From positions 3,989 through 67,988 of IMG/VR virus record IMGVR_UViG_3300043446_001534: a stretch of DNA of 64,000 nucleotides; one strand, given 5' to 3'. Origin of the DNA: a virus. Of the stretch, positions 1-64,000 are shown one piece after another; the first letter of the stretch is position 1; each line of letters starts with the position of its first letter. The notes beneath the pieces are model-generated. The model did no database searches and was not told the DNA's origin. It saw only the letters and a program-made list of their open reading frames with translations. The translations under genes were made by a program, and so were the position numbers.

Positions 1-906
1 GTACGTCCTGTACGTGACGCCCTGCCTAAGTTCCAGGCTGACCGCGGCGGTATCCGCTTCGTAACTCCACCGAGTTTCGCAGCTGACACCTACAATGCTG
101 CTGTTGGTATTTGGACTGCAGCAACCGACACCACTCCTTACGCTAACACCAAGGCATCTCTTACTGTCTCGGCTGCTCAGGAAAACACCGTGTCTACAGA
201 CGCTGTCACTTTGCAGCTACAGTTTGGTAACCTGATGACTCGTGCTTACCCAGAGTTGATTGCTCGTCACAACGAGCTAGCTCTTGTACAGCACGCTCGT
301 GAGGCAGAAGACAACCTGCTAAGCAAGATTGGCAACGCATCTACAGCTGTTACAACCACAAGCCTTATTGGTTTCGGTCGTGACTTCCTAGTTCAGATTC
401 GTCGTGCCGCTACTGCTTACCGTAGCCGTCACCGTCTAGACCCTAAGACCAACCTTAAGGCTATCATTCCTGCATGGGTATACTCAGCTATGGCTGCAGA
501 CCTTACTCTATCTATGCCAGGTGACGGTACTCTATCGGTCTCTGAGTCAGAAATCAATGGCTACTTGGCTAACGTCAACGTAACCTTGACTCCTACCCTT
601 GACGGTACAGTGTTCGGTTCGCAGGGTGCTACCGCACTACTTGAGTTCCCAGACAGCTTTGTTTGGTACCTCTTCGCAGAGGGTTCATTCCTCTTCCTAG
701 ATGGTGGAACTCTAGACCTCGGTATCATCCGTGACAGCTCGCTAGTCGGCACCAACGACTACAAGATGTTCGTTGAAACCTTCGAGAACGTTGCCTTTGT
801 TGGTATCGAGTCTCTAAAGATTACATCGACCATCTCGGTCAACGGTGTAGCCGCTGCTCTACGCGACACCACTGGTGGCGCAACTGCAGCTGCAATCGAG
901 TACTAA
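1..906 (+). CDS. Major capsid protein, C-terminal part (5' truncated by window edge)
   Basis: Frame 1 is open from base 1 (VRPVRDALPKFQADRGGIRF...). It contains the motif FLFLDGGTLDLGIIRDS..NDYKMFVETFE typical of actinophage capsid proteins, shows strongly biased codons and heads the structural operon. Confidence 0.8.
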   Translation, partial: VRPVRDALPKFQADRGGIRFVTPPSFAADTYNAAVGIWTAATDTTPYANTKASLTVSAAQENTVSTDAVTLQLQFGNLMTRAYPELIARHNELALVQHAREAEDNLLSKIGNASTAVTTTSLIGFGRDFLVQIRRAATAYRSRHRLDPKTNLKAIIPAWVYSAMAADLTLSMPGDGTLSVSESEINGYLANVNVTLTPTLDGTVFGSQGATALLEFPDSFVWYLFAEGSFLFLDGGTLDLGIIRDSSLVGTNDYKMFVETFENVAFVGIESLKITSTISVNGVAAALRDTTGGATAAAIEY

Positions 907-918
907 AAATCGCAGTGG

Positions 919-943
919 AGGGGGGCCTGGCAACGGGCCCCCT
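919..943 (+). terminator. GC-rich hairpin after the capsid gene (terminator or mRNA stabiliser)
   Basis: GGGGGCCTG-GCAA-CGGGCCCCC with a GNRA loop; no U-tract. Confidence 0.5.
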
Positions 944-980
944 AACACAACAACTTTGAACTTATAGTTAAGGAACATAA

Positions 981-2123
981 ATGGCCACTTTTGATGGAGC
1001 ATTTCCAGCACCGAAGATTGTACCCTCGGCGTTTGGCCTATTTTCCGTATTTGACCCAAAGAATCCAAATACTGAAGATAAGTGGGTACGAGGTTTTGAC
1101 CAGTGGTGGGAAACTAGACCTAACTATGTTAGAAACTGGGACGAAACTAGCACTACTTCTTACGTAGTTGACTCAAACCCTGGTGCTGCTCGTTACAGCC
1201 ACCACGTACCATTCTTTATTGAAGCTGAAGATTACGCTTCGACTTTCGGTCTCAACGGTGAAGACCGTTTTGCACGTGTCCTACGTCAGCTAGAAGGCTG
1301 TTCTCAGAAGGCTTGTGAAGTAGAACTCTGGGACGGAACAGTAGCCCTGCAGGGAACTGGTACTGACCTAGTAAACCCATACCTGGCTAAAGGTTCTACT
1401 CTTACTATTCTTTCTGGTCGCAAGTCTGACGGCTCACTTGCTGACCCTACAGCCGATGGTGCTGCTATTTCGGTCAAGCATGGTATATCTGTACTTGAAT
1501 ACAACATTGGTCAGTACTCGTCTGGCGGTGAGCAGGGTTGGATTCACATGACTCGTGATACTGCTGCAATCCTTAGCTCATATAACCAGATGGTATTTCA
1601 CCAGCCTGGAGCAGTTAAGACCGAACACCTACAAACTTTTGGTGGAACTCCAATGGTTGTTGGTTCTGGTTACTCTGGTAATGGTCCAGTTGTAAACGTT
1701 ACTAACAAAGTTGCAGACGGAACCAACGCTACACTCACTACTGCTACAAACCACGGTCTAGCTGTAGGAGATACTGTGACTGTTGTTGGTGTTGACTCTA
1801 CATTCAACGGAACTTATACAACTATCACTGGTACAGCAGGAACTACAATCAAGTACGCTAAAGCAGCTACTGTGTCCTCAGCTGCTACCAGCGGCGGAAC
1901 TGCTCAGATGCAGGCCAATAGCCGCTACAAATGGATTTACGCTTCGGGTGAAGTACGAGTTTATCTCGGAAAGTCTGAAGTGGTAAACGACAGCTTAGCT
2001 CAAGGCTATGGTGTTGCAGCAAATCAGAATGACATAAGAATTAAAGCTACTCGAGCAGCCGCCGTGTACTTTGATACATCCATCCACCTAGGTGTCAAGG
2101 TCGACTTGACCCTAACCAACTAA
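981..2123 (+). CDS. Virion structural protein (capsid-associated) with one inserted HGL-GD beta-domain
   Basis: Lies between the capsid and major tail genes, with RBS AAGGA. Contains the TTATNHGLAVGDTVTVVGV repeat unit. Confidence 0.5.
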   Translation: MATFDGAFPAPKIVPSAFGLFSVFDPKNPNTEDKWVRGFDQWWETRPNYVRNWDETSTTSYVVDSNPGAARYSHHVPFFIEAEDYASTFGLNGEDRFARVLRQLEGCSQKACEVELWDGTVALQGTGTDLVNPYLAKGSTLTILSGRKSDGSLADPTADGAAISVKHGISVLEYNIGQYSSGGEQGWIHMTRDTAAILSSYNQMVFHQPGAVKTEHLQTFGGTPMVVGSGYSGNGPVVNVTNKVADGTNATLTTATNHGLAVGDTVTVVGVDSTFNGTYTTITGTAGTTIKYAKAATVSSAATSGGTAQMQANSRYKWIYASGEVRVYLGKSEVVNDSLAQGYGVAANQNDIRIKATRAAAVYFDTSIHLGVKVDLTLTN

Positions 2124-2140
2124 TATAAGGAGAAAAGGCT

Positions 2141-3307
2141 ATGCCTACTCAAGATTATGCAGCCAGCATCCAGGGTGTGTCGATTCGTGTCACCCGTCTG
2201 GACGCTGCTGGTAACCTACTAACTGGTCCTCTGGACAGCTACACAACATCAGCATTTATGCGTGTTTCGTTTACCCCTGAATATGAAGAGGGTGACGAAA
2301 TCACCGAAAAGGGTGCTAACGGTGTTATTTGTGTATCTTACAAGGCTCCAGACACTCTGAAGCGTATTACCATGGAGCTCGCTATTTGTGAGCCAGACCC
2401 AGAGCTTTCTGCTTTGATTTCTGGTGGTTTACTGCTTCGTAAGAACATTTCTAACGATGCAACTAACAACTTTAAATCAGTTGGTTGGGCTGCTCCAGGC
2501 GTTGGAGATGACCCAGCCGGTAACGGTGTAGCCATCGAAGCATGGTCGCACGCAGTTTCTGGTGGTAAGCGTGCTTCGGTATTGCCTTACTTCCACTGGG
2601 TATTCCCATATGTGAAGATGCGTCAATCAGGTGACCGTGTTATTGAAAACGGTATGCTCGCCAACACATTCGAAGGTTACGGCCTTGGAAACGTTGGTTT
2701 CGGTTCAGGTATCGACGGCCGCTGGGAGTTCCCGGTTGCTACTGACCGTCCGTACTCTTACGCACGTACATCATGGGCACCAACCGGACTATCTGGTTTC
2801 TACACCTGGTCTGACAACTCAACCAACCAGGTTGTATTCTCAGCTAGCGGTGCTGGTACTAAGAACAAGACCACAATCACCATTGCTAACGTTGCTGCAA
2901 GCAACACAGCTTCGACTAACAACATCACCATGGGCTTCTCTGCAGACCCTGCACTTGCTGTCGGTGACGTTATTCGTGTGGCTAACATTGGTGTCGAGTT
3001 CGACGGTGACGTAACTGTTATTTCGAGTGCTTCGAACACAATTACATACACCTCGCCTGTTGCTAACACCACATTCAATACATTGACAGCCAACACTGCT
3101 TTGGTCACTAACACCACTGCCCGTGTTCAGGTTATCAATGCTGTTACTGAGGTCCGCACTACACCGGTCGCTACAACTGAAACCGACTTCAACTCGTCTG
3201 TTTCAGACCAGAGCTTCAACGTTCCTGGAAGCAAGACCTACAATGCTGACAATGCAATTGACAACATTATTACTGCAAATGAGTCTGGCACCACAAGCGC
3301 TAACTAA
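2141..3307 (+). CDS. Major tail protein with S/T/N-rich C-terminal extension
   Basis: Motifs IRVTRLD, YEEGDEITEKGANG.IC and LAICEPDPEL as in actinophage major tail proteins; strong RBS AAGGAG. Confidence 0.8.
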   Translation: MPTQDYAASIQGVSIRVTRLDAAGNLLTGPLDSYTTSAFMRVSFTPEYEEGDEITEKGANGVICVSYKAPDTLKRITMELAICEPDPELSALISGGLLLRKNISNDATNNFKSVGWAAPGVGDDPAGNGVAIEAWSHAVSGGKRASVLPYFHWVFPYVKMRQSGDRVIENGMLANTFEGYGLGNVGFGSGIDGRWEFPVATDRPYSYARTSWAPTGLSGFYTWSDNSTNQVVFSASGAGTKNKTTITIANVAASNTASTNNITMGFSADPALAVGDVIRVANIGVEFDGDVTVISSASNTITYTSPVANTTFNTLTANTALVTNTTARVQVINAVTEVRTTPVATTETDFNSSVSDQSFNVPGSKTYNADNAIDNIITANESGTTSAN

Positions 3308-3320
3308 TAGCAGGTAACTC

Positions 3321-3360
3321 AGTGGGCGGTGCATCCAGTAAAATGGATGTACCGCCCGCT
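3321..3360 (+). terminator. 17-bp stem-loop after the major tail gene
   Basis: AGTGGGCGGTGCATCCA-GTAAAA-TGGATGTACCGCCCGCT. Confidence 0.6.
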
Positions 3361-3386
3361 TAGTTTGAGAGACAGACAGAGGAATT

Positions 3387-4496
3387 ATGGCAAATAATTT
3401 GTGGATTCAGCCAGAAGAACTGGGTCACTATGCCAATACTGAATATGCCCAGGAGGCGTGTGAAGTTGCATCGTTTCTACTGTGGGCTATGTCTGGCCGT
3501 AAATATACTGGCGAGACTGTTGTAACCGAGCGTTATACCTGTGTTCTTCGCAACAACAGAATGGGCCCGTCTACTAAAACAAATTCTCCAGTTCTGTTTG
3601 GTGGAGATGTATATAACATCCCATCAGGTGACTATGACGAATACTCAGAGCTCACCGCAGACGGCCTCTCCCCAGATGCTCGTATTAGACTGCGTGGTAG
3701 ACCGGTTTCTAAAGTTATTGCAATTCGTAATAAGACTGGCGCAATCATTGACCCGTCTAAATATTACCTAGTTGACCACTCTACTATTCATATTGCTGCC
3801 GGAACCCCGTGGACCCCTTGTAATACAGAAATTACTTATATGTATGGTACCCCCGTTCCAGTTGCTGGAAAAATGGCTGCACTGACTATGGCTACAGAAT
3901 TTGCCAAACTTTGGGCCGGCGATGACGACTGTGCTCTACCTCAGCGTATTACATCTGTATCTCGTCAGGGTGTTTCTTTCACGATTCTAGATAACCAAGA
4001 GTTTATTGCCGAGCTTCGTACTGGTCTTTACGCAGTTGACCTGTTCTTGAAGACTGTAAACCCAGACAATGCTCGTAGGAAGTCAAAGGTATTTACCCCT
4101 GATGTCCCTCGTGCTCGCCGTTACACAGCTAAGCCTCTCTACCTAACTGCGGACCCAGACTTCGACGTAACAGTTGTTAGAACTACCCCTGGTACTTGGA
4201 CTTCTAGCGGAACTACCGCTAATGTGACTGCACTTGTAGATGAGGTCGGGTGGACTCCAGTAGTGACTCTTCGTAACTACGGGGGTACTAAGTCTGTTGA
4301 TTTAGATATTTCAGCAATAACTATTGACACCGTAGGTAACGTAGTTTCCTTCGAGGTTTCATACGATAAGGCTTTTGCAGCTCTTGGAATGGTTGACCCT
4401 GGAACTTGGACACTGTACGCTACCAAGACAATTGCTGGTGTTCTAAACGTAAATGAAATAGCTACTGGAAACTTAACTATACAGATGTGGCCGTAA
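3387..4496 (+). CDS. Head-to-tail adaptor with C-terminal extension
   Basis: Motifs ASFLLWAMSGRKY, CALPQRITSVSRQGVS and TGLYAVDLFLKTVNP; position in the operon. Confidence 0.65.
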   Translation: MANNLWIQPEELGHYANTEYAQEACEVASFLLWAMSGRKYTGETVVTERYTCVLRNNRMGPSTKTNSPVLFGGDVYNIPSGDYDEYSELTADGLSPDARIRLRGRPVSKVIAIRNKTGAIIDPSKYYLVDHSTIHIAAGTPWTPCNTEITYMYGTPVPVAGKMAALTMATEFAKLWAGDDDCALPQRITSVSRQGVSFTILDNQEFIAELRTGLYAVDLFLKTVNPDNARRKSKVFTPDVPRARRYTAKPLYLTADPDFDVTVVRTTPGTWTSSGTTANVTALVDEVGWTPVVTLRNYGGTKSVDLDISAITIDTVGNVVSFEVSYDKAFAALGMVDPGTWTLYATKTIAGVLNVNEIATGNLTIQMWP

Positions 4497-4509
4497 GGAT
4501 AAATAGCAT

Positions 4510-5007
4510 ATGAGAGACTTAAGTGGAGTTGACTCTGATGCACTACGTCTAAAGAACATGCTTGACGGAGTGCTAGAGCGAGTACAAAGTGTATACCAAA
4601 GCTACAACGTTCCGCTTCCTGGTCGTCAATATTGGATGATTGGCGAACCAGCCCTCGACTGTGAGCAAGTTGTTGTTGCGTTTGACCAGCTGTATTTAGG
4701 CACTCCCGGAGATGAAATTGCTCAGCCTAACCGCTGTAACGTTCCTCGTAGTGCCACTTTCCGTATTCTAATATCACGTGAAGTTGCTATTGTTGGCATG
4801 AATGGTCGCCCGCCTACAGGTGATAAGATTCAGCAAACTTCTGTACTACCTACTATTGACGCCTGGATTCTAATGGAAACCGTGCGTGAGTTTGACATGT
4901 GGGATGAGACTGGCTACGGTCTTGGTGTTGTGGCTAGCCTAGAAATTGCTGGTCCCGAGGGTGGGTTCAACACAGTTGGACTTCGACTTACTATGGCGGT
5001 TCCGTAA
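4510..5007 (+). CDS. Tail completion/terminator-like protein
   Basis: Position between adaptor and chaperone; ends in GPEGGF...LRLTM. Confidence 0.5.
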   Translation: MRDLSGVDSDALRLKNMLDGVLERVQSVYQSYNVPLPGRQYWMIGEPALDCEQVVVAFDQLYLGTPGDEIAQPNRCNVPRSATFRILISREVAIVGMNGRPPTGDKIQQTSVLPTIDAWILMETVREFDMWDETGYGLGVVASLEIAGPEGGFNTVGLRLTMAVP

Positions 5008-5008
5008 A

Positions 5009-5431
5009 ATGGCTACACCTAGATACAGACTAACCATTTACGATTCAAAGCTTCATTTGTTCTTAAATACTCCCAACTCGGGCGACCGTGAAGACCTATG
5101 GAAATATATAGAGCGTCGATTGAATCGCACTGTTTTTGCGGCTAAAAGAGATGTTGGAGTGAGGACTGGTGCTTTGCGTGCCAGCATTTCTAGCTATCAC
5201 CTAGGTAACTCAACTGGTCAATATGCGGGAGTTCGTGCTACCAGGCCATATGCTTTGATGCATCACGAGGGAACTAGACCTCACCTCATAAAGCCAAGTT
5301 CGGCTCCTAAATTGGTGTTTGTGAGTAAAAGTCGAGTTGTTAGGACCTCTCTCGTTAAGCACCCTGGAACAAAGCCTAACAAGTTCCTAGCAAATAACCT
5401 AGATATCCTCGCTGGAATAAAGCGGGGCTAA
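5009..5431 (+). CDS. HK97 gp10-like neck/tail-completion protein
   Basis: Motifs VRTGALRASI, YALMHHEGTRPH and VKHPGTKPNKFL; ATG at 5009 directly after the upstream stop. Confidence 0.65.
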   Translation: MATPRYRLTIYDSKLHLFLNTPNSGDREDLWKYIERRLNRTVFAAKRDVGVRTGALRASISSYHLGNSTGQYAGVRATRPYALMHHEGTRPHLIKPSSAPKLVFVSKSRVVRTSLVKHPGTKPNKFLANNLDILAGIKRG

Positions 5432-5516
5432 TAGCCATTTTTGAGGCATAGTACAATAGACATAGGCGTAATCCAACGCTTTTCTACTACAACTACAAAA
5501 GAAAGATACTACTAAG

Positions 5517-5858
5517 ATGGCAAGATTCAAAGATTTTGGCAAAGGCAAAGACGACGGTTCAGAGACCAGAGAACCAATCAAATTTGCAATACATGGTGAA
5601 GAGTTTGTCTGTCACCCACGCATGCAGGGTAAGACCCTACTACAGTTCGTAGAACTAGCTAACTCGGAAGACGCTGGTGACTCTGCAAAAATCACTCGAG
5701 TTTTCTTCGAGAAAGTTATGTCCCCTAAAGAGTACGAGCGTTTCAACACTCTGCTAGATGACCCAGAAAAAATTGTCTCGGTTGAAACACTCGGTGAGAT
5801 TATTGGATGGTTGATTGAGGAATACAGCAACCGCCCAAATCAGCAGCCAGAGGCTTAA
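5517..5858 (+). CDS. Tail assembly chaperone (G)
   Basis: Acidic 113-aa ORF two ORFs upstream of the tape measure gene, ending ...EYSNRPN with a slippery site. Confidence 0.8.
   Translation: MARFKDFGKGKDDGSETREPIKFAIHGEEFVCHPRMQGKTLLQFVELANSEDAGDSAKITRVFFEKVMSPKEYERFNTLLDDPEKIVSVETLGEIIGWLIEEYSNRPNQQPEA
5834..5840 (+). other. Programmed -1 frameshift heptamer C CCA AAT
   Basis: X XXY YYZ in the correct phase of the chaperone ORF. The -1 frame is open from 5834 through 6244. Confidence 0.75.
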
Positions 5859-6244
5859 CACTCTGGGCGGTTGACCTCTGGCCGTATGTAAATGGAAAAG
5901 CACTAGTGAATGGACTCAGACTTGAAGAGATGGAACTCTCTGACATGCTAGATGTCATTCACTACTTCTATGAAGAAGACTTAAATTACGCTACTGTAGA
6001 GCAGGCTCAGATGAGTGACGCTAGACGTGTCACTCTGTTTAAGCAGCTTTATGGAATCGAATATAAGTACGCTTCTGAAGATGTTAAAAACAGGACTGCT
6101 GGAAACAGTTTTGATTTTGACTTAGATGACCCAGTTCCATTTGACCCAGCTAATGCTAAGACTAAACCGTTCATCCCTGCAACACAGGTAGATGCTGATT
6201 CGTACAACCCGTTTGGCAGCATCTTAGATGCTCCTATCAACTAG
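5834..6244 (+). CDS. Tail assembly chaperone frameshift extension (T part of GT)
   Basis: The -1 frame reads SAARGLTLWAVDLWPYVNGKALVNGLRLEEMELSDMLD..., with no good RBS before GTG 5906. Confidence 0.75.
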   Translation, partial: PKSAARGLTLWAVDLWPYVNGKALVNGLRLEEMELSDMLDVIHYFYEEDLNYATVEQAQMSDARRVTLFKQLYGIEYKYASEDVKNRTAGNSFDFDLDDPVPFDPANAKTKPFIPATQVDADSYNPFGSILDAPIN

Positions 6245-6265
6245 AGACTATAAGGAGGTGAGCAC

Positions 6266-9200
6266 ATGGCAGTAGTCGGTGAAGCCAGAATTACCGTCGT
6301 CGCGGATACCCGCGGCGTAAAAGACCAAATCCGCAGAGGATTTCAAGGTGCTACTGCCGAAGCTCAGCGGGCTGCGGAGGATGTTTCCAAAGCATTCAAC
6401 AAAGGAATCTCTGACGGCAGTAATGGTAGCGGGTTTACTAAATGGGCTAAAGAAGCTAAAAAACTTTCTAGTGAATTCCACAAAGCTATTAGAAATAGCT
6501 ACAAGTGGCAAGCCGCCACCGGTGCATTACTCCAATCCATTATGGCACTTGGTGGCGGTCTTCTAGCCCTTGTCGGTAATATTGCAGGAGCGGCTTCGGC
6601 TGGTGTAGCACTGGTTGGAGTAATGGTCCAACTGAAAGTTGCCAGCTTAGTTGGTAAACAAGCATTTAGCGGTGTAATGGCGGCTGTCAAAGCCGGTGGC
6701 ACAGCTGCTGGTGGTACTGGAAAAACTATTAGAGAGCTTCGAGAAGAGATGCAGCAACTTGCATTCTCTGCTGAAGAGGCTGCTCTAAGTCAAGAAAAAG
6801 CTAGCATAAGTCTAGAAAAAGCAAGAGAGAATCTTGCTAGAGTACAAAATCTACCACCAGACAACCGTGCTCGTCGCGAGGCAGAGCTTGCCTATCAAGA
6901 AGCTGACCTGGCTTATAGAAAAGCTAAAGATAGAAATGCTGACCTTCAAGAGCAGATAAATAATCCTCAAAAGAAGAGTCGTTCAGGTGCTGGTGCCGAC
7001 CCGTACAAGAACCTCACTGAGACTCAAAAGAAGTTCGCTCAGTATCTAGTTAGCGTACAGCCTAAGATGAAGGAGCTAAGAGAGGCGGCTGCGTCTAGCT
7101 TCCTTCCTGAGCTCACTAGGCAGATGCAAGTCATGTTCAAGGGTGGCTTTTTTCAAATGCTTGTCAAGGGCTTTGAAAACGTTAGCAGTGGACTTGCTAA
7201 AGCAACTAGGGGCTTCACTAATACCCTGTTTGACCCTAATACTAAGAAAAACATGGCTGAGCTATTTAAGAATAGCGCGACTACTGTTGGTACGCTTGGC
7301 GGAGCCTTAGGTAAAGTATTTGGCGGATTCCTGACTTTGATGAGGGCGATTCAGCCACTAATTGGTAGATTTGTCCTATTTCTAAATTCCAGAGCTGATA
7401 ATTTTGGCAGAAGCATGCAGGGCAACTTTGCAAATATTATGGAATTCTTTAGAAAAGCCGGAGATGCTGCAGCTGGCTGGGGGCAGCTGCTAGAAAAACT
7501 TTTCACTAAGTTCAAAGAAATGATTAAGGCTAACGTTGGGCCTGGAACTGGTGGACAACTACTACTTGACTTCTTTAACAAAGGTACCGCTGGGTTTAGA
7601 GGTCTTGACGGTGCAGCAGGAGAGTTTGCTCGTAAGCAGCACTTCTTAGCTGCGGCTACTAACTTAAAAGCAATGTTAGAGAGCCTCGGTAAGATATTTA
7701 GCTTTATGTCTGACCTCGGTACTGACCCAGCTATTGCTGGTTTCTGGGGAATTTTAGCAGAACTAGAAGAACCTCTCGGACACATATTTAGCTCAATTAC
7801 AGGTGCTGGCGACGAGCTTGCTAAACTTCTAGTTACTGTAGTTGAGATTGTTGCATCGTTCACTGACTCTGGTCAGCTAACTATGTACTTAGAAGTTCTT
7901 GGAACTACTTTAAAAGTAATTGGCTCAGTGGTGGGAACACTATCTCCGATAATTCAAGCCTTTGGACCGCTTGTTGGAACCATTGGTGCTCTAGTAACTA
8001 CAATGTTGCTTCTATCTAAGACCACGAAAATTGTTGCTGGAACTTGGATGGCTTTTAGTGGTGTCGTTAGTGGTACAACTAGAGTTCTTACAATTTATAG
8101 AACAGCTTTAAAACTGAATACTGCTGCAGAAACATTTGGAGCTAGAGTTAAGGCTGGACTTCTGCTTCTTACAACTAAGCAAGGACGAGCAGACGCCATT
8201 GCTGCAATAAAAACTGCGTTCTCTGCTAGTAAAAAAACTGTTGAAACTGCCGCTACTGCAGCACTGGTTGGGGCAAAGACGGCAGACGGAGTTGCTACAA
8301 CTGGAGTTGGAATAGCATCCTCGGTTGCGACCCCGCAGGTGGCAGCATTCTCTGTGGCTGTAAACTCGGCTATCTGGCCACTAACTCTTATAGCTTTAGC
8401 TATTGCCGCTGTGGTGGCTGCAGTGGTTCTTCTAGTTTCTTGGATGAACCAAATTAAAGCTGACAATATTAAAAAAGCCAACAAGGCAATCAGCAAAGAG
8501 TTTGATGAAACTCGTGGAAAAGTAATTGGTGCCACTGATGCACAAAGACAGTGGACCGCAGCACTTCTCTCTGTGGGAGATAGTCAAAAGTCTGGAATTA
8601 CAGACCTTAAGTCTATGGGTAAGGCCCTTAATGATACTGGAAAGGTCTACTACAGTAGGGCTGGTGCTGTAAGGTATTACAGCCAAGAGACCATGAATGC
8701 TAGAGAAGCTATGGATGCCTATATTGGCAGCCTAGCTAAACTTGCTAAGAAGAATCTCCCGGAAGCTCAGCGTCAGTTCCGTAATATGGTCGTTGCCAGC
8801 GGAATGAACCGAAAGGCTACAGAACTTGCAGTAACCTCTAACAAAGATATGGTTGCTGCATTGGAGAAGCAAGCTAAGGCAATGGGTGACACCATTATGA
8901 ACGCCGATGGTACAGTCAACGCTCTTAAAGCAGTTGATTATGCAATTGGTGAAGGTAGTTATGTTCGTAGAAAAGCTGTACTTGAGCAGCAGAAGTTTGC
9001 TGAAACATTTAAGAATGCTGCTAAGTCGTTTATTGACTCGAACGATGCTATGCAGAAAGCAACAGATGACAAGGGTAAGTTCAGCCTAAGCAAGTACATA
9101 AAGAACTTGAGAGAGCAGGGCACGGCTCTTATCAACTGGAGACTAAATATCTCCAAACTAAATAAATTATTTACTGACAAAAAAGCACTTGAAGGTATTA

Positions 9201-9988
9201 TTGCTCAGGGAGCTGCCGGGGCCGACTTAGTTGCATCTCTTGCAGCTGGTGGTCAAGCAGCAGTTGATAGCTATACCGCAGCTCAGGGGGCAGCCGCGGC
9301 AGCCACCAAAGATGCTGAAACTTTTGCCGCGGCTTTTGGTGACACTACAGCGGTAGTTAATCTTATTAGAAAGAAGTTCAAGGGTGACTCTTGGCAGATG
9401 AGAGGATTGACCGAAGAGCTTGCTCAGGGATATGGTGCTTTGGAACTGCAGGCAAAGTATGGCATCAAGGAAAGCGATATTATTGCTGAGCAGAAGCGTC
9501 TTCAGGGTGGTGCTGACCTCGCTAGCACAGTAAACCTAAACGCTCAATGGGATGAGCAATCTCTAAAAGATGCAAAGGAACAGCTAAAAAAGGGTCTTGG
9601 AGATGTGACTCTAGAGGTTAAGAAAACTTCTAAAGATGGTGGTTTCTTCGACAGCGGTCTTGTGAATGGATTTAGAAGTGGTGGTTTAGTAGGTCGATTT
9701 GCAGATGGTTTTGGGCCTAGCTACACTGGTAGAGTTTCTGGTCTAGGCACTGCTCGCTCAGACCAAATCCCTGCAATGATTTCAAACGGTGAGTTTGTTG
9801 TAAATGCTCGTGCTACTGCTCAGAATCTTGCTCTTCTAACTGCCATCAACAGCAACAGAAATGTTTCTGCAGTGGGTGGTGGAATCTCTGTTGTAGTCAA
9901 CGCCGCTCCAGGTATGGATGAGACTCAGGTAGCCAACATTGTTGTTAGGCAGCTAGACCGAGCTATCGGGCTTGGAGGAGCTAAGTAA
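6266..9988 (+). CDS. Tape measure protein
   Basis: 1240 aa, Ala/Gly-rich and helical; starts AVVGEARITVVADT and ends SDQIPAMISNGEFVVNA; follows the chaperones. Confidence 0.9.
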   Translation: MAVVGEARITVVADTRGVKDQIRRGFQGATAEAQRAAEDVSKAFNKGISDGSNGSGFTKWAKEAKKLSSEFHKAIRNSYKWQAATGALLQSIMALGGGLLALVGNIAGAASAGVALVGVMVQLKVASLVGKQAFSGVMAAVKAGGTAAGGTGKTIRELREEMQQLAFSAEEAALSQEKASISLEKARENLARVQNLPPDNRARREAELAYQEADLAYRKAKDRNADLQEQINNPQKKSRSGAGADPYKNLTETQKKFAQYLVSVQPKMKELREAAASSFLPELTRQMQVMFKGGFFQMLVKGFENVSSGLAKATRGFTNTLFDPNTKKNMAELFKNSATTVGTLGGALGKVFGGFLTLMRAIQPLIGRFVLFLNSRADNFGRSMQGNFANIMEFFRKAGDAAAGWGQLLEKLFTKFKEMIKANVGPGTGGQLLLDFFNKGTAGFRGLDGAAGEFARKQHFLAAATNLKAMLESLGKIFSFMSDLGTDPAIAGFWGILAELEEPLGHIFSSITGAGDELAKLLVTVVEIVASFTDSGQLTMYLEVLGTTLKVIGSVVGTLSPIIQAFGPLVGTIGALVTTMLLLSKTTKIVAGTWMAFSGVVSGTTRVLTIYRTALKLNTAAETFGARVKAGLLLLTTKQGRADAIAAIKTAFSASKKTVETAATAALVGAKTADGVATTGVGIASSVATPQVAAFSVAVNSAIWPLTLIALAIAAVVAAVVLLVSWMNQIKADNIKKANKAISKEFDETRGKVIGATDAQRQWTAALLSVGDSQKSGITDLKSMGKALNDTGKVYYSRAGAVRYYSQETMNAREAMDAYIGSLAKLAKKNLPEAQRQFRNMVVASGMNRKATELAVTSNKDMVAALEKQAKAMGDTIMNADGTVNALKAVDYAIGEGSYVRRKAVLEQQKFAETFKNAAKSFIDSNDAMQKATDDKGKFSLSKYIKNLREQGTALINWRLNISKLNKLFTDKKALEGIIAQGAAGADLVASLAAGGQAAVDSYTAAQGAAAAATKDAETFAAAFGDTTAVVNLIRKKFKGDSWQMRGLTEELAQGYGALELQAKYGIKESDIIAEQKRLQGGADLASTVNLNAQWDEQSLKDAKEQLKKGLGDVTLEVKKTSKDGGFFDSGLVNGFRSGGLVGRFADGFGPSYTGRVSGLGTARSDQIPAMISNGEFVVNARATAQNLALLTAINSNRNVSAVGGGISVVVNAAPGMDETQVANIVVRQLDRAIGLGGAK

Positions 9989-12315
9989 TGCCTACAAATC
10001 TAGTCTTTAACCCTACATTCTCGGTAAATACCGATGGCTGGGCAGCAACTAACTCTGCCACCATATCTCGTATCACGACCGATACCTACTTTGGTAGGGG
10101 TGCTCTACAAGTAACCCGTAGCTCGACCCAGTCGTGCGGTGCTTCTACTACTGCCCTATTTGATGTGTCATACGGCACGACCTATACAGCTTCTGCTTAT
10201 GTTAAAGTGCCTGCTGGTAAAGCTAACATTGTTGCTGACATAGTTATAAACTATTACAACTCTTCAAAAGTATTTGTAGCTAGCACTAGTGCAGGGGACA
10301 TTACAGTATCAAGCTCTAATGGCTGGACTAGGCTGTTTTTAAACTTTACCGTTGCTTCGTCTTCAGTTGCTTATGCAGCTGTAGCAATTCAAGACAATAC
10401 GGCATCTCCAGTATCTGGTGACACTTTCTTAGTTGATGCCGTTATGGTGTCTACTGGACCGCTCCTGACCCCATTTATCGAGCCAGAGCAGCCTCAGGAA
10501 GTTAAAAACCAGGCTGTAAATATTGCTTTAACTAAACTGCCTCAGCCTCATCTGACTGGTATGAAGTTGAAGGGGGACGTTAGAATCAACGGTCTTACCT
10601 TAAACTCTATCGATGAGAACGACATCGTCTGGGTCTGTCGAGAAATTGAGGGTTGGTGGAATCTATCCAGCGTAGAGAGTCCAGACATAGCTCGTGGTTT
10701 AGATGACGGCTCCTACAATGTTCGAGGTAGACGTACTGCTAGAAGCATTACTTTAGAGGGCTCTATCTTGGTTCCAGACCCTTCTTGGACTGCAATTGCA
10801 AGAAAGAAACTTTTGGAAACAGCCAATCTTGTATACGAAGGTGGATGGCTATATGTCGATGAGTCCCCCACTAAAGCTGCCTATGTTCGCTTAATTGGAC
10901 AGCCAACCATAAATAATGTAAATGCTAGAGGTCGAATAGACTTCAGCATACCGCTACGTGCTGGTGACCCGATAAAGTACACTTGGAATGAAAATCATTT
11001 AGAAGGTTTTACGGTAGTTGGATTAACTAATCTTTTAAGTGTTCCTGGATTTGAAAACTCTACTACTGGATGGTCAGTGCAAAATGGTACTGCCGCTACT
11101 AGTACTGCTGATAAATACGAGGGCTCTTATTCGTTACTGGCCACGGCTAATGGCTCTGGGACTTTTGGCCCTAGGCGAGCTTCTAGTTCATACTACCCGT
11201 CTATTATTCCTGGAGAAACTTATACTTTCTCTATCTACGCAAAAGACATCAACACAGCTGGAACCTATACTGCCAGAATTGGATGGCTAGATAGTGCTAA
11301 TACTCAGCTGCAGACTTCTATTGGTCAGCCAATTGCAATATCTTCTTCTAGCTGGACAAGATACACAGTTACCGCAATAGCTCCAAAAGATGCAGTTAAG
11401 GCTATTGTTTACTGCTACAGTGCAGCTACGCCGACGAATGGTACTCAAGCGTACTTTGATGCAGCCTACTTTCACTTAGGAACATCTGCACTAACTTACA
11501 CATCAAACAATGTTTCTAACTTGGCTATAAACAACTCTGGAAATTCTAACGTTGCTGTAGTTTATAAAATGACCGGGCCTATAACTGCACCGGCGTACAT
11601 TAGGTCAACATCTGGAAACACGACTCAAACTATCACGGTTAATACAAACTTACGTGATACCACTACAACAGCATCTATTGATGCAAGCGAGTTCTCGGCT
11701 GGAGTAGCAACTATTACCACCACCACTACTCACAGTTTCTTAGTTGGTGACCTAATTACTGTAGATGCATCTAACAACTACTATGATGCAGCGACGGCCG
11801 TAAAAGTTACAGCTGTCACTGATACTTCGATAAGCTATGCAAATCCGATTGCAAACATTACTAGTATCACGCACTCTTCTAACCGGGCAGATGTGATTAC
11901 AGATGCTGCTCACGGATTGAGTGCCGGAGACACATTCTATATCGGTGGGTCTAGCAACCCTATCTTTGATGGGGCATATACTGTTCTAGCATCTCCGACT
12001 CCCACTTCAACTACATTTTCTTATACTAAAACTACGTCTAATCAGACCACTGGATATGGTGGTCAGATGTCTCGTCAAATTGCATACAGTTCAGGGACAA
12101 CCGGAACTGTTACGCTCGCTCAAACTGACACCCTAGAAATTGACACCTACAACAAAACGGTGCTTTATCGCGGGCTGCCAGACAGCTCTAGGTCAACTCT
12201 TGCGGTAAATGTTGACTGGATTCAACTACAACCTGGAGATAATAACCACACCGTATCTGTAACTGGCGGTACTGGAAATACCTACATCAAATACCGTTCC
12301 GGCTGGATAGGCTAA
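9988..12315 (+). CDS. Distal tail protein (evolved Dit) with two CBM4/9-like domains
   Basis: Follows the TMP. Has NLVFNPTF..W and NLLSVPGFE..W carbohydrate-binding-like domains and a C-terminal WIQLQPGDN..YRSGW. Confidence 0.7.
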   Translation: MPTNLVFNPTFSVNTDGWAATNSATISRITTDTYFGRGALQVTRSSTQSCGASTTALFDVSYGTTYTASAYVKVPAGKANIVADIVINYYNSSKVFVASTSAGDITVSSSNGWTRLFLNFTVASSSVAYAAVAIQDNTASPVSGDTFLVDAVMVSTGPLLTPFIEPEQPQEVKNQAVNIALTKLPQPHLTGMKLKGDVRINGLTLNSIDENDIVWVCREIEGWWNLSSVESPDIARGLDDGSYNVRGRRTARSITLEGSILVPDPSWTAIARKKLLETANLVYEGGWLYVDESPTKAAYVRLIGQPTINNVNARGRIDFSIPLRAGDPIKYTWNENHLEGFTVVGLTNLLSVPGFENSTTGWSVQNGTAATSTADKYEGSYSLLATANGSGTFGPRRASSSYYPSIIPGETYTFSIYAKDINTAGTYTARIGWLDSANTQLQTSIGQPIAISSSSWTRYTVTAIAPKDAVKAIVYCYSAATPTNGTQAYFDAAYFHLGTSALTYTSNNVSNLAINNSGNSNVAVVYKMTGPITAPAYIRSTSGNTTQTITVNTNLRDTTTTASIDASEFSAGVATITTTTTHSFLVGDLITVDASNNYYDAATAVKVTAVTDTSISYANPIANITSITHSSNRADVITDAAHGLSAGDTFYIGGSSNPIFDGAYTVLASPTPTSTTFSYTKTTSNQTTGYGGQMSRQIAYSSGTTGTVTLAQTDTLEIDTYNKTVLYRGLPDSSRSTLAVNVDWIQLQPGDNNHTVSVTGGTGNTYIKYRSGWIG

Positions 12316-12351
12316 AATAGTCTTATAAAGACGACCGACGTGAGGATGTAA

Positions 12352-15300
12352 ATGCCAGATAGTCTGCAACCAGTAGATAACGTGCTAGGAGCACGCTATC
12401 GCTACTATACTGTCAACATCGTTACCAATACCGTTATTGGTGAAATTCCTTTTGAAGATGTAAGCTACGAGCGTTCAGTAAAAGCTCCTGGAGCGTTTGA
12501 TGGAAAGATTACAATTTCTGACCAAACTTCTAATTTAGACCTGTATAACGCTACACTTCCTGGAAAAACTGCACTTTACGTTGTAAGAAATGATGAGGCA
12601 GTTTGGGGTGGCATAATTTGGGGACGCACTTATGACCTCAAAGGCAGAAGTCTTGCTGTTTCAGCTAGCGAATTTACTAGCTATCTAAGCCACAGAATTA
12701 TCTGGAAGACCTACTCTCACGACTGCTCCGCTAAGCTGACTAAAGCCACTTCTAGCAGCTACGTGCTTGTTACTATTCAAGATAAAGTTTTGAAAGCTGC
12801 TCCAGCTATTACCGATAATGCTGGCAATCCAAACTATGTAACTATTACATTTAGTGATAATGCTTACAGAAAGTATAGCGGTAGCTACAAGATTGTTGGG
12901 AAATCATCATCTCCGGCTGCTCCAGCTAATCCTGGTAGAGCTGCTTTTTATGTGGACATACCAGCCCTGCCTAAAAAGTCTGTTGGAGTATATGACGGGG
13001 TGGGGGTAACCTTAAAGGCCGATACATATGAATTCCTGAGAGACATAATCACATCTACCTTCTCCGACTTTACTGACATAGAGTTTCCAAACGCCATCAT
13101 AGAGCCTGGTATTAAAATTCCTTATGAACTTGATACTAAACAACTCACTATTACTGATGACTCTAATGGTGTTGCAACTATAACCACCAAAAGCGAGCAT
13201 GACTTAACTGCAGGTCAGAGAATTGAAATTGTAAACGTTGACCCGATGTTAGATGGGTTTCACACTATCTCGGCAACTCCAACTAAGTACAGCTTCCAAT
13301 ATGTTCTTACTAATCCAATCAGCAGACATGATAATGTCTCCAGAGTTTACCTAGATAGTTCTTTATCTACTCCTGTCTCGCTGAGTGCTAGCGTGGACAT
13401 GGTAAAAGTTAGACAGGTAGTAGAATACCTTCCTCAGTATGTAAATTATGTCCAGCGAGTTTCTGGTGTCATAACTGCCACGTTTAATTCAGTGCACACT
13501 TTTAAAAAAGGCGATAAAGTTATTGTTAACTTTGAAAAAAATGGCGTAACTGAAAAACTGGAAGAAGTAAAGACTAAAAACACTGATGGTACAACTACTA
13601 CCAAAAAAGAAAAAGTCAACACTTTTGATTTTAAAAAGTATAACGACACTGTTACTGTAACCTCGGCTACCGCCAACGCTATTACATTTCTAGACCCGGA
13701 CCCGGACCACGTATCGCCTGGGTACGATACAAAAGGAAATGTAAGTCCATCTAAAAACTCTATAAAAAATGCGGCCCCGCTTCCATTGCTACTTCTATAT
13801 CCGCAAAACTCTTCTGGATACAATATGGGAGACGATATTAGAGTTGATGGGGTAGATGACGCTGGATGGCAGTACCCTGTATATGATGGTTACCATAAAG
13901 TCTACGAGGTAAGCCCGGGTAAGACTTACTCGATTACTAAATACAAAGCTGAGTCTGATTGGCTAACTGAAGATACAGATGATGTTGATGATAAGAGAGT
14001 CATTGCTTATGTGTATTGCACTACCGACCCCGGCATAGAAGCTGGCGACGAGTTTGTTGTGTCTGGCATCACTGGAACAACTGCGTTAAATGGTACATAT
14101 ACTGCGCTATTAGACTCGTTCCTTGACCCCACTTACAGTCTTTATGCAGTTCCTTACATTAAGCAAATATCTGCGGTTTCTATAACTACTCAGGCATCGG
14201 GTGCCTCTTTGGTTAAAAACGGTGAGACTTGGATTGCTTATCAACCAGGCACCAGTGAACTTAGATACAGTTTAAAAAATGAACCTGATGCCGATTCCGG
14301 AATATCAAAGTTTGAGTATACAGCTGCTAAAGGCGACAAAAAGAACGTTGTACAAATCACAACAAAGTCTAGACATGGCTTAAAAATTGGCGATACTGTA
14401 AAAATTGTCTACGGTCAGTCAGATAAAAATGTCGACCAAGAAACCTACGGTGGTACAGTAAAAGTCACTGCGGTTCAAGATTACGATACTTTTTCTTACA
14501 CTCTTATAAAAGGTAAGCATAAAAAAGATGCCCCTAAAAAGGATGTAGAACTTACCGATAAGAGTGGAACCGTAACAAGGCTAAGACATGGAATATTGAA
14601 TCCTGAAATAGTTCAAGAAGAAATAGATTCTGTCAGAACCGAGATTACTGCCGCAGGTGCTACTCAAGTTACTGTCTATGCTCCGGGTCACAACTTTAAA
14701 AAGGGAGATTACATATCTGTATCGGTAAATGACTCAAACTATAAAGGCATTAATACCGAAGCTACTCCTAAAAAAATTACTTCTGCGGCTGGCAACTATT
14801 TCAGGTATATTTCTGGGTCTCCGGTGGTTGAGGGTCAGACTTCTAGTCTTTCTCAGATTATCTATAGTAAAGACGGAAGCACTGTAAAGTATAAAGCTTC
14901 TAAGTTTGCAGCGGCCTACACAGCTGCGACTAGAACGGCAACTCTTTTAGAGCCTAATAAAACTACCGGATTTGTTACGTTTACTACTTCTGTAAGCCAC
15001 GGATTTGTAGTCGGTCAGAAAGTAACTGTTGCTGGTTTTGTGGCACCTACAGCATCAAGTTCTACAACTACAACTAGAAATCATACAATTTCTAGCGTCA
15101 CTTATGATGCTAATACAAAGACTGCAATTGTTAGATTTACATCCGCTCACAGCTTGCGTCCTCTTGTCGATGTTGGTGCTTCATTTACTGTAGCCGGTGC
15201 AAACAAAACAGCAGTTTGGCCTTCAGGAACCACAACTTTTCCATTTGTCGATATTTCTTGGTTAAATGCTACGCATACAATTGTCGACATACCAGACACC

Positions 15301-17352
15301 ACTTCTATTGCTATAAAGTACTTAGGTTTAACTGGCAACTGGGTTGTCTTTAGCGGAGCATCTGGTGTAGGTAGCCCTACTACAGTACAAACAGTAACCG
15401 TTACTCAAAATGTCTATGACCCACAAGATTTGACTGCTTTTAATATGACTGCAGAGGTCGCCTCTGTGCCTAGCGTAACTAAGATAGCTTTAAAGTACCC
15501 TGACTCTTCTGACTCTGCCTTAGGCTCGTCTATAAGCCTGACCGGTCTAGGGATTACAATTCAAGGATTTGCCTCTAATGCCACTACCGCTGAACAATTA
15601 GAAGCTGGCGACTTTATCTACATATCCGGGCTTACTGATTCTGGAGAAAACTACTACTCTAAGCTAAATGGCGATGGATTTAAAGTAAAGTCAATAGCTG
15701 CCATATCTGGAGACACTACTAACGTCTACGTGACAATAGCTAATCCAGTTCGTGCTGATGGTAAGTATATTAAGTACGCTGATAAAACTAGCGGTGTTCC
15801 TAGCACTGCCAAAATGTATCGAGGCTACGATGTAGACGGCACTGCTTATTTGTCTCCTGCTGCTTTAGAGTCAGGTGACACAAAGAACAACTACATTTTG
15901 ACAAATGTAGCTAGAAGTTCTGGTTCAAACACGGCCACTATCACTATCGGAACGCACGACTTAACAGTCGGTGATTACATAAACGTTGAAGTGTTTGCTT
16001 CAAATCAAGCCGCCTTTAGCCAAAATAGTAGAGACTGTAAAATAACATCGATTACAGATACTACTATTTCATATACCATGAAAGCAAATAACGACATCGA
16101 GTATGTGTCGTGGAGAGCCGGAAGAGCTACTCTTTATTTCAAAAATAGTACAGCCGGAGCTCACAATTATGTGGTTGGTGATGTTATTACTGTTTCAAGC
16201 CTGCCAGCTCCATTTACTGGATATAACGGAACTGGAAAGACTATTGTAGCCACTGGACCATTTAGCATTACTTATACATACAGCGGCCCCACTAAGAAGG
16301 TTGCAAAGACTGCTGTAACTGCTGGTTCCATAACTAGGACAACAAGTCAAAGCGTAAATAAAGCTGTTTATGGAATCGTTACTAGAGTACCTGCTATCTA
16401 TAAAAAACCAATAGCGTACGCTAGAACATACGGAGAGTTTCCTACCAACGCAAACATTGGTGGTTTAACATTTTCCACCAACAATTACAGCACCAAGAAT
16501 CAAGGAACAAGTCCTATCTACGGTAGCGAATTAAAAACCGTATCTGAAATTCTAGACCAGTATTCAAACAGTTTGACTGGATTTGACTATCGAATTGATG
16601 TTTCTCTATCGACCGACCAGAACGGTAATAAGTCTTTTAGCAGGCAGTTTGTGCTAATTCCTACATATCCAGAAAGTCTAACTAACTATCTAGCATCTTT
16701 GCCTGGAGGTAAGTTGGCAAAGGGTCAAGTTGCTAGACCTAGTGCTTTTGGCGCAGATAAATTAGTATTTGAGTATCCCGGGAATATCTCTAACGTAAGT
16801 ATGGCTGAAAAAGCAGAAAATTCAGCTACTCGTGTATTTGTAACTGGGAGCAGCAGTAAAGCTGGAGATGGTACAGAAACTCCTTATGCAGCAGCGGCTG
16901 ACAATAGTTTGCTTGCTGATAATTGGCCACTACTTGATAAAAAAGAAACTGTAACATGGCCGGCTCAGGGCAATAATAGTGCATCAAGTACTAGTAAAAC
17001 AAGCAATACCTATACTGATGAGTGGGGTAATCACGACGATGAGACAGACTACTATGCCAGTGCAAAACGGTTCCTTGCTGAAACTAAGCCTCCGGCTGGT
17101 GACTTTGTAATTACAGTAAACGGTTCGCTTACTCCTGTGGTAGGGTCGTACAACCCTGGCGAGTGGTGCAGTATAATTATTAATGATAACTTTGTTAAAA
17201 CTCGCTTAAACAGCGTGCTTGAGCCACGAAAAGACGTAATTGTGAGAAAAATTGACGCAATTAAGGTAGACGTGCCTAATAATCCGGCATTCCCTGAGAA
17301 CATCAACCTCACCTTAGTTGCTGATTGGCAGGTGGACTCCGTTGGCAAGTAG
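12352..17352 (+). CDS. Minor tail/baseplate hub protein (ReqiPepy6 Gp37-like) with a very large repeat insertion
   Basis: N-terminus GKTALYVVRNDEAVWGGIIWGRTY..ASEFTSYL and C-terminus GFDYRID..VFEYPGNI; about 11 HxL/F-x-GD beta-units lie between them. Confidence 0.7.
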   Translation: MPDSLQPVDNVLGARYRYYTVNIVTNTVIGEIPFEDVSYERSVKAPGAFDGKITISDQTSNLDLYNATLPGKTALYVVRNDEAVWGGIIWGRTYDLKGRSLAVSASEFTSYLSHRIIWKTYSHDCSAKLTKATSSSYVLVTIQDKVLKAAPAITDNAGNPNYVTITFSDNAYRKYSGSYKIVGKSSSPAAPANPGRAAFYVDIPALPKKSVGVYDGVGVTLKADTYEFLRDIITSTFSDFTDIEFPNAIIEPGIKIPYELDTKQLTITDDSNGVATITTKSEHDLTAGQRIEIVNVDPMLDGFHTISATPTKYSFQYVLTNPISRHDNVSRVYLDSSLSTPVSLSASVDMVKVRQVVEYLPQYVNYVQRVSGVITATFNSVHTFKKGDKVIVNFEKNGVTEKLEEVKTKNTDGTTTTKKEKVNTFDFKKYNDTVTVTSATANAITFLDPDPDHVSPGYDTKGNVSPSKNSIKNAAPLPLLLLYPQNSSGYNMGDDIRVDGVDDAGWQYPVYDGYHKVYEVSPGKTYSITKYKAESDWLTEDTDDVDDKRVIAYVYCTTDPGIEAGDEFVVSGITGTTALNGTYTALLDSFLDPTYSLYAVPYIKQISAVSITTQASGASLVKNGETWIAYQPGTSELRYSLKNEPDADSGISKFEYTAAKGDKKNVVQITTKSRHGLKIGDTVKIVYGQSDKNVDQETYGGTVKVTAVQDYDTFSYTLIKGKHKKDAPKKDVELTDKSGTVTRLRHGILNPEIVQEEIDSVRTEITAAGATQVTVYAPGHNFKKGDYISVSVNDSNYKGINTEATPKKITSAAGNYFRYISGSPVVEGQTSSLSQIIYSKDGSTVKYKASKFAAAYTAATRTATLLEPNKTTGFVTFTTSVSHGFVVGQKVTVAGFVAPTASSSTTTTRNHTISSVTYDANTKTAIVRFTSAHSLRPLVDVGASFTVAGANKTAVWPSGTTTFPFVDISWLNATHTIVDIPDTTSIAIKYLGLTGNWVVFSGASGVGSPTTVQTVTVTQNVYDPQDLTAFNMTAEVASVPSVTKIALKYPDSSDSALGSSISLTGLGITIQGFASNATTAEQLEAGDFIYISGLTDSGENYYSKLNGDGFKVKSIAAISGDTTNVYVTIANPVRADGKYIKYADKTSGVPSTAKMYRGYDVDGTAYLSPAALESGDTKNNYILTNVARSSGSNTATITIGTHDLTVGDYINVEVFASNQAAFSQNSRDCKITSITDTTISYTMKANNDIEYVSWRAGRATLYFKNSTAGAHNYVVGDVITVSSLPAPFTGYNGTGKTIVATGPFSITYTYSGPTKKVAKTAVTAGSITRTTSQSVNKAVYGIVTRVPAIYKKPIAYARTYGEFPTNANIGGLTFSTNNYSTKNQGTSPIYGSELKTVSEILDQYSNSLTGFDYRIDVSLSTDQNGNKSFSRQFVLIPTYPESLTNYLASLPGGKLAKGQVARPSAFGADKLVFEYPGNISNVSMAEKAENSATRVFVTGSSSKAGDGTETPYAAAADNSLLADNWPLLDKKETVTWPAQGNNSASSTSKTSNTYTDEWGNHDDETDYYASAKRFLAETKPPAGDFVITVNGSLTPVVGSYNPGEWCSIIINDNFVKTRLNSVLEPRKDVIVRKIDAIKVDVPNNPAFPENINLTLVADWQVDSVGK

Positions 17353-20300
17353 AAGAATGCAAAGAACTAAAAGCTTTAGTTCTTACATTAACTCCATAAA
17401 CCAAGACGTAAACCTTGCAAAAGGTAAAAGCGACATTACTAGCCTTAGTGCTGGTGCGATTACTGGTAATACTTTTTCCGAAGACGTTGTCTTGTTTGGA
17501 AGTGCAATCAAGAGTAGCGATTATGTTGGAGGCGAGTCAGGCTGGATAATTGATGGAACTGGTGTAGCCGAGTTTGCAGATGTCTACGTACGTGGAGATA
17601 TCAACGCTCAGACCGGGACCATTGGTTATTGGAACATAAGCTCTCCAGGAGTTGTACGCCGTATTGGCCCGTCCACCCTATTTGGTACTTTTCTAGAAAG
17701 CGAAGACGTCGGAGCAAATGACGACTCTAAGACTTCTGGTGTATATGTAGGTCTATTTAAGTCTTACTTTGAAGATGCTGTTCCTCTAATAAATAGAAGA
17801 AGACTGTCAAATATTGCCACTTTGACTATTCAGGGTAACACTTTTGTTGCAGGGGATAGAGTGATTGTTGATGTAGTAGACGACTCTACTTACAACAACG
17901 GCGGGCTTCCGGTTACTGTAATTTCTGCGACTGGCGATTCTATTAGCTACATAAACAATGGCTCTGATTATCCAGCCTCTGGCAGTGAGCCCACTACTGA
18001 TACCACTTCTACTGGAACTGTAACGTTCTATAATCCAGATGTTGCTGGTCTTTACATAAAAGACTACGGAAAAGCAGATATAGATTATGGTTACTTTTCT
18101 AGTGAAGGGCTGGCTTTTGTTAGTGGTAGCAGAATTAACTTAGTTCACAACCCTAGCTTTGAGTTCATCCGCTCCGTAGACGTAACTGCTATATCTGGAA
18201 GCGGTAGTACCGTAACCTATACTGCAAGTAATAACTTTATAGCTAATGAAACTGTAACCATTCAGGGAGCAGAAACTGCTGGATATAACTTAACTGGAGC
18301 AACGATTGCTAGTGCAAGTTCTACTCAGTTTACTGTTAGCAACTCTGCCACTGGAGCAACATCCACTGCTACTGCACTTTCTAGAGTTTCTAATGCTGCA
18401 AGCTGGAACTATGTTGCTGCAACCACTTCTGTTGTTAGTTTGAAACAGTTTAGTACGCTAACTAACAAATATTTGACATCAAGCACTCATGGTGCAATTG
18501 TTTCATGGTCAAATACAATGTCGAGTAGTTATACGGTTGACGGAGTGATTGAGTACTCAAAGGGTGTGGAGTACAATCTATTCTCTAATGAAAGAACTTT
18601 AATCCTCGGATACGAGTCATTCTTAGATTACAAACCATTTGAAGCTGTTCCTAGTGCCGTATCAGCCACTACAACTACAATTACTTTTACCACCACTGGT
18701 GCTCATGGTCTATCAACCAATGATTTAGTGTACCTAGACTTTGTTACAACTGGCGACAGTGGTCTTTATGGACCTGGCGAATGGTCTCTTGGAAATGGAT
18801 TCTATACTGTTACTGGCTCAACTACAAATACTACGTTTACCATAGCTAATCCAGATACCGGAAATGATTTAACTAGTGCTGGCACTTTCTCGGCTCCTGA
18901 AGGTAGTACTAGAGCCGTAAAGATGTATCATTGCATATATCCTGGAATTGACTTAAGTACTATTAAGTTTAAGTTTAGTAACTCTACCTCTACCGCTATT
19001 GCAAACGTAGTTAGCGATATTACAACTGCCAGCTGGGCAACAAATAATAACAAGTATTTATATCTAACTCCAGAAGAGTGGACTGTAGCCTACGCTAGTG
19101 GCACCTACATTAAATCTTTAAAACCAAAATCTGGTGACCCTATCTACATTGATGCCAATAAGCTTAGGCTCGAGTATGCTCGACTAGATTCTTCGGGGTT
19201 TGATGCAGAGTCAGATATTACAATATCTCTTCCGGCTGCAATCCATGACCAGCCAAGGACCGGAAGCTATAACACAAGTAATATTGCTTATATGAGCTCC
19301 ACTGTTAGGGCTACTGCTATTTCTGGAAACGGAACTACTGTAACTGTAACTGCAACTAATAACTTTTCGGCCGGAGATTTAGTTACAATCACTGGAGCTA
19401 CAACTACTGCTTACAATAATATTATAAATCTACCAGTTGTTACTGCTAGTTCCACCTCGTTTACTGTGTCTAGTTCAGCTACTGGTACTACATCCACATG
19501 TACTGCAACTGCTCGCAGGGTTGTTTCTCAATTAATTGACTCGGTCTCACTATCTACCGAGCCGGTAGCGTTTTATGGAAATTCCTCGACCGACTATACG
19601 TGGGAAGATACAACACTAAATACACCTGCTCAGATTTCTATTCAAGATAGCAAAAAGTGGGTTGACATTGATTTGGCTACTCAGAGCGGTTATGTGTCTA
19701 ACTTGGATTACGTTGGTTTAAAACAATCCAGACTCAATGTCCCCATGCTGTCTCAGCCTCTGATTGAGGCCGATGCTGACTATAGTAGCGATATTGGAAC
19801 CAACTTTGCTCCAGATTATGAGTATGAAAATCTCAAACTGAGTAGCGGTATTGTCTCTTTCCTAGATAGCTCCACTTATAAGAACTATGAATCTAAAGTA
19901 AACTTAGCCACTTCTAAAACTAAAGCTGTTGCTCAAGTTCTTGCTTCGCTTACTGACAATCCGGGAAGCACGTATACTGCAGGAATAACTTTGTCTACAG
20001 ATGCGACAGGTTTTACAAGTATGGCAGTAAGCAGTAATAGGACATCATTCTCGGGAACCATTTTAGCTAATACAACCGCAGTTAGCTTCACTACTACCGG
20101 CACTGCTACTGGGGTTTGGGTGAGCAGTGCCAAATATGTAGCTGTCTCTAGGTCTTCAGGAATCCCTCTTTATGTAAAAAGAGTTACAACCAGCGGAACA
20201 TTAGTGTCTTTTGTTGGAATAACATCTTCTGCAAATACTGCTCCTAGCACAGTTGGAACTATCTCGCTAGATGGGGCAGGAGTTGTTAGCTATAACAACT

Positions 20301-20722
20301 TTATGGGCTCGCACTACTCTGAAACTGAAGAAGATAATTTACTAAAGGGTACCATTATGGAAACACTTAATGACCTAGTAGAAGATGCTTATTCCGGTCA
20401 AAATCGTCTTCCTAAAGTTAAAATTTCTAATGTAGCTGGTAGTTCTAGAGTGTACGGTGTCTATCTTGGAGTTGAAAAGAATGAAGCCGAGCAGGATAGA
20501 GGCCACCTAATATCGGCAATCGGGGCAAGTTGGATTAGAATTGCTAGTGGTGTCTTAGTTAAGGCCGGTGACCTCATTGAGTCTAACGGAGATGGATGCG
20601 GCAGAGTTCAAGGCGACGATGTGATTCGCTCTTCTACCGTTGGTAAAGTTACTTCAAACTCTATTGTTGAGACTTACCCGGATGGTTCTTACCTTGTACC
20701 GTGCGTACTGTATTGTGGGTAG
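17342..20722 (+). CDS. Tail fibre/receptor-binding protein with C-terminal autoproteolytic-chaperone-like (Peptidase G2-like) domain
   Basis: Likely TTG start at 17342 (MASRRMQR). N-terminal GW.IDGTGVAEF motif, S/T-rich body, C-terminal GDLIESNGDG.GRVQGDD.IRSSTVGKVT..YPDGSYLVPCVLYCG. Confidence 0.6.
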   Translation: MASRRMQRTKSFSSYINSINQDVNLAKGKSDITSLSAGAITGNTFSEDVVLFGSAIKSSDYVGGESGWIIDGTGVAEFADVYVRGDINAQTGTIGYWNISSPGVVRRIGPSTLFGTFLESEDVGANDDSKTSGVYVGLFKSYFEDAVPLINRRRLSNIATLTIQGNTFVAGDRVIVDVVDDSTYNNGGLPVTVISATGDSISYINNGSDYPASGSEPTTDTTSTGTVTFYNPDVAGLYIKDYGKADIDYGYFSSEGLAFVSGSRINLVHNPSFEFIRSVDVTAISGSGSTVTYTASNNFIANETVTIQGAETAGYNLTGATIASASSTQFTVSNSATGATSTATALSRVSNAASWNYVAATTSVVSLKQFSTLTNKYLTSSTHGAIVSWSNTMSSSYTVDGVIEYSKGVEYNLFSNERTLILGYESFLDYKPFEAVPSAVSATTTTITFTTTGAHGLSTNDLVYLDFVTTGDSGLYGPGEWSLGNGFYTVTGSTTNTTFTIANPDTGNDLTSAGTFSAPEGSTRAVKMYHCIYPGIDLSTIKFKFSNSTSTAIANVVSDITTASWATNNNKYLYLTPEEWTVAYASGTYIKSLKPKSGDPIYIDANKLRLEYARLDSSGFDAESDITISLPAAIHDQPRTGSYNTSNIAYMSSTVRATAISGNGTTVTVTATNNFSAGDLVTITGATTTAYNNIINLPVVTASSTSFTVSSSATGTTSTCTATARRVVSQLIDSVSLSTEPVAFYGNSSTDYTWEDTTLNTPAQISIQDSKKWVDIDLATQSGYVSNLDYVGLKQSRLNVPMLSQPLIEADADYSSDIGTNFAPDYEYENLKLSSGIVSFLDSSTYKNYESKVNLATSKTKAVAQVLASLTDNPGSTYTAGITLSTDATGFTSMAVSSNRTSFSGTILANTTAVSFTTTGTATGVWVSSAKYVAVSRSSGIPLYVKRVTTSGTLVSFVGITSSANTAPSTVGTISLDGAGVVSYNNFMGSHYSETEEDNLLKGTIMETLNDLVEDAYSGQNRLPKVKISNVAGSSRVYGVYLGVEKNEAEQDRGHLISAIGASWIRIASGVLVKAGDLIESNGDGCGRVQGDDVIRSSTVGKVTSNSIVETYPDGSYLVPCVLYCG

Positions 20723-20725
20723 TAT

Positions 20726-20857
20726 ATGTTGATTATTGTTGAATCTTTAGATGCTGATGGTAACCAGGTGTACCTAGTTATTAATAAAGTTACAAAAAAG
20801 ACTGTTCAAACTTTTGATAATTATGAATCAGCTCGTCTTTACCTACTCGGAAAGTGA
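20726..20857 (+). CDS. Small 43-aa protein not in the ORF track (MLIIVESLDADGNQVYLVINK...)
   Basis: ATG 3 nt after the fibre stop; fills the gap to the convergent whiB. Confidence 0.5.
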   Translation: MLIIVESLDADGNQVYLVINKVTKKTVQTFDNYESARLYLLGK

Positions 20858-21370
20858 ATCGCGCTTTTCTTTAGCTTTGGCTCTAGCAGCTTTAATCTTA
20901 GCTTGATTCTTTTGAGCTTTAATCATTCGTTCCGCTCTTTGAGCATGATAAGCGTCTACAGCATTTGCACTAGTTCTGCTTTGCCACTCAAACCCACATT
21001 CCGTACATTCAACCATTCGCATAGTTGCCCAGCGTCCGCCAGCCGGACGTTGTACAGTTTTAGTCACTAAATCATAAGTTCCAGTTTTACAACCAGGGCA
21101 CTTAGGAAATCGTTTTCTGCGAATCTCTTGTCCTTCCCAGTTGACGGACAAAGTTCGCTTAATCTCTTTTTCTGACATCCCTCCCCATACGCCATTTATC
21201 TGCTTATTTTCTAGTGCCCACTTTGCACACTCTTTTCTTACCGGGCATGCATCGCATAGTAGCTTTGCGGAAAATATGTCGTTGTTTTTGGTCGAGAAGA
21301 AGAGCTCTATCTTGTCTCGATGTTTTGGTTTTGCGCATTCTGCATCCTCATGCCATTCTTCGCCTATCAC
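20843..21370 (-). CDS. whiB: WhiB-family transcription factor fused to a C-terminal zinc ribbon
   Basis: W..DAEC, C..CPVRKEC and GVWGG motifs, then CPGC...CTECG. Confidence 0.85.
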   Translation of the reverse strand: MIGEEWHEDAECAKPKHRDKIELFFSTKNNDIFSAKLLCDACPVRKECAKWALENKQINGVWGGMSEKEIKRTLSVNWEGQEIRRKRFPKCPGCKTGTYDLVTKTVQRPAGGRWATMRMVECTECGFEWQSRTSANAVDAYHAQRAERMIKAQKNQAKIKAARAKAKEKRDSLSE

Positions 21371-21714
21371 AGGTATTGCACCTCGACGTAGGTAATTTCT
21401 ATAACTTTATCTACTTGGTCGCCGTCAAGTGTAGACCCGTCGTCTTCGCAGACTGTAAGATATATGTCTCCATCTATGGGGCCAGCATACCCCTGAGAGA
21501 TACGACCATTATTTATAAGTTGGAAAGCTTGAGCTAGTGATGAGACTACTCCGTCTCTTTGAATTGCTGATGCTAGGGCTTTTCTTACAACTTCTATGTC
21601 TAAATCAACGTGACCTTCAGTGTAGTAGACCAGTGATAGGTCACCAAAGTTGTAGTGGTAGCCATAGCCTTCCCACTCGGACCAGAGTGACTCGCCTTTT
21701 CTTGAATCTTTCAT
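21367..21714 (-). CDS. Hypothetical protein
   Basis: ORF overlaps the whiB start by 4 nt; TAAAAT upstream on the minus strand. Confidence 0.6.
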   Translation of the reverse strand: MKDSRKGESLWSEWEGYGYHYNFGDLSLVYYTEGHVDLDIEVVRKALASAIQRDGVVSSLAQAFQLINNGRISQGYAGPIDGDIYLTVCEDDGSTLDGDQVDKVIEITYVEVQYL

Positions 21715-21774
21715 AAGAAAAATTTTAGCGAGATTATTTAAGTTTTGTGGTTAGATTACCCGTAAATTACAAAA

Positions 21775-22263
21775 CTAAACTGGCCACACGTATTCGTAGG
21801 TATCAGGTCTATATCCTGGGTCCTCTGCCCAATTAAACTGGGAATACCACTCGTAGTCTTTGTTAAGCAGAGCAGTTCGATGGCTAGAAGCAATTGTTTT
21901 AAAATAAGCAAAATCTGAAAGCCAGGACGGATTATCACTATGCCCATTAATCAGACCAAGCTGGGTGGCTCGCAAAATTGTTGAGTGTGCTTTGTCGCCG
22001 ATAGTAGACTTAAAGCCGCGACGCTTCCACTCGTCAACCATTGCCTGAATATAGCGATATAGGGCATACTCGTGACCACGCCACATTTTAACTGCAGGGT
22101 GGTTTACCCAGCCCTTAGGGACGCGGTGGTTTCCTTGAGGGTCAAGCTCAAGCAGAGTCATAAGAATCTGCCAGCCTTCTAGGGCTTGCTTGTTGAGACG
22201 CTTGTTGTCAAGTACTTTAGCAATGTCTTCAAAGCTGGATGTCAGCGGTACAAATGTTTGCAT
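21775..22263 (-). CDS. Pyrimidine-dimer DNA glycosylase-like protein (MSMEG_6728 family)
   Basis: MQTF.P, LD.KRL.KQ..E..QI, HPAVKMWRG, SHR..LL.KD and Y.WP motifs. Confidence 0.8.
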   Translation of the reverse strand: MQTFVPLTSSFEDIAKVLDNKRLNKQALEGWQILMTLLELDPQGNHRVPKGWVNHPAVKMWRGHEYALYRYIQAMVDEWKRRGFKSTIGDKAHSTILRATQLGLINGHSDNPSWLSDFAYFKTIASSHRTALLNKDYEWYSQFNWAEDPGYRPDTYEYVWPV

Positions 22264-22281
22264 ATTTAAAAAATAGCACTC

Positions 22282-22506
22282 TTACTTGTGTTTGTCAAGT
22301 CCAAATGCACTAAAATTTGCTTTAAGTTTTCCAAAAGCGGTGACTTCAAACTTGCCATCGACTAGCTCGACTTTTAGTTCAGTGTCTACTTTCTCGGCAA
22401 CTTGGTCTTGCGAAATGTCAAAAAATCTAGAAATGTGAGTATTTGCTATTTCCTTGGCTGACTCGTAGTCGCTTGCAAAGAACTTAAGCTCGAAAGATGC
22501 TCTCAC
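22282..22506 (-). CDS. Hypothetical protein
   Basis: Translationally coupled ORF in the operon. Confidence 0.6.
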   Translation of the reverse strand: MRASFELKFFASDYESAKEIANTHISRFFDISQDQVAEKVDTELKVELVDGKFEVTAFGKLKANFSAFGLDKHK

Positions 22507-22934
22507 TATTTTACTCTCTTTTCTAGCCTATCTGGAGAGTAGTGAACTCCCTTAATAGCTGGCTCTTTGTTGTCAGTAATGTCTACGATGATATCACCAT
22601 AGCGAATACCAGTCACCTTACCGCGTCTTCCGTTGTGGATTGTTCCAGAGGTATCGGTAAAAGCATTAGTCTTAACTCTTACTTCATCCCCAACAACAAT
22701 TTGCCCTGGGACAGCCTGCACCCATACCTCATTGGTAGACGACTTTGGCTCTGATAATGCCTCGTTTAGGGCTAGTTTACTAAACACCTCGATTGCTTCC
22801 TTAGCAAGGTTTGGCGATAGCTTTTGGTCTGCTGCCCAAAGCTCGAGAAGCTTTAGCACCATGTTACCTGAGCCAACCTTTACTTTGGCATCTTGCATTT
22901 GCTGGCGTACCCAGTCAAAATTTACTTCTGGCAT
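22506..22934 (-). CDS. Hypothetical protein with a C-terminal SH3/KOW-like barrel
   Basis: VGDEVRV...HNGRRGKVTGIRYGDIIV; RBS AGGAG. Confidence 0.55.
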   Translation of the reverse strand: MPEVNFDWVRQQMQDAKVKVGSGNMVLKLLELWAADQKLSPNLAKEAIEVFSKLALNEALSEPKSSTNEVWVQAVPGQIVVGDEVRVKTNAFTDTSGTIHNGRRGKVTGIRYGDIIVDITDNKEPAIKGVHYSPDRLEKRVK

Positions 22935-22935
22935 G

Positions 22936-23961
22936 TTATCTCCTATTTGTCTGTAGCAGGTTTTGTAATGTTTCTAGGGAGTCCTCTTTGCTAGGTATAG
23001 AGGCTAAATATGCTTCTTTTTGCCTTAAAGCTAGCATAATTCTATCCTCCCCTGACAGCTCTTCTATCCTTGAAGGTAAGACTGCCCAACTCGGAGAAAT
23101 CGAGTAAGCCTCCCGCCATTCGGTAGCTATAGGGGTGGTTAAGGTCATGGCTTGGGCGTACGAGGCTGTCCACCAAGTGCCCCCAATTCGGTCCTGAGGG
23201 GCTGCTAGGAGCCCTATTGAAGACCTAATGGCATTCTCTGCGTCTAGGTCATTTTCCTTCTTAGACGCCTTTAGTGGCTTAATAGGCAGTACTACATGAT
23301 TTACAAGTTTTGTTGCCCATTTAGATTTAGAATCCGTTGTTACCCACTGGGAAGGCTCCAGATTAGGGTCTAAACCAGCTAAATCAGATGATTTAATCAG
23401 TAAAGTGTCAAAATTCAACCCTATAGTGCTTGTACTGGCTCCACTAGGCAGGAGGTCGCTAACAGACTCGTCTGATTTCCAAGGAAGGCTTGGGTAGACA
23501 GTTATTGGCCATGTTTCACTAAGTAGTCTTTCGCAGGCTCTTAGCATTTTATCTAGATTTTTTGGTTCTTTAGCCTGTAGGTACTGTGTTCTTTTTTGAT
23601 AAAAAGGCTTTACTAGGCTAGTCGGGTCTTTTAAAACTGACTTCAAACTTGGCTTAATCAGCCAATGTTTTGGATTATCAATAACTAGGTAAAGATTAGG
23701 TGATGTAAAGAGTTCATCGATTAGTGTCAATGCCCCATAGACTTGGTTTGCGCTCAGGCTGGTAGGCGGTACAAGTCCTACAAATACGGCATCATAAATG
23801 TCTAGGTCAGACTTAGTCCAATTGATATCTGGCTTAGACCAAATAACTTCGTGACCTAGTTCTAAAAGTGCTTGCTCTAGCACTCCATAAAAACCAAGAT
23901 TTGATTGATGTGGTTTCTTAGAGGAGTGGCTGGATGTCATTCCGGTAAGAAGTATCTTCAT
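22936..23961 (-). CDS. GT-B glycosyltransferase resembling T4 DNA beta-glucosyltransferase
   Basis: MKILLTGM, ALLELGHEV, DLDIYDAVFV, LYLVID and SIGLL..WWT..AM motifs; 341 aa. Confidence 0.5.
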   Translation of the reverse strand: MKILLTGMTSSHSSKKPHQSNLGFYGVLEQALLELGHEVIWSKPDINWTKSDLDIYDAVFVGLVPPTSLSANQVYGALTLIDELFTSPNLYLVIDNPKHWLIKPSLKSVLKDPTSLVKPFYQKRTQYLQAKEPKNLDKMLRACERLLSETWPITVYPSLPWKSDESVSDLLPSGASTSTIGLNFDTLLIKSSDLAGLDPNLEPSQWVTTDSKSKWATKLVNHVVLPIKPLKASKKENDLDAENAIRSSIGLLAAPQDRIGGTWWTASYAQAMTLTTPIATEWREAYSISPSWAVLPSRIEELSGEDRIMLALRQKEAYLASIPSKEDSLETLQNLLQTNRR

Positions 23962-23976
23962 AAGTACCTAACTTAG

Positions 23977-24008
23977 TAAGGGAAGGCATCTTTCGATGCC
24001 CTCCCCTA
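23977..24008 (-). terminator. Hairpin after the SSB-like gene
   Basis: Minus strand TAGGGGAGGGCATC-GAAA-GATGCCTTCCCTTA. Confidence 0.6.
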
Positions 24009-24016
24009 ACTTTAGT

Positions 24017-24541
24017 TTAGAATGGTGCGTCAGATGCTGTAACAGGAGCAGCGGGGGCTGGCGCAGGGGCAGGAGCCGGAGCTGGGGCAGGAGCTGGAGC
24101 TGCTGCAACAGGGGCGGATACTGCGGTATCAGCAGGGGACGAGACGTAGTACATCTTAATCTCGTTCTTCTTGTTACCCTGCCATACACGTGAACCAACC
24201 TGGCCACGGAAAGTGCGACCAATAAGAGCCTGCTCAATCTGTGCATTAGATGGGTTCTGGTCAAAGTATGCACGATTCAGGCCAAGAGCAGCCATCTTCT
24301 TGAAGAACATACCTAGGGCAGCTGAAGAGTCTGGAGAAACAACGAGGTTGTCCCATACCAAACGCTTAGCGTGTGGACCGGTCTGCACCTCGGTCTTTAG
24401 CGAGAACATAGTCTTGCCTGACTGAGATACCTTAGCGGTGGCTTCTAGAACCTTTAGGTCGTAGTCGCCGTCTGGTAGTGGCTCGTAGTTGCCTACTTCG
24501 CCTGCCTCTTTAACGAGGTCGCTCCAATTAAGTGAGCTCAT
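24017..24541 (-). CDS. DUF669-like ssDNA-binding protein
   Basis: YEPLPDGDY, SQSGKTM and VWDNLV motifs; AP-repeat linker; ends DAPF. Confidence 0.75.
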   Translation of the reverse strand: MSSLNWSDLVKEAGEVGNYEPLPDGDYDLKVLEATAKVSQSGKTMFSLKTEVQTGPHAKRLVWDNLVVSPDSSAALGMFFKKMAALGLNRAYFDQNPSNAQIEQALIGRTFRGQVGSRVWQGNKKNEIKMYYVSSPADTAVSAPVAAAPAPAPAPAPAPAPAPAAPVTASDAPF

Positions 24542-24546
24542 AGGGA

Positions 24547-25314
24547 TTAGCCTACTTTCTTTGTAGTGGTTTTAGCCTTCTCGCCGAAGACCATGTCGAG
24601 CATACGTTCAATACCTAAGTCACCCTGCTCGACAACTTTGCCGAGGCGACCTTGGACACGCTCACCAGCTTCATATTCTGGAGTGCGTTCCACATACATA
24701 CGACGAACCTTGTAAGGTGGTTGCATCGGGTCAGGGTTGGGTACCTGCTCCACGGTAATTGCACCTAGGATGTCGTAGAAATATGGAGCCTGAATTGCTA
24801 GCTGACCCTGTAGGTAAGGACGATAAACATTGTCCTGCCCTTTACGAGACATAGCAGTCAGAACGATAGCCTCTAGAGGCTGGGTGGGGTGCATCGTTAG
24901 GTCACGCAAGTCACGAAGAAGAGCACCCATGTGGCGAAGCAATTCGCCCCACTGCTGCATCTTCATCTGCTCTGTGCCAGCGATGTTGTCCATGCACTTC
25001 ACCTGCAACTCCGAGATGGAGTCGATGATGAGGGACTTGAACTGGTGCTTGCCGCTCTGAAGCCATTGGAATGCCTTCATAACGACGTCGTAGTCGCGAA
25101 CCTGGACTACAACTGTATCCCAGGTACCGTCAGCCACTGGTGGCTCTTCGCGTACCGGGTCCCAATACTTAACATTGATTGGTAGGAAGCGGTGGCCTCC
25201 CTCAACGTCAAGCATTAGGCGTGGGTATGGTGCTGTGACAGCAAAGGTAGATTTACCAACCTTTGACTCGCCGTGGACCATAATGGTCAAACTGCGTTGT
25301 ACGTCAGACATCAT
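24547..25314 (-). CDS. AAA_24/Sak4-like ATPase (recombinase)
   Basis: Walker A GESKVGKST, LDVEGG and IIDSISE; lies between a Cas4-like nuclease and an SSB. Confidence 0.8.
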   Translation of the reverse strand: MMSDVQRSLTIMVHGESKVGKSTFAVTAPYPRLMLDVEGGHRFLPINVKYWDPVREEPPVADGTWDTVVVQVRDYDVVMKAFQWLQSGKHQFKSLIIDSISELQVKCMDNIAGTEQMKMQQWGELLRHMGALLRDLRDLTMHPTQPLEAIVLTAMSRKGQDNVYRPYLQGQLAIQAPYFYDILGAITVEQVPNPDPMQPPYKVRRMYVERTPEYEAGERVQGRLGKVVEQGDLGIERMLDMVFGEKAKTTTKKVG

Positions 25315-26258
25315 TCACTTCCTTTTTTCTCTTCGGTGGTTCCGTAGTAATCGTAAGGGTTACCAGCCACAAACGAATCTTGTATTGCTGCTTCTGCAGC
25401 ACTTCCGTCATCCATCAAAGGACAAACGGCAAAGAATGGACATTTCCATTTGCAGTCACGACTTGGTCGTGGGTAGGCAACTAACTGATGGCTTACTCCC
25501 TCGTCAAGAGCCTTGCGGACGTTAAGCATATCACCAATTGAGCCCTGAAGTCGTTGCCAGAAGTTACGCAACGAGTAGATGTTGTGCCTAACTTCAATCT
25601 GCTGATAGAACGGAGGCTTTGCGTTAGCAGTACGCTTTACTTTTTTTAGAAGTGTAAAGATACCACCATCAGAACGCTCTCCATCTTTGTTTTGAGCGGC
25701 TTCCAAAGTCATGTAGGTAAGAATCTGTTCGTTCATATGTGCAGTTGCACCAAACTCTGTAAAAGAGCCACCAACAGTTTTGAAGTCGCGGAACATGCGA
25801 GCACCATCTGACTTACGACGAACACGCATATCCAACTTACCTTGAAGTTCAACAGCACCGTCAAACATAGGCATAGAGATAATTTCTTCGTTAGAAATGC
25901 GGTCAAGCTCTACGTCAATGCCTTCATCTTCCACCCAGTCTAGGTAGCCTGAAAGCATGATGTGTCCTAGTTCTGCTTCTGACTCTAGGTCTGAAGTGTC
26001 GCGGTACTCGTCCATCAAAATCTTGCGGTCTTTAGCAACCAACTCTGAGTGTACTTCTAGCAAATCAACCGACATATCAGATGAATAGTATTGGTCTAAA
26101 GCTTCGTGAATACGTGAACCAAGAGCAAGAGCACCAGTAAAGTCTTTCATCTTTGGCTGAAGTCTCAGGTAGTAAGCAAAGTACCAACGTCTACGGCAGT
26201 CTTTAAAAGCTTGGATTTCTGAGTTGGAGATTCTTAGTGGGGGTTGTAGTTCTGTCAT
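25311..26258 (-). CDS. PD-(D/E)XK Cas4/RecB-like exonuclease
   Basis: ISNSEI..FKDCRR, G..IH..L, GKLD, DFKT and C.WKCPF..VC motifs. Confidence 0.8.
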   Translation of the reverse strand: MTELQPPLRISNSEIQAFKDCRRRWYFAYYLRLQPKMKDFTGALALGSRIHEALDQYYSSDMSVDLLEVHSELVAKDRKILMDEYRDTSDLESEAELGHIMLSGYLDWVEDEGIDVELDRISNEEIISMPMFDGAVELQGKLDMRVRRKSDGARMFRDFKTVGGSFTEFGATAHMNEQILTYMTLEAAQNKDGERSDGGIFTLLKKVKRTANAKPPFYQQIEVRHNIYSLRNFWQRLQGSIGDMLNVRKALDEGVSHQLVAYPRPSRDCKWKCPFFAVCPLMDDGSAAEAAIQDSFVAGNPYDYYGTTEEKKGSE

Positions 26259-26265
26259 TGTTGAA

Positions 26266-28089
26266 TCATCTTACCTTGTCTGACCTAAGCATGTCAAGTA
26301 GCTTAGCCCTATCTTTTACAACTTGTTCAAAGTTATCTGCTTTGGTGTCTAGAGCCTGAATTACACGCTCTTCGATTGTGTCCTCGGTCACGTAGTCGGT
26401 AATGAGAATCGAGTCGTGAATCTCAGAGCCGATGCGGTGAACTCGGTCCAGTGCCTGTTTGTAGTCTACGAGAGACCATGGACGCTGAAGCATTACTAGG
26501 CGACGTGCAGCTGTAAGAGTTACGCCCACACCACCAGCCTGTGCAGTGAATAAAATCCACTTGATGCGACCAGACTGGAAGTCATCAATAGCTTTCTGAC
26601 GCTCGTCTTCGGACTGGGCACCAGTAATTAAGCCGTGAGCAATTCCGGCTTTAGTCATGCGTGCACTAAGTAACTCAATTAGTTGTCTGGACACTGCACA
26701 GACTGCAACAGAGTCATCTCCAAAGTCGCCTTCATCAATATCATCCATTAGAGCATCTACCTTACATGATGGCTCTGACAAAACAATTTTTTCTTCTCCA
26801 GTAGTTTCATCAACTACTACATCAGCATACGAACTTGCTAGCTGTAGAAGTCTCAAGGTCTGAGTGAGTGGGTTAGGTGCAACGACCAGTTCTCCAGAAG
26901 ATGCGGACTCTTCTTTTTCTAGCATTGCAATCATGTTGTCACGCATCTGCTCATAGGCTTTTTTCTGCTTTGCAGACATTTCAACATCTCGTCTATCAGT
27001 GATAACTTCTGGAAGCCAAGGAAGAACTCGTTGCTTGAGCATTCGCCTCATTCTTGGATTTACAGCAGAGTAGAATTCTTCCTCCATATGAGGTTTAACT
27101 CCGAGCACCATCATTCCGCCAAAAGCATTCAACATCACATTTACCATACGGTCAATCCACTTGGTTTTGCTAGGCCACTCTTCTGGAGAAATCCAGTGCA
27201 AGATAGCCCACATGTCTACAACGTTATTAGCGATAGGGGTACCAGTTAGAGCAAAGCGAATATCTGCATCGCCGCTTGCGGCCCAAAGTGCGCGGCTCTG
27301 CTTAGATTTAGGGTCCTTTGAGCGGTGCATTTCGTCAGCAATAACTGCTTTGAAGTCAATAGTGTTTAGCTCACGCTGATGCACTTCGCACTTAGTTGGG
27401 GTTACACGAGTATCGTGACCACCGCAGTTTGCACAACGCGATAAGGCAATTGAGCCGTATGGTGCAAGCTTGGAGTGGGTACGCAGCGATTCCCAGTTGA
27501 TTACATAGACATTAGCTTGATGTTCGAACTGAGCGCGACGTTGAGTTGCTGTACCTTTGATAACTTGAACATCAACTCCAGGCCACCATTTTTCAAACTC
27601 TCGTTGCCAGTTCTTCTTCAATGTATTTGGACACACAATCAGGGCGGGGAAAACTTGCTCGCCTCTATCATGCAGCATCTTTAGTCCACGAATTGCCTGA
27701 GCTGTCTTACCTAAACCTGGTTCGTCGGCAAGTAGGGCACGTCGTGCTGTTGATAAAAACTCGACTCCAGCACGCTGGTGAGGGAATAAGTCAGAATTAT
27801 GTGGGTAATCATCTGGCATTACTTCTAAATCGCGAAGTTCATTAGATGGATTGATTCTGGCATTTCTTTCGTTAGCTGCCCAGGCGGAAAGATTAGGTCC
27901 AATTTCTAAACTGTCTTTAAATGTAGAGCGTAGGGCCAAGCAACTTGCCCAAGAGGTTGGTACTCGCCAAATCTGTTCTTTGGCTGACCAGGCGGCTCCC
28001 GGTAAGCTTTTGCAAAGTTCTTTCAAACGCCACTCTGCGTTGATTACGATGTGTCTACCCGTGCTATCGAGTTCTACAGTTACAGGCAC
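26266..28089 (-). CDS. SNF2-family helicase
   Basis: LADEPGLGKT, DEMH, LTGTP, AGGVGVTLT and QALDRVHRIG motifs. Confidence 0.9.
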   Translation of the reverse strand: MPVTVELDSTGRHIVINAEWRLKELCKSLPGAAWSAKEQIWRVPTSWASCLALRSTFKDSLEIGPNLSAWAANERNARINPSNELRDLEVMPDDYPHNSDLFPHQRAGVEFLSTARRALLADEPGLGKTAQAIRGLKMLHDRGEQVFPALIVCPNTLKKNWQREFEKWWPGVDVQVIKGTATQRRAQFEHQANVYVINWESLRTHSKLAPYGSIALSRCANCGGHDTRVTPTKCEVHQRELNTIDFKAVIADEMHRSKDPKSKQSRALWAASGDADIRFALTGTPIANNVVDMWAILHWISPEEWPSKTKWIDRMVNVMLNAFGGMMVLGVKPHMEEEFYSAVNPRMRRMLKQRVLPWLPEVITDRRDVEMSAKQKKAYEQMRDNMIAMLEKEESASSGELVVAPNPLTQTLRLLQLASSYADVVVDETTGEEKIVLSEPSCKVDALMDDIDEGDFGDDSVAVCAVSRQLIELLSARMTKAGIAHGLITGAQSEDERQKAIDDFQSGRIKWILFTAQAGGVGVTLTAARRLVMLQRPWSLVDYKQALDRVHRIGSEIHDSILITDYVTEDTIEERVIQALDTKADNFEQVVKDRAKLLDMLRSDKVR

Positions 28090-28116
28090 TAATGCCTTCC
28101 TTTCGTCATTACGTAC

Positions 28117-28161
28117 ATACTAGCACAAAAAAGTTTCAGTTATTGCATTTTTTGCTAGTAT
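28117..28161 (-). promoter_or_regulatory. Inverted repeat overlapping an extended -10 (TGC-TAGTAT) upstream of the helicase operon
   Basis: ATACTAGCA (28117-25) and TGCTAGTAT (28153-61), with A and T tracts inside. Confidence 0.45.
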
Positions 28162-28166
28162 TTTCT

Positions 28167-28634
28167 CTAATCCAGCAAATTCACAGGTTTCCACCCGGAT
28201 TTGACTAATCTTAGCAGACCATGGCGGATTGCGTCAAGGGCGTGTCCTTCTCCACCTTTATGCCAGTATCCAAGCTTTTTTAGCTTCTCATTGGTAAACA
28301 TTGCTTTTGCATCAGCTGGCGATTGGAAGTAGATATCGTCAGCAGCCATTCCTAGGTCCATCATGCACTGTTTAAGAATGCCAATCTGCTCAAGTGAGTA
28401 TGGGGCTTGCGAGTTCTTCACTGTCTGAGCATTGATGGTAAATCGCTCGCACACAATCTCGATTGGAATTGAACGCATCATTGCATCGGCTAATGCTTCA
28501 CGAATAGGACGTGCATATTTGTCTTGTTGATACTCACCTGACCACATAATCTCTGGCTCTGAGCCATCAATATATGCAAACAGTGCAATACCACTTGCTT
28601 TTCCTGGGTCTACAGATAGAACGAGTTTAGACAT
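28167..28634 (-). CDS. RuvC-like Holliday junction resolvase
   Basis: LSVDPGKASG, IVCERF and HALDAIRH motifs. Confidence 0.75.
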   Translation of the reverse strand: MSKLVLSVDPGKASGIALFAYIDGSEPEIMWSGEYQQDKYARPIREALADAMMRSIPIEIVCERFTINAQTVKNSQAPYSLEQIGILKQCMMDLGMAADDIYFQSPADAKAMFTNEKLKKLGYWHKGGEGHALDAIRHGLLRLVKSGWKPVNLLD

Positions 28635-30447
28635 ATTTTGCTCCCCAGTTTTCTAGTGGGCCATCGACATCGGCAGTGAGGGGCACTGCCCAACCTTCGC
28701 GTGTGGTCATGCACTCACGAACAATCTGCTGAATCTCGGCAGCATCTTCGCGTGGAGCATTTAATACAATTTCATCGTGTACAGGAACGATAAGAAGCTC
28801 GGTAAGGTCTGCTTGGTCAAGCTTGACAAGATTTGACTTAAACACTTCTGCAGCACCACCCTGAATTAGATAGTTGACTAGAGTATACACACGGTCTTCG
28901 TCGCAAGGCAGGCGACGGCCAGTCCAAGTATTTACATATCCCTGACCCTCGGACTGTAGTCGACGCATGCCGATATCTTCTACCTTTTTCTGGAATAAAG
29001 CCATGCCAGGGAATCTTTCGTCAAAAGCATTAGATACAGCACGCATCTGGTCTTCAGGCACGCCAGCAGTAAGAGCCTGCTTAGCAACACCTGCACCATA
29101 GAGGCGTCCATAAACTACACCCTTGATTAGACCACGACGTTTATCTGATTTTTGCATTGACGGGTCTTGATAGATTTCACGACCAATCTCGGTAAATGGG
29201 TCAGAACCAGTTGCGTCAGCAAGGTTAAATAGGTTAATCAAGTTCTCGTCTTGCGACATAGATGCAAACATGCGAAACTCAACCTGGTCCAAGTCAGAGG
29301 TAATGATTACGTGGTTGTCATCTTTGGGCAAGAATGCACGACGCACCGTGTCGTCACCTTTGGGTAGGGTCTGTAAAGCCGGGTTTTGGATGGACATACG
29401 ACCGGTGCGGGCACCAAGGGTTTTGACGGATGGATGGACAAAGCCATTTACGTTGTCGTTGATGAAGTTTGAAAAGTAAGTAGATGCCAGTTTGTCTGCT
29501 TTACGCTGCTTCAATACTGTAGATGCTAGCTCTTGCACCGCTGGCGAGCCATCTCTTACTAAAAGTTTCAATTGGTCTGCAGATGCTGATTTCTGACCAG
29601 ATGGTGTGGTTTCTGTAATAACTGCACCTAGTGCTTCAAACTGACGAACTAGCTGGGCATTACTAGTAATAGATAGCCCATTGTAGTTAGTCTTGGCCCA
29701 TTCTTTCACTTGTTCGGTGTACTGCACTAGTTCGTCATATTTACGTTTTGAATAGTCAAGGTCTAGTCTGGCACCGTTGAGTTCCATGCGGGTAACAATG
29801 CGTCGAGTATTCATCTCTAACTCGTATGCGCGAGAGTATGGTCCGTTTGGTCCACACTTTTCCCAGAACATTTCCCAGAGACGCATAGTTAAGATTGGGT
29901 CAAGAGCACCATAAGCCCAGTATGGTTGATAGTTGATTGGCACTGTGCCCCAAGTCCAACCGTTCTTAATTAGTCCTTCGTCTAGTTGTCCTTGTAGAGC
30001 AGCGGCCTGAGGGTCTACATATTGTTGTGTAAGTTTTTTCAAAGCACCAGAACCAAGTGGGTCAATCAAGTGAGCCATAATCATCGTATCGTGAGCACGT
30101 TCCCATGGCATTTTCCAGCGGGATTGAATTTCAAACCAGCGGGCTTCAAACGCGATGTTGTGGCAAACTAGTGGACCATCAAACTTATCCATAGCTTCGT
30201 AGAAGACGCCATTCCACTCGTCCCACGGAATTGACCAACCAGTTTGGCCATCGCCGACTTGAACTAATCGAAGTTTACCGTGCCAAGGTGATAGCGCATC
30301 TTCACGCTTTCCACCTGGAAGTTCTCCGGTTTCTGTGTCTACTGCTATTGCATTGTATGGGCGACGTTCACTAAGCCAGCTAATAAATCTTTGTGCTTGT
30401 TCTACGCTGTCTACTAGCTCTAGTCTGATGTCTCCTAGACCTGTCAT
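28627..30447 (-). CDS. polA: DNA polymerase family A (3'-5' exonuclease + polymerase)
   Basis: DTET, HN..F, RTGRMS..NP.LQ, D.DQVEFR, K..VYG.LYG, IQG.AA and VHDE motifs. Confidence 0.92.
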   Translation of the reverse strand: MTGLGDIRLELVDSVEQAQRFISWLSERRPYNAIAVDTETGELPGGKREDALSPWHGKLRLVQVGDGQTGWSIPWDEWNGVFYEAMDKFDGPLVCHNIAFEARWFEIQSRWKMPWERAHDTMIMAHLIDPLGSGALKKLTQQYVDPQAAALQGQLDEGLIKNGWTWGTVPINYQPYWAYGALDPILTMRLWEMFWEKCGPNGPYSRAYELEMNTRRIVTRMELNGARLDLDYSKRKYDELVQYTEQVKEWAKTNYNGLSITSNAQLVRQFEALGAVITETTPSGQKSASADQLKLLVRDGSPAVQELASTVLKQRKADKLASTYFSNFINDNVNGFVHPSVKTLGARTGRMSIQNPALQTLPKGDDTVRRAFLPKDDNHVIITSDLDQVEFRMFASMSQDENLINLFNLADATGSDPFTEIGREIYQDPSMQKSDKRRGLIKGVVYGRLYGAGVAKQALTAGVPEDQMRAVSNAFDERFPGMALFQKKVEDIGMRRLQSEGQGYVNTWTGRRLPCDEDRVYTLVNYLIQGGAAEVFKSNLVKLDQADLTELLIVPVHDEIVLNAPREDAAEIQQIVRECMTTREGWAVPLTADVDGPLENWGAKYV

Positions 30448-30481
30448 TTATGTCCTTAATCGTCGTTTGTGTCGTTATTGG

Positions 30482-30952
30482 TTATGGAATTATTTCGTAT
30501 CGGTAGATTTCAGAAATCTTTTCATCTACCTTAGACGCTTCCTCCAGCAATCTTTGAGCAACATTGGTTAGATAGCGAGCTCCACCATCGTCAAACTTAT
30601 ATAGAGCATCTAAGACAGCTGTTGGCTCATCGCTAACTTGTGCCCAGTATCTGTGCTTTTCTGGAAAAACTAGTTCCGCTTCTTTTGTTGGTCTACACTC
30701 TTCGCATGGGATGGCATCTTTGTGAAGTTCTTCAAAGCTAACTTCAGTAAGTCCATACCTTTTTACTAGAGCGCAGCTGGAACCGTGAAACACTAATGAT
30801 ACTCCAATTCTAGAAAGAATGTAAGAGCCACTTTCGGTGCGGTAAAGCTCGAACTCAATCCATCTGGTTGAGCCCTTGCGCCATGACGAAGACTTGCCTA
30901 GTAACTTTCCGTTAAATTGGAGGGTCCTCGCTCCATCTTTAACTTCAATCAC
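30482..30952 (-). CDS. Hypothetical protein (possible Zn-binding)
   Basis: H...C and CEEC; coupled ORF. Confidence 0.6.
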   Translation of the reverse strand: MIEVKDGARTLQFNGKLLGKSSSWRKGSTRWIEFELYRTESGSYILSRIGVSLVFHGSSCALVKRYGLTEVSFEELHKDAIPCEECRPTKEAELVFPEKHRYWAQVSDEPTAVLDALYKFDDGGARYLTNVAQRLLEEASKVDEKISEIYRYEIIP

Positions 30953-31149
30953 TTTTGGTCCTTGGCATCCTTATCTTTGTCCTTAGCATTGACTAGTTTG
31001 TCTAGCTCTGCTTGAAGATTTTCTACCTTTTGACGCTCCATAGCTAGAGCAGCCTCTAGTTCTGCATTAAGGTTTACGGAACGAGTTAGCTGCTCTCTAG
31101 TGATTTGAAGAACAGTAGCTACGTATTCGACGTTTTGTGTTTCTGACAT
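30949..31149 (-). CDS. Small coiled-coil protein
   Basis: RBS AGGAG; heptad pattern. Confidence 0.6.
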   Translation of the reverse strand: MSETQNVEYVATVLQITREQLTRSVNLNAELEAALAMERQKVENLQAELDKLVNAKDKDKDAKDQK

Positions 31150-31189
31150 TTGTCTCTCCTAATTAATCGGTATCTCTATGATACACCTT

Positions 31190-31609
31190 TTACTTGTAGC
31201 CCATTCGATTTTTGATGTCTGTGGTGCTAATTCCTTGAGTATACGGCACATAAATCAGCCCTATTCCTCGCTCATCTAGCCAATCCTGGGTAAATCCCAT
31301 CTGTATATAGTAATCTTTTTTGGCCCAGTCTGAGCCAATAATAATGTAGTCAGGCTTAACTAGCTCGATAGCAATAGTAGAGTCGGCCCCTCCCACGTTT
31401 GGCACTACTTGGTCGACCCAGCGGCATGCTAATAGTGCCTCCATTCGCTCTTCATAGGTGAGGATTGGTGGTCTACCTTTATAACTAGCAACAAACTCGT
31501 CTGTATTTAAGGCAACTACTACTTTTCCAATTTGCGCGGCTCGCTCTAGAAGTCTGTAGTGACCTTTGTGGGGGAGGTCAAAGGTACCTCCGGTATAAAC
31601 TACTGGCAT
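31190..31609 (-). CDS. Cytidylyltransferase (TagD/RfaE-II-like)
   Basis: YTGGTFDLPHKGH (HxGH), GSDW and ISTT motifs. Confidence 0.85.
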   Translation of the reverse strand: MPVVYTGGTFDLPHKGHYRLLERAAQIGKVVVALNTDEFVASYKGRPPILTYEERMEALLACRWVDQVVPNVGGADSTIAIELVKPDYIIIGSDWAKKDYYIQMGFTQDWLDERGIGLIYVPYTQGISTTDIKNRMGYK

Positions 31610-32418
31610 TACACATCCAAACTTTCTAAGTTTTTATAGATTAATTCTAGCGGCATTTCTGTCAAAGGCTCTGAAAGCAAACTTTTTTGAAAAATGCTGT
31701 ATAGAAATCTAACATCCCTTGGGTCAACACCCTTAAGGAACATATAGTCTGCAAAAGCATCTACAACTTTCATGCCTTCTTTTAGTCCGTTAGTTGTATA
31801 GCTGCTGCCAATTCTGGTAGTTACTAAAAAGTTTAAATCCTTATAGATTTTTTTACCACTAAGCATAGCCAAAGTGCAGTAGACCACATCAAGTGCGTGA
31901 CCAGAATGCATGGTTTCAAAGTTCATAATGTTCTTGCTAAGCATCCAGTCGTAAAACTTTAGAATGTGTAATGCAAGCTCCCTTCTTAGCATTACTATAG
32001 TTCCGTCTATATGAACCGCTAGCCCAACGTTTTCGTACTTATTTGACATCCTTAGCAGAGATACTTTTGGGTCATCTTTTCTCCACATTAAGTCTGGACC
32101 CAGGACCCAGATGCTTGAGTCTTCAGCCATCATCTCGGTAAACTTGTTTGTCATTTCAGCGTGCTGAGTTGTAAATGCATCTCCAGCATTGAATACAAAC
32201 ATTAGATGGTCTGTTTCTTTGAAGTCTAAAAGTGCATTGTAGAAGTGACCGTAGTATCTAACTTTTTCTGCCACTTTCCAGTTTGGTTTTGCTACTGGCT
32301 CGCTGGTTACGTCAAAAACTAGAAAATCTAAATTTGCTTCTGTAAGTTGCCTATCTACTTCAATTGAGTTGTACAGTAACTCATCCCAGGCAACTAGGTA
32401 TGTTTTACTAGTAGCCAA
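31609..32418 (-). CDS. Hypothetical protein, possibly a degenerate GT-A glycosyltransferase
   Basis: YYGHFYNAL...FNAGDA pattern; coupled to the cytidylyltransferase. Confidence 0.4.
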   Translation of the reverse strand: MATSKTYLVAWDELLYNSIEVDRQLTEANLDFLVFDVTSEPVAKPNWKVAEKVRYYGHFYNALLDFKETDHLMFVFNAGDAFTTQHAEMTNKFTEMMAEDSSIWVLGPDLMWRKDDPKVSLLRMSNKYENVGLAVHIDGTIVMLRRELALHILKFYDWMLSKNIMNFETMHSGHALDVVYCTLAMLSGKKIYKDLNFLVTTRIGSSYTTNGLKEGMKVVDAFADYMFLKGVDPRDVRFLYSIFQKSLLSEPLTEMPLELIYKNLESLDV

Positions 32419-33615
32419 CTACAACCTCACGGGAAGTACGTTCAAAAATTCTCTCGGGTCAAAACTTCCACCAATTGCCATAGTAAGCATTCCGGGTTTT
32501 GATTCCATACCTGCACGGTCTCTAAACCATTCGCTACCGGGGTCAGTAGTTGGGCATTGAACCCAGAGTCGTTGACTGATATCCATGCATTTAAAGTTGT
32601 GATAGTGGCCGGAGACCCAGAGGTCTGCGTTACCTAAAGCAGTTTGCCCGGCGGCTTGATTTGATAAATACTTTAGCGGGTCGCGTGCTTGGTGTCCGTG
32701 GAATAGCCCGAGCATACATCCGTCAATGTTTACGGTAAGCGTTTGATGTCCGGAAGCTGGGTATCGGAATTCAATATGTTGCAGTGCTGGGTTTTCTGCA
32801 CATGCGTCTTGCACTGCTGATGCAATCTCAACGTTCCATCCATCTGCCGGGTCGGCTGCAACCTGACGGGTAACTTCGTCGTGGTTACCGTTGATTACTG
32901 GAACTACCATTCTTTCCGTAAGTGGTGCCAAAGCTTTAATCTGTGCCATAAGCAAACGACGTGCAACACGCACCTGTTCGGTAAGACCTAAGTCAGACGC
33001 TGCTTGACCTTGTAGTCGACCACCTTGTGAAACAATTCCTTCTACGTGGTCACCCACTAGGCTAAGCACGATTCCGCCAATTGGAATACCAGACTTAACT
33101 AGCAGTTGTTGTCTAGCTACGGCAGATTCTGTTAAGTGCAATAGCCGAGCAATTGATTGCTCGGTGCCGTTGCCGTTTGCCTTTTTACCAATTTGTTGGT
33201 CACTAAGAAATACTGCGTAAGAACCATCTCCTGTAGAAGGTTTGATTCCTTTTTCTGGTCTCCACTTTTTGATTTCGTCTACAAGTTTTTCTGCATCTAG
33301 ACGGTCAGCTAAAGCAACTCTTGCTGGTACAACATTGACTCGAAGCGACTCTAGGTACTCACCGTCATATTTCTGCCACTTGCCACGACGAACGGAAGTG
33401 ATTTCCCAGTCGTCCGGGTTTAGGTCAAAGTCGATTAGTATCTGTCTTGCATCTTGCGGCTGTCCTGGTTGGTGTGGTTCTGAGATAATAAAACCGCCAG
33501 TCAAGTCATCTACGTCCATTCGCGGACGCCAACTTTCTGGCGTATTTAGATTTTTGGTATCAGACCCTGTTTTTCCCGGATTAGATAGTTGTTCGAACTT
33601 GTCTGAAAGGCTCAT
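32419..33615 (-). CDS. Calcineurin-like metallophosphoesterase
   Basis: SDQQIGK, GDHVEG, GNHDE, FHGH and GHYH motifs. Confidence 0.8.
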   Translation of the reverse strand: MSLSDKFEQLSNPGKTGSDTKNLNTPESWRPRMDVDDLTGGFIISEPHQPGQPQDARQILIDFDLNPDDWEITSVRRGKWQKYDGEYLESLRVNVVPARVALADRLDAEKLVDEIKKWRPEKGIKPSTGDGSYAVFLSDQQIGKKANGNGTEQSIARLLHLTESAVARQQLLVKSGIPIGGIVLSLVGDHVEGIVSQGGRLQGQAASDLGLTEQVRVARRLLMAQIKALAPLTERMVVPVINGNHDEVTRQVAADPADGWNVEIASAVQDACAENPALQHIEFRYPASGHQTLTVNIDGCMLGLFHGHQARDPLKYLSNQAAGQTALGNADLWVSGHYHNFKCMDISQRLWVQCPTTDPGSEWFRDRAGMESKPGMLTMAIGGSFDPREFLNVLPVRL

Positions 33616-33884
33616 TAGTTGTTCTTTCTGTTACAACCGCATTCGGCACGACGGTGTCTATCCACTGCGCTATTAGAGAGGTCAAATCCTTCTTCTCTAA
33701 GTACCTTAGCTATTGTAGCGTTATTTAGTCTGTCAGGAGCACCTACTGGCGTGTCTAACATTTTTTGTAGAGTTTCTCGGTCTTTCTCCGAGAGAGCATC
33801 TCCATGAACGATAGAGCCAATCTTACAGAGCGTTACACGCTTTTCGGTTTTCTTGGCTTCAGCAAACTTGTCTGCAAGTGACAT
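33615..33884 (-). CDS. Small HTH/Zn-like hypothetical protein
   Basis: CKIG...HRRAECGC; shares an MSL.DKF N-terminus with the downstream gene. Confidence 0.6.
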   Translation of the reverse strand: MSLADKFAEAKKTEKRVTLCKIGSIVHGDALSEKDRETLQKMLDTPVGAPDRLNNATIAKVLREEGFDLSNSAVDRHRRAECGCNRKNN

Positions 33885-33953
33885 ACTGGTCCTTCCGTAC
33901 TGTGTATCTGTCGTTTGTCATTCTACTACAATTGCGAGGCTATTGATGGATAT

Positions 33954-34316
33954 TTAGCTAGCCTTTTTTCGTGTTCTACGAACCTTAACTGGAACGGTTT
34001 CTTGAGTCACATCTAGGGCTGGGACATACCCCGGATAGTTAGCAAGCAACAGTTGTTTTACAAACTTTATCTCTACTTGATTTTCTTTAGACATGTCTGA
34101 GATGTCTTTTACTTGGTCAGCTAGTGAACTTCCACCGTTTGGCCAAAGTTGATGCTCGACTCTATCTAGTCTTTCGGAAATTGTCCTGCCGTCTGAGTCT
34201 AATCCGATGGAATCGCTGATTCTTCGTGCTACTCTATATGTAGCTACAAGTCCTCCAACAATGACTCCAATAGCGGTTATGACGGCTGCTGTTGTGAAAA
34301 TAGGGTCTAGTTCCAT
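33954..34316 (-). CDS. Membrane protein with one N-terminal TM helix
   Basis: TM helix, then PNGGSSLADQV, a motif seen in actinophage lysis-associated proteins. Confidence 0.6.
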   Translation of the reverse strand: MELDPIFTTAAVITAIGVIVGGLVATYRVARRISDSIGLDSDGRTISERLDRVEHQLWPNGGSSLADQVKDISDMSKENQVEIKFVKQLLLANYPGYVPALDVTQETVPVKVRRTRKKAS

Positions 34317-34467
34317 GAGCTATACTTGTAGTTACCTTCGGTAGAAGCGATTAGGTTTGCTTCTATAATTCTACCCTAGTAGGGTCGCCCTGATTCGGCA
34401 GATTGTTAGGTCAATCACTCTCGGTCAGTTTTAGCGCATTCGCGCACAAAAAATTGTCGTGTCACGC

Positions 34468-34495
34468 TTGCAACGTGCATACTTTCGTGTATGCT
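34468..34495 (+). promoter_or_regulatory. Sigma70-type promoter of the primase gene
   Basis: TTGCAA-N16-TATGCT. Confidence 0.45.
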
Positions 34496-34521
34496 GTTGC
34501 CAGTAGATTTAGGAGAGTTAC

Positions 34522-37125
34522 ATGTCCAATTGGGATTCAGCAAGCAACGGTAGGTTAGCAAAAGGTGCGGAATGGTACGCATCTAAAGGGTGGAAACTAC
34601 TTCCCTGTCACGGTATTGCTGACGGTGGACGCTGCACTTGTAGTCAGCCTCACGGTGAGCCGAAAGATGTAGGTAAGCACCCGGCAATTCGTGAGTGGAA
34701 CATCAATGCCACTGACGATGCTGCAACTGTAGCTGGCTGGTGGGAACGTAACCCTGACTATAACATTGGTGTTTTTTGTGGTCCATCTGGATTCCTTGTA
34801 ATTGATGTCGACCCTCGCTCTGGGGGGTTAGAGTCATTTGAAAAGTTTGAAGAACTATTAGAGGGTGTTCTACCTGCTACTGTTGAGGCCCAAACCGGTG
34901 AATACATGCACAACGGTAAGATTGTGCGCGGTCGCCACCTCTACTTCAAGTGTGACCCTGAAGAGCAGTTTGTCGGAAACCTAATTAAGAATGGCCTTAA
35001 GGGTATCGATATCAAACACAATGGGTATGTTTTGATTGCTCCATCTAGACACTTCTCTGGAACTGCTTATGACTGGAAGCCAGGACATGCTCCCTGGGAA
35101 ATGGAAATGGCAGAAGCCCCCGAGGAGTTGCTACAGGCCATTCGCAAAAAAGCACGTCGTGGAACTGGAACTAGCTACGCCGAGGGTAGCTGGGACTGGA
35201 TGTCAGAACTTGATTTTAAAGGTGAAAAAGTTGACATCCAAAAGATGCTTGAAGACGGCATTGATGAAGGCTCCCGTGCTGTAGACATTTATAAACTAGC
35301 GTGTGCTCTTGCTAACAAGTTTGGTACTACTCCGGACGCTCAGATGATGATTGAGACGATGATGATTCGTTTCAATCACGAAAAGGTTCGCCCTCCAATG
35401 GAGCTTGAGGGCCCTAACTCTCTACTTATGCACACTCGTCGTGCGATTGAGTTTGTAGCCAATAATCCTAAGAGTAATCGGCTGTGGCCTGGTATTGATG
35501 ACTGGGAGAAAGGTCGCCAGTGGGCTCAGGAAATTTCATCACCGGAAGCTCAGGCTCAGATTGGCGGTGGTTATCCCGGTTCAAATGTTGTAGGTAGTCA
35601 AATTACTAGGCTAGTCGAATCTGGAATGTCTCTCACTGAAGCAACTACAAATGGCAACATTGATATCCCAGAAGATGCTGATGCAATTGATGAAGCCGGC
35701 GGTGGACGTCCTGGATTCCGTACGCTTACTGATATGGGTAATGGTCGTCGTTTAGTTGATAGCTACGGCTCGGCTATTCGCTATACTCCTGGTCTTGGTT
35801 GGTTCCGCTGGGATGGAAATTACTGGAAGCCAGATTTGGAAAGCCTAGAACTACAGGAGCTAGCAAAAAATGTTGCGACAGTGATTGCTGCTGAAGTAAG
35901 TAATCACGACGACCCGGACAAGAAAACAGAGATTCTTAAGTGGGCCTATCAGACTAAGTCAAACAGTCGCATCAAAAACATGATTGTCAGTGCTAACTCG
36001 GACCCTCGTGTTGTGGTTGGAGTAAACCAGTGGGATAGCGATGACAACTTACTTGGTGTTCAGAATGGTGTAATTGACCTTAAAACTGGAGAACTATTAA
36101 AAGGCCAACCAAATCTCTACATTACGCGTCGTGCTCCTGTGGCTTACAACCCGGGAATTCGTAATCCACGCTGGGAGCAGTTTATCGACTTTGCTACTGG
36201 TGGAGATAAAGAACTTCAAGACTGGCTACAACGTGCTGTTGGTTACACGCTTACTGGTAGGAAAAACCACGACATTATGTTCTTGGTTTACGGTCCTCCA
36301 GGGTCTGGTAAGAACACATTTGTCGAGGCTATTGTAAAAGCGCTGGGAACTCAGCAGTACTCATGGCCACTTGATTCTGGAGTGTTGGCCGCTGGCGATG
36401 GTTCGGCTAGCCGTTCTGATGAATACCACTGGGCTCAGTTGCGTGGTCGTCGTATGGTTTGGGTTGACGAGCTTCCAGAATCTGAGCGTCTTAAGGAGAA
36501 CTCGGTCAAAAAGCTTACTGGTTCATCTGAAATCTCGGCGCGTTCTCCGGGTGAACAGCCGTTTACTTTTCAGGCTCAGGCTAAACTTTGGGTGACAACT
36601 AACCACCGCCCTACCATTACTGATGATGCTATGTGGCGTCGTCTTCGCCCTATCCCGCTAGAAAATGTCCCGGAGAAGCCGGACCCAGATTTGAAGGCTT
36701 ACTTATTTGACCCTGAAGGCGGTCTTCCGGGAGTTCTTGCCTGGGCTGTTGAAGGTGCTATTAAATACCTAAACTCTAGTGCCAAGGACCCTTTGGCTAT
36801 GTGCTCTGCTGTTGAAGAAGCCGCATCTGTGTATCGTAAGAATGAGGATAGAATCGGTTTGTTCCTGGAAGAAGAGACTATTGAGTCCGAAGGTGCTTCG
36901 CTTGGAGTAAAGGCTCTATACACAATCTATAAGATGTGGACAGAAGAGCGTGGAGAGCGTTCTTTGTCTCAGACTAACTTTCAGCGTCGTATGGCTGACC
37001 GTGGCATTAAGATTGAAGGTCAGGGCTCTAAAGCTGTAATTCTCGGTAGAATAATGGTTCCTAGGGCTGTACCTAGTGGAGAAGTTGACTGGGGGACCGC
37101 AACACGATTTGCTAAAAACTTCTAA
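34522..37125 (+). CDS. Bifunctional primase-polymerase fused to a P4/D5 SF3 helicase
   Basis: GKHP, NIG, VIDVD and H.YF motifs; TD.GN..R; Walker A GPPGSGKNT; DDAMWRR. Confidence 0.9.
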   Translation: MSNWDSASNGRLAKGAEWYASKGWKLLPCHGIADGGRCTCSQPHGEPKDVGKHPAIREWNINATDDAATVAGWWERNPDYNIGVFCGPSGFLVIDVDPRSGGLESFEKFEELLEGVLPATVEAQTGEYMHNGKIVRGRHLYFKCDPEEQFVGNLIKNGLKGIDIKHNGYVLIAPSRHFSGTAYDWKPGHAPWEMEMAEAPEELLQAIRKKARRGTGTSYAEGSWDWMSELDFKGEKVDIQKMLEDGIDEGSRAVDIYKLACALANKFGTTPDAQMMIETMMIRFNHEKVRPPMELEGPNSLLMHTRRAIEFVANNPKSNRLWPGIDDWEKGRQWAQEISSPEAQAQIGGGYPGSNVVGSQITRLVESGMSLTEATTNGNIDIPEDADAIDEAGGGRPGFRTLTDMGNGRRLVDSYGSAIRYTPGLGWFRWDGNYWKPDLESLELQELAKNVATVIAAEVSNHDDPDKKTEILKWAYQTKSNSRIKNMIVSANSDPRVVVGVNQWDSDDNLLGVQNGVIDLKTGELLKGQPNLYITRRAPVAYNPGIRNPRWEQFIDFATGGDKELQDWLQRAVGYTLTGRKNHDIMFLVYGPPGSGKNTFVEAIVKALGTQQYSWPLDSGVLAAGDGSASRSDEYHWAQLRGRRMVWVDELPESERLKENSVKKLTGSSEISARSPGEQPFTFQAQAKLWVTTNHRPTITDDAMWRRLRPIPLENVPEKPDPDLKAYLFDPEGGLPGVLAWAVEGAIKYLNSSAKDPLAMCSAVEEAASVYRKNEDRIGLFLEEETIESEGASLGVKALYTIYKMWTEERGERSLSQTNFQRRMADRGIKIEGQGSKAVILGRIMVPRAVPSGEVDWGTATRFAKNF

Positions 37126-37252
37126 AAACACGAGTCTGTATTATTCAGATTTCAGAACCGTGCTATAGAATATAGATGTGCACTCTGGGGAGAGGCACAG
37201 GAGGGGGCTGGCGGTACCAACTGTCAGCCCCCAACAATTACTTAGGAGAACT

Positions 37253-38056
37253 ATGAAAATTTGCATCGCCACCCCGATGTATGGCGGAAACGCTAAAAGC
37301 ATGTATGTAGCTTCGCTCGTCGAACTACTAAATAAGTTGGTATTGAACGGTCATCAAGCGTTTCAGACTGTAATCACTAACGAAAGTCTAATCACTAGAG
37401 CAAGAAATTCTTTGGTGCACGAGTTTCTAAAAACTGATGCGGATGCTATCTTGTTCATAGACGCTGACCACGGGTTCTTTGCTGATGATATTTTAAGAAT
37501 GGTTGAATCTGGTAAAGACCTGATTGGTGGTATTTACCCAATGAAAGCTATTAACTGGAACAATGTCAGAAAAGCAGCACTTGCTGGTAAAGAGAATCTT
37601 TCAGAATATTCTGGATTTTTTGCGGTAAACTTTTTACCTGAGGCTCAAACTTTTCAGTACTATGAACCTTTTAAAGTTCGTGATATTGGTACCGGGATGA
37701 TGTTTATCACTAGAAAAGTTTTTGAAGAACTTAAGCCTCATTGCAACAAGTATAGAAATAACTCCATTAATAATGGAAGCATTGAAGATGCGGAAATCAC
37801 CGAGTACTTCACCACTATGATTGACCCTGATGACAAGGTCCTTCTATCAGAAGACTATGCTTTCTGCTACATGTGGAGAAAATTAGGAAATGATGTATAT
37901 GCTGCCCCGTGGGTAAGACTTACTCACGCTGGTGATTATAACTTTGCCGGAAACTTCTTAAATATGCTGGAAGCTAATGAAATGCCAGACATTCCTATCG
38001 ATGCTCCAGCAGATTCCGCACAGTCGTCGGATACCACTTCCGCTGATTCTGAGTAG
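37253..38056 (+). CDS. GT-A (GT2-like) glycosyltransferase
   Basis: IATPMYGG, ESLITRARN, FIDAD and LSEDYAFC motifs; RBS AGGAG before ATG 37253. Confidence 0.75.
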   Translation: MKICIATPMYGGNAKSMYVASLVELLNKLVLNGHQAFQTVITNESLITRARNSLVHEFLKTDADAILFIDADHGFFADDILRMVESGKDLIGGIYPMKAINWNNVRKAALAGKENLSEYSGFFAVNFLPEAQTFQYYEPFKVRDIGTGMMFITRKVFEELKPHCNKYRNNSINNGSIEDAEITEYFTTMIDPDDKVLLSEDYAFCYMWRKLGNDVYAAPWVRLTHAGDYNFAGNFLNMLEANEMPDIPIDAPADSAQSSDTTSADSE

Positions 38057-38654
38057 GTATTCCATCACGGTTTAGTCCGTCGGCAATAGTTTTATACGAA
38101 GCCCCTGAAGCTCTTTCAGAGATAACTCTCTGTTTAATTTCTTCGGGGGTTTTGTTACGTGGTCCCATGTCTACGCCCCAGACTACGCCTCTTGCTCTAC
38201 GGTCTTTATGAACATCACGCTGACGTTCAGCAATAATGCCACGTTCCATCTCGGCAAGAGCAGACATAATAGTCACTACAAATCTTCCCTGATACGAAGA
38301 TGTGTCTAGATTCAAATCAAGCATTACTAATCGCCAGTTATTTTTATTAGCTCTATCAACAATGCTTAAGAAGTCTTGGGTAGAGCGAGCAAGTCTATCT
38401 ATTCTTGTCACAAATAATGCTTGTGCGTTACCAGCATCTAGTCTTTTCAATGCTTCTGTTAGTGCCGGTCTACCAGAGATAGATTTTCCGGAGCGACCTT
38501 CTTCGCGTACTATTTCTATATTTGTAAACCCGGCCATTTCTGCCGCTTGTTGTAGCTGACGCTCTTGAACATCAAGAGATACACCATCGTTTACTTGTAG
38601 CTGCGTAGATACACGGGCATACAATAGTGCTAGTCCTGGATTATCTGTACTCAC
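37995..38654 (-). CDS. Serine recombinase (resolvase/invertase family)
   Basis: YARVST, SG..RP.L, DRLARS and E.ER..I.ER motifs; short C-terminal recombinase/HTH part. Confidence 0.88.
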   Translation of the reverse strand: MSTDNPGLALLYARVSTQLQVNDGVSLDVQERQLQQAAEMAGFTNIEIVREEGRSGKSISGRPALTEALKRLDAGNAQALFVTRIDRLARSTQDFLSIVDRANKNNWRLVMLDLNLDTSSYQGRFVVTIMSALAEMERGIIAERQRDVHKDRRARGVVWGVDMGPRNKTPEEIKQRVISERASGASYKTIADGLNRDGIPTQNQRKWYPTTVRNLLEHR

Positions 38655-38661
38655 CTATTAA

Positions 38662-39555
38662 TTATAGGTTGTTTAGAAGTGCCCCTACTCTAGACTGCAA
38701 TCCATCTACTGTGGTTGAGTTTTCAATAATTTCATCAAATGCATAGTTGTTTAGAGCATGCTCTGATGCATGGTCATTTGCTGGTCCCACTCCCAGCCTA
38801 TTTACCCGCCAAACTTTACCATTTAACTTCTTAATAGCGTCTGCCTCGTTCGGGAATCTGACATCCGAAAATACGGCTTTTGCTCCGTCTGGAATTTCTT
38901 TAATGGCTGCGTCTACCCAGAAATCCTGGCCAAACATTTCTCTACCGACTTCTGTTCCAAATCTTTGAAGTAACCCTCTAATATCAGGGCTTCGTTCTTT
39001 GATTCCGTCCCAGCCGTAGATGTCAATTCCAATTCTAAGGGCGGTGTTTTGAACATCGTTTACAGTAATTCTTGGATTCAGTCTGTACATTGCTTCTTTC
39101 ATCGGAGCGGCAAAAGACATCTTTATATACCCATGGTTTTCCACTAAGTAGTCAGCAATGGTGTCCTTACCTGACCTAGCCCAGCCGGCGAGTCCGATAC
39201 ATGTAATTCTGGGCTGTAGTTGTCCATCTTTAAGAATTAGTAAAGGAATACCTACTGCTTCTGCGACATGCACTTCAAGTGATGCTCCTTTAGATGATTG
39301 CCAGCCAGGAAGAACACAGACTGCATCAACACTCAGTACATGAGGTAGGTCTCGTTTCATGTAGTATGACCAAGAGTTGTTTGGACGTTCTGGACTACCG
39401 GCACTAATTAGTGCTTCTTCTAGAGTTCCCCCATCATTGTGCGCAGGATTAATAACTTCATGCCCTAATGCTTCAAGTTTAGCTTGAGCTTCAAAAAATG
39501 CTAGGAAGTTCCAGTCGGTTATACCGCTCATCGGGCCTGCAATGTATACCTTCAT
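38662..39555 (-). CDS. DUF4406 (nucleoside deoxyribosyltransferase-like) domain fused to a deoxynucleoside monophosphate kinase
   Basis: VYIAGPMSG..LPGWQSSKGA.LE, then GLAGWARSGKDT, R.LLQ..GTE and DVRFPNE. Confidence 0.8.
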   Translation of the reverse strand: MKVYIAGPMSGITDWNFLAFFEAQAKLEALGHEVINPAHNDGGTLEEALISAGSPERPNNSWSYYMKRDLPHVLSVDAVCVLPGWQSSKGASLEVHVAEAVGIPLLILKDGQLQPRITCIGLAGWARSGKDTIADYLVENHGYIKMSFAAPMKEAMYRLNPRITVNDVQNTALRIGIDIYGWDGIKERSPDIRGLLQRFGTEVGREMFGQDFWVDAAIKEIPDGAKAVFSDVRFPNEADAIKKLNGKVWRVNRLGVGPANDHASEHALNNYAFDEIIENSTTVDGLQSRVGALLNNL

Positions 39556-39899
39556 TTATCTTCTTCCTTTTTGCGTACTCGTTCTTCAAGCTCGTTGATG
39601 GCTTCTTCCAAATCATCTAGGCTAAAGAAGTTTGCTTCTTCGTTTTCCATGTCTTTAAACCGCTCAGTAATAATGGCAATGTCATAGCCATCTTCGTAGC
39701 CCGCTACGTAGGCTTCTATTTCTTCTTTAGATGCCTCTCTAACAACAAAGTCTGTTCCGTTAATCCCGTAAACAGCTTCTTCAGGGCTTGCAGCCCCTAC
39801 ATAGGCATAGTCTTCATCTACACCTTTATCCAGGTCGATGAATTTCCAGTCGACTCTGTAAAGTTTTTTGCTGTTGTTGTCTTCACCATTATCTTGCAT
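39552..39899 (-). CDS. Acidic hypothetical protein
   Basis: ORF overlaps the kinase start by 4 nt. Confidence 0.55.
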   Translation of the reverse strand: MQDNGEDNNSKKLYRVDWKFIDLDKGVDEDYAYVGAASPEEAVYGINGTDFVVREASKEEIEAYVAGYEDGYDIAIITERFKDMENEEANFFSLDDLEEAINELEERVRKKEEDK

Positions 39900-39925
39900 G
39901 CATTAATGCTACACCCTTATAGAAC

Positions 39926-39953
39926 AAAAAGCCACCATTTCTGGTGGCTTTTT
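39926..39953. terminator. Bidirectional intrinsic terminator
   Basis: AAAAAGCCACCA-TTTC-TGGTGGCTTTTT. Confidence 0.75.
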
Positions 39954-40063
39954 AGGTATTCTGCATCTCTGTACAAGATTAATACTTAGCCAGTTTAGTG
40001 GTGTTTTTTGGCCGTGTCAACTTGTGGAATAATAGAAATACAACTTCACAGCGTAAGGATGTC

Positions 40064-40219
40064 GTGGCTCCTAGACAAGATGACCCAAATGTCTGCAAAG
40101 TATGCGGAGAGTTTTTTGTGGTAGCTTCTCTTGCTCGTTGTTGCGAGCTAAAACATGAAGGTGTAGTTTTTGTTAGACCGGAGTTTAAGCCGCGTCCTGG
40201 TCAGCGGCCAAAAGATTGA
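40064..40219 (+). CDS. Small Zn-finger-like protein
   Basis: GTG start after AAGGA; CKVCG..VVASLARCCELKH. Confidence 0.5.
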   Translation: MAPRQDDPNVCKVCGEFFVVASLARCCELKHEGVVFVRPEFKPRPGQRPKD

Positions 40220-40462
40220 TTACCACTTTCCAAGCGGGCATTTGGCTGCTTTTAGCTTAGTTTTATACTCCATAAAGCATCCGCACTGCTTGCATTGATT
40301 AAGTACTTTTATTAGTTCCGGACATTGCTTACAAATGTCCATTCTTTCATCGGCATGACTTTCATCAATCTTTACAACTTTTGGATTAAGAAGGTCTAAC
40401 GGTGTAACACCGTTTTTTTCTTTGTACTGCTCCCAGCGGGATTTCTTAGGTTCAGTTGTCAT
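40220..40462 (-). CDS. DUF6171-like Cys-rich protein
   Basis: R..IC..CP......QC..CGCF...K..L....CPLGKW. Confidence 0.7.
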   Translation of the reverse strand: MTTEPKKSRWEQYKEKNGVTPLDLLNPKVVKIDESHADERMDICKQCPELIKVLNQCKQCGCFMEYKTKLKAAKCPLGKW

Positions 40463-40850
40463 GGGTGTGATAGGGCTCTAGCTGAGACATGTCAGTATCT
40501 ATAATCACAAACTGGTTATCAACAAATAGCGCGTTAGGTGATGCTACATACATTCCGTAAGGGTAGTCCATGAGGTTTAACACTTGTGGGTTGCTTAGCA
40601 GGATACTTCCAAAATATTCTGAAGTTTGAAACTCTTCTAAAACTTCGCCGTTCTTTAAAAACCTAACAGTGATGCCGTCGTGGTCTGGATAGTTTTCAGA
40701 GATGTCTAGAATTTCATCGTATCCAGTAAAAATAGCAGCGTGCTCGATGGACAGTGGTAAATCGTATAAACATTGGGTATCTATTACCCAAACTAAAGGT
40801 ATTCCATTTACACCTTGATGAATGAAAGTTATTGAATCGTCAGTTAGCAT
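40452..40850 (-). CDS. Acidic hypothetical protein (possible fibre assembly factor)
   Basis: Coupled ORF downstream of the fibre cassette. Confidence 0.55.
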   Translation of the reverse strand: MLTDDSITFIHQGVNGIPLVWVIDTQCLYDLPLSIEHAAIFTGYDEILDISENYPDHDGITVRFLKNGEVLEEFQTSEYFGSILLSNPQVLNLMDYPYGMYVASPNALFVDNQFVIIDTDMSQLEPYHTHDN

Positions 40851-40859
40851 ATTTTAACC

Positions 40860-41060
40860 CTAACATGCAGTTGTCCAACCGCTGCCTTCAGGAGCGGCAG
40901 GGGAACATGTTGCACCAGCACCAAAAGTTGCATCTGCACAGATTCCGGTGCTTGTACAACACCCTAAAGAAACCTGAAAACTAGTACAGTATTTTCCAGA
41001 TACGGGAGCAGCTGCTGCTGTACGTGAAGATGCTACTAATCCCTGAACGCAGCCTACCAT
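40860..41060 (-). CDS. 66-aa Cys-rich peptide at the end of the fibre cassette
   Basis: TAATG coupling to the fibre gene; 7 Cys. Confidence 0.6.
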   Translation of the reverse strand: MVGCVQGLVASSRTAAAAPVSGKYCTSFQVSLGCCTSTGICADATFGAGATCSPAAPEGSGWTTAC

Positions 41061-43000
41061 TATGACAAACCGTTTCCGCTGATTACCCAGGTAGTTGCAG
41101 TAGTTTTGATAGCGGTTGCGATACCGTTTGCGGCTAAAGTTCTTGTTCCAGTTGTTGCGGTATTTGCTAGACGCAGGGTGTCTGTTGTAATGGCAATAGA
41201 CAAAGATACAGATGGTGCGGTAATAAATGTAATTGTGGTTCCAATTTCATAGGCTACAGAAGAGTTTGCTGGAATAGTAACTGTCTGTCCAGTAACTGTG
41301 TAGTAGATATGCTTTCCTGCATCTGCAGCTACAAGGGTATACGCACCGCTTTGAGAGTTCTGCGGCATACCAATATAACCGGCAGTGCTTGCGGCAGTTG
41401 CAGCTACAGCTGCGGCCGGGGTTAGGGTTTGGGCTCCTGTAAATGTTTGAGCAGCATCTGTTCTAGCGATAGTTGCAGATGTGCTAGGGAACGTCATTGT
41501 TGTTGAGTCGGTTCCAGTCAAAGTCAGTGTTCTTGACACAGTTAGAGTTTTACCTACGTCAACTGCTAGCGTTCCAGAAATAACTGCAATATTTCCAGTA
41601 AAGTCTGGAAGAGTGGCGGTTCTGCTGGCTGTAAGTGTTGTTGGAGTAATAGTTACACCAAGCGAAGTTGTTCCACCAGCTCTACCAGCAATAATTACAG
41701 CATCTTGAGTTGCTGCGGGTCTAACGGTTTGTGAGCCAGTAAATGTGTTTCCGGCATCTGTTCTAGCAATAGTTGCGCTAGTTGATGGAAAGGTCATGGT
41801 AGTTGAGTCTGTACCAGCAAGCGTCAGCGTGTTGTTTACGTTTAAAGTTTTTGCGTTGGTAATTGTCAGTGTTCCAGTTGTTGTGGTAACCGTCAGACCG
41901 TTATAAGTCTTGCTTGTCAAAGCAGAAGCAATACGAGCATCGGCAACCGTACCAGTGGCTACGTTTGACCCGTTTAAGTTTGTAAGATTTGCACCTGACC
42001 CATTGAATATGGTTGCAGATAGAGTACCTGTTGATGGCACAAAGGATAATGCGGCAGATGTGGTTTTTGCTGGCAGATTGCCGGTGTTTGCTGTTACCCA
42101 GGTAGGGTATACGGATACTGCAGTGGCAGCATCATTTGTAATTGTAATATTAGTTGCGTTGGCTGCAGTTCCAGTCAGAGATGCGGTAATGGTATTAGCT
42201 GAAAAGTTTCCAGATGCATCACGAATAACTAGTGTTGAAGCACCATTAGCTGAGCTTGCGTTTGAACCGATTGTCCACGTACCAGATGTCTCGCTGAGAG
42301 CGATTCCAGCAGTAGTGTTTCCTACAATATTTAATGTCTTTGCTGCAGAGCCATCAAAAGTAAACTTGTCAGTTCCTTCAGTGGTTCCGCCATCAGCAGT
42401 CAGAGTCAGTTGATTGCTGGTTATGTTGGCTCCACTGGTCATTAAAGCTGCAGAGAACCAAGTACCCTGACCGCCTCCACCCCACTGAAGGCTTCTAGTT
42501 GTTGTGTCACCGTTGTACGCGGTAAAGTCTACATAATCTGTAGAGCCGTTTAAGTAGATAATTCTGCTGCCGCCCTGTGATAGTCCAGAGCCTGTGACTA
42601 CCTGATTTTGAAAAATTGCAGAAGTATTGGCATTTTTACGAATTTGAATATTGTATTGGTTGGTAGTAGTTCCGCCAGCAGTCCACCATGCATGTAAAGC
42701 GATGTTATAGTAGCCAGCAATAGTTGGCTGAAATCGCTTAGTTGTTGGGTTCCACCAACCTTGTGGGTCAAAATCGTCTACAAAGGATATGAGCACATCA
42801 TTTGTTGCGGATGCGATTGTCTGGTCTCCAGATAAAGACCCCTGAACAACGTAACTACTAGCAGTTATTCCAGTAAAAGTTCCCCACGTTGGTACGGCAT
42901 TAGAGCCGCCAGATAGTAGGACTTGGCCAACGGTTCCAGCAGAACCGTTAGATTGAAGTTCATTGGTAAGGTTTAACCCAGTGAGTACTTTACGAGCCAT
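41060..43000 (-). CDS. Long tail fibre-like protein with a C1q-like domain
   Basis: T/G/A-rich. Has RFQPTIAGYY..LNGSTDYV (C1q-like) and C-terminal YTLVAADAGK..TVTIPANSSVAY.IGT..WVISGNGL. Confidence 0.7.
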   Translation of the reverse strand: MARKVLTGLNLTNELQSNGSAGTVGQVLLSGGSNAVPTWGTFTGITASSYVVQGSLSGDQTIASATNDVLISFVDDFDPQGWWNPTTKRFQPTIAGYYNIALHAWWTAGGTTTNQYNIQIRKNANTSAIFQNQVVTGSGLSQGGSRIIYLNGSTDYVDFTAYNGDTTTRSLQWGGGGQGTWFSAALMTSGANITSNQLTLTADGGTTEGTDKFTFDGSAAKTLNIVGNTTAGIALSETSGTWTIGSNASSANGASTLVIRDASGNFSANTITASLTGTAANATNITITNDAATAVSVYPTWVTANTGNLPAKTTSAALSFVPSTGTLSATIFNGSGANLTNLNGSNVATGTVADARIASALTSKTYNGLTVTTTTGTLTITNAKTLNVNNTLTLAGTDSTTMTFPSTSATIARTDAGNTFTGSQTVRPAATQDAVIIAGRAGGTTSLGVTITPTTLTASRTATLPDFTGNIAVISGTLAVDVGKTLTVSRTLTLTGTDSTTMTFPSTSATIARTDAAQTFTGAQTLTPAAAVAATAASTAGYIGMPQNSQSGAYTLVAADAGKHIYYTVTGQTVTIPANSSVAYEIGTTITFITAPSVSLSIAITTDTLRLANTATTGTRTLAANGIATAIKTTATTWVISGNGLS

Positions 43001-43020
43001 AAGCTAATCCTATCACTCTA

Positions 43021-46020
43021 CTAGCCAATAACTACTGCGCGGTACTCGCTACCTGCCAATGTGGCTGAGTTGAAGGTTAGGGTTACAACGTTGGCACTTG
43101 TGGTTACGACATCAACCTCGACTGAAGCATTGGTTGAGTTTTGGTACACATCAACAACTACGTTAGAAGTGTTGAGGTTGTGAGTGACTGTCCAAGTTAC
43201 AACTCCTGAAGAAGCAGTAAGCGCGCCGTTGTTTTCTGCGTACTTCTTAGTGTAAGTACTTGAGTCAGAAGTTAGGTTACCGCTTGCATCTACCTTTACA
43301 AAACCTGCGGTTCCACCGGATAGTGGGCCAACCTTTGTAAGAACAGATGATGTACCGGCAGTTGGAGTCAAGTAATCAGTTCCAGCAGTACCTGCAGATA
43401 GAGCACCCGAAGCACCAAGCTTAACTAGACCAGAAGTTCCAACACCTGAAAGTCTTACAGAACCGGCAATGTCTGTGTATAGGGTGTTGCTAGTACCAAT
43501 TTGAATGTAACCATTTGAGCCGGAACCTGCTCCAGCGTTGATTGTTACTAAACCACCTTGGCCGTCAGCGACTCCGGTTGCAGACCCAGCGACGAGTGAT
43601 ACGCTACCACCAGTAGCTCCAACTCCAAGAGTTCCTGCAGTAGAAGCACCACCAGTAATGCTTACAGAACCACCAGTAGCCGGACCTCCTGACCATGATG
43701 TAGCACCACCGGTTAAGGTTATGCCGGTTCCGCTAGCTGTGGTTCTGTTTGGTAGAGTCACTGCCAGTGTTGTTCCAGCAGTACCAGTAATTGTAGTTAC
43801 GCTGCTAAGTGCTCCAGTAACATCTGCAGAGCCGTTGAAGTTTTGACCCCATAGAGTTCTGGTTGTTGTAAGTGTTGCAGCTGAACCAGTCGTATTTCCA
43901 GACATTGTTGAGTCTGTAAACGCGATTGTCTTACGAGTTGTGCTTGGTGTGAAGTAAAGGCTAGTACCATCAAATTCAACGGCACCGGCTGCAGCTGTAG
44001 TTAGGTTTGTACCTGACTGTAGATATAGAGGAGCAGTTCCTGCGGTTGCAGTTCCAGCACGAAGTGTAAGAGTTCCAGTTAGTGTACCTGGTGTAGCCAG
44101 AGTCATAACCGTGCTGCTTGAGCTTGGGAACGTCATTGTTGTAGAATCGGTTCCAGAGAAAGCAAGAGTATTGTTTACTGTCAAAGTCTTGCTTGTTGTA
44201 CCACCAGCAATGGTGAATCCAGTTGCGGCTGCGGTTAAAGTTAGACCGTTATACGTCTTACCAGTTAGAGCAGAAGCAATTCTTGCATCAGCTACTGTTC
44301 CTGTAGCAACGTTTGAACCGTTTAGGTTAGTAAGGCTAGCACCAGAACCGCTAAAGACAGTTGCAGAAAGTGTTCCAGTTGAAGGCACAAACGATAGTGC
44401 AGCTGAAGTTGTCTTAATTGCGTTGTTACCAGTATTTGCACCAACCCAAGCGATGTAGACAGAAGTTGCGGTTGCTGCATCGTTAGTTACACCAACGTTA
44501 GTTGTGTTGGTCGAAAGTGTTACAGCATTTGCACCAATTGCCGTAGTAATGTCTGTTCCTGATGCAACAGATACAGCTGAGGTGCCGTTTCCTCTAAGAA
44601 TTCCACCGCTTGTGAAAGTTGTAGCTCCAGTACCACCAGATGCCACTGGAAGAGTTCCAGTTGTCAAAGCCGAGCTAGAACTTGCGTATACTGCACCACC
44701 AGAAGTAAATGTTGTAAGTCCAGTACCACCGTAGCCTGTGCCAATAGTGGTTCCATTCCATGTACCTGTAGATACAGTTCCAAGAGTATTTATGGATGTT
44801 TGACCCTGATAAGTACTCTTTATGGCAAAGGTTGTTCCAGAAAGGGTAAGGGTAGTTTCATCTGCAAGATATGTACCAGCACCAGAGAACTGAGTGTACT
44901 CTATGTTGTCGGTACCAATCTTAATGGTTCCACTGGTTGCAGTACCTGAGTTCTTTTGGGTCCAACCGGTACTTGCTAGAGTATTACCACCAGTAACAAA
45001 TACAAAGTCACCAGCGGACATCTCTCCAAGGACCGAGTTATTTCCATCTGCTGTACGAGTAAGAGTAATGTTCGTGCTTACAGTGGTTACTTCATAAAGA
45101 CCGTTATGTAGCTTATTAGTTTGGTTCTTAACAAGAATACGAGTTTTATCTGTGGCATCTTGGGAAACAAGAGCTACACCATCAATTGAGTTTCCGGCTG
45201 CTGGGTAGACAAGAGTTGCTCCAACACCTGTACCGCCATCAGCACCGGTAGTACCTGCAGTGTATGTGGCTGAGGTAATGTTTGCAGTGGTTGCATACTT
45301 AACTGCGTCGTGAACGTTTAAACCTGCGGTTACCGAGTCAACATAGGCAATGGTAGCAATTGTGTTGGTATCAACGCTTACAGTACGAGCAGCAGAACCA
45401 TCAAACGTAGTTCCAGAAGATAGCGTTAGCCCAGTGCTAAAAGTGAGGGCATTGGCAAGAGAGCCAGCGGTACCGCTTACGTTTCCTGTAAGGTTTGCGG
45501 TAATTGTGTTCGCAGTAAAGTTACCGGATGCATCGCGGGCAACAATTGTTGAAGCCCCGTTTGCAGAGGCGGCTGTTGTAGCAGAGTTTAGAACCTTACC
45601 GGCACTTGAAATAGTTGCTAAGTAGGAATCAGCGATGGTTGCAGTGCTAGATAGGGCACCGGCTGCGTTAGTTAGAACTATACCAGCGGTTGTAAGTGGT
45701 GTGGTAATAGTTCCTGTAAAAGTTGGAGATGCAGTAGGCGCGGCCCCGATTGTGTTGTAAGAAACGGTTAGGGTGCTAGAGCCATCAAATGTGGACCCCG
45801 AAGCTCCTCCGGAACCAGCACTGTTAAAAGTAAGGGTGCTAATGGTTCCTGTTGTGATAACCTTCCAGGTGCTACCGTTGTAGTACTTTAGGCTTCCACC
45901 AGTGTTGTAGTAGATTTGACCAGTAGCTGGGGTAGACGGGTCGCTAGCAAGGTTCTGAAGAGCAGCATTTTGCAACTCATTCTTGTTGAGGTCAATCGGT
46001 ACTAAAAATTTACGAGCCAT
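43021..46020 (-). CDS. Long tail fibre-like protein (paralogue of the 41060 gene)
   Basis: Starts [19 protein letters not shown]; RILVKNQT...NGLY; C-terminal VTHNLNT..V.V. Confidence 0.7.
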
Positions 46021-46031
46021 CGTTTAATTTC

Positions 46032-46460
46032 CTATGTTAAGTAAGCGTAGCCGCTAACAGCTTGTGATAGAGCTACAGTGACCTGATTTGCTGATGGATA
46101 GGAAACGTCGGCTTCAACCACCGTACCAGCTGAATCTGTCACTATAACGCTTGGTCGATAGCCCAAGTTATGGGTTATTTCCCAGTTATATGATACCGCA
46201 TTCTGTACGTGGGTATATGAGACAGGTTGCTTATCTACCCACTGAGTGTCATATGAGGTATTTGATGATTTAGAAAGAATTTGCCCTGTACTACCGCCAG
46301 ATGCTACTCCTGCACCAGCCACTCCCTGGGGTCCTTGCGGTCCAGTAACTACTGTAGTTACGACCACATCCCAGGTGGTGCCTGTCCATTTCCAGGTTCT
46401 TTCGCCTACTGTAAACGTCTGGTTTACAGTTGGGTTGTTTGGAAAGTCTATTGCTGTCAT
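46032..46460 (-). CDS. Short fibre/collar protein with a collagen-like segment
   Basis: IDFPNNPT, GPQGPQG and W.ITHNLG.RPSV motifs. Confidence 0.6.
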   Translation of the reverse strand: MTAIDFPNNPTVNQTFTVGERTWKWTGTTWDVVVTTVVTGPQGPQGVAGAGVASGGSTGQILSKSSNTSYDTQWVDKQPVSYTHVQNAVSYNWEITHNLGYRPSVIVTDSAGTVVEADVSYPSANQVTVALSQAVSGYAYLT

Positions 46461-46469
46461 ATGTATATC

Positions 46470-47483
46470 CTAACTTGCTGCTATATAAGTGCCATTCACA
46501 TAAAATATGCTGGCTGTGGTAAATGTGGTTGGTGTCCCCTGTATAAGTAGGCTCTCAATCAAGGGTTTTGGACTGGCCGTGGTCTCCTTTAGCCAATGCA
46601 AGTCTAACGTCTGCGAGTTAGGTAGATGGTCGGCAACCATTTGAATATGGCCATTCAGTTCATCGGCTGGCTGAGATGGGTCCACCCAAGCCCAGGCTGA
46701 GAAGTGGTTAGCAGCTGTAGAAATAGGCATAAATGGCAAATCTACTTTAAACTGGCCTGTTCCAAAGTTTGTAACTGTGGTCATTTGTACTTTGATGTTA
46801 AACGACACTAACTGACCGACTTTGATGTAGTACGAATTGTAAGTCGGATAGGTAGAGTTTGTTCCGGTAAAAGTTAGACCGGTGGCTTGAAAAGTTGGAG
46901 ACCATCTAACTGCATTTGGGGAAAATACTGAAGATGGAGTCGACCAAGTTGTGTTGTAGTCCGTACTATCTACTTTTGTCAATATTTGTCCAGAAACCCC
47001 ACCGGAAGCTACCCCTTGTCCCGAAGAACCTGTCACTCCAGTATTGCCTCGGGGGATAGTAAGATTTAGTGTTTGACTTGGGGCATTACCAGTTATAGTT
47101 GCATAAGCATTAGAGCCGGGTGCTCCAGTTGTCACGGTTCCAATGTTAAAAGTAGTAGCTGGACCTAAGTAGCTTGAAGATGTCTCAACCCAGTATCCGT
47201 CATAGCGCAGATACATTTGACTAGTGGTTGAGTTGAACCATGTATCTCCAACATTAGGATTGACAGGAGCTGTTTCAGAAACTGTGTAAGTTCCTTTTGG
47301 CCCCTCTGGCCCCTGTGGTCCCTGACTGCCAGCTGGGCCAACTGCACCAGCTGGTCCGGGAATTCCCTGTGGGCCGCCCTGTGAAATCTCGATTTTGGTG
47401 ACTTGCTCTTGAACAATAATTTTGTTCTGGTCACGTTTATCAACTATGACTCTGTTTGGTTTGTCGTTACTCTCTAGTGCCAT
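46470..47483 (-). CDS. Collagen-repeat fibre protein
   Basis: G-X-Y run GPQGIPGPAGAVGPAGSQGPQGPEGPKG; LNLTIPRG. Confidence 0.7.
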   Translation of the reverse strand: MALESNDKPNRVIVDKRDQNKIIVQEQVTKIEISQGGPQGIPGPAGAVGPAGSQGPQGPEGPKGTYTVSETAPVNPNVGDTWFNSTTSQMYLRYDGYWVETSSSYLGPATTFNIGTVTTGAPGSNAYATITGNAPSQTLNLTIPRGNTGVTGSSGQGVASGGVSGQILTKVDSTDYNTTWSTPSSVFSPNAVRWSPTFQATGLTFTGTNSTYPTYNSYYIKVGQLVSFNIKVQMTTVTNFGTGQFKVDLPFMPISTAANHFSAWAWVDPSQPADELNGHIQMVADHLPNSQTLDLHWLKETTASPKPLIESLLIQGTPTTFTTASIFYVNGTYIAAS

Positions 47484-47854
47484 TATCTAGTTACCTCTGG
47501 CTTAACAACAAAGTTGCCTTCGATTAGGCGGTCAACTACACCTCCGCCAGAGACCAGTTCCAAGTCATAGACGTATATGTCTGGTACTAAGTTAGCTGTA
47601 TCTGCAGCAGAAATAGTTAGTGTTATCTGTCCCTTAGTTGCAGCATTGCTTCCAAGGGTAATTCTAGAGTTAGATGTAGTTAATGTGATTACAGTGTTTG
47701 CAGCATCTATAGTCTCTCTGACGTGCATTCTTGCTGTATATCCAGTCAGGTCGATAGCAGCGTTTGCAGAGTCTTTCCATGTAATAGTGCGGCTAAAGGT
47801 AGCACCTTGATTACATGTGAAATTATGGAGTCCAGTAGGTCCACAGCAGCTCAT
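47483..47854 (-). CDS. BppU/LtfC-like beta-sandwich fibre attachment protein
   Basis: QGATF..TW.D...IDLTGYTARM.VR...YVYDLEL...RLIEG.F.V..EVTR. Confidence 0.7.
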   Translation of the reverse strand: MSCCGPTGLHNFTCNQGATFSRTITWKDSANAAIDLTGYTARMHVRETIDAANTVITLTTSNSRITLGSNAATKGQITLTISAADTANLVPDIYVYDLELVSGGGVVDRLIEGNFVVKPEVTR

Positions 47855-47960
47855 GTTGCCTCGTTTCTAGGGGAGAAGTTAGTCTCTTCTATTTTACAAC
47901 AGTCTGCTGGTTCTAATAAGTGTATAGTTATAGGTATAACTACGCAGAACGGCTAATGAC

Positions 47961-48959
47961 TTGATATCAAAGAACATACAGACTGTCTACCCAAAAATCG
48001 CGGACTGGGGAGGCAAAACCACTCAAATCCGTAGGTTAATAGAGCCAGACAATAAACGTTGGTCTGCTTTTAACCCTTCAATTGCCTATTCTCCAGAGCT
48101 AGGCTATGCTGCCACAATTAGGTCAAGTAACTATGTCTACAACGAAACCCTAGGGACTATTGATGTTACCGATGGCGGTATGGTTAAAAACAAGGTGTGG
48201 TTTGCTGATTTGGACCAAAATACCTTAGAAATACTTGATATCCGTGAAGTTCAGTTTGAGCTTGATGACTACTCTTTAAAACGTGGAATTGAAGATGCCA
48301 AGTTGTTCTGGAGAGACGGTTCATGGTACTTTTCTGGAATAATGCTGGAGCGAGGGCATACTGATATTCCTAGAGTCTGCTTGTACAGGTACGACCACAA
48401 GCTGAATATTGCTAGCTTGGTTAAAAAATGGGGTGGACCAGATGTGTTTAGACCCGAGAAAAACTGGATGTTTCCTTACGACAATAATCCTAACTTTGAC
48501 TGCGTGTACGGCAGTACTGGGATAGTTAAAGACGACAAGTTGATTGCTACTTTTTCTAATCAATACGCTACTGGGGGGCTGCGCGGCGGTAGTAATTTAT
48601 GGAAGCTGGCAGATGGTGGATACCTTGGAGTGATGCACACTCTCTACCTAAAGACTCAGGCGACTTATAATCCAAGAACATTTGGGCATACTATGAGTCA
48701 GCAAAGACGCTACACTCATCAGTTTGTTAAATTTGATAACTTTGGGAAGCTCTGTCTAATCTCTGAAGAGTTTGTTTTTGATAGTCTTCAGATTGAGTTT
48801 GCTGCCGGACTTGTAGAAAAAGACGGCAACTACGTCATCTCTTATGGAGTTAATGATGTTGCAGCCAAACTAGCAGTGATACCAGTTGGTCTGGTTCACG
48901 ATAAACTAATGCCACTAGAAACTAAAACTGTTGATGTGTATCTTCAACCAATTCCATAA
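47961..48959 (+). CDS. Five-bladed beta-propeller glycoside hydrolase/phosphorylase-like protein
   Basis: FNPSI, GIEDAKLF, EKNWM, LRGGS, IEFAAG and SYGVND motifs. Confidence 0.65.
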   Translation: MISKNIQTVYPKIADWGGKTTQIRRLIEPDNKRWSAFNPSIAYSPELGYAATIRSSNYVYNETLGTIDVTDGGMVKNKVWFADLDQNTLEILDIREVQFELDDYSLKRGIEDAKLFWRDGSWYFSGIMLERGHTDIPRVCLYRYDHKLNIASLVKKWGGPDVFRPEKNWMFPYDNNPNFDCVYGSTGIVKDDKLIATFSNQYATGGLRGGSNLWKLADGGYLGVMHTLYLKTQATYNPRTFGHTMSQQRRYTHQFVKFDNFGKLCLISEEFVFDSLQIEFAAGLVEKDGNYVISYGVNDVAAKLAVIPVGLVHDKLMPLETKTVDVYLQPIP

Positions 48960-49193
48960 ATGAGCGATTTAGACCTTTTAGAGAATCCAAATACTGACAC
49001 TTCTGATACTGACAGTAGTGATGATTTTGCACACTATGCGGAATCCTCTGAGGTGACGGAGGGGTATATTATGGGAACTCCCGTAATAGCCCTCTGTGGA
49101 AAAATTTTTATACCCTCTAAAGACCCCAAAAACCTTAGGGTTTGCCCGATTTGCAAACAAATCGTAGAGGCACTATTCTTGAATCACGAGTAA
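48960..49193 (+). CDS. DUF3039 protein
   Basis: FAHY...GTPVIALCGK.F.P..DP....CP.CK, an Actinobacteria-typical pattern. Confidence 0.8.
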   Translation: MSDLDLLENPNTDTSDTDSSDDFAHYAESSEVTEGYIMGTPVIALCGKIFIPSKDPKNLRVCPICKQIVEALFLNHE

Positions 49194-49267
49194 TACTCGA
49201 CTCTTTTGAGTCGTTGTATACTGGTAAAACGTCAAAAACTCCCCCAGAAAGAGCGGTATAACTGCAT

Positions 49268-51301
49268 ATGTTCTCGTTTAAACTAAATGAAGAATTTGTG
49301 GCGGAGTACAAGCAAAAAGAATCACCTTTCGGTTACAAAGATGCCGCTGGCAACTCTGTAGGCGAGATTACATTCCTACGCACGTACTCGCGCAAGAAAG
49401 AAGATGGCACTAAGGAAACCTGGGCGGAGGTGTGTGAGCGTGTTACTAACGGAACTTATTCAATTCAAAAAGACCACGCACGTGCTAACCGTCTGCCATG
49501 GTCAGATGCTAAGGCTGCTGCCTCGGCTAAAGAGTTTTTTGACTCGCTATTCCACCTAAAGTGGTCGCCTCCGGGCCGTGGCCTTTGGGTTATGGGGACT
49601 CATATTGTAAATGTTCAAAAAAACTCGGCTGCTCTACAGAACTGTGCTTTTGTATCGACTTTGGAGATGACCAAGCAGAACCCAGGTAAGCCATTTGCGT
49701 TCCTAATGGAAGCGTCGATGCTAGGTGTAGGCGTAGGCTTTGACGATAAGGGTGCGGACAAGGGCTTTGAAATTTATGAGCCAGGCTCTCCGCAGGAGTA
49801 CATTATCCCAGATACCCGTGAAGGGTGGCAGGAAAGTACTGTTGCTCTAATCAACTCATACCTGAAGCCTGAACAACCTAGCTGGGACTTTAACTATGAC
49901 CAGATTCGTCCTTATGGCTCACCTATTGCAACTTTTGGTGGAACTGCTTCCGGCCCTGACCCGCTAATCGCCCTACACAACAAGATTCGTGAAATTTTTA
50001 TGGGTCGTAAGGGTCAGCTCTTAACTACTGTCGATATTGCTGACATCGGTAACCTAATTGGCCGCTGTGTTGTATCTGGAAACGTTCGCCGTTCGGCCGA
50101 GTTGCTGATTGGTCGTATTGACGATGACAACTTCCTAAATCTGAAGAATGCGGAGCGTTTCCCTGAGCGTAACTCTTATGACCCAGAAGTCCCCGGTTGG
50201 GGTTGGATGTCGAACAACTCGGTCATGGTAAACGTTGGGACTGACTTCTCTAAGATTATTGATGGCATCGTTCGCAACGGTGAGCCTGGCGTTATCTGGG
50301 AAGATATCTCGAAGGCTTATGGTCGTTTGATTGACCCGATAAACAATAAGGACCACCGCATTATGGGCTATAACCCTTGTGCAGAGCAGTCGCTTGAGAG
50401 CTACGAGATGTGCACCCTTGTTGAGACCTACCTAAACCGTCACGAAAGCAAGGAAGACTATCTTCGCACTTTGAAGTTTGCCTACCTATACGCTAAGACC
50501 GTGACTCTACTCCCTACCCACTGGGAGGAGACAAACGCAATCATGCAGAGAAATCGTCGTATCGGAACTTCCATGTCTGGTATTGCTAACTTTGCTGACC
50601 GCAAGGGTCTTCCGGAACTTCGTACTTGGATGAACGAAGGCTATGCAGTAGTAAAGAAGTATGACGTTACCTACTCTGAATGGCTAGGTATTCGTGAGTC
50701 AATCAAGACCACAACCGTCAAGCCTTCTGGAACCGTGTCGATTCTTGCTGGTGAGTCGCCAGGAGTTCACTGGACCCCGGGTGGTGAGTACTTCCTGCGC
50801 GCTATTCGCTTTGGAAACAATGACCCTATGTTGCCTCTATTTAAGATGGCTAACTATCGCATTGAACCTGCTTCAGAATCGCCAGAAACTACCTCGGTTG
50901 TGTTCTTCCCAATCAAGTCTGGTGCTATGAGAGCAGAACGCGATGTATCTATCTTTGAGAAGATGAACTTGGCTGTCATCGCTCAGCGTTACTGGTCGGA
51001 TAACTCCGTCTCTGTAACAGTCACTTTTGACCCAGAAACTGAGTCAGACAAGATTGGCACTGTTCTACATATGCACGATGGTCAGTTGAAGACTGTGTCA
51101 TTCCTACCTTCAGGAAACCACGTCTACCCTCAGATGCCGTATACCCAGATTACTAAGGAAGAGTATGAAGAAGCTGCTGCTAGCTTGTTCCCTATCTCTT
51201 TGACTGGTATCTATCAGGGTCTAGGTATTGAAGCTATTGGCGACGCTTACTGCACTACAGATGCATGCGAGATTAAGCTGATTGTAGAAAACCAAAAGTA
51301 A
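49268..51301 (+). CDS. nrdJ: Adenosylcobalamin-dependent ribonucleotide reductase (class II, monomeric RTPR type)
   Basis: PPGRGLW, ALQNC, GNVRRSA, NPCAEQ and TTVKPSGT motifs; C-terminal CTTDAC. Confidence 0.92.
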   Translation: MFSFKLNEEFVAEYKQKESPFGYKDAAGNSVGEITFLRTYSRKKEDGTKETWAEVCERVTNGTYSIQKDHARANRLPWSDAKAAASAKEFFDSLFHLKWSPPGRGLWVMGTHIVNVQKNSAALQNCAFVSTLEMTKQNPGKPFAFLMEASMLGVGVGFDDKGADKGFEIYEPGSPQEYIIPDTREGWQESTVALINSYLKPEQPSWDFNYDQIRPYGSPIATFGGTASGPDPLIALHNKIREIFMGRKGQLLTTVDIADIGNLIGRCVVSGNVRRSAELLIGRIDDDNFLNLKNAERFPERNSYDPEVPGWGWMSNNSVMVNVGTDFSKIIDGIVRNGEPGVIWEDISKAYGRLIDPINNKDHRIMGYNPCAEQSLESYEMCTLVETYLNRHESKEDYLRTLKFAYLYAKTVTLLPTHWEETNAIMQRNRRIGTSMSGIANFADRKGLPELRTWMNEGYAVVKKYDVTYSEWLGIRESIKTTTVKPSGTVSILAGESPGVHWTPGGEYFLRAIRFGNNDPMLPLFKMANYRIEPASESPETTSVVFFPIKSGAMRAERDVSIFEKMNLAVIAQRYWSDNSVSVTVTFDPETESDKIGTVLHMHDGQLKTVSFLPSGNHVYPQMPYTQITKEEYEEAAASLFPISLTGIYQGLGIEAIGDAYCTTDACEIKLIVENQK

Positions 51302-51876
51302 TGGTAGTAATCAGTAGTGTATACACCAAGACTGGTGATGCTGGAACAACTGCTCTTGGCGACGGTAGTAGGACTTCCAAAAATGATGCCAGACTTGAAG
51401 CATTCGCAACAGTAGACGAGGCTAATTCGTTTATTGGTGTTGCTTTGTCATACGCTATTGAACAAGACGTGCGTGAGGTTCTGCTTTGTATTCAAAACGA
51501 TTTGTTTGATGTCGGAGCAGACCTTTGCACTCCTGTTGTAGATGGCCCTAAAGTCACTCCACTAAGAGTTACAGAGGCTCAGGTGGAGAGACTAGAGGCT
51601 CTAATTGACCACTACAACAAAAACTTGAGTGTGCTTAGAACTTTTGTGCTTCCTAGTGGTACAGAGTTAGCTGCTCATTTGCACGTTGCTAGAACCGTAA
51701 CTCGACGTGCAGAACGCGAGACCTGGAAAGCTATTCATCTATTTGCCGATGGGGTAAACGTCCTAACCGCCAAATATTTGAATCGTTTGTCAGACCTCCT
51801 GTTTGTACTAGCAAGATACGCTAATCGCGAGATTGGCGACAACCTATGGGTTCCGGGAGGACCAAATGAAGAATAA
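51301..51876 (+). CDS. pduO: ATP:cob(I)alamin adenosyltransferase (PduO type)
   Basis: VYTKTGDAGTT.L, VDEANS.IG, QNDLFD.GADL, RTV.RRAER and YLNRLSDLLFVLAR motifs. Confidence 0.92.
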   Translation: MVVISSVYTKTGDAGTTALGDGSRTSKNDARLEAFATVDEANSFIGVALSYAIEQDVREVLLCIQNDLFDVGADLCTPVVDGPKVTPLRVTEAQVERLEALIDHYNKNLSVLRTFVLPSGTELAAHLHVARTVTRRAERETWKAIHLFADGVNVLTAKYLNRLSDLLFVLARYANREIGDNLWVPGGPNEE

Positions 51877-52351
51877 AAATTTGATTGCACTTCTAGCAGT
51901 TGCTAGCTTGGTTGCGGTCTCATGGGTGTGGACTACAACCACTAATCCCAAGGCTGACTGTGTAACCGTCTATGTGGATTACGGAGTGTTAAAAAATCAA
52001 ACTACTGATACTCAGTGCATTGCTGTAGATGGTCCTATTCGCGGTATGGATGCATTAAATGCCGCGGGGCTGGCTATTCTTGGTACAGAAAAGTATGGAC
52101 TAGACATTGTATGCAGAGTTAACTCTTTGCCAAGCGGTGCATCAGCTATTGGTATCAAGGGACATGAAAACTACATTGAGACATGTAAAGATATGCCAGC
52201 TGAGTTTGCTTACTGGGCAATTCTTGTTCGTGATGGTTCTAATCCATGGGGTTGGTCTCAGACTGGGCTATCTGAAATTAAGCTAGATGCGGGTGACTCG
52301 ATTGGTCTGGTATTTTCAGATAACGAAAACGTGGAGTTCCCGAATGACTAA
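51866..52351 (+). CDS. Membrane-anchored DUF4430/SCO2322-like (transcobalamin-fold-like) protein
   Basis: N-terminal signal/TM, then CVTVYVDYG, DAL..AG, KYG...VCRVN.LP, C..MP...AYW and W.WSQ.G; RBS GGAGG before ATG 51866. Confidence 0.55.
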   Translation: MKNKNLIALLAVASLVAVSWVWTTTTNPKADCVTVYVDYGVLKNQTTDTQCIAVDGPIRGMDALNAAGLAILGTEKYGLDIVCRVNSLPSGASAIGIKGHENYIETCKDMPAEFAYWAILVRDGSNPWGWSQTGLSEIKLDAGDSIGLVFSDNENVEFPND

Positions 52352-52559
52352 GTTACTGACCAAGCCACTTAAAATTCAGGAAAGCTTTGAAGTTAGGGAA
52401 TATGCACTGCTTCAATCTTTAACTCAGCCGCTTAAAAAGAAATCTAAACTTGGTTCCACTATGGACTTAGTTTCTAGAATTTCTTTGTTCTACATTATGT
52501 GGCTGCTGGCTACGGACGCAGCAGTCTACATTTGGCGACTACTAACCTGTCCTTGCTAA
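52344..52559 (+). CDS. Small single-TM protein ending in TCPC
   Basis: Overlaps the upstream gene; hydrophobic stretch ISLFYIMWLLA...YIW. Confidence 0.55.
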   Translation: MTKLLTKPLKIQESFEVREYALLQSLTQPLKKKSKLGSTMDLVSRISLFYIMWLLATDAAVYIWRLLTCPC

Positions 52560-52569
52560 GAAAGAAACT

Positions 52570-52797
52570 ATGAGCGTAATTGTATATAGCAATCCAAACT
52601 GCACTGCATGTGAGCAAACCAAAAGGTTTTTAACCGTCAAGGGTATCGAGTTCGAGGCTAAAATGATTTCAGACAGTCCTGAAGTCTTTTCTTTAATTGA
52701 AGAGAAAGGGTATACGTCAGCTCCTGTAGTAGTTGCTGGAGATGATAGTTGGTCTGGATTTCGTTTAGATAAGCTTAATACTTTAGTAGAGGAGTAG
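52570..52797 (+). CDS. nrdH: NrdH-like glutaredoxin
   Basis: VYSNPNCTAC..TK, APVV and WSGFR.DK motifs. Confidence 0.88.
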   Translation: MSVIVYSNPNCTACEQTKRFLTVKGIEFEAKMISDSPEVFSLIEEKGYTSAPVVVAGDDSWSGFRLDKLNTLVEE

Positions 52798-52800
52798 TGG

Positions 52801-52995
52801 ATGCCGACGTACTCATACAAGTGTTCATTAAACTCGGAACACACCTATCAAGAAACAAGGCCGATGTCGGCACCTGAACCAGAGAAGCTGATTTGCACTG
52901 AAGAGGGGTGTGAGGGTACAATGGTAAAAACGTTTGGTGCTCCTGCAATCAACTTCAAAGGTGGAGGCTGGAGTACTAAAGAATCGTGGCGTTAA
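52801..52995 (+). CDS. FmdB-family zinc ribbon protein
   Basis: MPTYSYKC...C...C...FKGGGW. Confidence 0.75.
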   Translation: MPTYSYKCSLNSEHTYQETRPMSAPEPEKLICTEEGCEGTMVKTFGAPAINFKGGGWSTKESWR

Positions 52996-53009
52996 GATAA
53001 AGGAATAGC

Positions 53010-53321
53010 ATGACCGACTTTCTACCTAAGGATTATCCGGACTTTAAAGAATTTGGTACTCCACCTTGTGCAGAAAGTTATCCAGACGCATTTTTTACAG
53101 ACGAACCGCTAGAAGGTAGTCGCGTTTACAATCGAAAATATTCGTACGAGCAAGAGGCTAAGGCAATTTGTAAAGCCTGTCCGTACATGGCTAGATGCCT
53201 AGAATACGCAGTCAAGCACCCGGAACTGGTTGGAATCTGGGGCGGAACTACCGAAGCACAGCGGAAGAGGATGAGAAAAGCTTCAAAAAGTGGCGCTTCT
53301 ACCCTTCCTAGTCAAAGCTAG
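53010..53321 (+). CDS. whiB: WhiB-family transcription factor
   Basis: C...PDAFF, AK.IC..CP....CL.YA and GIWGG motifs. Confidence 0.85.
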   Translation: MTDFLPKDYPDFKEFGTPPCAESYPDAFFTDEPLEGSRVYNRKYSYEQEAKAICKACPYMARCLEYAVKHPELVGIWGGTTEAQRKRMRKASKSGASTLPSQS

Positions 53322-53393
53322 TAAACTGCGGTAGAATGGTAGTAGCTCTTGGGAGAGAGGGTCCTTAACCCTACTAGTCTCTCGGGAGAAAAC

Positions 53394-53675
53394 ATGAACA
53401 TCGCAAAAATGATTCTCAAGCGTACAATTGCTCTTGTAATCCTAAAGGTTAGTGCCGTTTTGGCCGCTGGTTCTATTGGTGGCGTTGAGCTATGGCAGTC
53501 AGCCCTAATCGCGGCTTTCGTTGGAATTATGGAAGTTGCAGAATCGCTGGCTCGTGCCTATGTTGTAGACGGAGTTCTAGACGAAGAAGAAATCAATGTT
53601 GCATTTGCTTCTTCGGCTGAAGCTGCCCTGGCTGACTCAAAGAAGAACAAGGCGTCTGACGACTCTGGTCTTTAA
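53394..53675 (+). CDS. Holin-like two-TM protein (paralogue of 62888-63196)
   Basis: Two TM helices, then VAESLARAYVVDGVL..EEINVAF. Confidence 0.5.
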   Translation: MNIAKMILKRTIALVILKVSAVLAAGSIGGVELWQSALIAAFVGIMEVAESLARAYVVDGVLDEEEINVAFASSAEAALADSKKNKASDDSGL

Positions 53676-53684
53676 TAACTAAAT

Positions 53685-53723
53685 AACAAATCCCTCCGAG
53701 TTTCGGGGGGATTTGTTGCTTTT
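53685..53723 (+). terminator. Intrinsic terminator
   Basis: AACAAATCCCTCCGA-GTT-TCGGGGGGATTTGTT followed by GCTTTT. Confidence 0.75.
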
Positions 53724-53749
53724 GAGGCAACTATCTGCTAATGTGTATG

Positions 53750-53862
53750 TGTCGCAACCGCGGCAAACATCTAAGTATAAACAACTTAACATCGTTCACA
53801 ATTGCTGCTTAGGTGTACGACCAAATTAGTTCCCCCGTCATGTTAGCGCCTGGCGGGGGAAC
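53750..53862 (+). ncRNA. Putative small RNA
   Basis: Extended -10 TGC-TAATGT upstream, an 11-bp stem with a large loop, and a terminal GC hairpin. Confidence 0.4.
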
Positions 53863-53878
53863 ATTAAAAGGATTAGTC

Positions 53879-54139
53879 ATGGATTTTGAAGAATGGCTTA
53901 AATATGGTTTTGACCAGGGATGGTGTGGTCCAGCAGTTTGTGAGACTCACGATGGGATTCCACTAACTGAAGCTGAAGCAGAGGAATTTGAAGAAAGTGA
54001 CCCCTGCATTCATATCATCAGGCTTTATGATGACGCTGACCACAAGAAAGCTGTAGAGGATGCTCACTCTGCTTCCGTATGGCGTGCTACTAATAGGGGT
54101 TATACTATTGATAGTACGTCTGAAGCAGAGGAGGCTTAA
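53879..54139 (+). CDS. Hypothetical protein
   Basis: RBS AAGGA; motifs W...G...GW...VC.THDG and DPCIH..RL. Confidence 0.65.
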   Translation: MDFEEWLKYGFDQGWCGPAVCETHDGIPLTEAEAEEFEESDPCIHIIRLYDDADHKKAVEDAHSASVWRATNRGYTIDSTSEAEEA

Positions 54140-54141
54140 AT

Positions 54142-54273
54142 ATGGCAAAAGGTAAAGGCGGCGGTGCAAAGCCAGCTAAGGGCAGCAACGACAGCCGTCC
54201 TAATGGCAAAGCCAACAAAAAGCGTCCTAAGGTATTTGACGCAGTCAAGCGTAAGCTTGTCACCAAAAACTAA
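54142..54273 (+). CDS. 43-aa highly basic peptide (not in the ORF track)
   Basis: RBS GGAGG; MAKGKGGGAKPAKGSNDSRPNGKANKKRPKVFDAVKRKLVTKN. Confidence 0.65.
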   Translation: MAKGKGGGAKPAKGSNDSRPNGKANKKRPKVFDAVKRKLVTKN

Positions 54274-54282
54274 ATAGTGTGA

Positions 54283-54600
54283 GGGGATGACTGGTTTCGA
54301 CAGTTGTCTTAATGTTAGTGAAGCAAGCCGAGACGGCCACGCACTCGTAAGTGTGGCAAAACAATAAATGCTGAATCACGTTCCGCATTCGCTCTAGCAG
54401 CCTGATAGTTGCATAGAGCCCCCAGAAAAGCAGTAGTTCTAGCTGGGCATCTGGGTCTTAAATAAATAGAACAAACCAAAAGGTTGCAGCAGGAGACCTC
54501 TAAATATCCCGCCTTCGCAGTACCGTGGCTGGTAGAGCCTAAGCTTGTAGAAGAATAACTGAACGTCAATTGGACCGGGGTTCGATTCCCCGCATCTCCA
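54283..54600 (+). ncRNA. ssrA: tmRNA, tag AESRSAFALAA (54370-54405)
   Basis: 5' GGGGATG...GGTTTCGAC; 3' T-arm GGTTCGATTCC; acceptor CATCTCC-A with G3-U70; resume context ATAAAT-GCT. Confidence 0.95.
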
Positions 54601-54601
54601 C

Positions 54602-54850
54602 TAAAGGTCGGCTACCCCGAGCTAGCTATAGGGATGCTCCAGGCTGGTGTATTCCAGTGGCCTTTAAGTTTGAGCGTGACTGCTCAAGCGTGGACTACCG
54701 ACGTTAAGAGGGTAGTGTAGGTGGTCGCCCTGAAGGAGCGAATCGGCATACCAAAGCCGTAAGTAGTCATAAAGGGCTCGCAATGGTGCTCGTTCCTCCG
54801 AGGTAGTTCGGCAGAGAGGCGGTGGTGGCAACCTAGTCAGTTGTGCATCA
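54602..54850 (+). ncRNA. Unidentified structured RNA(s) between the tmRNA and a tRNA
   Basis: No ORF; dense helices and pseudoknot potential (see findings). Confidence 0.5.
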
Positions 54851-54855
54851 CACTA

Positions 54856-54928
54856 GGCCCCTTAGCTCAGTTGGCAAGAGCGGTGCAATTAGGTCGCACA
54901 GGTCGCAGGTTCGATTCCTGCAGGGTCA
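54856..54928 (+). tRNA. Non-canonical tRNA with anticodon TAG (Leu by code) on a short-variable-loop body; possibly a pseudogene or decoy
   Basis: Canonical D and T arms; loop ATTAGGT; A31-C39 mismatch; acceptor 3' strand 1 nt short. Confidence 0.6.
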
Positions 54929-54931
54929 CAA

Positions 54932-55051
54932 AAGGCTCTTTACTGCTGAGTCCACAAGACCAACCAGCAGAGCGAAAGCTTGAGACGACCCGTAAGGGTG
55001 GGAACCTCTGGAACCAAGGTCCAAACTTGGGAAAGGTCAGTACTAGGTCTT
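54932..55051 (+). ncRNA. Unidentified multibranched RNA between two tRNAs
   Basis: Closing stems AAGGCT/GGTCTT and TACTG/CAGTA; two GNRA hairpins. Confidence 0.5.
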
Positions 55052-55055
55052 CCAA

Positions 55056-55127
55056 TGACCATTAGCTCAATGGCAGAGCAGAGAGCTGTTAACTCTAAGG
55101 TTCCTGGTTCGAGTCCAGGATGGTCAG
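55056..55127 (+). tRNA. tRNA-Asn(GTT)
   Basis: Full cloverleaf; loop CTGTTAA; G73. Confidence 0.92.
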
Positions 55128-55135
55128 CAAATAAA

Positions 55136-55164
55136 CTTGACATCTTGAAACATGTGTGCTAGCT
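55136..55164 (+). promoter_or_regulatory. Strong sigma70-type promoter
   Basis: TTGACA-N17 (ending TGC)-TAGCTT. Confidence 0.65.
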
Positions 55165-55199
55165 TTTCCTTACAGGTTAAAAACCTAGGAAGGAATGAC

Positions 55200-55427
55200 A
55201 TGGCGACACACGCTAAGGAGCTAAAAGAGCTCATAAAACAGGCCCAGAAGCAAGGTTGGATAATTACCCCAAATAACAAGAATCACTACAAGTGGACTTC
55301 CCCTAGCGGAGCATTTTTCTTCTCTGCAGGAACACCCTCTGACTGGAGGGCTCTGAAGTACATTGTGCAGTATCTTAGGAAGTATGGGTTTGAGGACCAG
55401 TCTAAGAAATCGAAGGGTAATAAATAA
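55200..55427 (+). CDS. HicA-like protein
   Basis: L......GW......NH.KW..P.G......TPSDWRA......LR..G; RBS AGGAAGGA. Confidence 0.6.
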   Translation: MATHAKELKELIKQAQKQGWIITPNNKNHYKWTSPSGAFFFSAGTPSDWRALKYIVQYLRKYGFEDQSKKSKGNK

Positions 55428-55612
55428 TGGGTATTGATGCATATGACTATGGAATGAAAGACGGTATAGCAATAGAGCGTCAGCGCATTCTAGACTGGAT
55501 AAACTCTAATCGAACTGCCATGGAGTTGGGAGAGGGTGTAGTAATCTACCGTGACCATTTTAGCTCCGATAGTCTAATCCAGTTCATCGAGAGTGGGGAG
55601 AAAGCAGAATGA
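55427..55612 (+). CDS. Hypothetical protein
   Basis: Coupled ORF (TAATG). Confidence 0.6.
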   Translation: MGIDAYDYGMKDGIAIERQRILDWINSNRTAMELGEGVVIYRDHFSSDSLIQFIESGEKAE

Positions 55613-55782
55613 CGCTTCCTACAAAAATTGCCTTGTGGCTATTCGCTATCGCCTTAATCTGGATTGGGGCCGCTAGTGGTCAGGTCGGAACTAAACCTGA
55701 ACCTACTCCAACCAACTGCTGGGACCAATACCAGACAGAATATGAAGCAATCTTGAACTGCGAAAAACACGATGACAACTGA
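55609..55782 (+). CDS. 57-aa secreted/membrane peptide (not in the ORF track)
   Basis: ATGA overlap; MTLPTKIALWLFAIALIWIG...NCWDQY..E.EAILNCEKH. Confidence 0.55.
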   Translation: MTLPTKIALWLFAIALIWIGAASGQVGTKPEPTPTNCWDQYQTEYEAILNCEKHDDN

Positions 55783-55927
55783 GGAAATAGTGCTAAGAGT
55801 TGGCTTGACTTATTTAGCAATCTTTGTTATAGTCAACCTAGGCGGATACATCTACCTGAAACTATTTGTAGCGAAGAAAGACAAACAACATGGACCTAAA
55901 CAACCAAGCACCCTATATCGAGATTGA
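55772..55927 (+). CDS. 51-aa single-TM peptide (not in the ORF track)
   Basis: MTTEEIVLRVGLTYLAIFVIVNLGGYIYLKLF... Confidence 0.45.
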   Translation: MTTEEIVLRVGLTYLAIFVIVNLGGYIYLKLFVAKKDKQHGPKQPSTLYRD

Positions 55928-56165
55928 TACCCCTGCATTCCGTGCAGTAGCTAAAAGCTTTCTAAGTCTCCCCTATCCTGTAGTCTTAGCTGCTATGACT
56001 TCAATGCAAAGTACTGATGCTGTTCAGCAGGTGTCTGGAGTTGTAAAGGCACTTGAGATTGCCCTAGAACCTAAAGACTTTGTTCGCTTACAAACCTTAA
56101 CCGTAGACCAGTTAATAGCAGTGATTCAGGACTGGGTAGAGCCAATTAGCGGTATTGGAGTCTAA
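55890..56165 (+). CDS. Hypothetical protein
   Basis: ORF in the operon. Confidence 0.55.
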   Translation: MDLNNQAPYIEIDTPAFRAVAKSFLSLPYPVVLAAMTSMQSTDAVQQVSGVVKALEIALEPKDFVRLQTLTVDQLIAVIQDWVEPISGIGV

Positions 56166-56235
56166 CGTTGTATAAACTTAGGTTTAAAGTTATACGGGAG
56201 ATTGTCCGTTCTGTTGTGTACGAAGTTGATACCTT

Positions 56236-56577
56236 ATGAAACCAGAGCAACGCCCATGGGGTTCCTACGAGATTATGTCAGACTTTAACCCGCCTTGCTG
56301 TGTGAAGATTATTACCATCAATCCGCACTCACGACTATCGCTACAAAGACACCGCTATCGCTCTGAGCGTTGGAGGGCTTTGGACAAGGGTCTTATCGCA
56401 GTGGTAGGTGGCGAAGAAATCAAGATGCGTCTAGACAAAGACGTTTTCGTCGACGCCCTTACTGAACACCGAATAGTCAATCCAACCGATGAACCGCTGA
56501 GAGTTCTAGAGTTGATGTTTGGTCTCTATGACGAGGATGACATTACCAGAATCGAGGATGATTATGAACGAGTCTAA
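56236..56577 (+). CDS. Mannose-6-phosphate isomerase type II C-terminal cupin
   Basis: RPWG.Y, RLSLQRH..RSE.W, HRI.N and EDDI.R.EDDY.R motifs. Confidence 0.8.
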   Translation: MKPEQRPWGSYEIMSDFNPPCCVKIITINPHSRLSLQRHRYRSERWRALDKGLIAVVGGEEIKMRLDKDVFVDALTEHRIVNPTDEPLRVLELMFGLYDEDDITRIEDDYERV

Positions 56578-56725
56578 CGAAGACTACAAGCGTATAGTTC
56601 GGGCTTTGCGTGAGGAAAGAATGCGACAACAGAAAAGGCTTTACCAGCAAGCTAAGAAAGCTAGAAAATCTAATATCGTCGACGCCAGTAAGGATAGACC
56701 AAAAGAAGGAGAAACCAATGGCTGA
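56564..56725 (+). CDS. Small basic protein
   Basis: GAGGA RBS; MNESNEDYKRIVRALREERMRQQ. Confidence 0.5.
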   Translation: MNESNEDYKRIVRALREERMRQQKRLYQQAKKARKSNIVDASKDRPKEGETNG

Positions 56726-56888
56726 TGGATGGACATGTACAATCTGTAACACCAGACTGAGTACCAATAGCAGTAGTGCCCATAGCGTGGCTTTTGACCT
56801 AGAGATTATCTCTCATGCTAGGGGTCACGAATGCACTTGTACTGGTGATGGTGAAAAGTGCGAGAGATGTAGGTTAATGATTCAATGA
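56718..56888 (+). CDS. Small Cys/His-rich protein
   Basis: RBS AAGGAG; CTIC..H..H.CTC..C..C. Confidence 0.55.
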   Translation: MADGWTCTICNTRLSTNSSSAHSVAFDLEIISHARGHECTCTGDGEKCERCRLMIQ

Positions 56889-57124
56889 GAGACTATGAAC
56901 TAGAATGTGTTCATGGAATTGGTCATTCAGCCGGATTGCATGGCTGTGATGGCTGCTGTCTGCCACTAACCAAGGCTGCCAGCGACACTGAAATCAGAAT
57001 GCAGGCTGCTATGGCCGCCGCAGTTATTGTTGGAGCAAAGGGGTTCCCTTTGAGTATGACTCCAGAGATAGCCGAGAAGTTTGTTAGATATATCAAGGAA
57101 GGTCCAGAATGCGAGAGTTTTTAA
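56885..57124 (+). CDS. Hypothetical protein with a C.HG.GH...HGCDGCC motif
   Basis: ATGA overlap; metal-binding-like N-terminus. Confidence 0.6.
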   Translation: MRDYELECVHGIGHSAGLHGCDGCCLPLTKAASDTEIRMQAAMAAAVIVGAKGFPLSMTPEIAEKFVRYIKEGPECESF

Positions 57125-57273
57125 ATCCAGACCCCGAGGGTAAAACCGTCGACGCCAGTATTGATGAAATCGACGAGCGACTAGAGTTGCTCGGGATTGA
57201 GTTAAACGTTATCCGTGAGCACGCCGACGCCCTTAAGGATAGATTAGACAAGCTACAGCAGGATTTGTTGTAG
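57109..57273 (+). CDS. 54-aa coiled-coil protein (not in the ORF track)
   Basis: RBS AAGGAAGG; MREFLNPDPEGKTVDASIDEIDERLE... Confidence 0.55.
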   Translation: MREFLNPDPEGKTVDASIDEIDERLELLGIELNVIREHADALKDRLDKLQQDLL

Positions 57274-57284
57274 ACTGTAAATCT

Positions 57285-57357
57285 GCCCCTATAGCTCATC
57301 TGGTAGAGCGACGCACTTGTAATGCGTAGGTGACGGGTTCAAGTCCTGTTGGGGGCT
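57285..57357 (+). tRNA. tRNA-Thr(TGT)
   Basis: Full cloverleaf GCCCCTA.../TGGGGGC; loop CTTGTAA. Confidence 0.92.
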
Positions 57358-57375
57358 CCCATACAAATAAGGAGA

Positions 57376-57597
57376 ATGATGGAAGACCTAACAACAATGG
57401 TGGGTAAGCGAGTAGAAATCTGGTGGAATGCATCAGTACACAAGAACGCTGAAAGCGAGGAACTACTGGTTCCTGTGTCCCATGGTTATGGTGTAGTTGA
57501 GGCTGAGAATGACTTTGGTATCTCTATCCACAACGAGAATGACCAGCACGTGTTCATTCCGTGGACCTCAATTGCGAGCTTGTCTGTAGACAGATAG
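57376..57597 (+). CDS. Small Sm/SH3-like hypothetical protein
   Basis: RBS AAGGAG; VFIPWTSI. Confidence 0.55.
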   Translation: MMEDLTTMVGKRVEIWWNASVHKNAESEELLVPVSHGYGVVEAENDFGISIHNENDQHVFIPWTSIASLSVDR

Positions 57598-57701
57598 TCA
57601 CAGAAAATGGTAAAATAGGTTTAGATACGCCAAACGGGTATCTATAAATCAGCTGGTCTTCGGACAGCGAAGACTAGCATAATCACGTCTAAGGAGTGAA
57701 T

Positions 57702-58202
57702 ATGAGTAAAAACCATGGCTGGGACTCTTTCCCGCCAGACAAGCACGACTACTGGAAAAAGCTACAAAAACCAGAGCAACCAAAGGTTCTAACAATTCAG
57801 GACCTATTCCCCCGCATTGAGCGTTGGGGTATTGGATGGAATCCAGTACTAGAAACGCTAAAGCAAATCTCCGAAATCAAGCCAAGCTACCCGCCTTATG
57901 ACATCATCCGCTCGGGTGATGACTATCAGATTGTCATCGCGGTAGCTGGTATCAAGAGGCATGAGCTTCAAATTACCCTTGATAATCGGAGCCTTATCGT
58001 CGCCGCAGGTACTGATACATCAGAAGACCCTGTAGGTGAGGTAATCCATCATGGAATCGCCCAGAGGGACTTTAAACTGACCTTCGCGCTCGCCGAGTAC
58101 GTTGAAGTTAAGTCAGCCAAGCTTGAGGATGGTCTCCTAACTATTAAGCTAAAGTTGGAGCTGCCAAAGCACCTGGAACCAAAATCCGTCAAAATCGACT
58201 AA
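57702..58202 (+). CDS. Small heat-shock protein Hsp20
   Basis: YPPYDI, IAVAG, H.GIA.RDF...F.LAE.VEV..A.LEDGLL.I.L motifs. Confidence 0.9.
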   Translation: MSKNHGWDSFPPDKHDYWKKLQKPEQPKVLTIQDLFPRIERWGIGWNPVLETLKQISEIKPSYPPYDIIRSGDDYQIVIAVAGIKRHELQITLDNRSLIVAAGTDTSEDPVGEVIHHGIAQRDFKLTFALAEYVEVKSAKLEDGLLTIKLKLELPKHLEPKSVKID

Positions 58203-58212
58203 GTTCCCTAAG

Positions 58213-58241
58213 GAAACCCCTCGCTAAGGCGGGGGGTTTTC
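58213..58241 (+). terminator. Intrinsic terminator
   Basis: AAACCCCTCGC-TAAG-GCGGGGGGTTTT. Confidence 0.75.
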
Positions 58242-58256
58242 TACTAGAATAGACAT

Positions 58257-58487
58257 ATGAACGAGTATGGCGTTATTCAGCTGGGAGGCTATCTGCTATC
58301 CCTACCTGGGGCGTTTCTGTATCTTTCTAGTATGTATTTAGCTATTCGTCTTGCTTGGTTAGTTTCTGGAGACGAGAATGTTAAGCACTTTAGATTAACT
58401 AAGTTCTCTGTCTTTGGAATGTTGTTCATCTCGTCAGTTGTGTTGCTTTGGATTCAGTTGGGAGTTTGGTTCTATGTCAAAGCGTGA
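58257..58487 (+). CDS. Two-TM membrane protein
   Basis: Hydrophobic; TAGAAT lies 5 nt upstream of the ATG (leaderless-like). Confidence 0.55.
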   Translation: MNEYGVIQLGGYLLSLPGAFLYLSSMYLAIRLAWLVSGDENVKHFRLTKFSVFGMLFISSVVLLWIQLGVWFYVKA

Positions 58488-58647
58488 TTTTTGGATTGCT
58501 GTTTTTATTTACTTCTTCTCTGCAAATATTGCATGGACGCTTGTAACTATCTCGCTGCCTTGGATAGTCTGGTTGATTGGTCAACCGTTTCTTGTCCTTC
58601 TTAGCATGATGATTGTAGCTATTACCGTAGGAGGTAGAAACAAATGA
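58474..58647 (+). CDS. Two-TM membrane protein
   Basis: MSKRDFWIAVFIYFF...; GGAG RBS. Confidence 0.55.
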   Translation: MSKRDFWIAVFIYFFSANIAWTLVTISLPWIVWLIGQPFLVLLSMMIVAITVGGRNK

Positions 58648-58991
58648 GAATACCTTCGATGCCAAATGAGATAAAGGTTGGCACTCAGATTTACCAAGTA
58701 ATCCTTCGTACTCCGAAGGAAGATGGAATGTTGAATGATGGTAACTTTGGCTATACTCTTGACTCTGGATTAGTCATTGTCATCGACGCCACTATTTCCC
58801 CTACTAAGCAAAGAGTGACCCTTCTACACGAACTAATGCATGCTATTCAAATGACGTTTGGTTCTCCAACTAAACCTAGCAAAGATGCTGACTTTGAAGA
58901 GTGGGAGCATTACTTCATTGGTACTTATGAAGAGTCAATGCTTATTGTTTTACAAGACAACCCCAGTCTTCTGAAGTATTTAAGCGCATGA
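58644..58991 (+). CDS. Zincin-like HExxH protein
   Basis: TLLHELMHAI...E; RBS GGAGG. Confidence 0.7.
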   Translation: MRIPSMPNEIKVGTQIYQVILRTPKEDGMLNDGNFGYTLDSGLVIVIDATISPTKQRVTLLHELMHAIQMTFGSPTKPSKDADFEEWEHYFIGTYEESMLIVLQDNPSLLKYLSA

Positions 58992-59698
58992 TTTTCCACG
59001 GCGATGCTGTGGAGTTTATGCGTCAACTGGAAGACAACTCTGTTCAGCTAATTTGGACTGACCCTCCGTTTGGAACCGATATGGTGCAACGGATTGAGTC
59101 ATCTGGTAAGAAGTACAGAGACCTTTCCGTCGACGCAGTTATTGAGTTAATGAAAGAAGTAGCAGATGAATCTCTTCGCGTTTTATCTCCTAGTGGCGTT
59201 CTTGCTGTTTGTCTCGACTATCGCTCGGTTCACCAGGTTTATTGTGCGATTCTCGAAGCGGGGTTTACGCCTCGTGGCGAAATTATTTGGACGTTCGGTT
59301 TAGGTCGCGGAGCAACTAAGTGGTGGGCTAATAAGCACAACACTATTCTGCTATTCAGTAAAAGTGAATCCCCTCTCTTCGACGCCAGTAAGGTTCCTAT
59401 GGTAGTTAGAAAGTGGCCGAAGAAAGGCTACGAAGGAGACAAGAAAGTTTCGTCTGTTTGGGACATCACGCTATCGAACACCCATCCAGAAAGAGTTGGG
59501 TATCCAAACCAGAAACCGCTGGAACTTATTGAACCGTTTATAGAGGTACACACGCTAGAAGGTGATTTAGTGGTAGACCCGTTTGGTGGTTCAGGCAGTA
59601 CTGCAGCCGCAGCTAAGAAACTTGGACGCAGGTATGCAACTGCTGATACAAACCCAGTGGCGATTGATACAATTAAGAAAAGACTTGCCGAGGACTAA
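58988..59698 (+). CDS. N4-C/N6-A DNA methyltransferase (beta class)
   Basis: TDPPF, YPNQKP and DPFGGSGST motifs. Confidence 0.88.
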   Translation: MIFHGDAVEFMRQLEDNSVQLIWTDPPFGTDMVQRIESSGKKYRDLSVDAVIELMKEVADESLRVLSPSGVLAVCLDYRSVHQVYCAILEAGFTPRGEIIWTFGLGRGATKWWANKHNTILLFSKSESPLFDASKVPMVVRKWPKKGYEGDKKVSSVWDITLSNTHPERVGYPNQKPLELIEPFIEVHTLEGDLVVDPFGGSGSTAAAAKKLGRRYATADTNPVAIDTIKKRLAED

Positions 59699-59699
59699 C

Positions 59700-59728
59700 T
59701 TGCCACAGGGCTGTTAGTGCAGTAAGCT
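59700..59728 (+). promoter_or_regulatory. Sigma70-type promoter
   Basis: TTGCCA-N17-TAAGCT. Confidence 0.5.
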
Positions 59729-59761
59729 GGTCTCAGTTCAATAGCAAGAAAGAAGGCTCCT

Positions 59762-60040
59762 ATGCGAGAAAGACATGTTCGTAAACTACAGAAAGAGCGT
59801 CACCTCGCTGAGATTGCCTTCACCCTGCTTCGTAACCCGACCTTCAAGAACTTAAGTCGCTCTGAGCGTTACAAGATGGCCAAGTTAATCTACAAAGCCG
59901 AGCTTTTGGAGATGGAACTAAAGAGCAAAGAAATTGGAAGAACGCTTGCTGCATTCCAGGACATCATCAATCAGGTGGAAAACCAGATGCTTGAAGGCCC
60001 TGATGATGAGGATGATGACCCTTTCTTTGGTAAAGCTTAG
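59762..60040 (+). CDS. Hypothetical protein with an acidic tail
   Basis: Own promoter and RBS; ends DDEDDDPFFGKA. Confidence 0.6.
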   Translation: MRERHVRKLQKERHLAEIAFTLLRNPTFKNLSRSERYKMAKLIYKAELLEMELKSKEIGRTLAAFQDIINQVENQMLEGPDDEDDDPFFGKA

Positions 60041-60083
60041 GCGTTTCTTTCAACAAACCCCTGCAAATCTGCTACACTGATAA

Positions 60084-60161
60084 GTGCAATGGTTGTTTGT
60101 TGACATTGTGTATTTCCTTTCTACTGGGGAAGCCCCTCGGAGTTTACTCCGGGGGGTTTTC
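60084..60161 (+). ncRNA. Putative anti-Shine-Dalgarno small RNA
   Basis: Extended -10 TGC-TACACT, a hairpin, unpaired TTTCCTTTCT and a terminator. Confidence 0.55.
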
Positions 60162-60169
60162 TTATAGAT

Positions 60170-60205
60170 GAAGAAAACCCCCGCCAGCGTGACGGGGGCT
60201 TCTTC
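60170..60205 (-). terminator. Terminator of the lysis operon
   Basis: Minus strand GCCCCCGTCA-CGC-TGGCGGGGGTTTTCTT. Confidence 0.7.
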
Positions 60206-60272
60206 CTAGGGGCTTATTTATTACGCGTTATGACTTGTTCAACGAGCGAACGCCTTTATGCCTTGTCTAGTC

Positions 60273-61400
60273 TTACTTGGCTTTGTGAGCCAAAATCCAC
60301 TTCAATGGGTCAATCAACTGGTTATAAGCAACAAGATGTCCGTTAGGCTTCTTGCTCATTCCCATGTGAAGGTGGGCCCCGGTACTTGCGGAACCGCTAG
60401 GGCTGGTCTTCTTACTTCCACCAACCTTACCAATAATCTGACCTAGCTTAACCTTGTCGCCCTTCTTAACTGTAGCTGTGCTAGCAGTCTTAGGTGACTT
60501 TGCATCAGCAGGTGCGATGTGGCAGTACTGAGTGTAAACACCATCAAGAGGGTTCTTAATTTCTACAACCCAACCTAGAACGTCAGTCCAGAAGACATTG
60601 GTAACAATTCCATCACAGACAGATGGGATTGGTGACTTGTCAGCTGGTGACCAGTCCTGACCACGGTGTGGGTGTGAACGGTATGGAGCCATATTTCCGA
60701 ACTCATCATTGCGAAGCTTAGGGTTAAATGGTTCCTTATACACTGGCTTTGGCTTTTCGGCTTTAGGTGCTGCAGGGGCCGCGGGAGCTGTAGGAGCTAC
60801 AGGAGCGACTTCTGCTTTAGCAACAACTGGCTTAACATCGTGAGTTGCAACAGGTGCAGTTGGAGCATCTGCTGGAGTAGCTTCGTGTGCAGAAGCTGCA
60901 ACCTTCTCTGCAGCAATGATTGCTTTGATGAATGGTAGTGGGTCAACAAAACCCTTACCATCTGCAGACCATGTGTAAGTCTTACCAGCACAAATCTCGA
61001 AGTGTAGGTGCTTTCCAGTTACGTCACCAGTTGCACCCATCTTGCCTAGAACTGTTCCAGCAGTAATCTTTTGTCCAGTCTTAACTTGAAGTGAGCCTTC
61101 TACCATGTGTGCGTATAGCGATACATATGGCTTTCCGTTAATAGTGTGAAGTACTTGAACGTAGTGACCGAAACCGCCTAGCGAGCCATCGGCTTTCTTA
61201 GTCTTACTTGGACCAGCAAAGATAACCTTGCCATCGTAGAAAGACTCGATGTAGATTACGTTTGCTGAACCCCATAGGTCTACGCCGTTATGGTGCTTAC
61301 GCTTAGTAGGGTCAGTAGGGTGCTGACGCCAACCAAATGGCGAAGTCACCTTGTAGTCTTTGTTTAGTACCCCGTCAATTGGGTATTGGGTCTTTGCCAT
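60273..61400 (-). CDS. Endolysin with two M23 peptidase domains
   Basis: HNGVD/YAHM/HLH, then an AP-rich linker, then HRGQD/YCHI/HLH. Confidence 0.85.
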   Translation of the reverse strand: MAKTQYPIDGVLNKDYKVTSPFGWRQHPTDPTKRKHHNGVDLWGSANVIYIESFYDGKVIFAGPSKTKKADGSLGGFGHYVQVLHTINGKPYVSLYAHMVEGSLQVKTGQKITAGTVLGKMGATGDVTGKHLHFEICAGKTYTWSADGKGFVDPLPFIKAIIAAEKVAASAHEATPADAPTAPVATHDVKPVVAKAEVAPVAPTAPAAPAAPKAEKPKPVYKEPFNPKLRNDEFGNMAPYRSHPHRGQDWSPADKSPIPSVCDGIVTNVFWTDVLGWVVEIKNPLDGVYTQYCHIAPADAKSPKTASTATVKKGDKVKLGQIIGKVGGSKKTSPSGSASTGAHLHMGMSKKPNGHLVAYNQLIDPLKWILAHKAK

Positions 61401-61403
61401 TTA

Positions 61404-62480
61404 TTATTTCTCCTCGGTAATTGGTCCGCCAACAACCCACGCAGAGCAGGTTCTTGAGGCGGCACATTTAAAGTCGAATGCTTCGCAGTAGCCAAGTTCG
61501 GCTGTGTCGATAGCATCCCACGCGTTTTGCTGACTTGAATCTCCGGCAGCAATGCCACCTTCGATACAGTCCAACATCTTTGGGGTGCGAATAAACATTA
61601 CGCAGTTTCCGCACACACTCTTTTTTGCTTCCGCAATTGTTACTCCCCAACGGTCAGCCTTTTCTTTCCAGAACGGAGTATTAGGTTCCTTAGGGTTTAG
61701 TGGCCCATAGCCAGCGGTTTCGATTGCTTTCTCTCGATTAGCAAGGTTGACACCAATGTCTTGGGTTGCTGGTGGACATGAGTCGTCATCTAGAGCAGCT
61801 ACTAGAGACGCAAGTATTGGGCTCATGGTTGAAGCCTCTGAATGCTTAGGGTGCATCTTAGGAAGAAGGTCGTTATCAGAAACGTACTTAGGGTTGTTTG
61901 GTTTACCGGATTTAACTAGCTTCAAGAACGCATTAACGCGAGCCATGGCCCATGAGTTTCGGTTTTGGTCTGGGCGGTGGCTGGTAGAAAATGCACCTGC
62001 TCCACGACGATAAACAGCCTTTAGTTTAGCAAGAGTTACTTTACGTCCGTTTGGAGCCTTCTCGTTGTGCTCGGCAACTTTCTTTTCTAGGGCACTAATG
62101 ATAGAGGCTGTGAACTCTACGCCTTTGCCTGAAGCAGCGGAGCCCTTTGAGTTCTTACTAGAACCTTTAATTTGGTCTTTCTTTGGAGCTGGTTTAGAAC
62201 CTGCAGTAGCAGTTACAGCCCCGTCTGGAAGAACAGCGAAGCGACACAGCCCGCCTTCTTCAGTCTCGTGAGAGATAATCTCGCAACCGTTTGGCGCTTC
62301 CCAGAATACGCAGTTGCCACACTTAACGCCAATAGCAGCGTTCTCTGCGTTCTTTTCGGCAGAGTCGTAGCCAGCCCAGACGCCAGTATTGTCCTCGTTG
62401 AACTTACCATGCTTCTTGACTATAACGCGTAGAGCGTTGGCTAAATCGCGCTCTTCGGGTACAAGATTTTCTTCAGACAT
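61404..62480 (-). CDS. Multidomain protein with two Cys-cluster (HiPIP-like) modules
   Basis: CGNCVF..C..C occurs twice, flanking LKAVYRRGAGAF..SHRP...WAMARVNAF. Confidence 0.55.
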   Translation of the reverse strand: MSEENLVPEERDLANALRVIVKKHGKFNEDNTGVWAGYDSAEKNAENAAIGVKCGNCVFWEAPNGCEIISHETEEGGLCRFAVLPDGAVTATAGSKPAPKKDQIKGSSKNSKGSAASGKGVEFTASIISALEKKVAEHNEKAPNGRKVTLAKLKAVYRRGAGAFSTSHRPDQNRNSWAMARVNAFLKLVKSGKPNNPKYVSDNDLLPKMHPKHSEASTMSPILASLVAALDDDSCPPATQDIGVNLANREKAIETAGYGPLNPKEPNTPFWKEKADRWGVTIAEAKKSVCGNCVMFIRTPKMLDCIEGGIAAGDSSQQNAWDAIDTAELGYCEAFDFKCAASRTCSAWVVGGPITEEK

Positions 62481-62503
62481 AGGTACATTTTACCGCTTGA
62501 CCA

Positions 62504-62704
62504 CTACTCTGATTTGAGCATGCGTAGAGCGTATTCGTGGCGGTATCTGCTGTTGAAGCCCCTTTGGTAGTTTAAACAGAAGTCCATGTCGTAGATACGA
62601 GGCTTTCCAATGATATATTGACGCCACGACTCCAGCGCAAGTTGGCGCACCATCTTGTTATCTAATGAGTAGTAGTGCTTTAGATAAGCTATGAATCGTC
62701 TCAC
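62504..62704 (-). CDS. Hypothetical protein
   Basis: Coupled ORF. Confidence 0.5.
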   Translation of the reverse strand: MRRFIAYLKHYYSLDNKMVRQLALESWRQYIIGKPRIYDMDFCLNYQRGFNSRYRHEYALRMLKSE

Positions 62705-62904
62705 TACTCTTCCTCGTCATCCTTGCCGCGGCGAATAGGGAATGTAAGAATCCAGATAAGCAGTGTAATGCCTATCAACTTTCCTACAATGTCTCGAGCT
62801 GAGCCTTCAAGAAGTACCCAACCGAGTGCAAGACCTAGCAGGGTCCACGCTTGGTCGAGTAAATCTTTAAACAAGTCGCCTAAAAACTTAACTATCTTTT
62901 TCAT
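62704..62904 (-). CDS. Small two-TM holin-like protein
   Basis: DQAWTLLG...W..LEGSAR...; upstream of the endolysin. Confidence 0.55.
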   Translation of the reverse strand: MKKIVKFLGDLFKDLLDQAWTLLGLALGWVLLEGSARDIVGKLIGITLLIWILTFPIRRGKDDEEE

Positions 62905-63196
62905 TCTTTTCCTTTTTGTTAGTTGGGATTACTTCGTCTGTGTCTTTAAGCTTTGTTGTTTGGCGGAAGGCTGCATTAATTTCTTCCTTTGTTAGTTTTC
63001 CGTCTTCTAAAAATGCTAGGGAAAGAAGCTCGACAACTTTAGCAACTGCCATAATTCCACCCATGATTGCACTAAACCAAATAGGGATATTGACACCACT
63101 AACTGAGCCAGCAACTGAGCCTGCACCAATAACACCTAGAGCAGATGCTACAAATGTAGCTATGACTCGTAGGATTACGTTTCCAAATAGTTTCAT
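62888..63196 (-). CDS. Holin-like two-TM protein
   Basis: VVELLSLAFLEDGKLTKEEINAAF. Confidence 0.55.
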   Translation of the reverse strand: MKLFGNVILRVIATFVASALGVIGAGSVAGSVSGVNIPIWFSAIMGGIMAVAKVVELLSLAFLEDGKLTKEEINAAFRQTTKLKDTDEVIPTNKKEKNEKDS

Positions 63197-63999
63197 TACT
63201 TCCTCCTAATTGTTCGAGATGATGAACCGCTTGAAGCAGTAGCGGTAGCTAGGGCTGCTGTCTGAGCAATCTGTCCGACAACAAGGGTGGTTACAACAAG
63301 AGTCTGTGCTTTCTTTCTCGCCTTAGGTGAGATGTCAGCTCCAACGTTGCCAATAATGTTTAAGGCTGCAACTACTGCTTCGGCTGCTTGCCCTATACCA
63401 GGAATCTCTGCAAGTGCTGGGTCAACTTGGATGTCGTCTTCTTGGGCTGCGAGGTAAAGTGCATCAAGAGCCTGTTGATATTCTGGTGAGCCTTCTGTGG
63501 CTGTTTCAAAGACAACGAGGGCTGCTTCTACAAGTTGCTGTGCTTGTTCTGAAGTAAGTTCGGTTGGGTCTACTGCTTTAAGGTCAACTTCCATCAAGTC
63601 TTCAATAACTGGTGGAATCTCTGCAGAACCTTCGGGTTCAGGGTCTGGTTCCTTAGTGAGAAGTTGCTCTACCTCTTGGAAAGAAATGTTGCTTACTTTC
63701 TGAACTGAGTTGTTAGTCTCTGTTAGTGAGACTTCGGCAGTTGCTACTTTTTCTTCAGAAACTGTCTTGTTGGTGGTTGCAGTTGTTAGTGCGAAGTCAG
63801 CAGCGTTGAGCGCGGCCGTTGCTGTTTGAAAGTTAGCTTCGGCAGTATCAGCTTCAACGGTTGCTTGCTGAAGTTCAGTAACCGCTTGGTCTTTGTTAGT
63901 TGTTGCTTGGATGAGTAATGCATCTGCATTACCTAAGGCTGTTTTCTTAGACGCAAGTACTGTTGATGCAGACTGCTCTTCGGAAGTTGCAGTTGAGAG
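63196..63999 (-). CDS. Large coiled-coil/membrane protein, C-terminal part (5' truncated by window edge)
   Basis: Frame open from 63999 (LSTATSEEQSASTVLASKK...); C-terminal N.GAD.SP..RKKAQ..VV...VVGQIA. Confidence 0.7.
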   Translation of the reverse strand, partial: LSTATSEEQSASTVLASKKTALGNADALLIQATTNKDQAVTELQQATVEADTAEANFQTATAALNAADFALTTATTNKTVSEEKVATAEVSLTETNNSVQKVSNISFQEVEQLLTKEPDPEPEGSAEIPPVIEDLMEVDLKAVDPTELTSEQAQQLVEAALVVFETATEGSPEYQQALDALYLAAQEDDIQVDPALAEIPGIGQAAEAVVAALNIIGNVGADISPKARKKAQTLVVTTLVVGQIAQTAALATATASSGSSSRTIRRK

Positions 64000-64000
64000 G

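Follow-up and report, generated by a model that had tools for sequence, protein, structure and literature searches.

The accessory operon and its repeated word

The window analysed here is a stretch of 64,000 nt from the 67,988-base contig G000, whose source phage belongs to a family of uncultured freshwater phages. Downstream of a tmRNA and tRNAs it contains an accessory operon, which has a tRNA-Thr inside it (57285-57359) and is separated by a terminator-like hairpin from a convergent block of minus-strand genes. No homologs of the 17 operon proteins were found in bases 1-50,000 of DSL-LC01, a relative that lacks the motif. The operon bears an array of a word, which in full reads [C/T]GT[C/A]G[A/C]CGC[C/A]NNTA, is usually followed by (T/A)(T/G)G, and is 14-17 nt long, with GACGCMNNTA as its most broadly common part. 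The features of the locus, including two candidate reader genes, were as follows.

37995..38654, - strand: small serine recombinase, candidate reader (Pfam Resolvase, 4.6e-34, and half a Recombinase domain)
55152..60040, + strand: accessory operon bearing the array, 17 genes with g91 (HicA-like) first and g92 last
56448..56461, + strand: strong copy CGTCGACGCCCTTA, cupin gene, peptide F-V-D-A-L
56677..56690, + strand: strong copy CGTCGACGCCAGTA, 3′-terminal part of geneA (53-aa basic protein, 56564-56725)
57013..57026, + strand: weak copy GGCCGCCGCAGTTA, 79-aa gene, matrix score 16.9; absent at the counterpart in the related genome G001
57147..57160, + strand: strong copy CGTCGACGCCAGTA, 54-aa coiled-coil gene (57109-57273)
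57222..57235, + strand: strong copy CGCCGACGCCCTTA, 54-aa coiled-coil gene, G000 lineage only
57998..58011, + strand: strong copy CGTCGCCGCAGGTA, Hsp20 gene (57696-58202); identical at G001 33498
58781..58794, + strand: strong copy CATCGACGCCACTA, M78/IrrE-type zincin gene (58644-58991)
59128..59141, + strand: strong copy CGTCGACGCAGTTA, N6/N4 MTase gene (58988-59698); identical at G001 35370
59377..59390, + strand: strong copy CTTCGACGCCAGTA, N6/N4 MTase gene; identical at G001 35619
59621..59637, + strand: weak copy CTTGGACGCAGGTATGC, 3′ end of the MTase gene, matrix score 13.8
59762..60040, + strand: g92, last operon gene, candidate reader or partner (helical hairpin fold, acidic D-rich tail ending in PFF)
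60152..60182, no strand assigned: perfect 12-bp inverted repeat of the terminator-like hairpin that separates operon and minus-strand block
61277..61293, + strand: weak copy, antisense in the minus-strand M23 peptidase gene, matrix score 15.6
62375..62391, + strand: weak copy CCCAGACGCCAGTATTG, antisense in the minus-strand DUF5824 gene, matrix score 14.7
63946..63962, + strand: weak copy CTTAGACGCAAGTACTG, near the contig end, matrix score 18.3

When both strands were searched for CGTCGACGCMNNTA with at most one mismatch, eight matches were obtained, all on the + strand and starting at the positions listed above for the strong copies, and there was no further match on either strand of the whole contig. 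Hence, the eight copies reported in the initial annotation, as well as its statement that there is no comparable cluster elsewhere, were confirmed, and so were the weaker copy at 57013 and the distal TA, which is kept in every copy. Dinucleotide shuffles contained on average 0.19 copies, and none of 100 shuffles reached eight. The strong copies are distributed over six genes, with two copies each in the coiled-coil gene and the MTase gene. Their position-matrix scores ranged from 19 to 27, which is circular because the matrix was trained on copies that were later scored; among the results, independence from the training is limited to the enrichment of weak copies and to the controls by reverse strand and shuffling.

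Coding constraints and conservation among related phages

To understand how the word is accommodated in coding sequence, its codon phase was compared among copies. The first base is a third codon base in all eight strong copies and at 57013, with the peptide x-V/I/F/A-D/A-A-x, and the single codon phase in six unrelated genes noted initially is thus real, although it does not constitute a separate signal. Of the 221 places in the G001 proteome that could be recoded synonymously to the word, 183 (83%) fall in the V-D-A frame, and 33 and 5 in the other two, which makes the common phase a side effect of coding; the V-D-A frame would be occupied since proteins tolerate the word best there. The exceptions are the copy at 11988 in the L173 locus, which uses the S-T-P frame, and two non-coding copies. 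The claim that the copies use disfavoured C-ending codons holds for GTC (0.15 of Val codons in the genome) and GCC (0.18 of Ala), which are both minor, but not for GAC (0.57 of Asp).

VDA-type peptides are frequent in the proteins of this region, and the word could in principle arise by chance from a common VDAS-like peptide or a local codon habit, with no DNA signal involved. The data leave this explanation with practically no probability. When synonymous codons were permuted within genes in 1000 runs, the region contained 1.33 copies on average and four at most, and when codons were drawn from genome usage, also in 1000 runs, the mean was 0.24 and the maximum three, as compared to the eight observed. 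In the G001 operon 7 of 11 word-compatible coding positions carry the word, versus 1 of 210 elsewhere, in gene models from a crude ORF picker that mis-called some genes and with the G001 copy 32557 missing from the 7/11 count. Non-coding, antisense and one other-frame copies exist, and the array region is not CpG-rich relative to the rest of the stretch. The protein-preserving shuffles, together with the frozen synonymous positions described below, refute an origin in peptide or codon habit.

The comparison of G000 with G001, which are about 78% identical, showed that at the six sites common to both 29 of 30 third-codon positions are unchanged (background 0.584, P = 2e-6), and that the two genomes agree at 70 of 72 specified positions (background 0.753, P = 4e-7); the two changes fall on positions that vary among copies as well. 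The geneA copy at 56677 is orthologous to copies at G001 31918, L173 9190 and L174 9082, with V, A, S and K invariant in a protein that is itself only 38-46% identical. Similarly, the 14-mer at 57147 is identical at G001 32557, where the coiled-coil protein is only 49% identical, and the zincin copies (58781 and G001 35023) differ solely at position 12, which is free. For the cupin copy at 56448, the cupin genes of two relatives, L173 (8955) and L174 (9753), have counterparts at the matching protein segment, as judged from peptide contexts compared by eye, while the MTase gene of L173 has a copy in a different reading frame, about 13 nt upstream of the equivalent of 59377 by manual alignment. 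Some copies turn over: the place in G001 aligned to 57222 has no counterpart of this copy and reads ACT GCT TCT CTG AGT, which implies gain or loss of the copy, and the G001 copies at 33774, 34835 and 34856 (in the GT gene and mem2) have no counterpart in G000.

The word recurs across the family: at least six additional lineages of phages have arrays of it that are likewise restricted to one strand. G001, which is 93% complete and 125.8 kb long, has nine forward and no reverse copies, seven of them within 3.7 kb, that is, in 3% of the genome, and in general the array is confined to 3-8% of the genome. In related phages the word was found within cupin, geneA, coiled-coil, Hsp20, glycosyltransferase, zincin and MTase genes, and also in genes for ThyX, a cytidylyltransferase, a dNMP kinase, a recombinase and a small membrane protein (G001 81897). 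The array thus recurs in non-homologous genes and is independent of gene identity. Judged by the sequence comparison, the positions of the word are under purifying selection at the DNA level.

Lineages differ at the 5′ end of the word in what could be called dialects, one of which, nGTAGACGCC, does not contain GTCGAC. The initial annotation had suggested this hexamer as a target linked to the MTase of the array, which the data do not support, as GTCGAC, with 13 occurrences in 64 kb, shows no enrichment, and as the L174 and L224 loci have arrays and no MTase according to tblastn and ORF lists.

Strand polarity of the array

The core GACGCMNNTA occurs 52 times in forward and once in reverse orientation in 11 related loci, which are the 14 loci found with g92 after exclusion of three near-duplicates. 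In the L224 locus a minus-strand DUF5824 gene lies within the array, and it contains three plus-strand cores as compared to 0.23 expected (P = 0.0002). On the right of the G001 array, the weak copies in the block of minus-strand genes are seven forward and none reverse, versus 0.47 expected, and none of 500 shuffles reached seven; the G000 block shows the same trend. Because minus-strand genes in this field bear the word on the + strand, the signal is at the level of DNA rather than of mRNA or peptide, and we infer that polarity is set by the DNA strand and not by gene sense. The positions of the weak copies in this block are not conserved between G000 and G001: the place aligned to 61277 scores only 10.2, the 17-mer CCCAGACGCCAGTATTG is identical in the same gene family of L224 (at 3792) and lost in G001, and no aligned G001 partner of the 63946 copy was found by BLAST. 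These copies may be non-functional, and a read-through transcript could place them in RNA.

The word could alternatively be bound in the RNA of the operon by a protein or a small RNA, which would control the stability or translation of these transcripts. The strong copies, among them the one that stands alone at G001 81897, are all on the sense strand of + strand genes, and the first operon gene could encode an RNA binder because its product has a HicA/dsRBD-like fold. On the other hand, minus-strand genes contain more plus-strand copies than expected, the codon phase requires no translational explanation, and a wobble-tolerant search found no complement in the phage non-coding RNAs at 53487-56448 or around 60070-60161. 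An mRNA element is for these reasons very improbable.

The initial annotation had also proposed silencing sites similar to stoperators. In this reading, a monomeric phage repressor bound to the asymmetric word would block RNA polymerase across the operon, so that expression of accessory or early genes may cease at a given stage or during a carrier state. Cluster A mycobacteriophages contain more than 20 asymmetric 13-mers, the orientation of which follows transcription and matters for function, as described in PMC9283540. The sites recognized by L5 gp71 and the TipsytheTRex repressor resemble the array in that they are asymmetric words of ~13-14 bp present in many copies in actinobacterial phages, and in that their orientation tracks transcription, which here is true of strong copies only (PMC9283540). 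Actinobacterial hosts are likely in our case because of a WhiB gene and because the nearest relatives are actinophages, the strong copies are all co-oriented with the operon, and one non-coding copy in L174 lies ahead of geneA inside a promoter-like TTGACA-N17-TATGGT stretch. However, stoperators, in the account given by PMC9283540, belong to temperate phages, occupy promoters and short intergenic gaps genome-wide, and flip with transcription, while the copies studied here are within genes, are not spread over the genome, and keep the + orientation in minus-strand genes. The start of the operon has no visible operator, since no copy scoring at least 9 is present between the tRNAs and 56448, and no repressor or integrase was recognised, the sole recombinase being the small serine one. 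Stoperator-like silencing is therefore possible, but rather unlikely. The parS reading, which had been suggested as well, is not supported: the word is asymmetric, and Pfam gave no ParB match for an adjacent protein bearing a DGHHR stretch. A role as landmark for an origin or for packaging, also suggested initially, is conceivable.

Of the protein-binding array proposed initially, what stands is a signal at the nucleic-acid level, as indicated by the kept synonymous sites, the non-homologous genes and the restriction to one domain, while the protein reader is putative. We consider it reasonably probable that this is a strand-polar, DNA-level protein recognition array under purifying selection, and this part of the DNA is probably read in a single direction by some protein. 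The copies would be recognition sites for one asymmetric, sequence-specific binder common to the phage family, and selection would put the word into whichever genes fill one accessory or early domain, always on one DNA strand regardless of the direction of the gene. Within this domain, strong copies would cover about 4 kb, beyond which weaker ones form a tail in the convergent minus-strand block, and the total length in G001 would be about 10 kb.

Candidate readers and comparison with known systems

From the strand polarity, the length of 14-17 nt with 5′ dialects, and the kept positions we infer an enzyme or binding protein that the phage itself encodes and that acts on a single strand. Site-specific nicking or strand-specific loading is the favored activity, and the array would then be a nick-site-like or polar landmark system. 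By analogy with other phages, the word is tentatively a candidate nick site or strand-specific loading site for a phage protein. Neither a nuclease gene among the genes of the accessory operon nor a reader protein could be identified. The 14 nick sites of phage tf are confined to a single strand, on which they extend through two transcription units that converge and over 4.5-80% of the genome, and their positions are similar in relatives, which use a variant word (PMC3517423). As described in the same source, the nick words of tf, phiKMV-like phages and T5 are 7-19 nt long, occur at 4-14 sites per genome, tolerate single substitutions at some positions, and are given there as of unknown function. 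They thus resemble the array in being asymmetric and restricted to one strand, with positions kept in relatives and with word variants. They differ in the word itself and in being spread along the genome rather than confined to 3-8% of it, and in that nicks are known there, while the copies of the array are only candidate nick sites; no candidate for a nickase was found.

A reader supplied by the host is also conceivable: RecBCD, AdnAB or another helicase-nuclease would recognize the word or its core like Chi, and by concentrating it in the active orientation the phage may stop degradation and start recombination-dependent replication. The looser core GMCGCMNNTA is found 20 times forward and three times reverse in G001, where control words occur 4-9 times per strand, and the same 20:3 bias is reported for Chi in E. 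coli phage LLS, in which 20 of 23 sites are in the active orientation and clustered near one end (PMC12315714). This genome-wide polarity with a local peak, as well as the location within coding sequence, is shared with the co-oriented Chi sites that cluster terminally in lambdoid phages such as LLS and Pseudomonas phage MD8 (PMC12315714). The core is kept across phages with proteins only 50-64% identical, as a conserved host reader predicts, the source phage encodes a PHROG-family exonuclease, and annotations of the relatives DSL-LC01 and Pumpernickel place a RuvC-like resolvase next to the polymerase. In contrast to the contiguous, host-defined octamers described for Chi in PMC12315714, the word is longer, with at least 12 specified positions, an internal NN and lineage-specific 5′ dialects. 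The array does not adjoin the terminase, and word counts in three MAGs, which may not be those of the host, were below control. Altogether, a role similar to Chi is unlikely.

In a further reading, the word would be a half-site bound by the small serine recombinase, through which accessory genes of this hypervariable domain could be swapped, lost or acquired by in-frame cassette exchange. The recombinase is 74-87% identical across word-bearing lineages, and in L223, L224, L225 and L230 the ortholog is at the same locus, 3-7 kb upstream of g92; in L223 and L224 the 3′ end of its gene contains a copy, interpreted as the place where the array begins on its left side. Gene content between copies also varies strongly among lineages. 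Against this, the recombinase gene is 18 kb from the array in G000 (16-20 kb in G000, G001 and G002), and DSL-LC01 has a recombinase (66% identical) and no array. There is no second inverted arm, the flanks of the word carry little information, and exchange would delete genes because all copies are direct repeats. The breakpoints of BLAST homology between G000 and G001 (56236, 57280, 58260 and 58385) are not on copies. Recombination at these sites is clearly improbable, and the recombinase as reader is a lead only.

As regards the favored one-strand binder or enzyme, g92 is likewise only a lead, as candidate reader or partner of the word. It adjoins the array in 14 of 14 loci and is absent from the whole DSL-LC01 record, whereas L231 and L232 contain g92 with the word almost absent, which counts against it.

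The array was also compared with the injection-stop region of T5, as described in bioRxiv 10.1101/866236. Both are conserved clusters of cis-acting sites in large, tRNA-bearing siphoviruses; the T5 region is different in that it is untranslated and consists of DnaA boxes and repeats. A better counterpart of this T5 region than the word array is found at 76.5-80.2 kb of G001, which is a 3.5-kb non-coding repeat field.

Distribution of the word in the G000 operon

The IMG/VR virus contig G000 comprises 67,988 bases, of which the window covers 3989-67988; it belongs to the linear class and was rated 46% complete by CheckV. Its gene content is of the siphovirus type, including tape measure, major tail protein, PolA, primase-helicase, helicase, class II RNR, WhiB, tmRNA, and three tRNAs. 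The closest named phage was Actinomycetia phage DSL-LC01, with 77.5% identity in PolA, and Microbacterium phages came next; DSL-LC01 was itself assembled from a metagenome (PMC10611076).

Features of the window (window positions)
37995-38654, minus strand: gene of the 219-aa serine recombinase, overlapping the end of the plus-strand ORF 37178-38056
54283-54601, plus strand: phage tmRNA
55152-60040, plus strand: operon that holds the array
55197-55427, plus strand: g91, first gene of the operon, HicA-like, about 600 nt downstream of the tmRNA
56448-59390, plus strand: array of the word
59762-60040, plus strand: g92, last gene of the operon
61404-62480, minus strand: gene of the DUF5824 protein (358 aa)

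The word is an asymmetric DNA motif of 14-17 nt with the core GACGCMNNTA. At no more than one mismatch, CGTCGACGCMNNTA was found eight times, always on the plus strand and always between 56448 and 59390 (0.19 copies expected), while the whole G000 contig contained no further copy outside this region. The eight copies are spread over six genes of a single plus-strand operon, which is preceded by the tmRNA/tRNA cluster and ends in a hairpin, beyond which lies a convergent minus-strand block. Neighbouring copies are 75-783 bp apart in G000, with distances of as much as 1061 bp in the related contig G001, across 3-4 kb. The heptamer CGACGCC occurs six times in the array region versus not once on the plus strand of the remaining 65 kb, and CpG richness of the array region was not found. 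The tag encoded by the tmRNA varies within the family, being AESRSAFALAA in G000 and the related locus L173, AESRSTFALAA in the related locus L174, and ANTSAYALAA in G001.

The initial annotation had proposed a DNA-level array superimposed on coding sequence, and had suggested a codon-shuffled null that preserves the proteins. This proposal was borne out, as two protein-preserving nulls for the array region gave means of 1.33 (maximum 4) and 0.24 (maximum 3) copies, far below the eight observed. The accompanying claim that the copies use disfavoured C-ending codons held for GTC and GCC, which are minor in G000 (0.15 of Val and 0.18 of Ala, respectively), and failed for GAC, which is not minor. 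In BLAST searches of a phage database with the array region the tRNAs were the sole matches, and the relatives of the Hsp20 protein in IMG/VR, which are 43-50% identical, did not carry the word. Matches to the phage in public runs were all assembled contigs, with no RNA run among them; of 40 sequence differences covered, out of 219 in total, none fell inside a copy, which with an expectation of about 0.9 speaks neither for nor against the array.

Conservation and codon phase of the sites in related phages

A scan of IMG/VR for the exact 14-mer returned 114 loci, 101 of which had one copy at up to one mismatch, mostly by chance, and only L114 had eight. The scan also led to G001, which has 125,776 bases, is 93% complete, and is collinear with G000 at 75-85% nucleotide identity. 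It contains nine copies, all forward, seven of them within 3.7 kb at the syntenic place and the others at 38418 and 81897. Six sites are orthologous between the two contigs. Within them, third-codon positions were identical in 29 of 30 cases versus a same-gene background of 58% (P = 2e-6), so the check on synonymous-site conservation in related phages came out in favour of the array. Specified positions were identical in 70 of 72 cases (background 75%; P = 4e-7), and the sole two changes, A/C at position 6 and C/A at position 10, affect positions that also vary between copies. In the codon before the word the amino acid differs between G000 and G001 (I/T, T/N, L/F) with the third-base C kept. 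The sites in the cupin gene and in geneA, which encodes a 53-aa basic protein, are common to three to four lineages; geneA is 38-46% identical over four lineages, yet the residues V, A, S, and K, for which the word codes, do not vary.

Two more lineages were obtained by a protein search with g91, namely L173 (identical to contig G002, with the near-copy L183) and L174. Their arrays contain the word in forward orientation only, in host genes that are partly different (cupin, geneA, ThyX, cytidylyltransferase, MTase). A metagenome scan with the g91 profile returned at least one locus, L183. A profile search with g92 gave 14 loci, of which 11 were new; the g92 proteins are 50-64% identical. In 11 of these 14 loci, three near-duplicates being excluded, 52 forward occurrences of the core GACGCMNNTA stood against a single reverse one; L232 had no core and L231 had two, while L224 and L233 used the dialect nGTAGACGCC..TATTG. 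In DSL-LC01 both the array and g92 are absent, and none of the 17 operon proteins was found in its first 50 kb. These data describe a DNA-level signal which was kept while the proteins of these phages drifted to 50-60% identity, and a second layer of information over phage coding sequence, which is strong enough to fix not only rare codons but also amino acids in 12 or more unrelated genes. With seven lineages showing site turnover, the family is a good test case. In the locus L223 a 698-aa open frame (1013-3100, plus strand) directly follows the recombinase gene and contains three copies that resemble one another in their flanks (tgaaa-CGTCGACGCC-nCTAAG) and may represent a repeated peptide as well as a DNA word.

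Placing 28 copies from four lineages against the open reading frames, many of the coding ones being mutually orthologous, gave 26 coding and two non-coding copies (L174 8933 and L173 12723). Twenty-five of the coding copies are in the V-D-A frame, and one, in the MTase gene at L173 11988, is in the S-T-P frame. In the G001 proteome the existing peptide could accommodate the word through synonymous codons at 183, 33, and 5 places, counted per frame, and the third frame usually produces a stop codon at TA(A) or TGA, as judged from sequences read by eye. Because the compatible places are distributed in this way, no translational mechanism is needed for the shared codon phase, which had been offered as a clue and is explained by where peptides tolerate the word. 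Of the compatible places in G001, 7 of 11 inside the operon actually carry the word versus 1 of 210 elsewhere.

In the window, none of the copies coincided with a promoter in a consensus scan. The promoter reading of the copies was dropped, the copy at L174 8933 being the only one located in a promoter-like stretch. In this stretch (L174 8900-8960, TTGACA-N17-TATGGT) the word makes up the spacer and extends into the first bases of the -10 box, with tRNA-Ser on one side and the geneA start codon on the other.

Strand polarity and comparison with known polar sites

In L224 a minus-strand DUF5824 gene lies within the array, and it contains three plus-strand cores versus 0.23 expected from synonymous shuffles (P = 0.0002); one of its 17-mers is identical to a weak copy at position 62375 of the window. 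Weak copies were scored on a position matrix which, as a caution, was derived from the strong copies. At a score of at least 10, the minus-strand block right of the array in G001 contained seven forward and no reverse weak copies, versus a mean of 0.47 and a maximum of 4 in 500 shuffles. The corresponding block of G000 showed the same trend (three observed, P ~0.002-0.01), and no enrichment was detected in other minus-strand blocks. The positions of these weak copies are not conserved and, hence, they are not counted as proven sites despite their enrichment. The DUF5824 cores of L224, the weak copies in the minus-strand block, and the two non-coding copies together indicate that the polarity is tied to the DNA strand and not to the sense of the message. 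An element acting at the RNA level is therefore very improbable, as plus-strand copies in minus-strand genes and two copies outside genes speak against it; a wobble-tolerant search found no credible antisense partner RNA, and a read-through transcript could conceivably carry the weak copies of the minus-strand block into RNA. The plus strand of G001 has a G-over-C skew from ~12.5 to 78 kb regardless of gene direction and, thus, the word is co-oriented with that skew.

The stoperators of Cluster A mycobacteriophages are asymmetric sites of ~13 bp found in promoters and short intergenic spaces genome-wide, which flip in leftward genes (PMC9283540). A stoperator-like block would agree with the asymmetry of the word, its length of 14-17 nt, and its 8-9 strong copies per genome, in line with a ~13-bp site in multiple copies. 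On the other hand, the word does not flip with transcription, as shown by plus-strand copies in minus-strand genes and by the 52:1 ratio over loci with both strands; 26 of the 28 placed copies are inside genes rather than in promoters or short intergenic spaces; and the distribution is not genome-wide, 7 of the 9 copies in G001 lying within 3.7 kb of 125.8 kb. For these three reasons we do not regard the array as stoperators, and consider this explanation unlikely. Cluster A stoperators also have a cognate monomeric immunity repressor encoded by the phage. The proteins of the array operon gave no match to a repressor family, and the small proteins geneA, g92, and the Cys-rich one have no family assignment.

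Other landmarks had also been suggested by the initial annotation. A parS/ParB centromere, which would be a palindrome of ~16 bp bound by a ParB encoded nearby, was rejected, as palindromy is possible for the inner 8 bp only and is lost in CGTCGCCG and CGTAGACG, two common variants, and the only Pfam match of the neighbouring protein, which had been considered as ParB, is DUF5824. Replication-origin iterons were rejected as well, since spacings of 75-1061 bp over 3-4 kb are not in the range of tens of bp typical of iterons beside an AT-rich unwinding element, and the suggested comparison with a GC-skew switch revealed none at the array in either the window or G001. The idea of targets linked to the MTase does not hold. 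The DUF5824 protein has 456 aa in G001 (37708-39078, minus strand), where a DGHHR stretch of ParB/Srx type, not recognized by Pfam, was seen by eye.

A Chi-like signal would be the host's own recognition word for a helicase-nuclease, over-represented and skewed in its chromosome, with phage copies in the active orientation concentrated towards the DNA end where the nuclease enters. It would account for the polarity and the clustering of the copies, and the Chi sites of phages such as LLS, which form clusters in one orientation, are among the nearest described systems (PMC12315714). The contigs are of the linear class without end repeats. A search through NrdJ identified no host; it gave actinobacterial genes with 63-66% identity and three MAGs, in which the counts of the word were below control. 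We regard a Chi-like signal as rather improbable.

Candidate readers of the array

The proteins of the operon common to the four best-sampled lineages are g91, g61, geneA, and g92. The match of g91 to Pfam HicA is below threshold (E = 0.033). Its AF2 model is alpha-beta-beta-beta-alpha (pLDDT 70), and HicA chains head the Foldseek list at E = 0.18, with no hit of any kind at E <= 0.001; the predicted fold is HicA/dsRBD-like. This solo gene encodes an invariant His, and no HicB-like partner was recognized. Between G000 and G001 it has 93% amino-acid identity, with 90% identical codons at conserved residues versus ~60% in its neighbours. A helical hairpin and an acidic tail make up the model of g92, and the profile of this protein searched against solved structures gave coiled-coil noise only. 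The gene is conserved beside the array in 14 loci, and the last residues of the protein are an acidic stretch and then P-F-F. This end is reminiscent of the C-terminal tip through which bacterial SSB recruits proteins of replication and repair.

The small serine recombinase consists of a Resolvase domain and half a Recombinase domain, and is 74-87% identical among the word-bearing lineages. In L223, L224, L225, and L230 its gene is part of the array locus and precedes g92 by 3-7 kb, and in the first two of these loci the 3' end of the gene contains a copy of the word. This placement would fit sites of the recombinase itself. However, the gene is 16-20 kb from the array in G000, G001, and G002, and it is present without the array in DSL-LC01. 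The word also lacks the two inverted half-sites around a central crossover dinucleotide that mark crossover sites of invertases, resolvases, and multiple-inversion systems, with its information on one arm only and flanks of at most 0.5 bit per position on both sides except for G at +17; recombinase sites are accordingly a quite improbable explanation. A resemblance to a resolvase half-site word was dropped, as a literature search of article texts gave no match. In relatives, the recombinase gene and the DUF4406-dNMP kinase gene have both relocated to the array locus, where they occupy the opposite strand, which indicates inversion or translocation within the family. The dNMP-kinase gene has the full word inside the array of L224, and is one synonymous base short of it outside the array in G000; as a small natural experiment, this contrast is suggestive.

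Taken together, the array is probably a DNA-level, strand-polar array for protein recognition; that its sites are of a nick or strand-loading type is a tentative and rather doubtful specification of this reading. Phage tf has 14 nick sites, all on the top strand over two convergent units, and its relatives have similar positions with a variant word (PMC3517423). Like the nick words of tf, phiKMV, and T5, the array sites are all on one strand irrespective of transcription units, and they have similar positions in related phages, together with variant words, as seen in the six sites orthologous between G000 and G001 and in the dialects. The array has these sequence-level features in common with them, the nick itself, a ligatable single-strand break at the word in virion DNA, being putative here. 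It is different from the known polar phage words, yet it belongs among them, and the literature search of article texts returned no description of the word, only unrelated primer strings.

This strand-polar site with its single arm, which sits in frame within many genes unrelated to one another, may be read by a conserved phage protein. Candidate readers would be the mini serine recombinase or g92 with its SSB-tail-like acidic end, and the reader would nick, prime, or exchange DNA specifically inside the accessory-gene domain. Such a previously undescribed address-label system, with one of these two proteins as its reader, is a speculative and improbable proposal. If true, gene turnover or recombination-dependent replication of lytic actinophages would be directed to the accessory domain as its hotspot. 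The reader, once found, could prove to be a novel nickase with sequence specificity, or a protein that binds DNA as a monomer at a site of 14-17 bp, and could explain how large lytic actinophages mark or handle their accessory-gene domain.

Two further observations concern the family as a whole. Outside the window, G001 contains a 3.5-kb non-coding, T-rich field with many repeat families (76,500-80,200; L138 16500-20000 and L139 1-200), which has a GC content of 0.40, an AT skew of -0.29, and at least five TTGACT...TAGAAT promoter-like units with the common spacer word CTGCGGTAA; this field may be an early promoter cluster or a terminal region. To the right of this field, at a distance of 1.7 kb, is the isolated G001 copy at 81897, within the gene of a small holin-like membrane protein that adjoins an NlpC/P60 gene. 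GATC is completely missing from the 64-kb window, the 125.8-kb G001, L173, L174, L183, L223, and L225-L230, which suggests that some members of the family very strongly avoid a restriction system specific for GATC, and it occurs 27-81 times per 16 kb in L224 and L231-L233.
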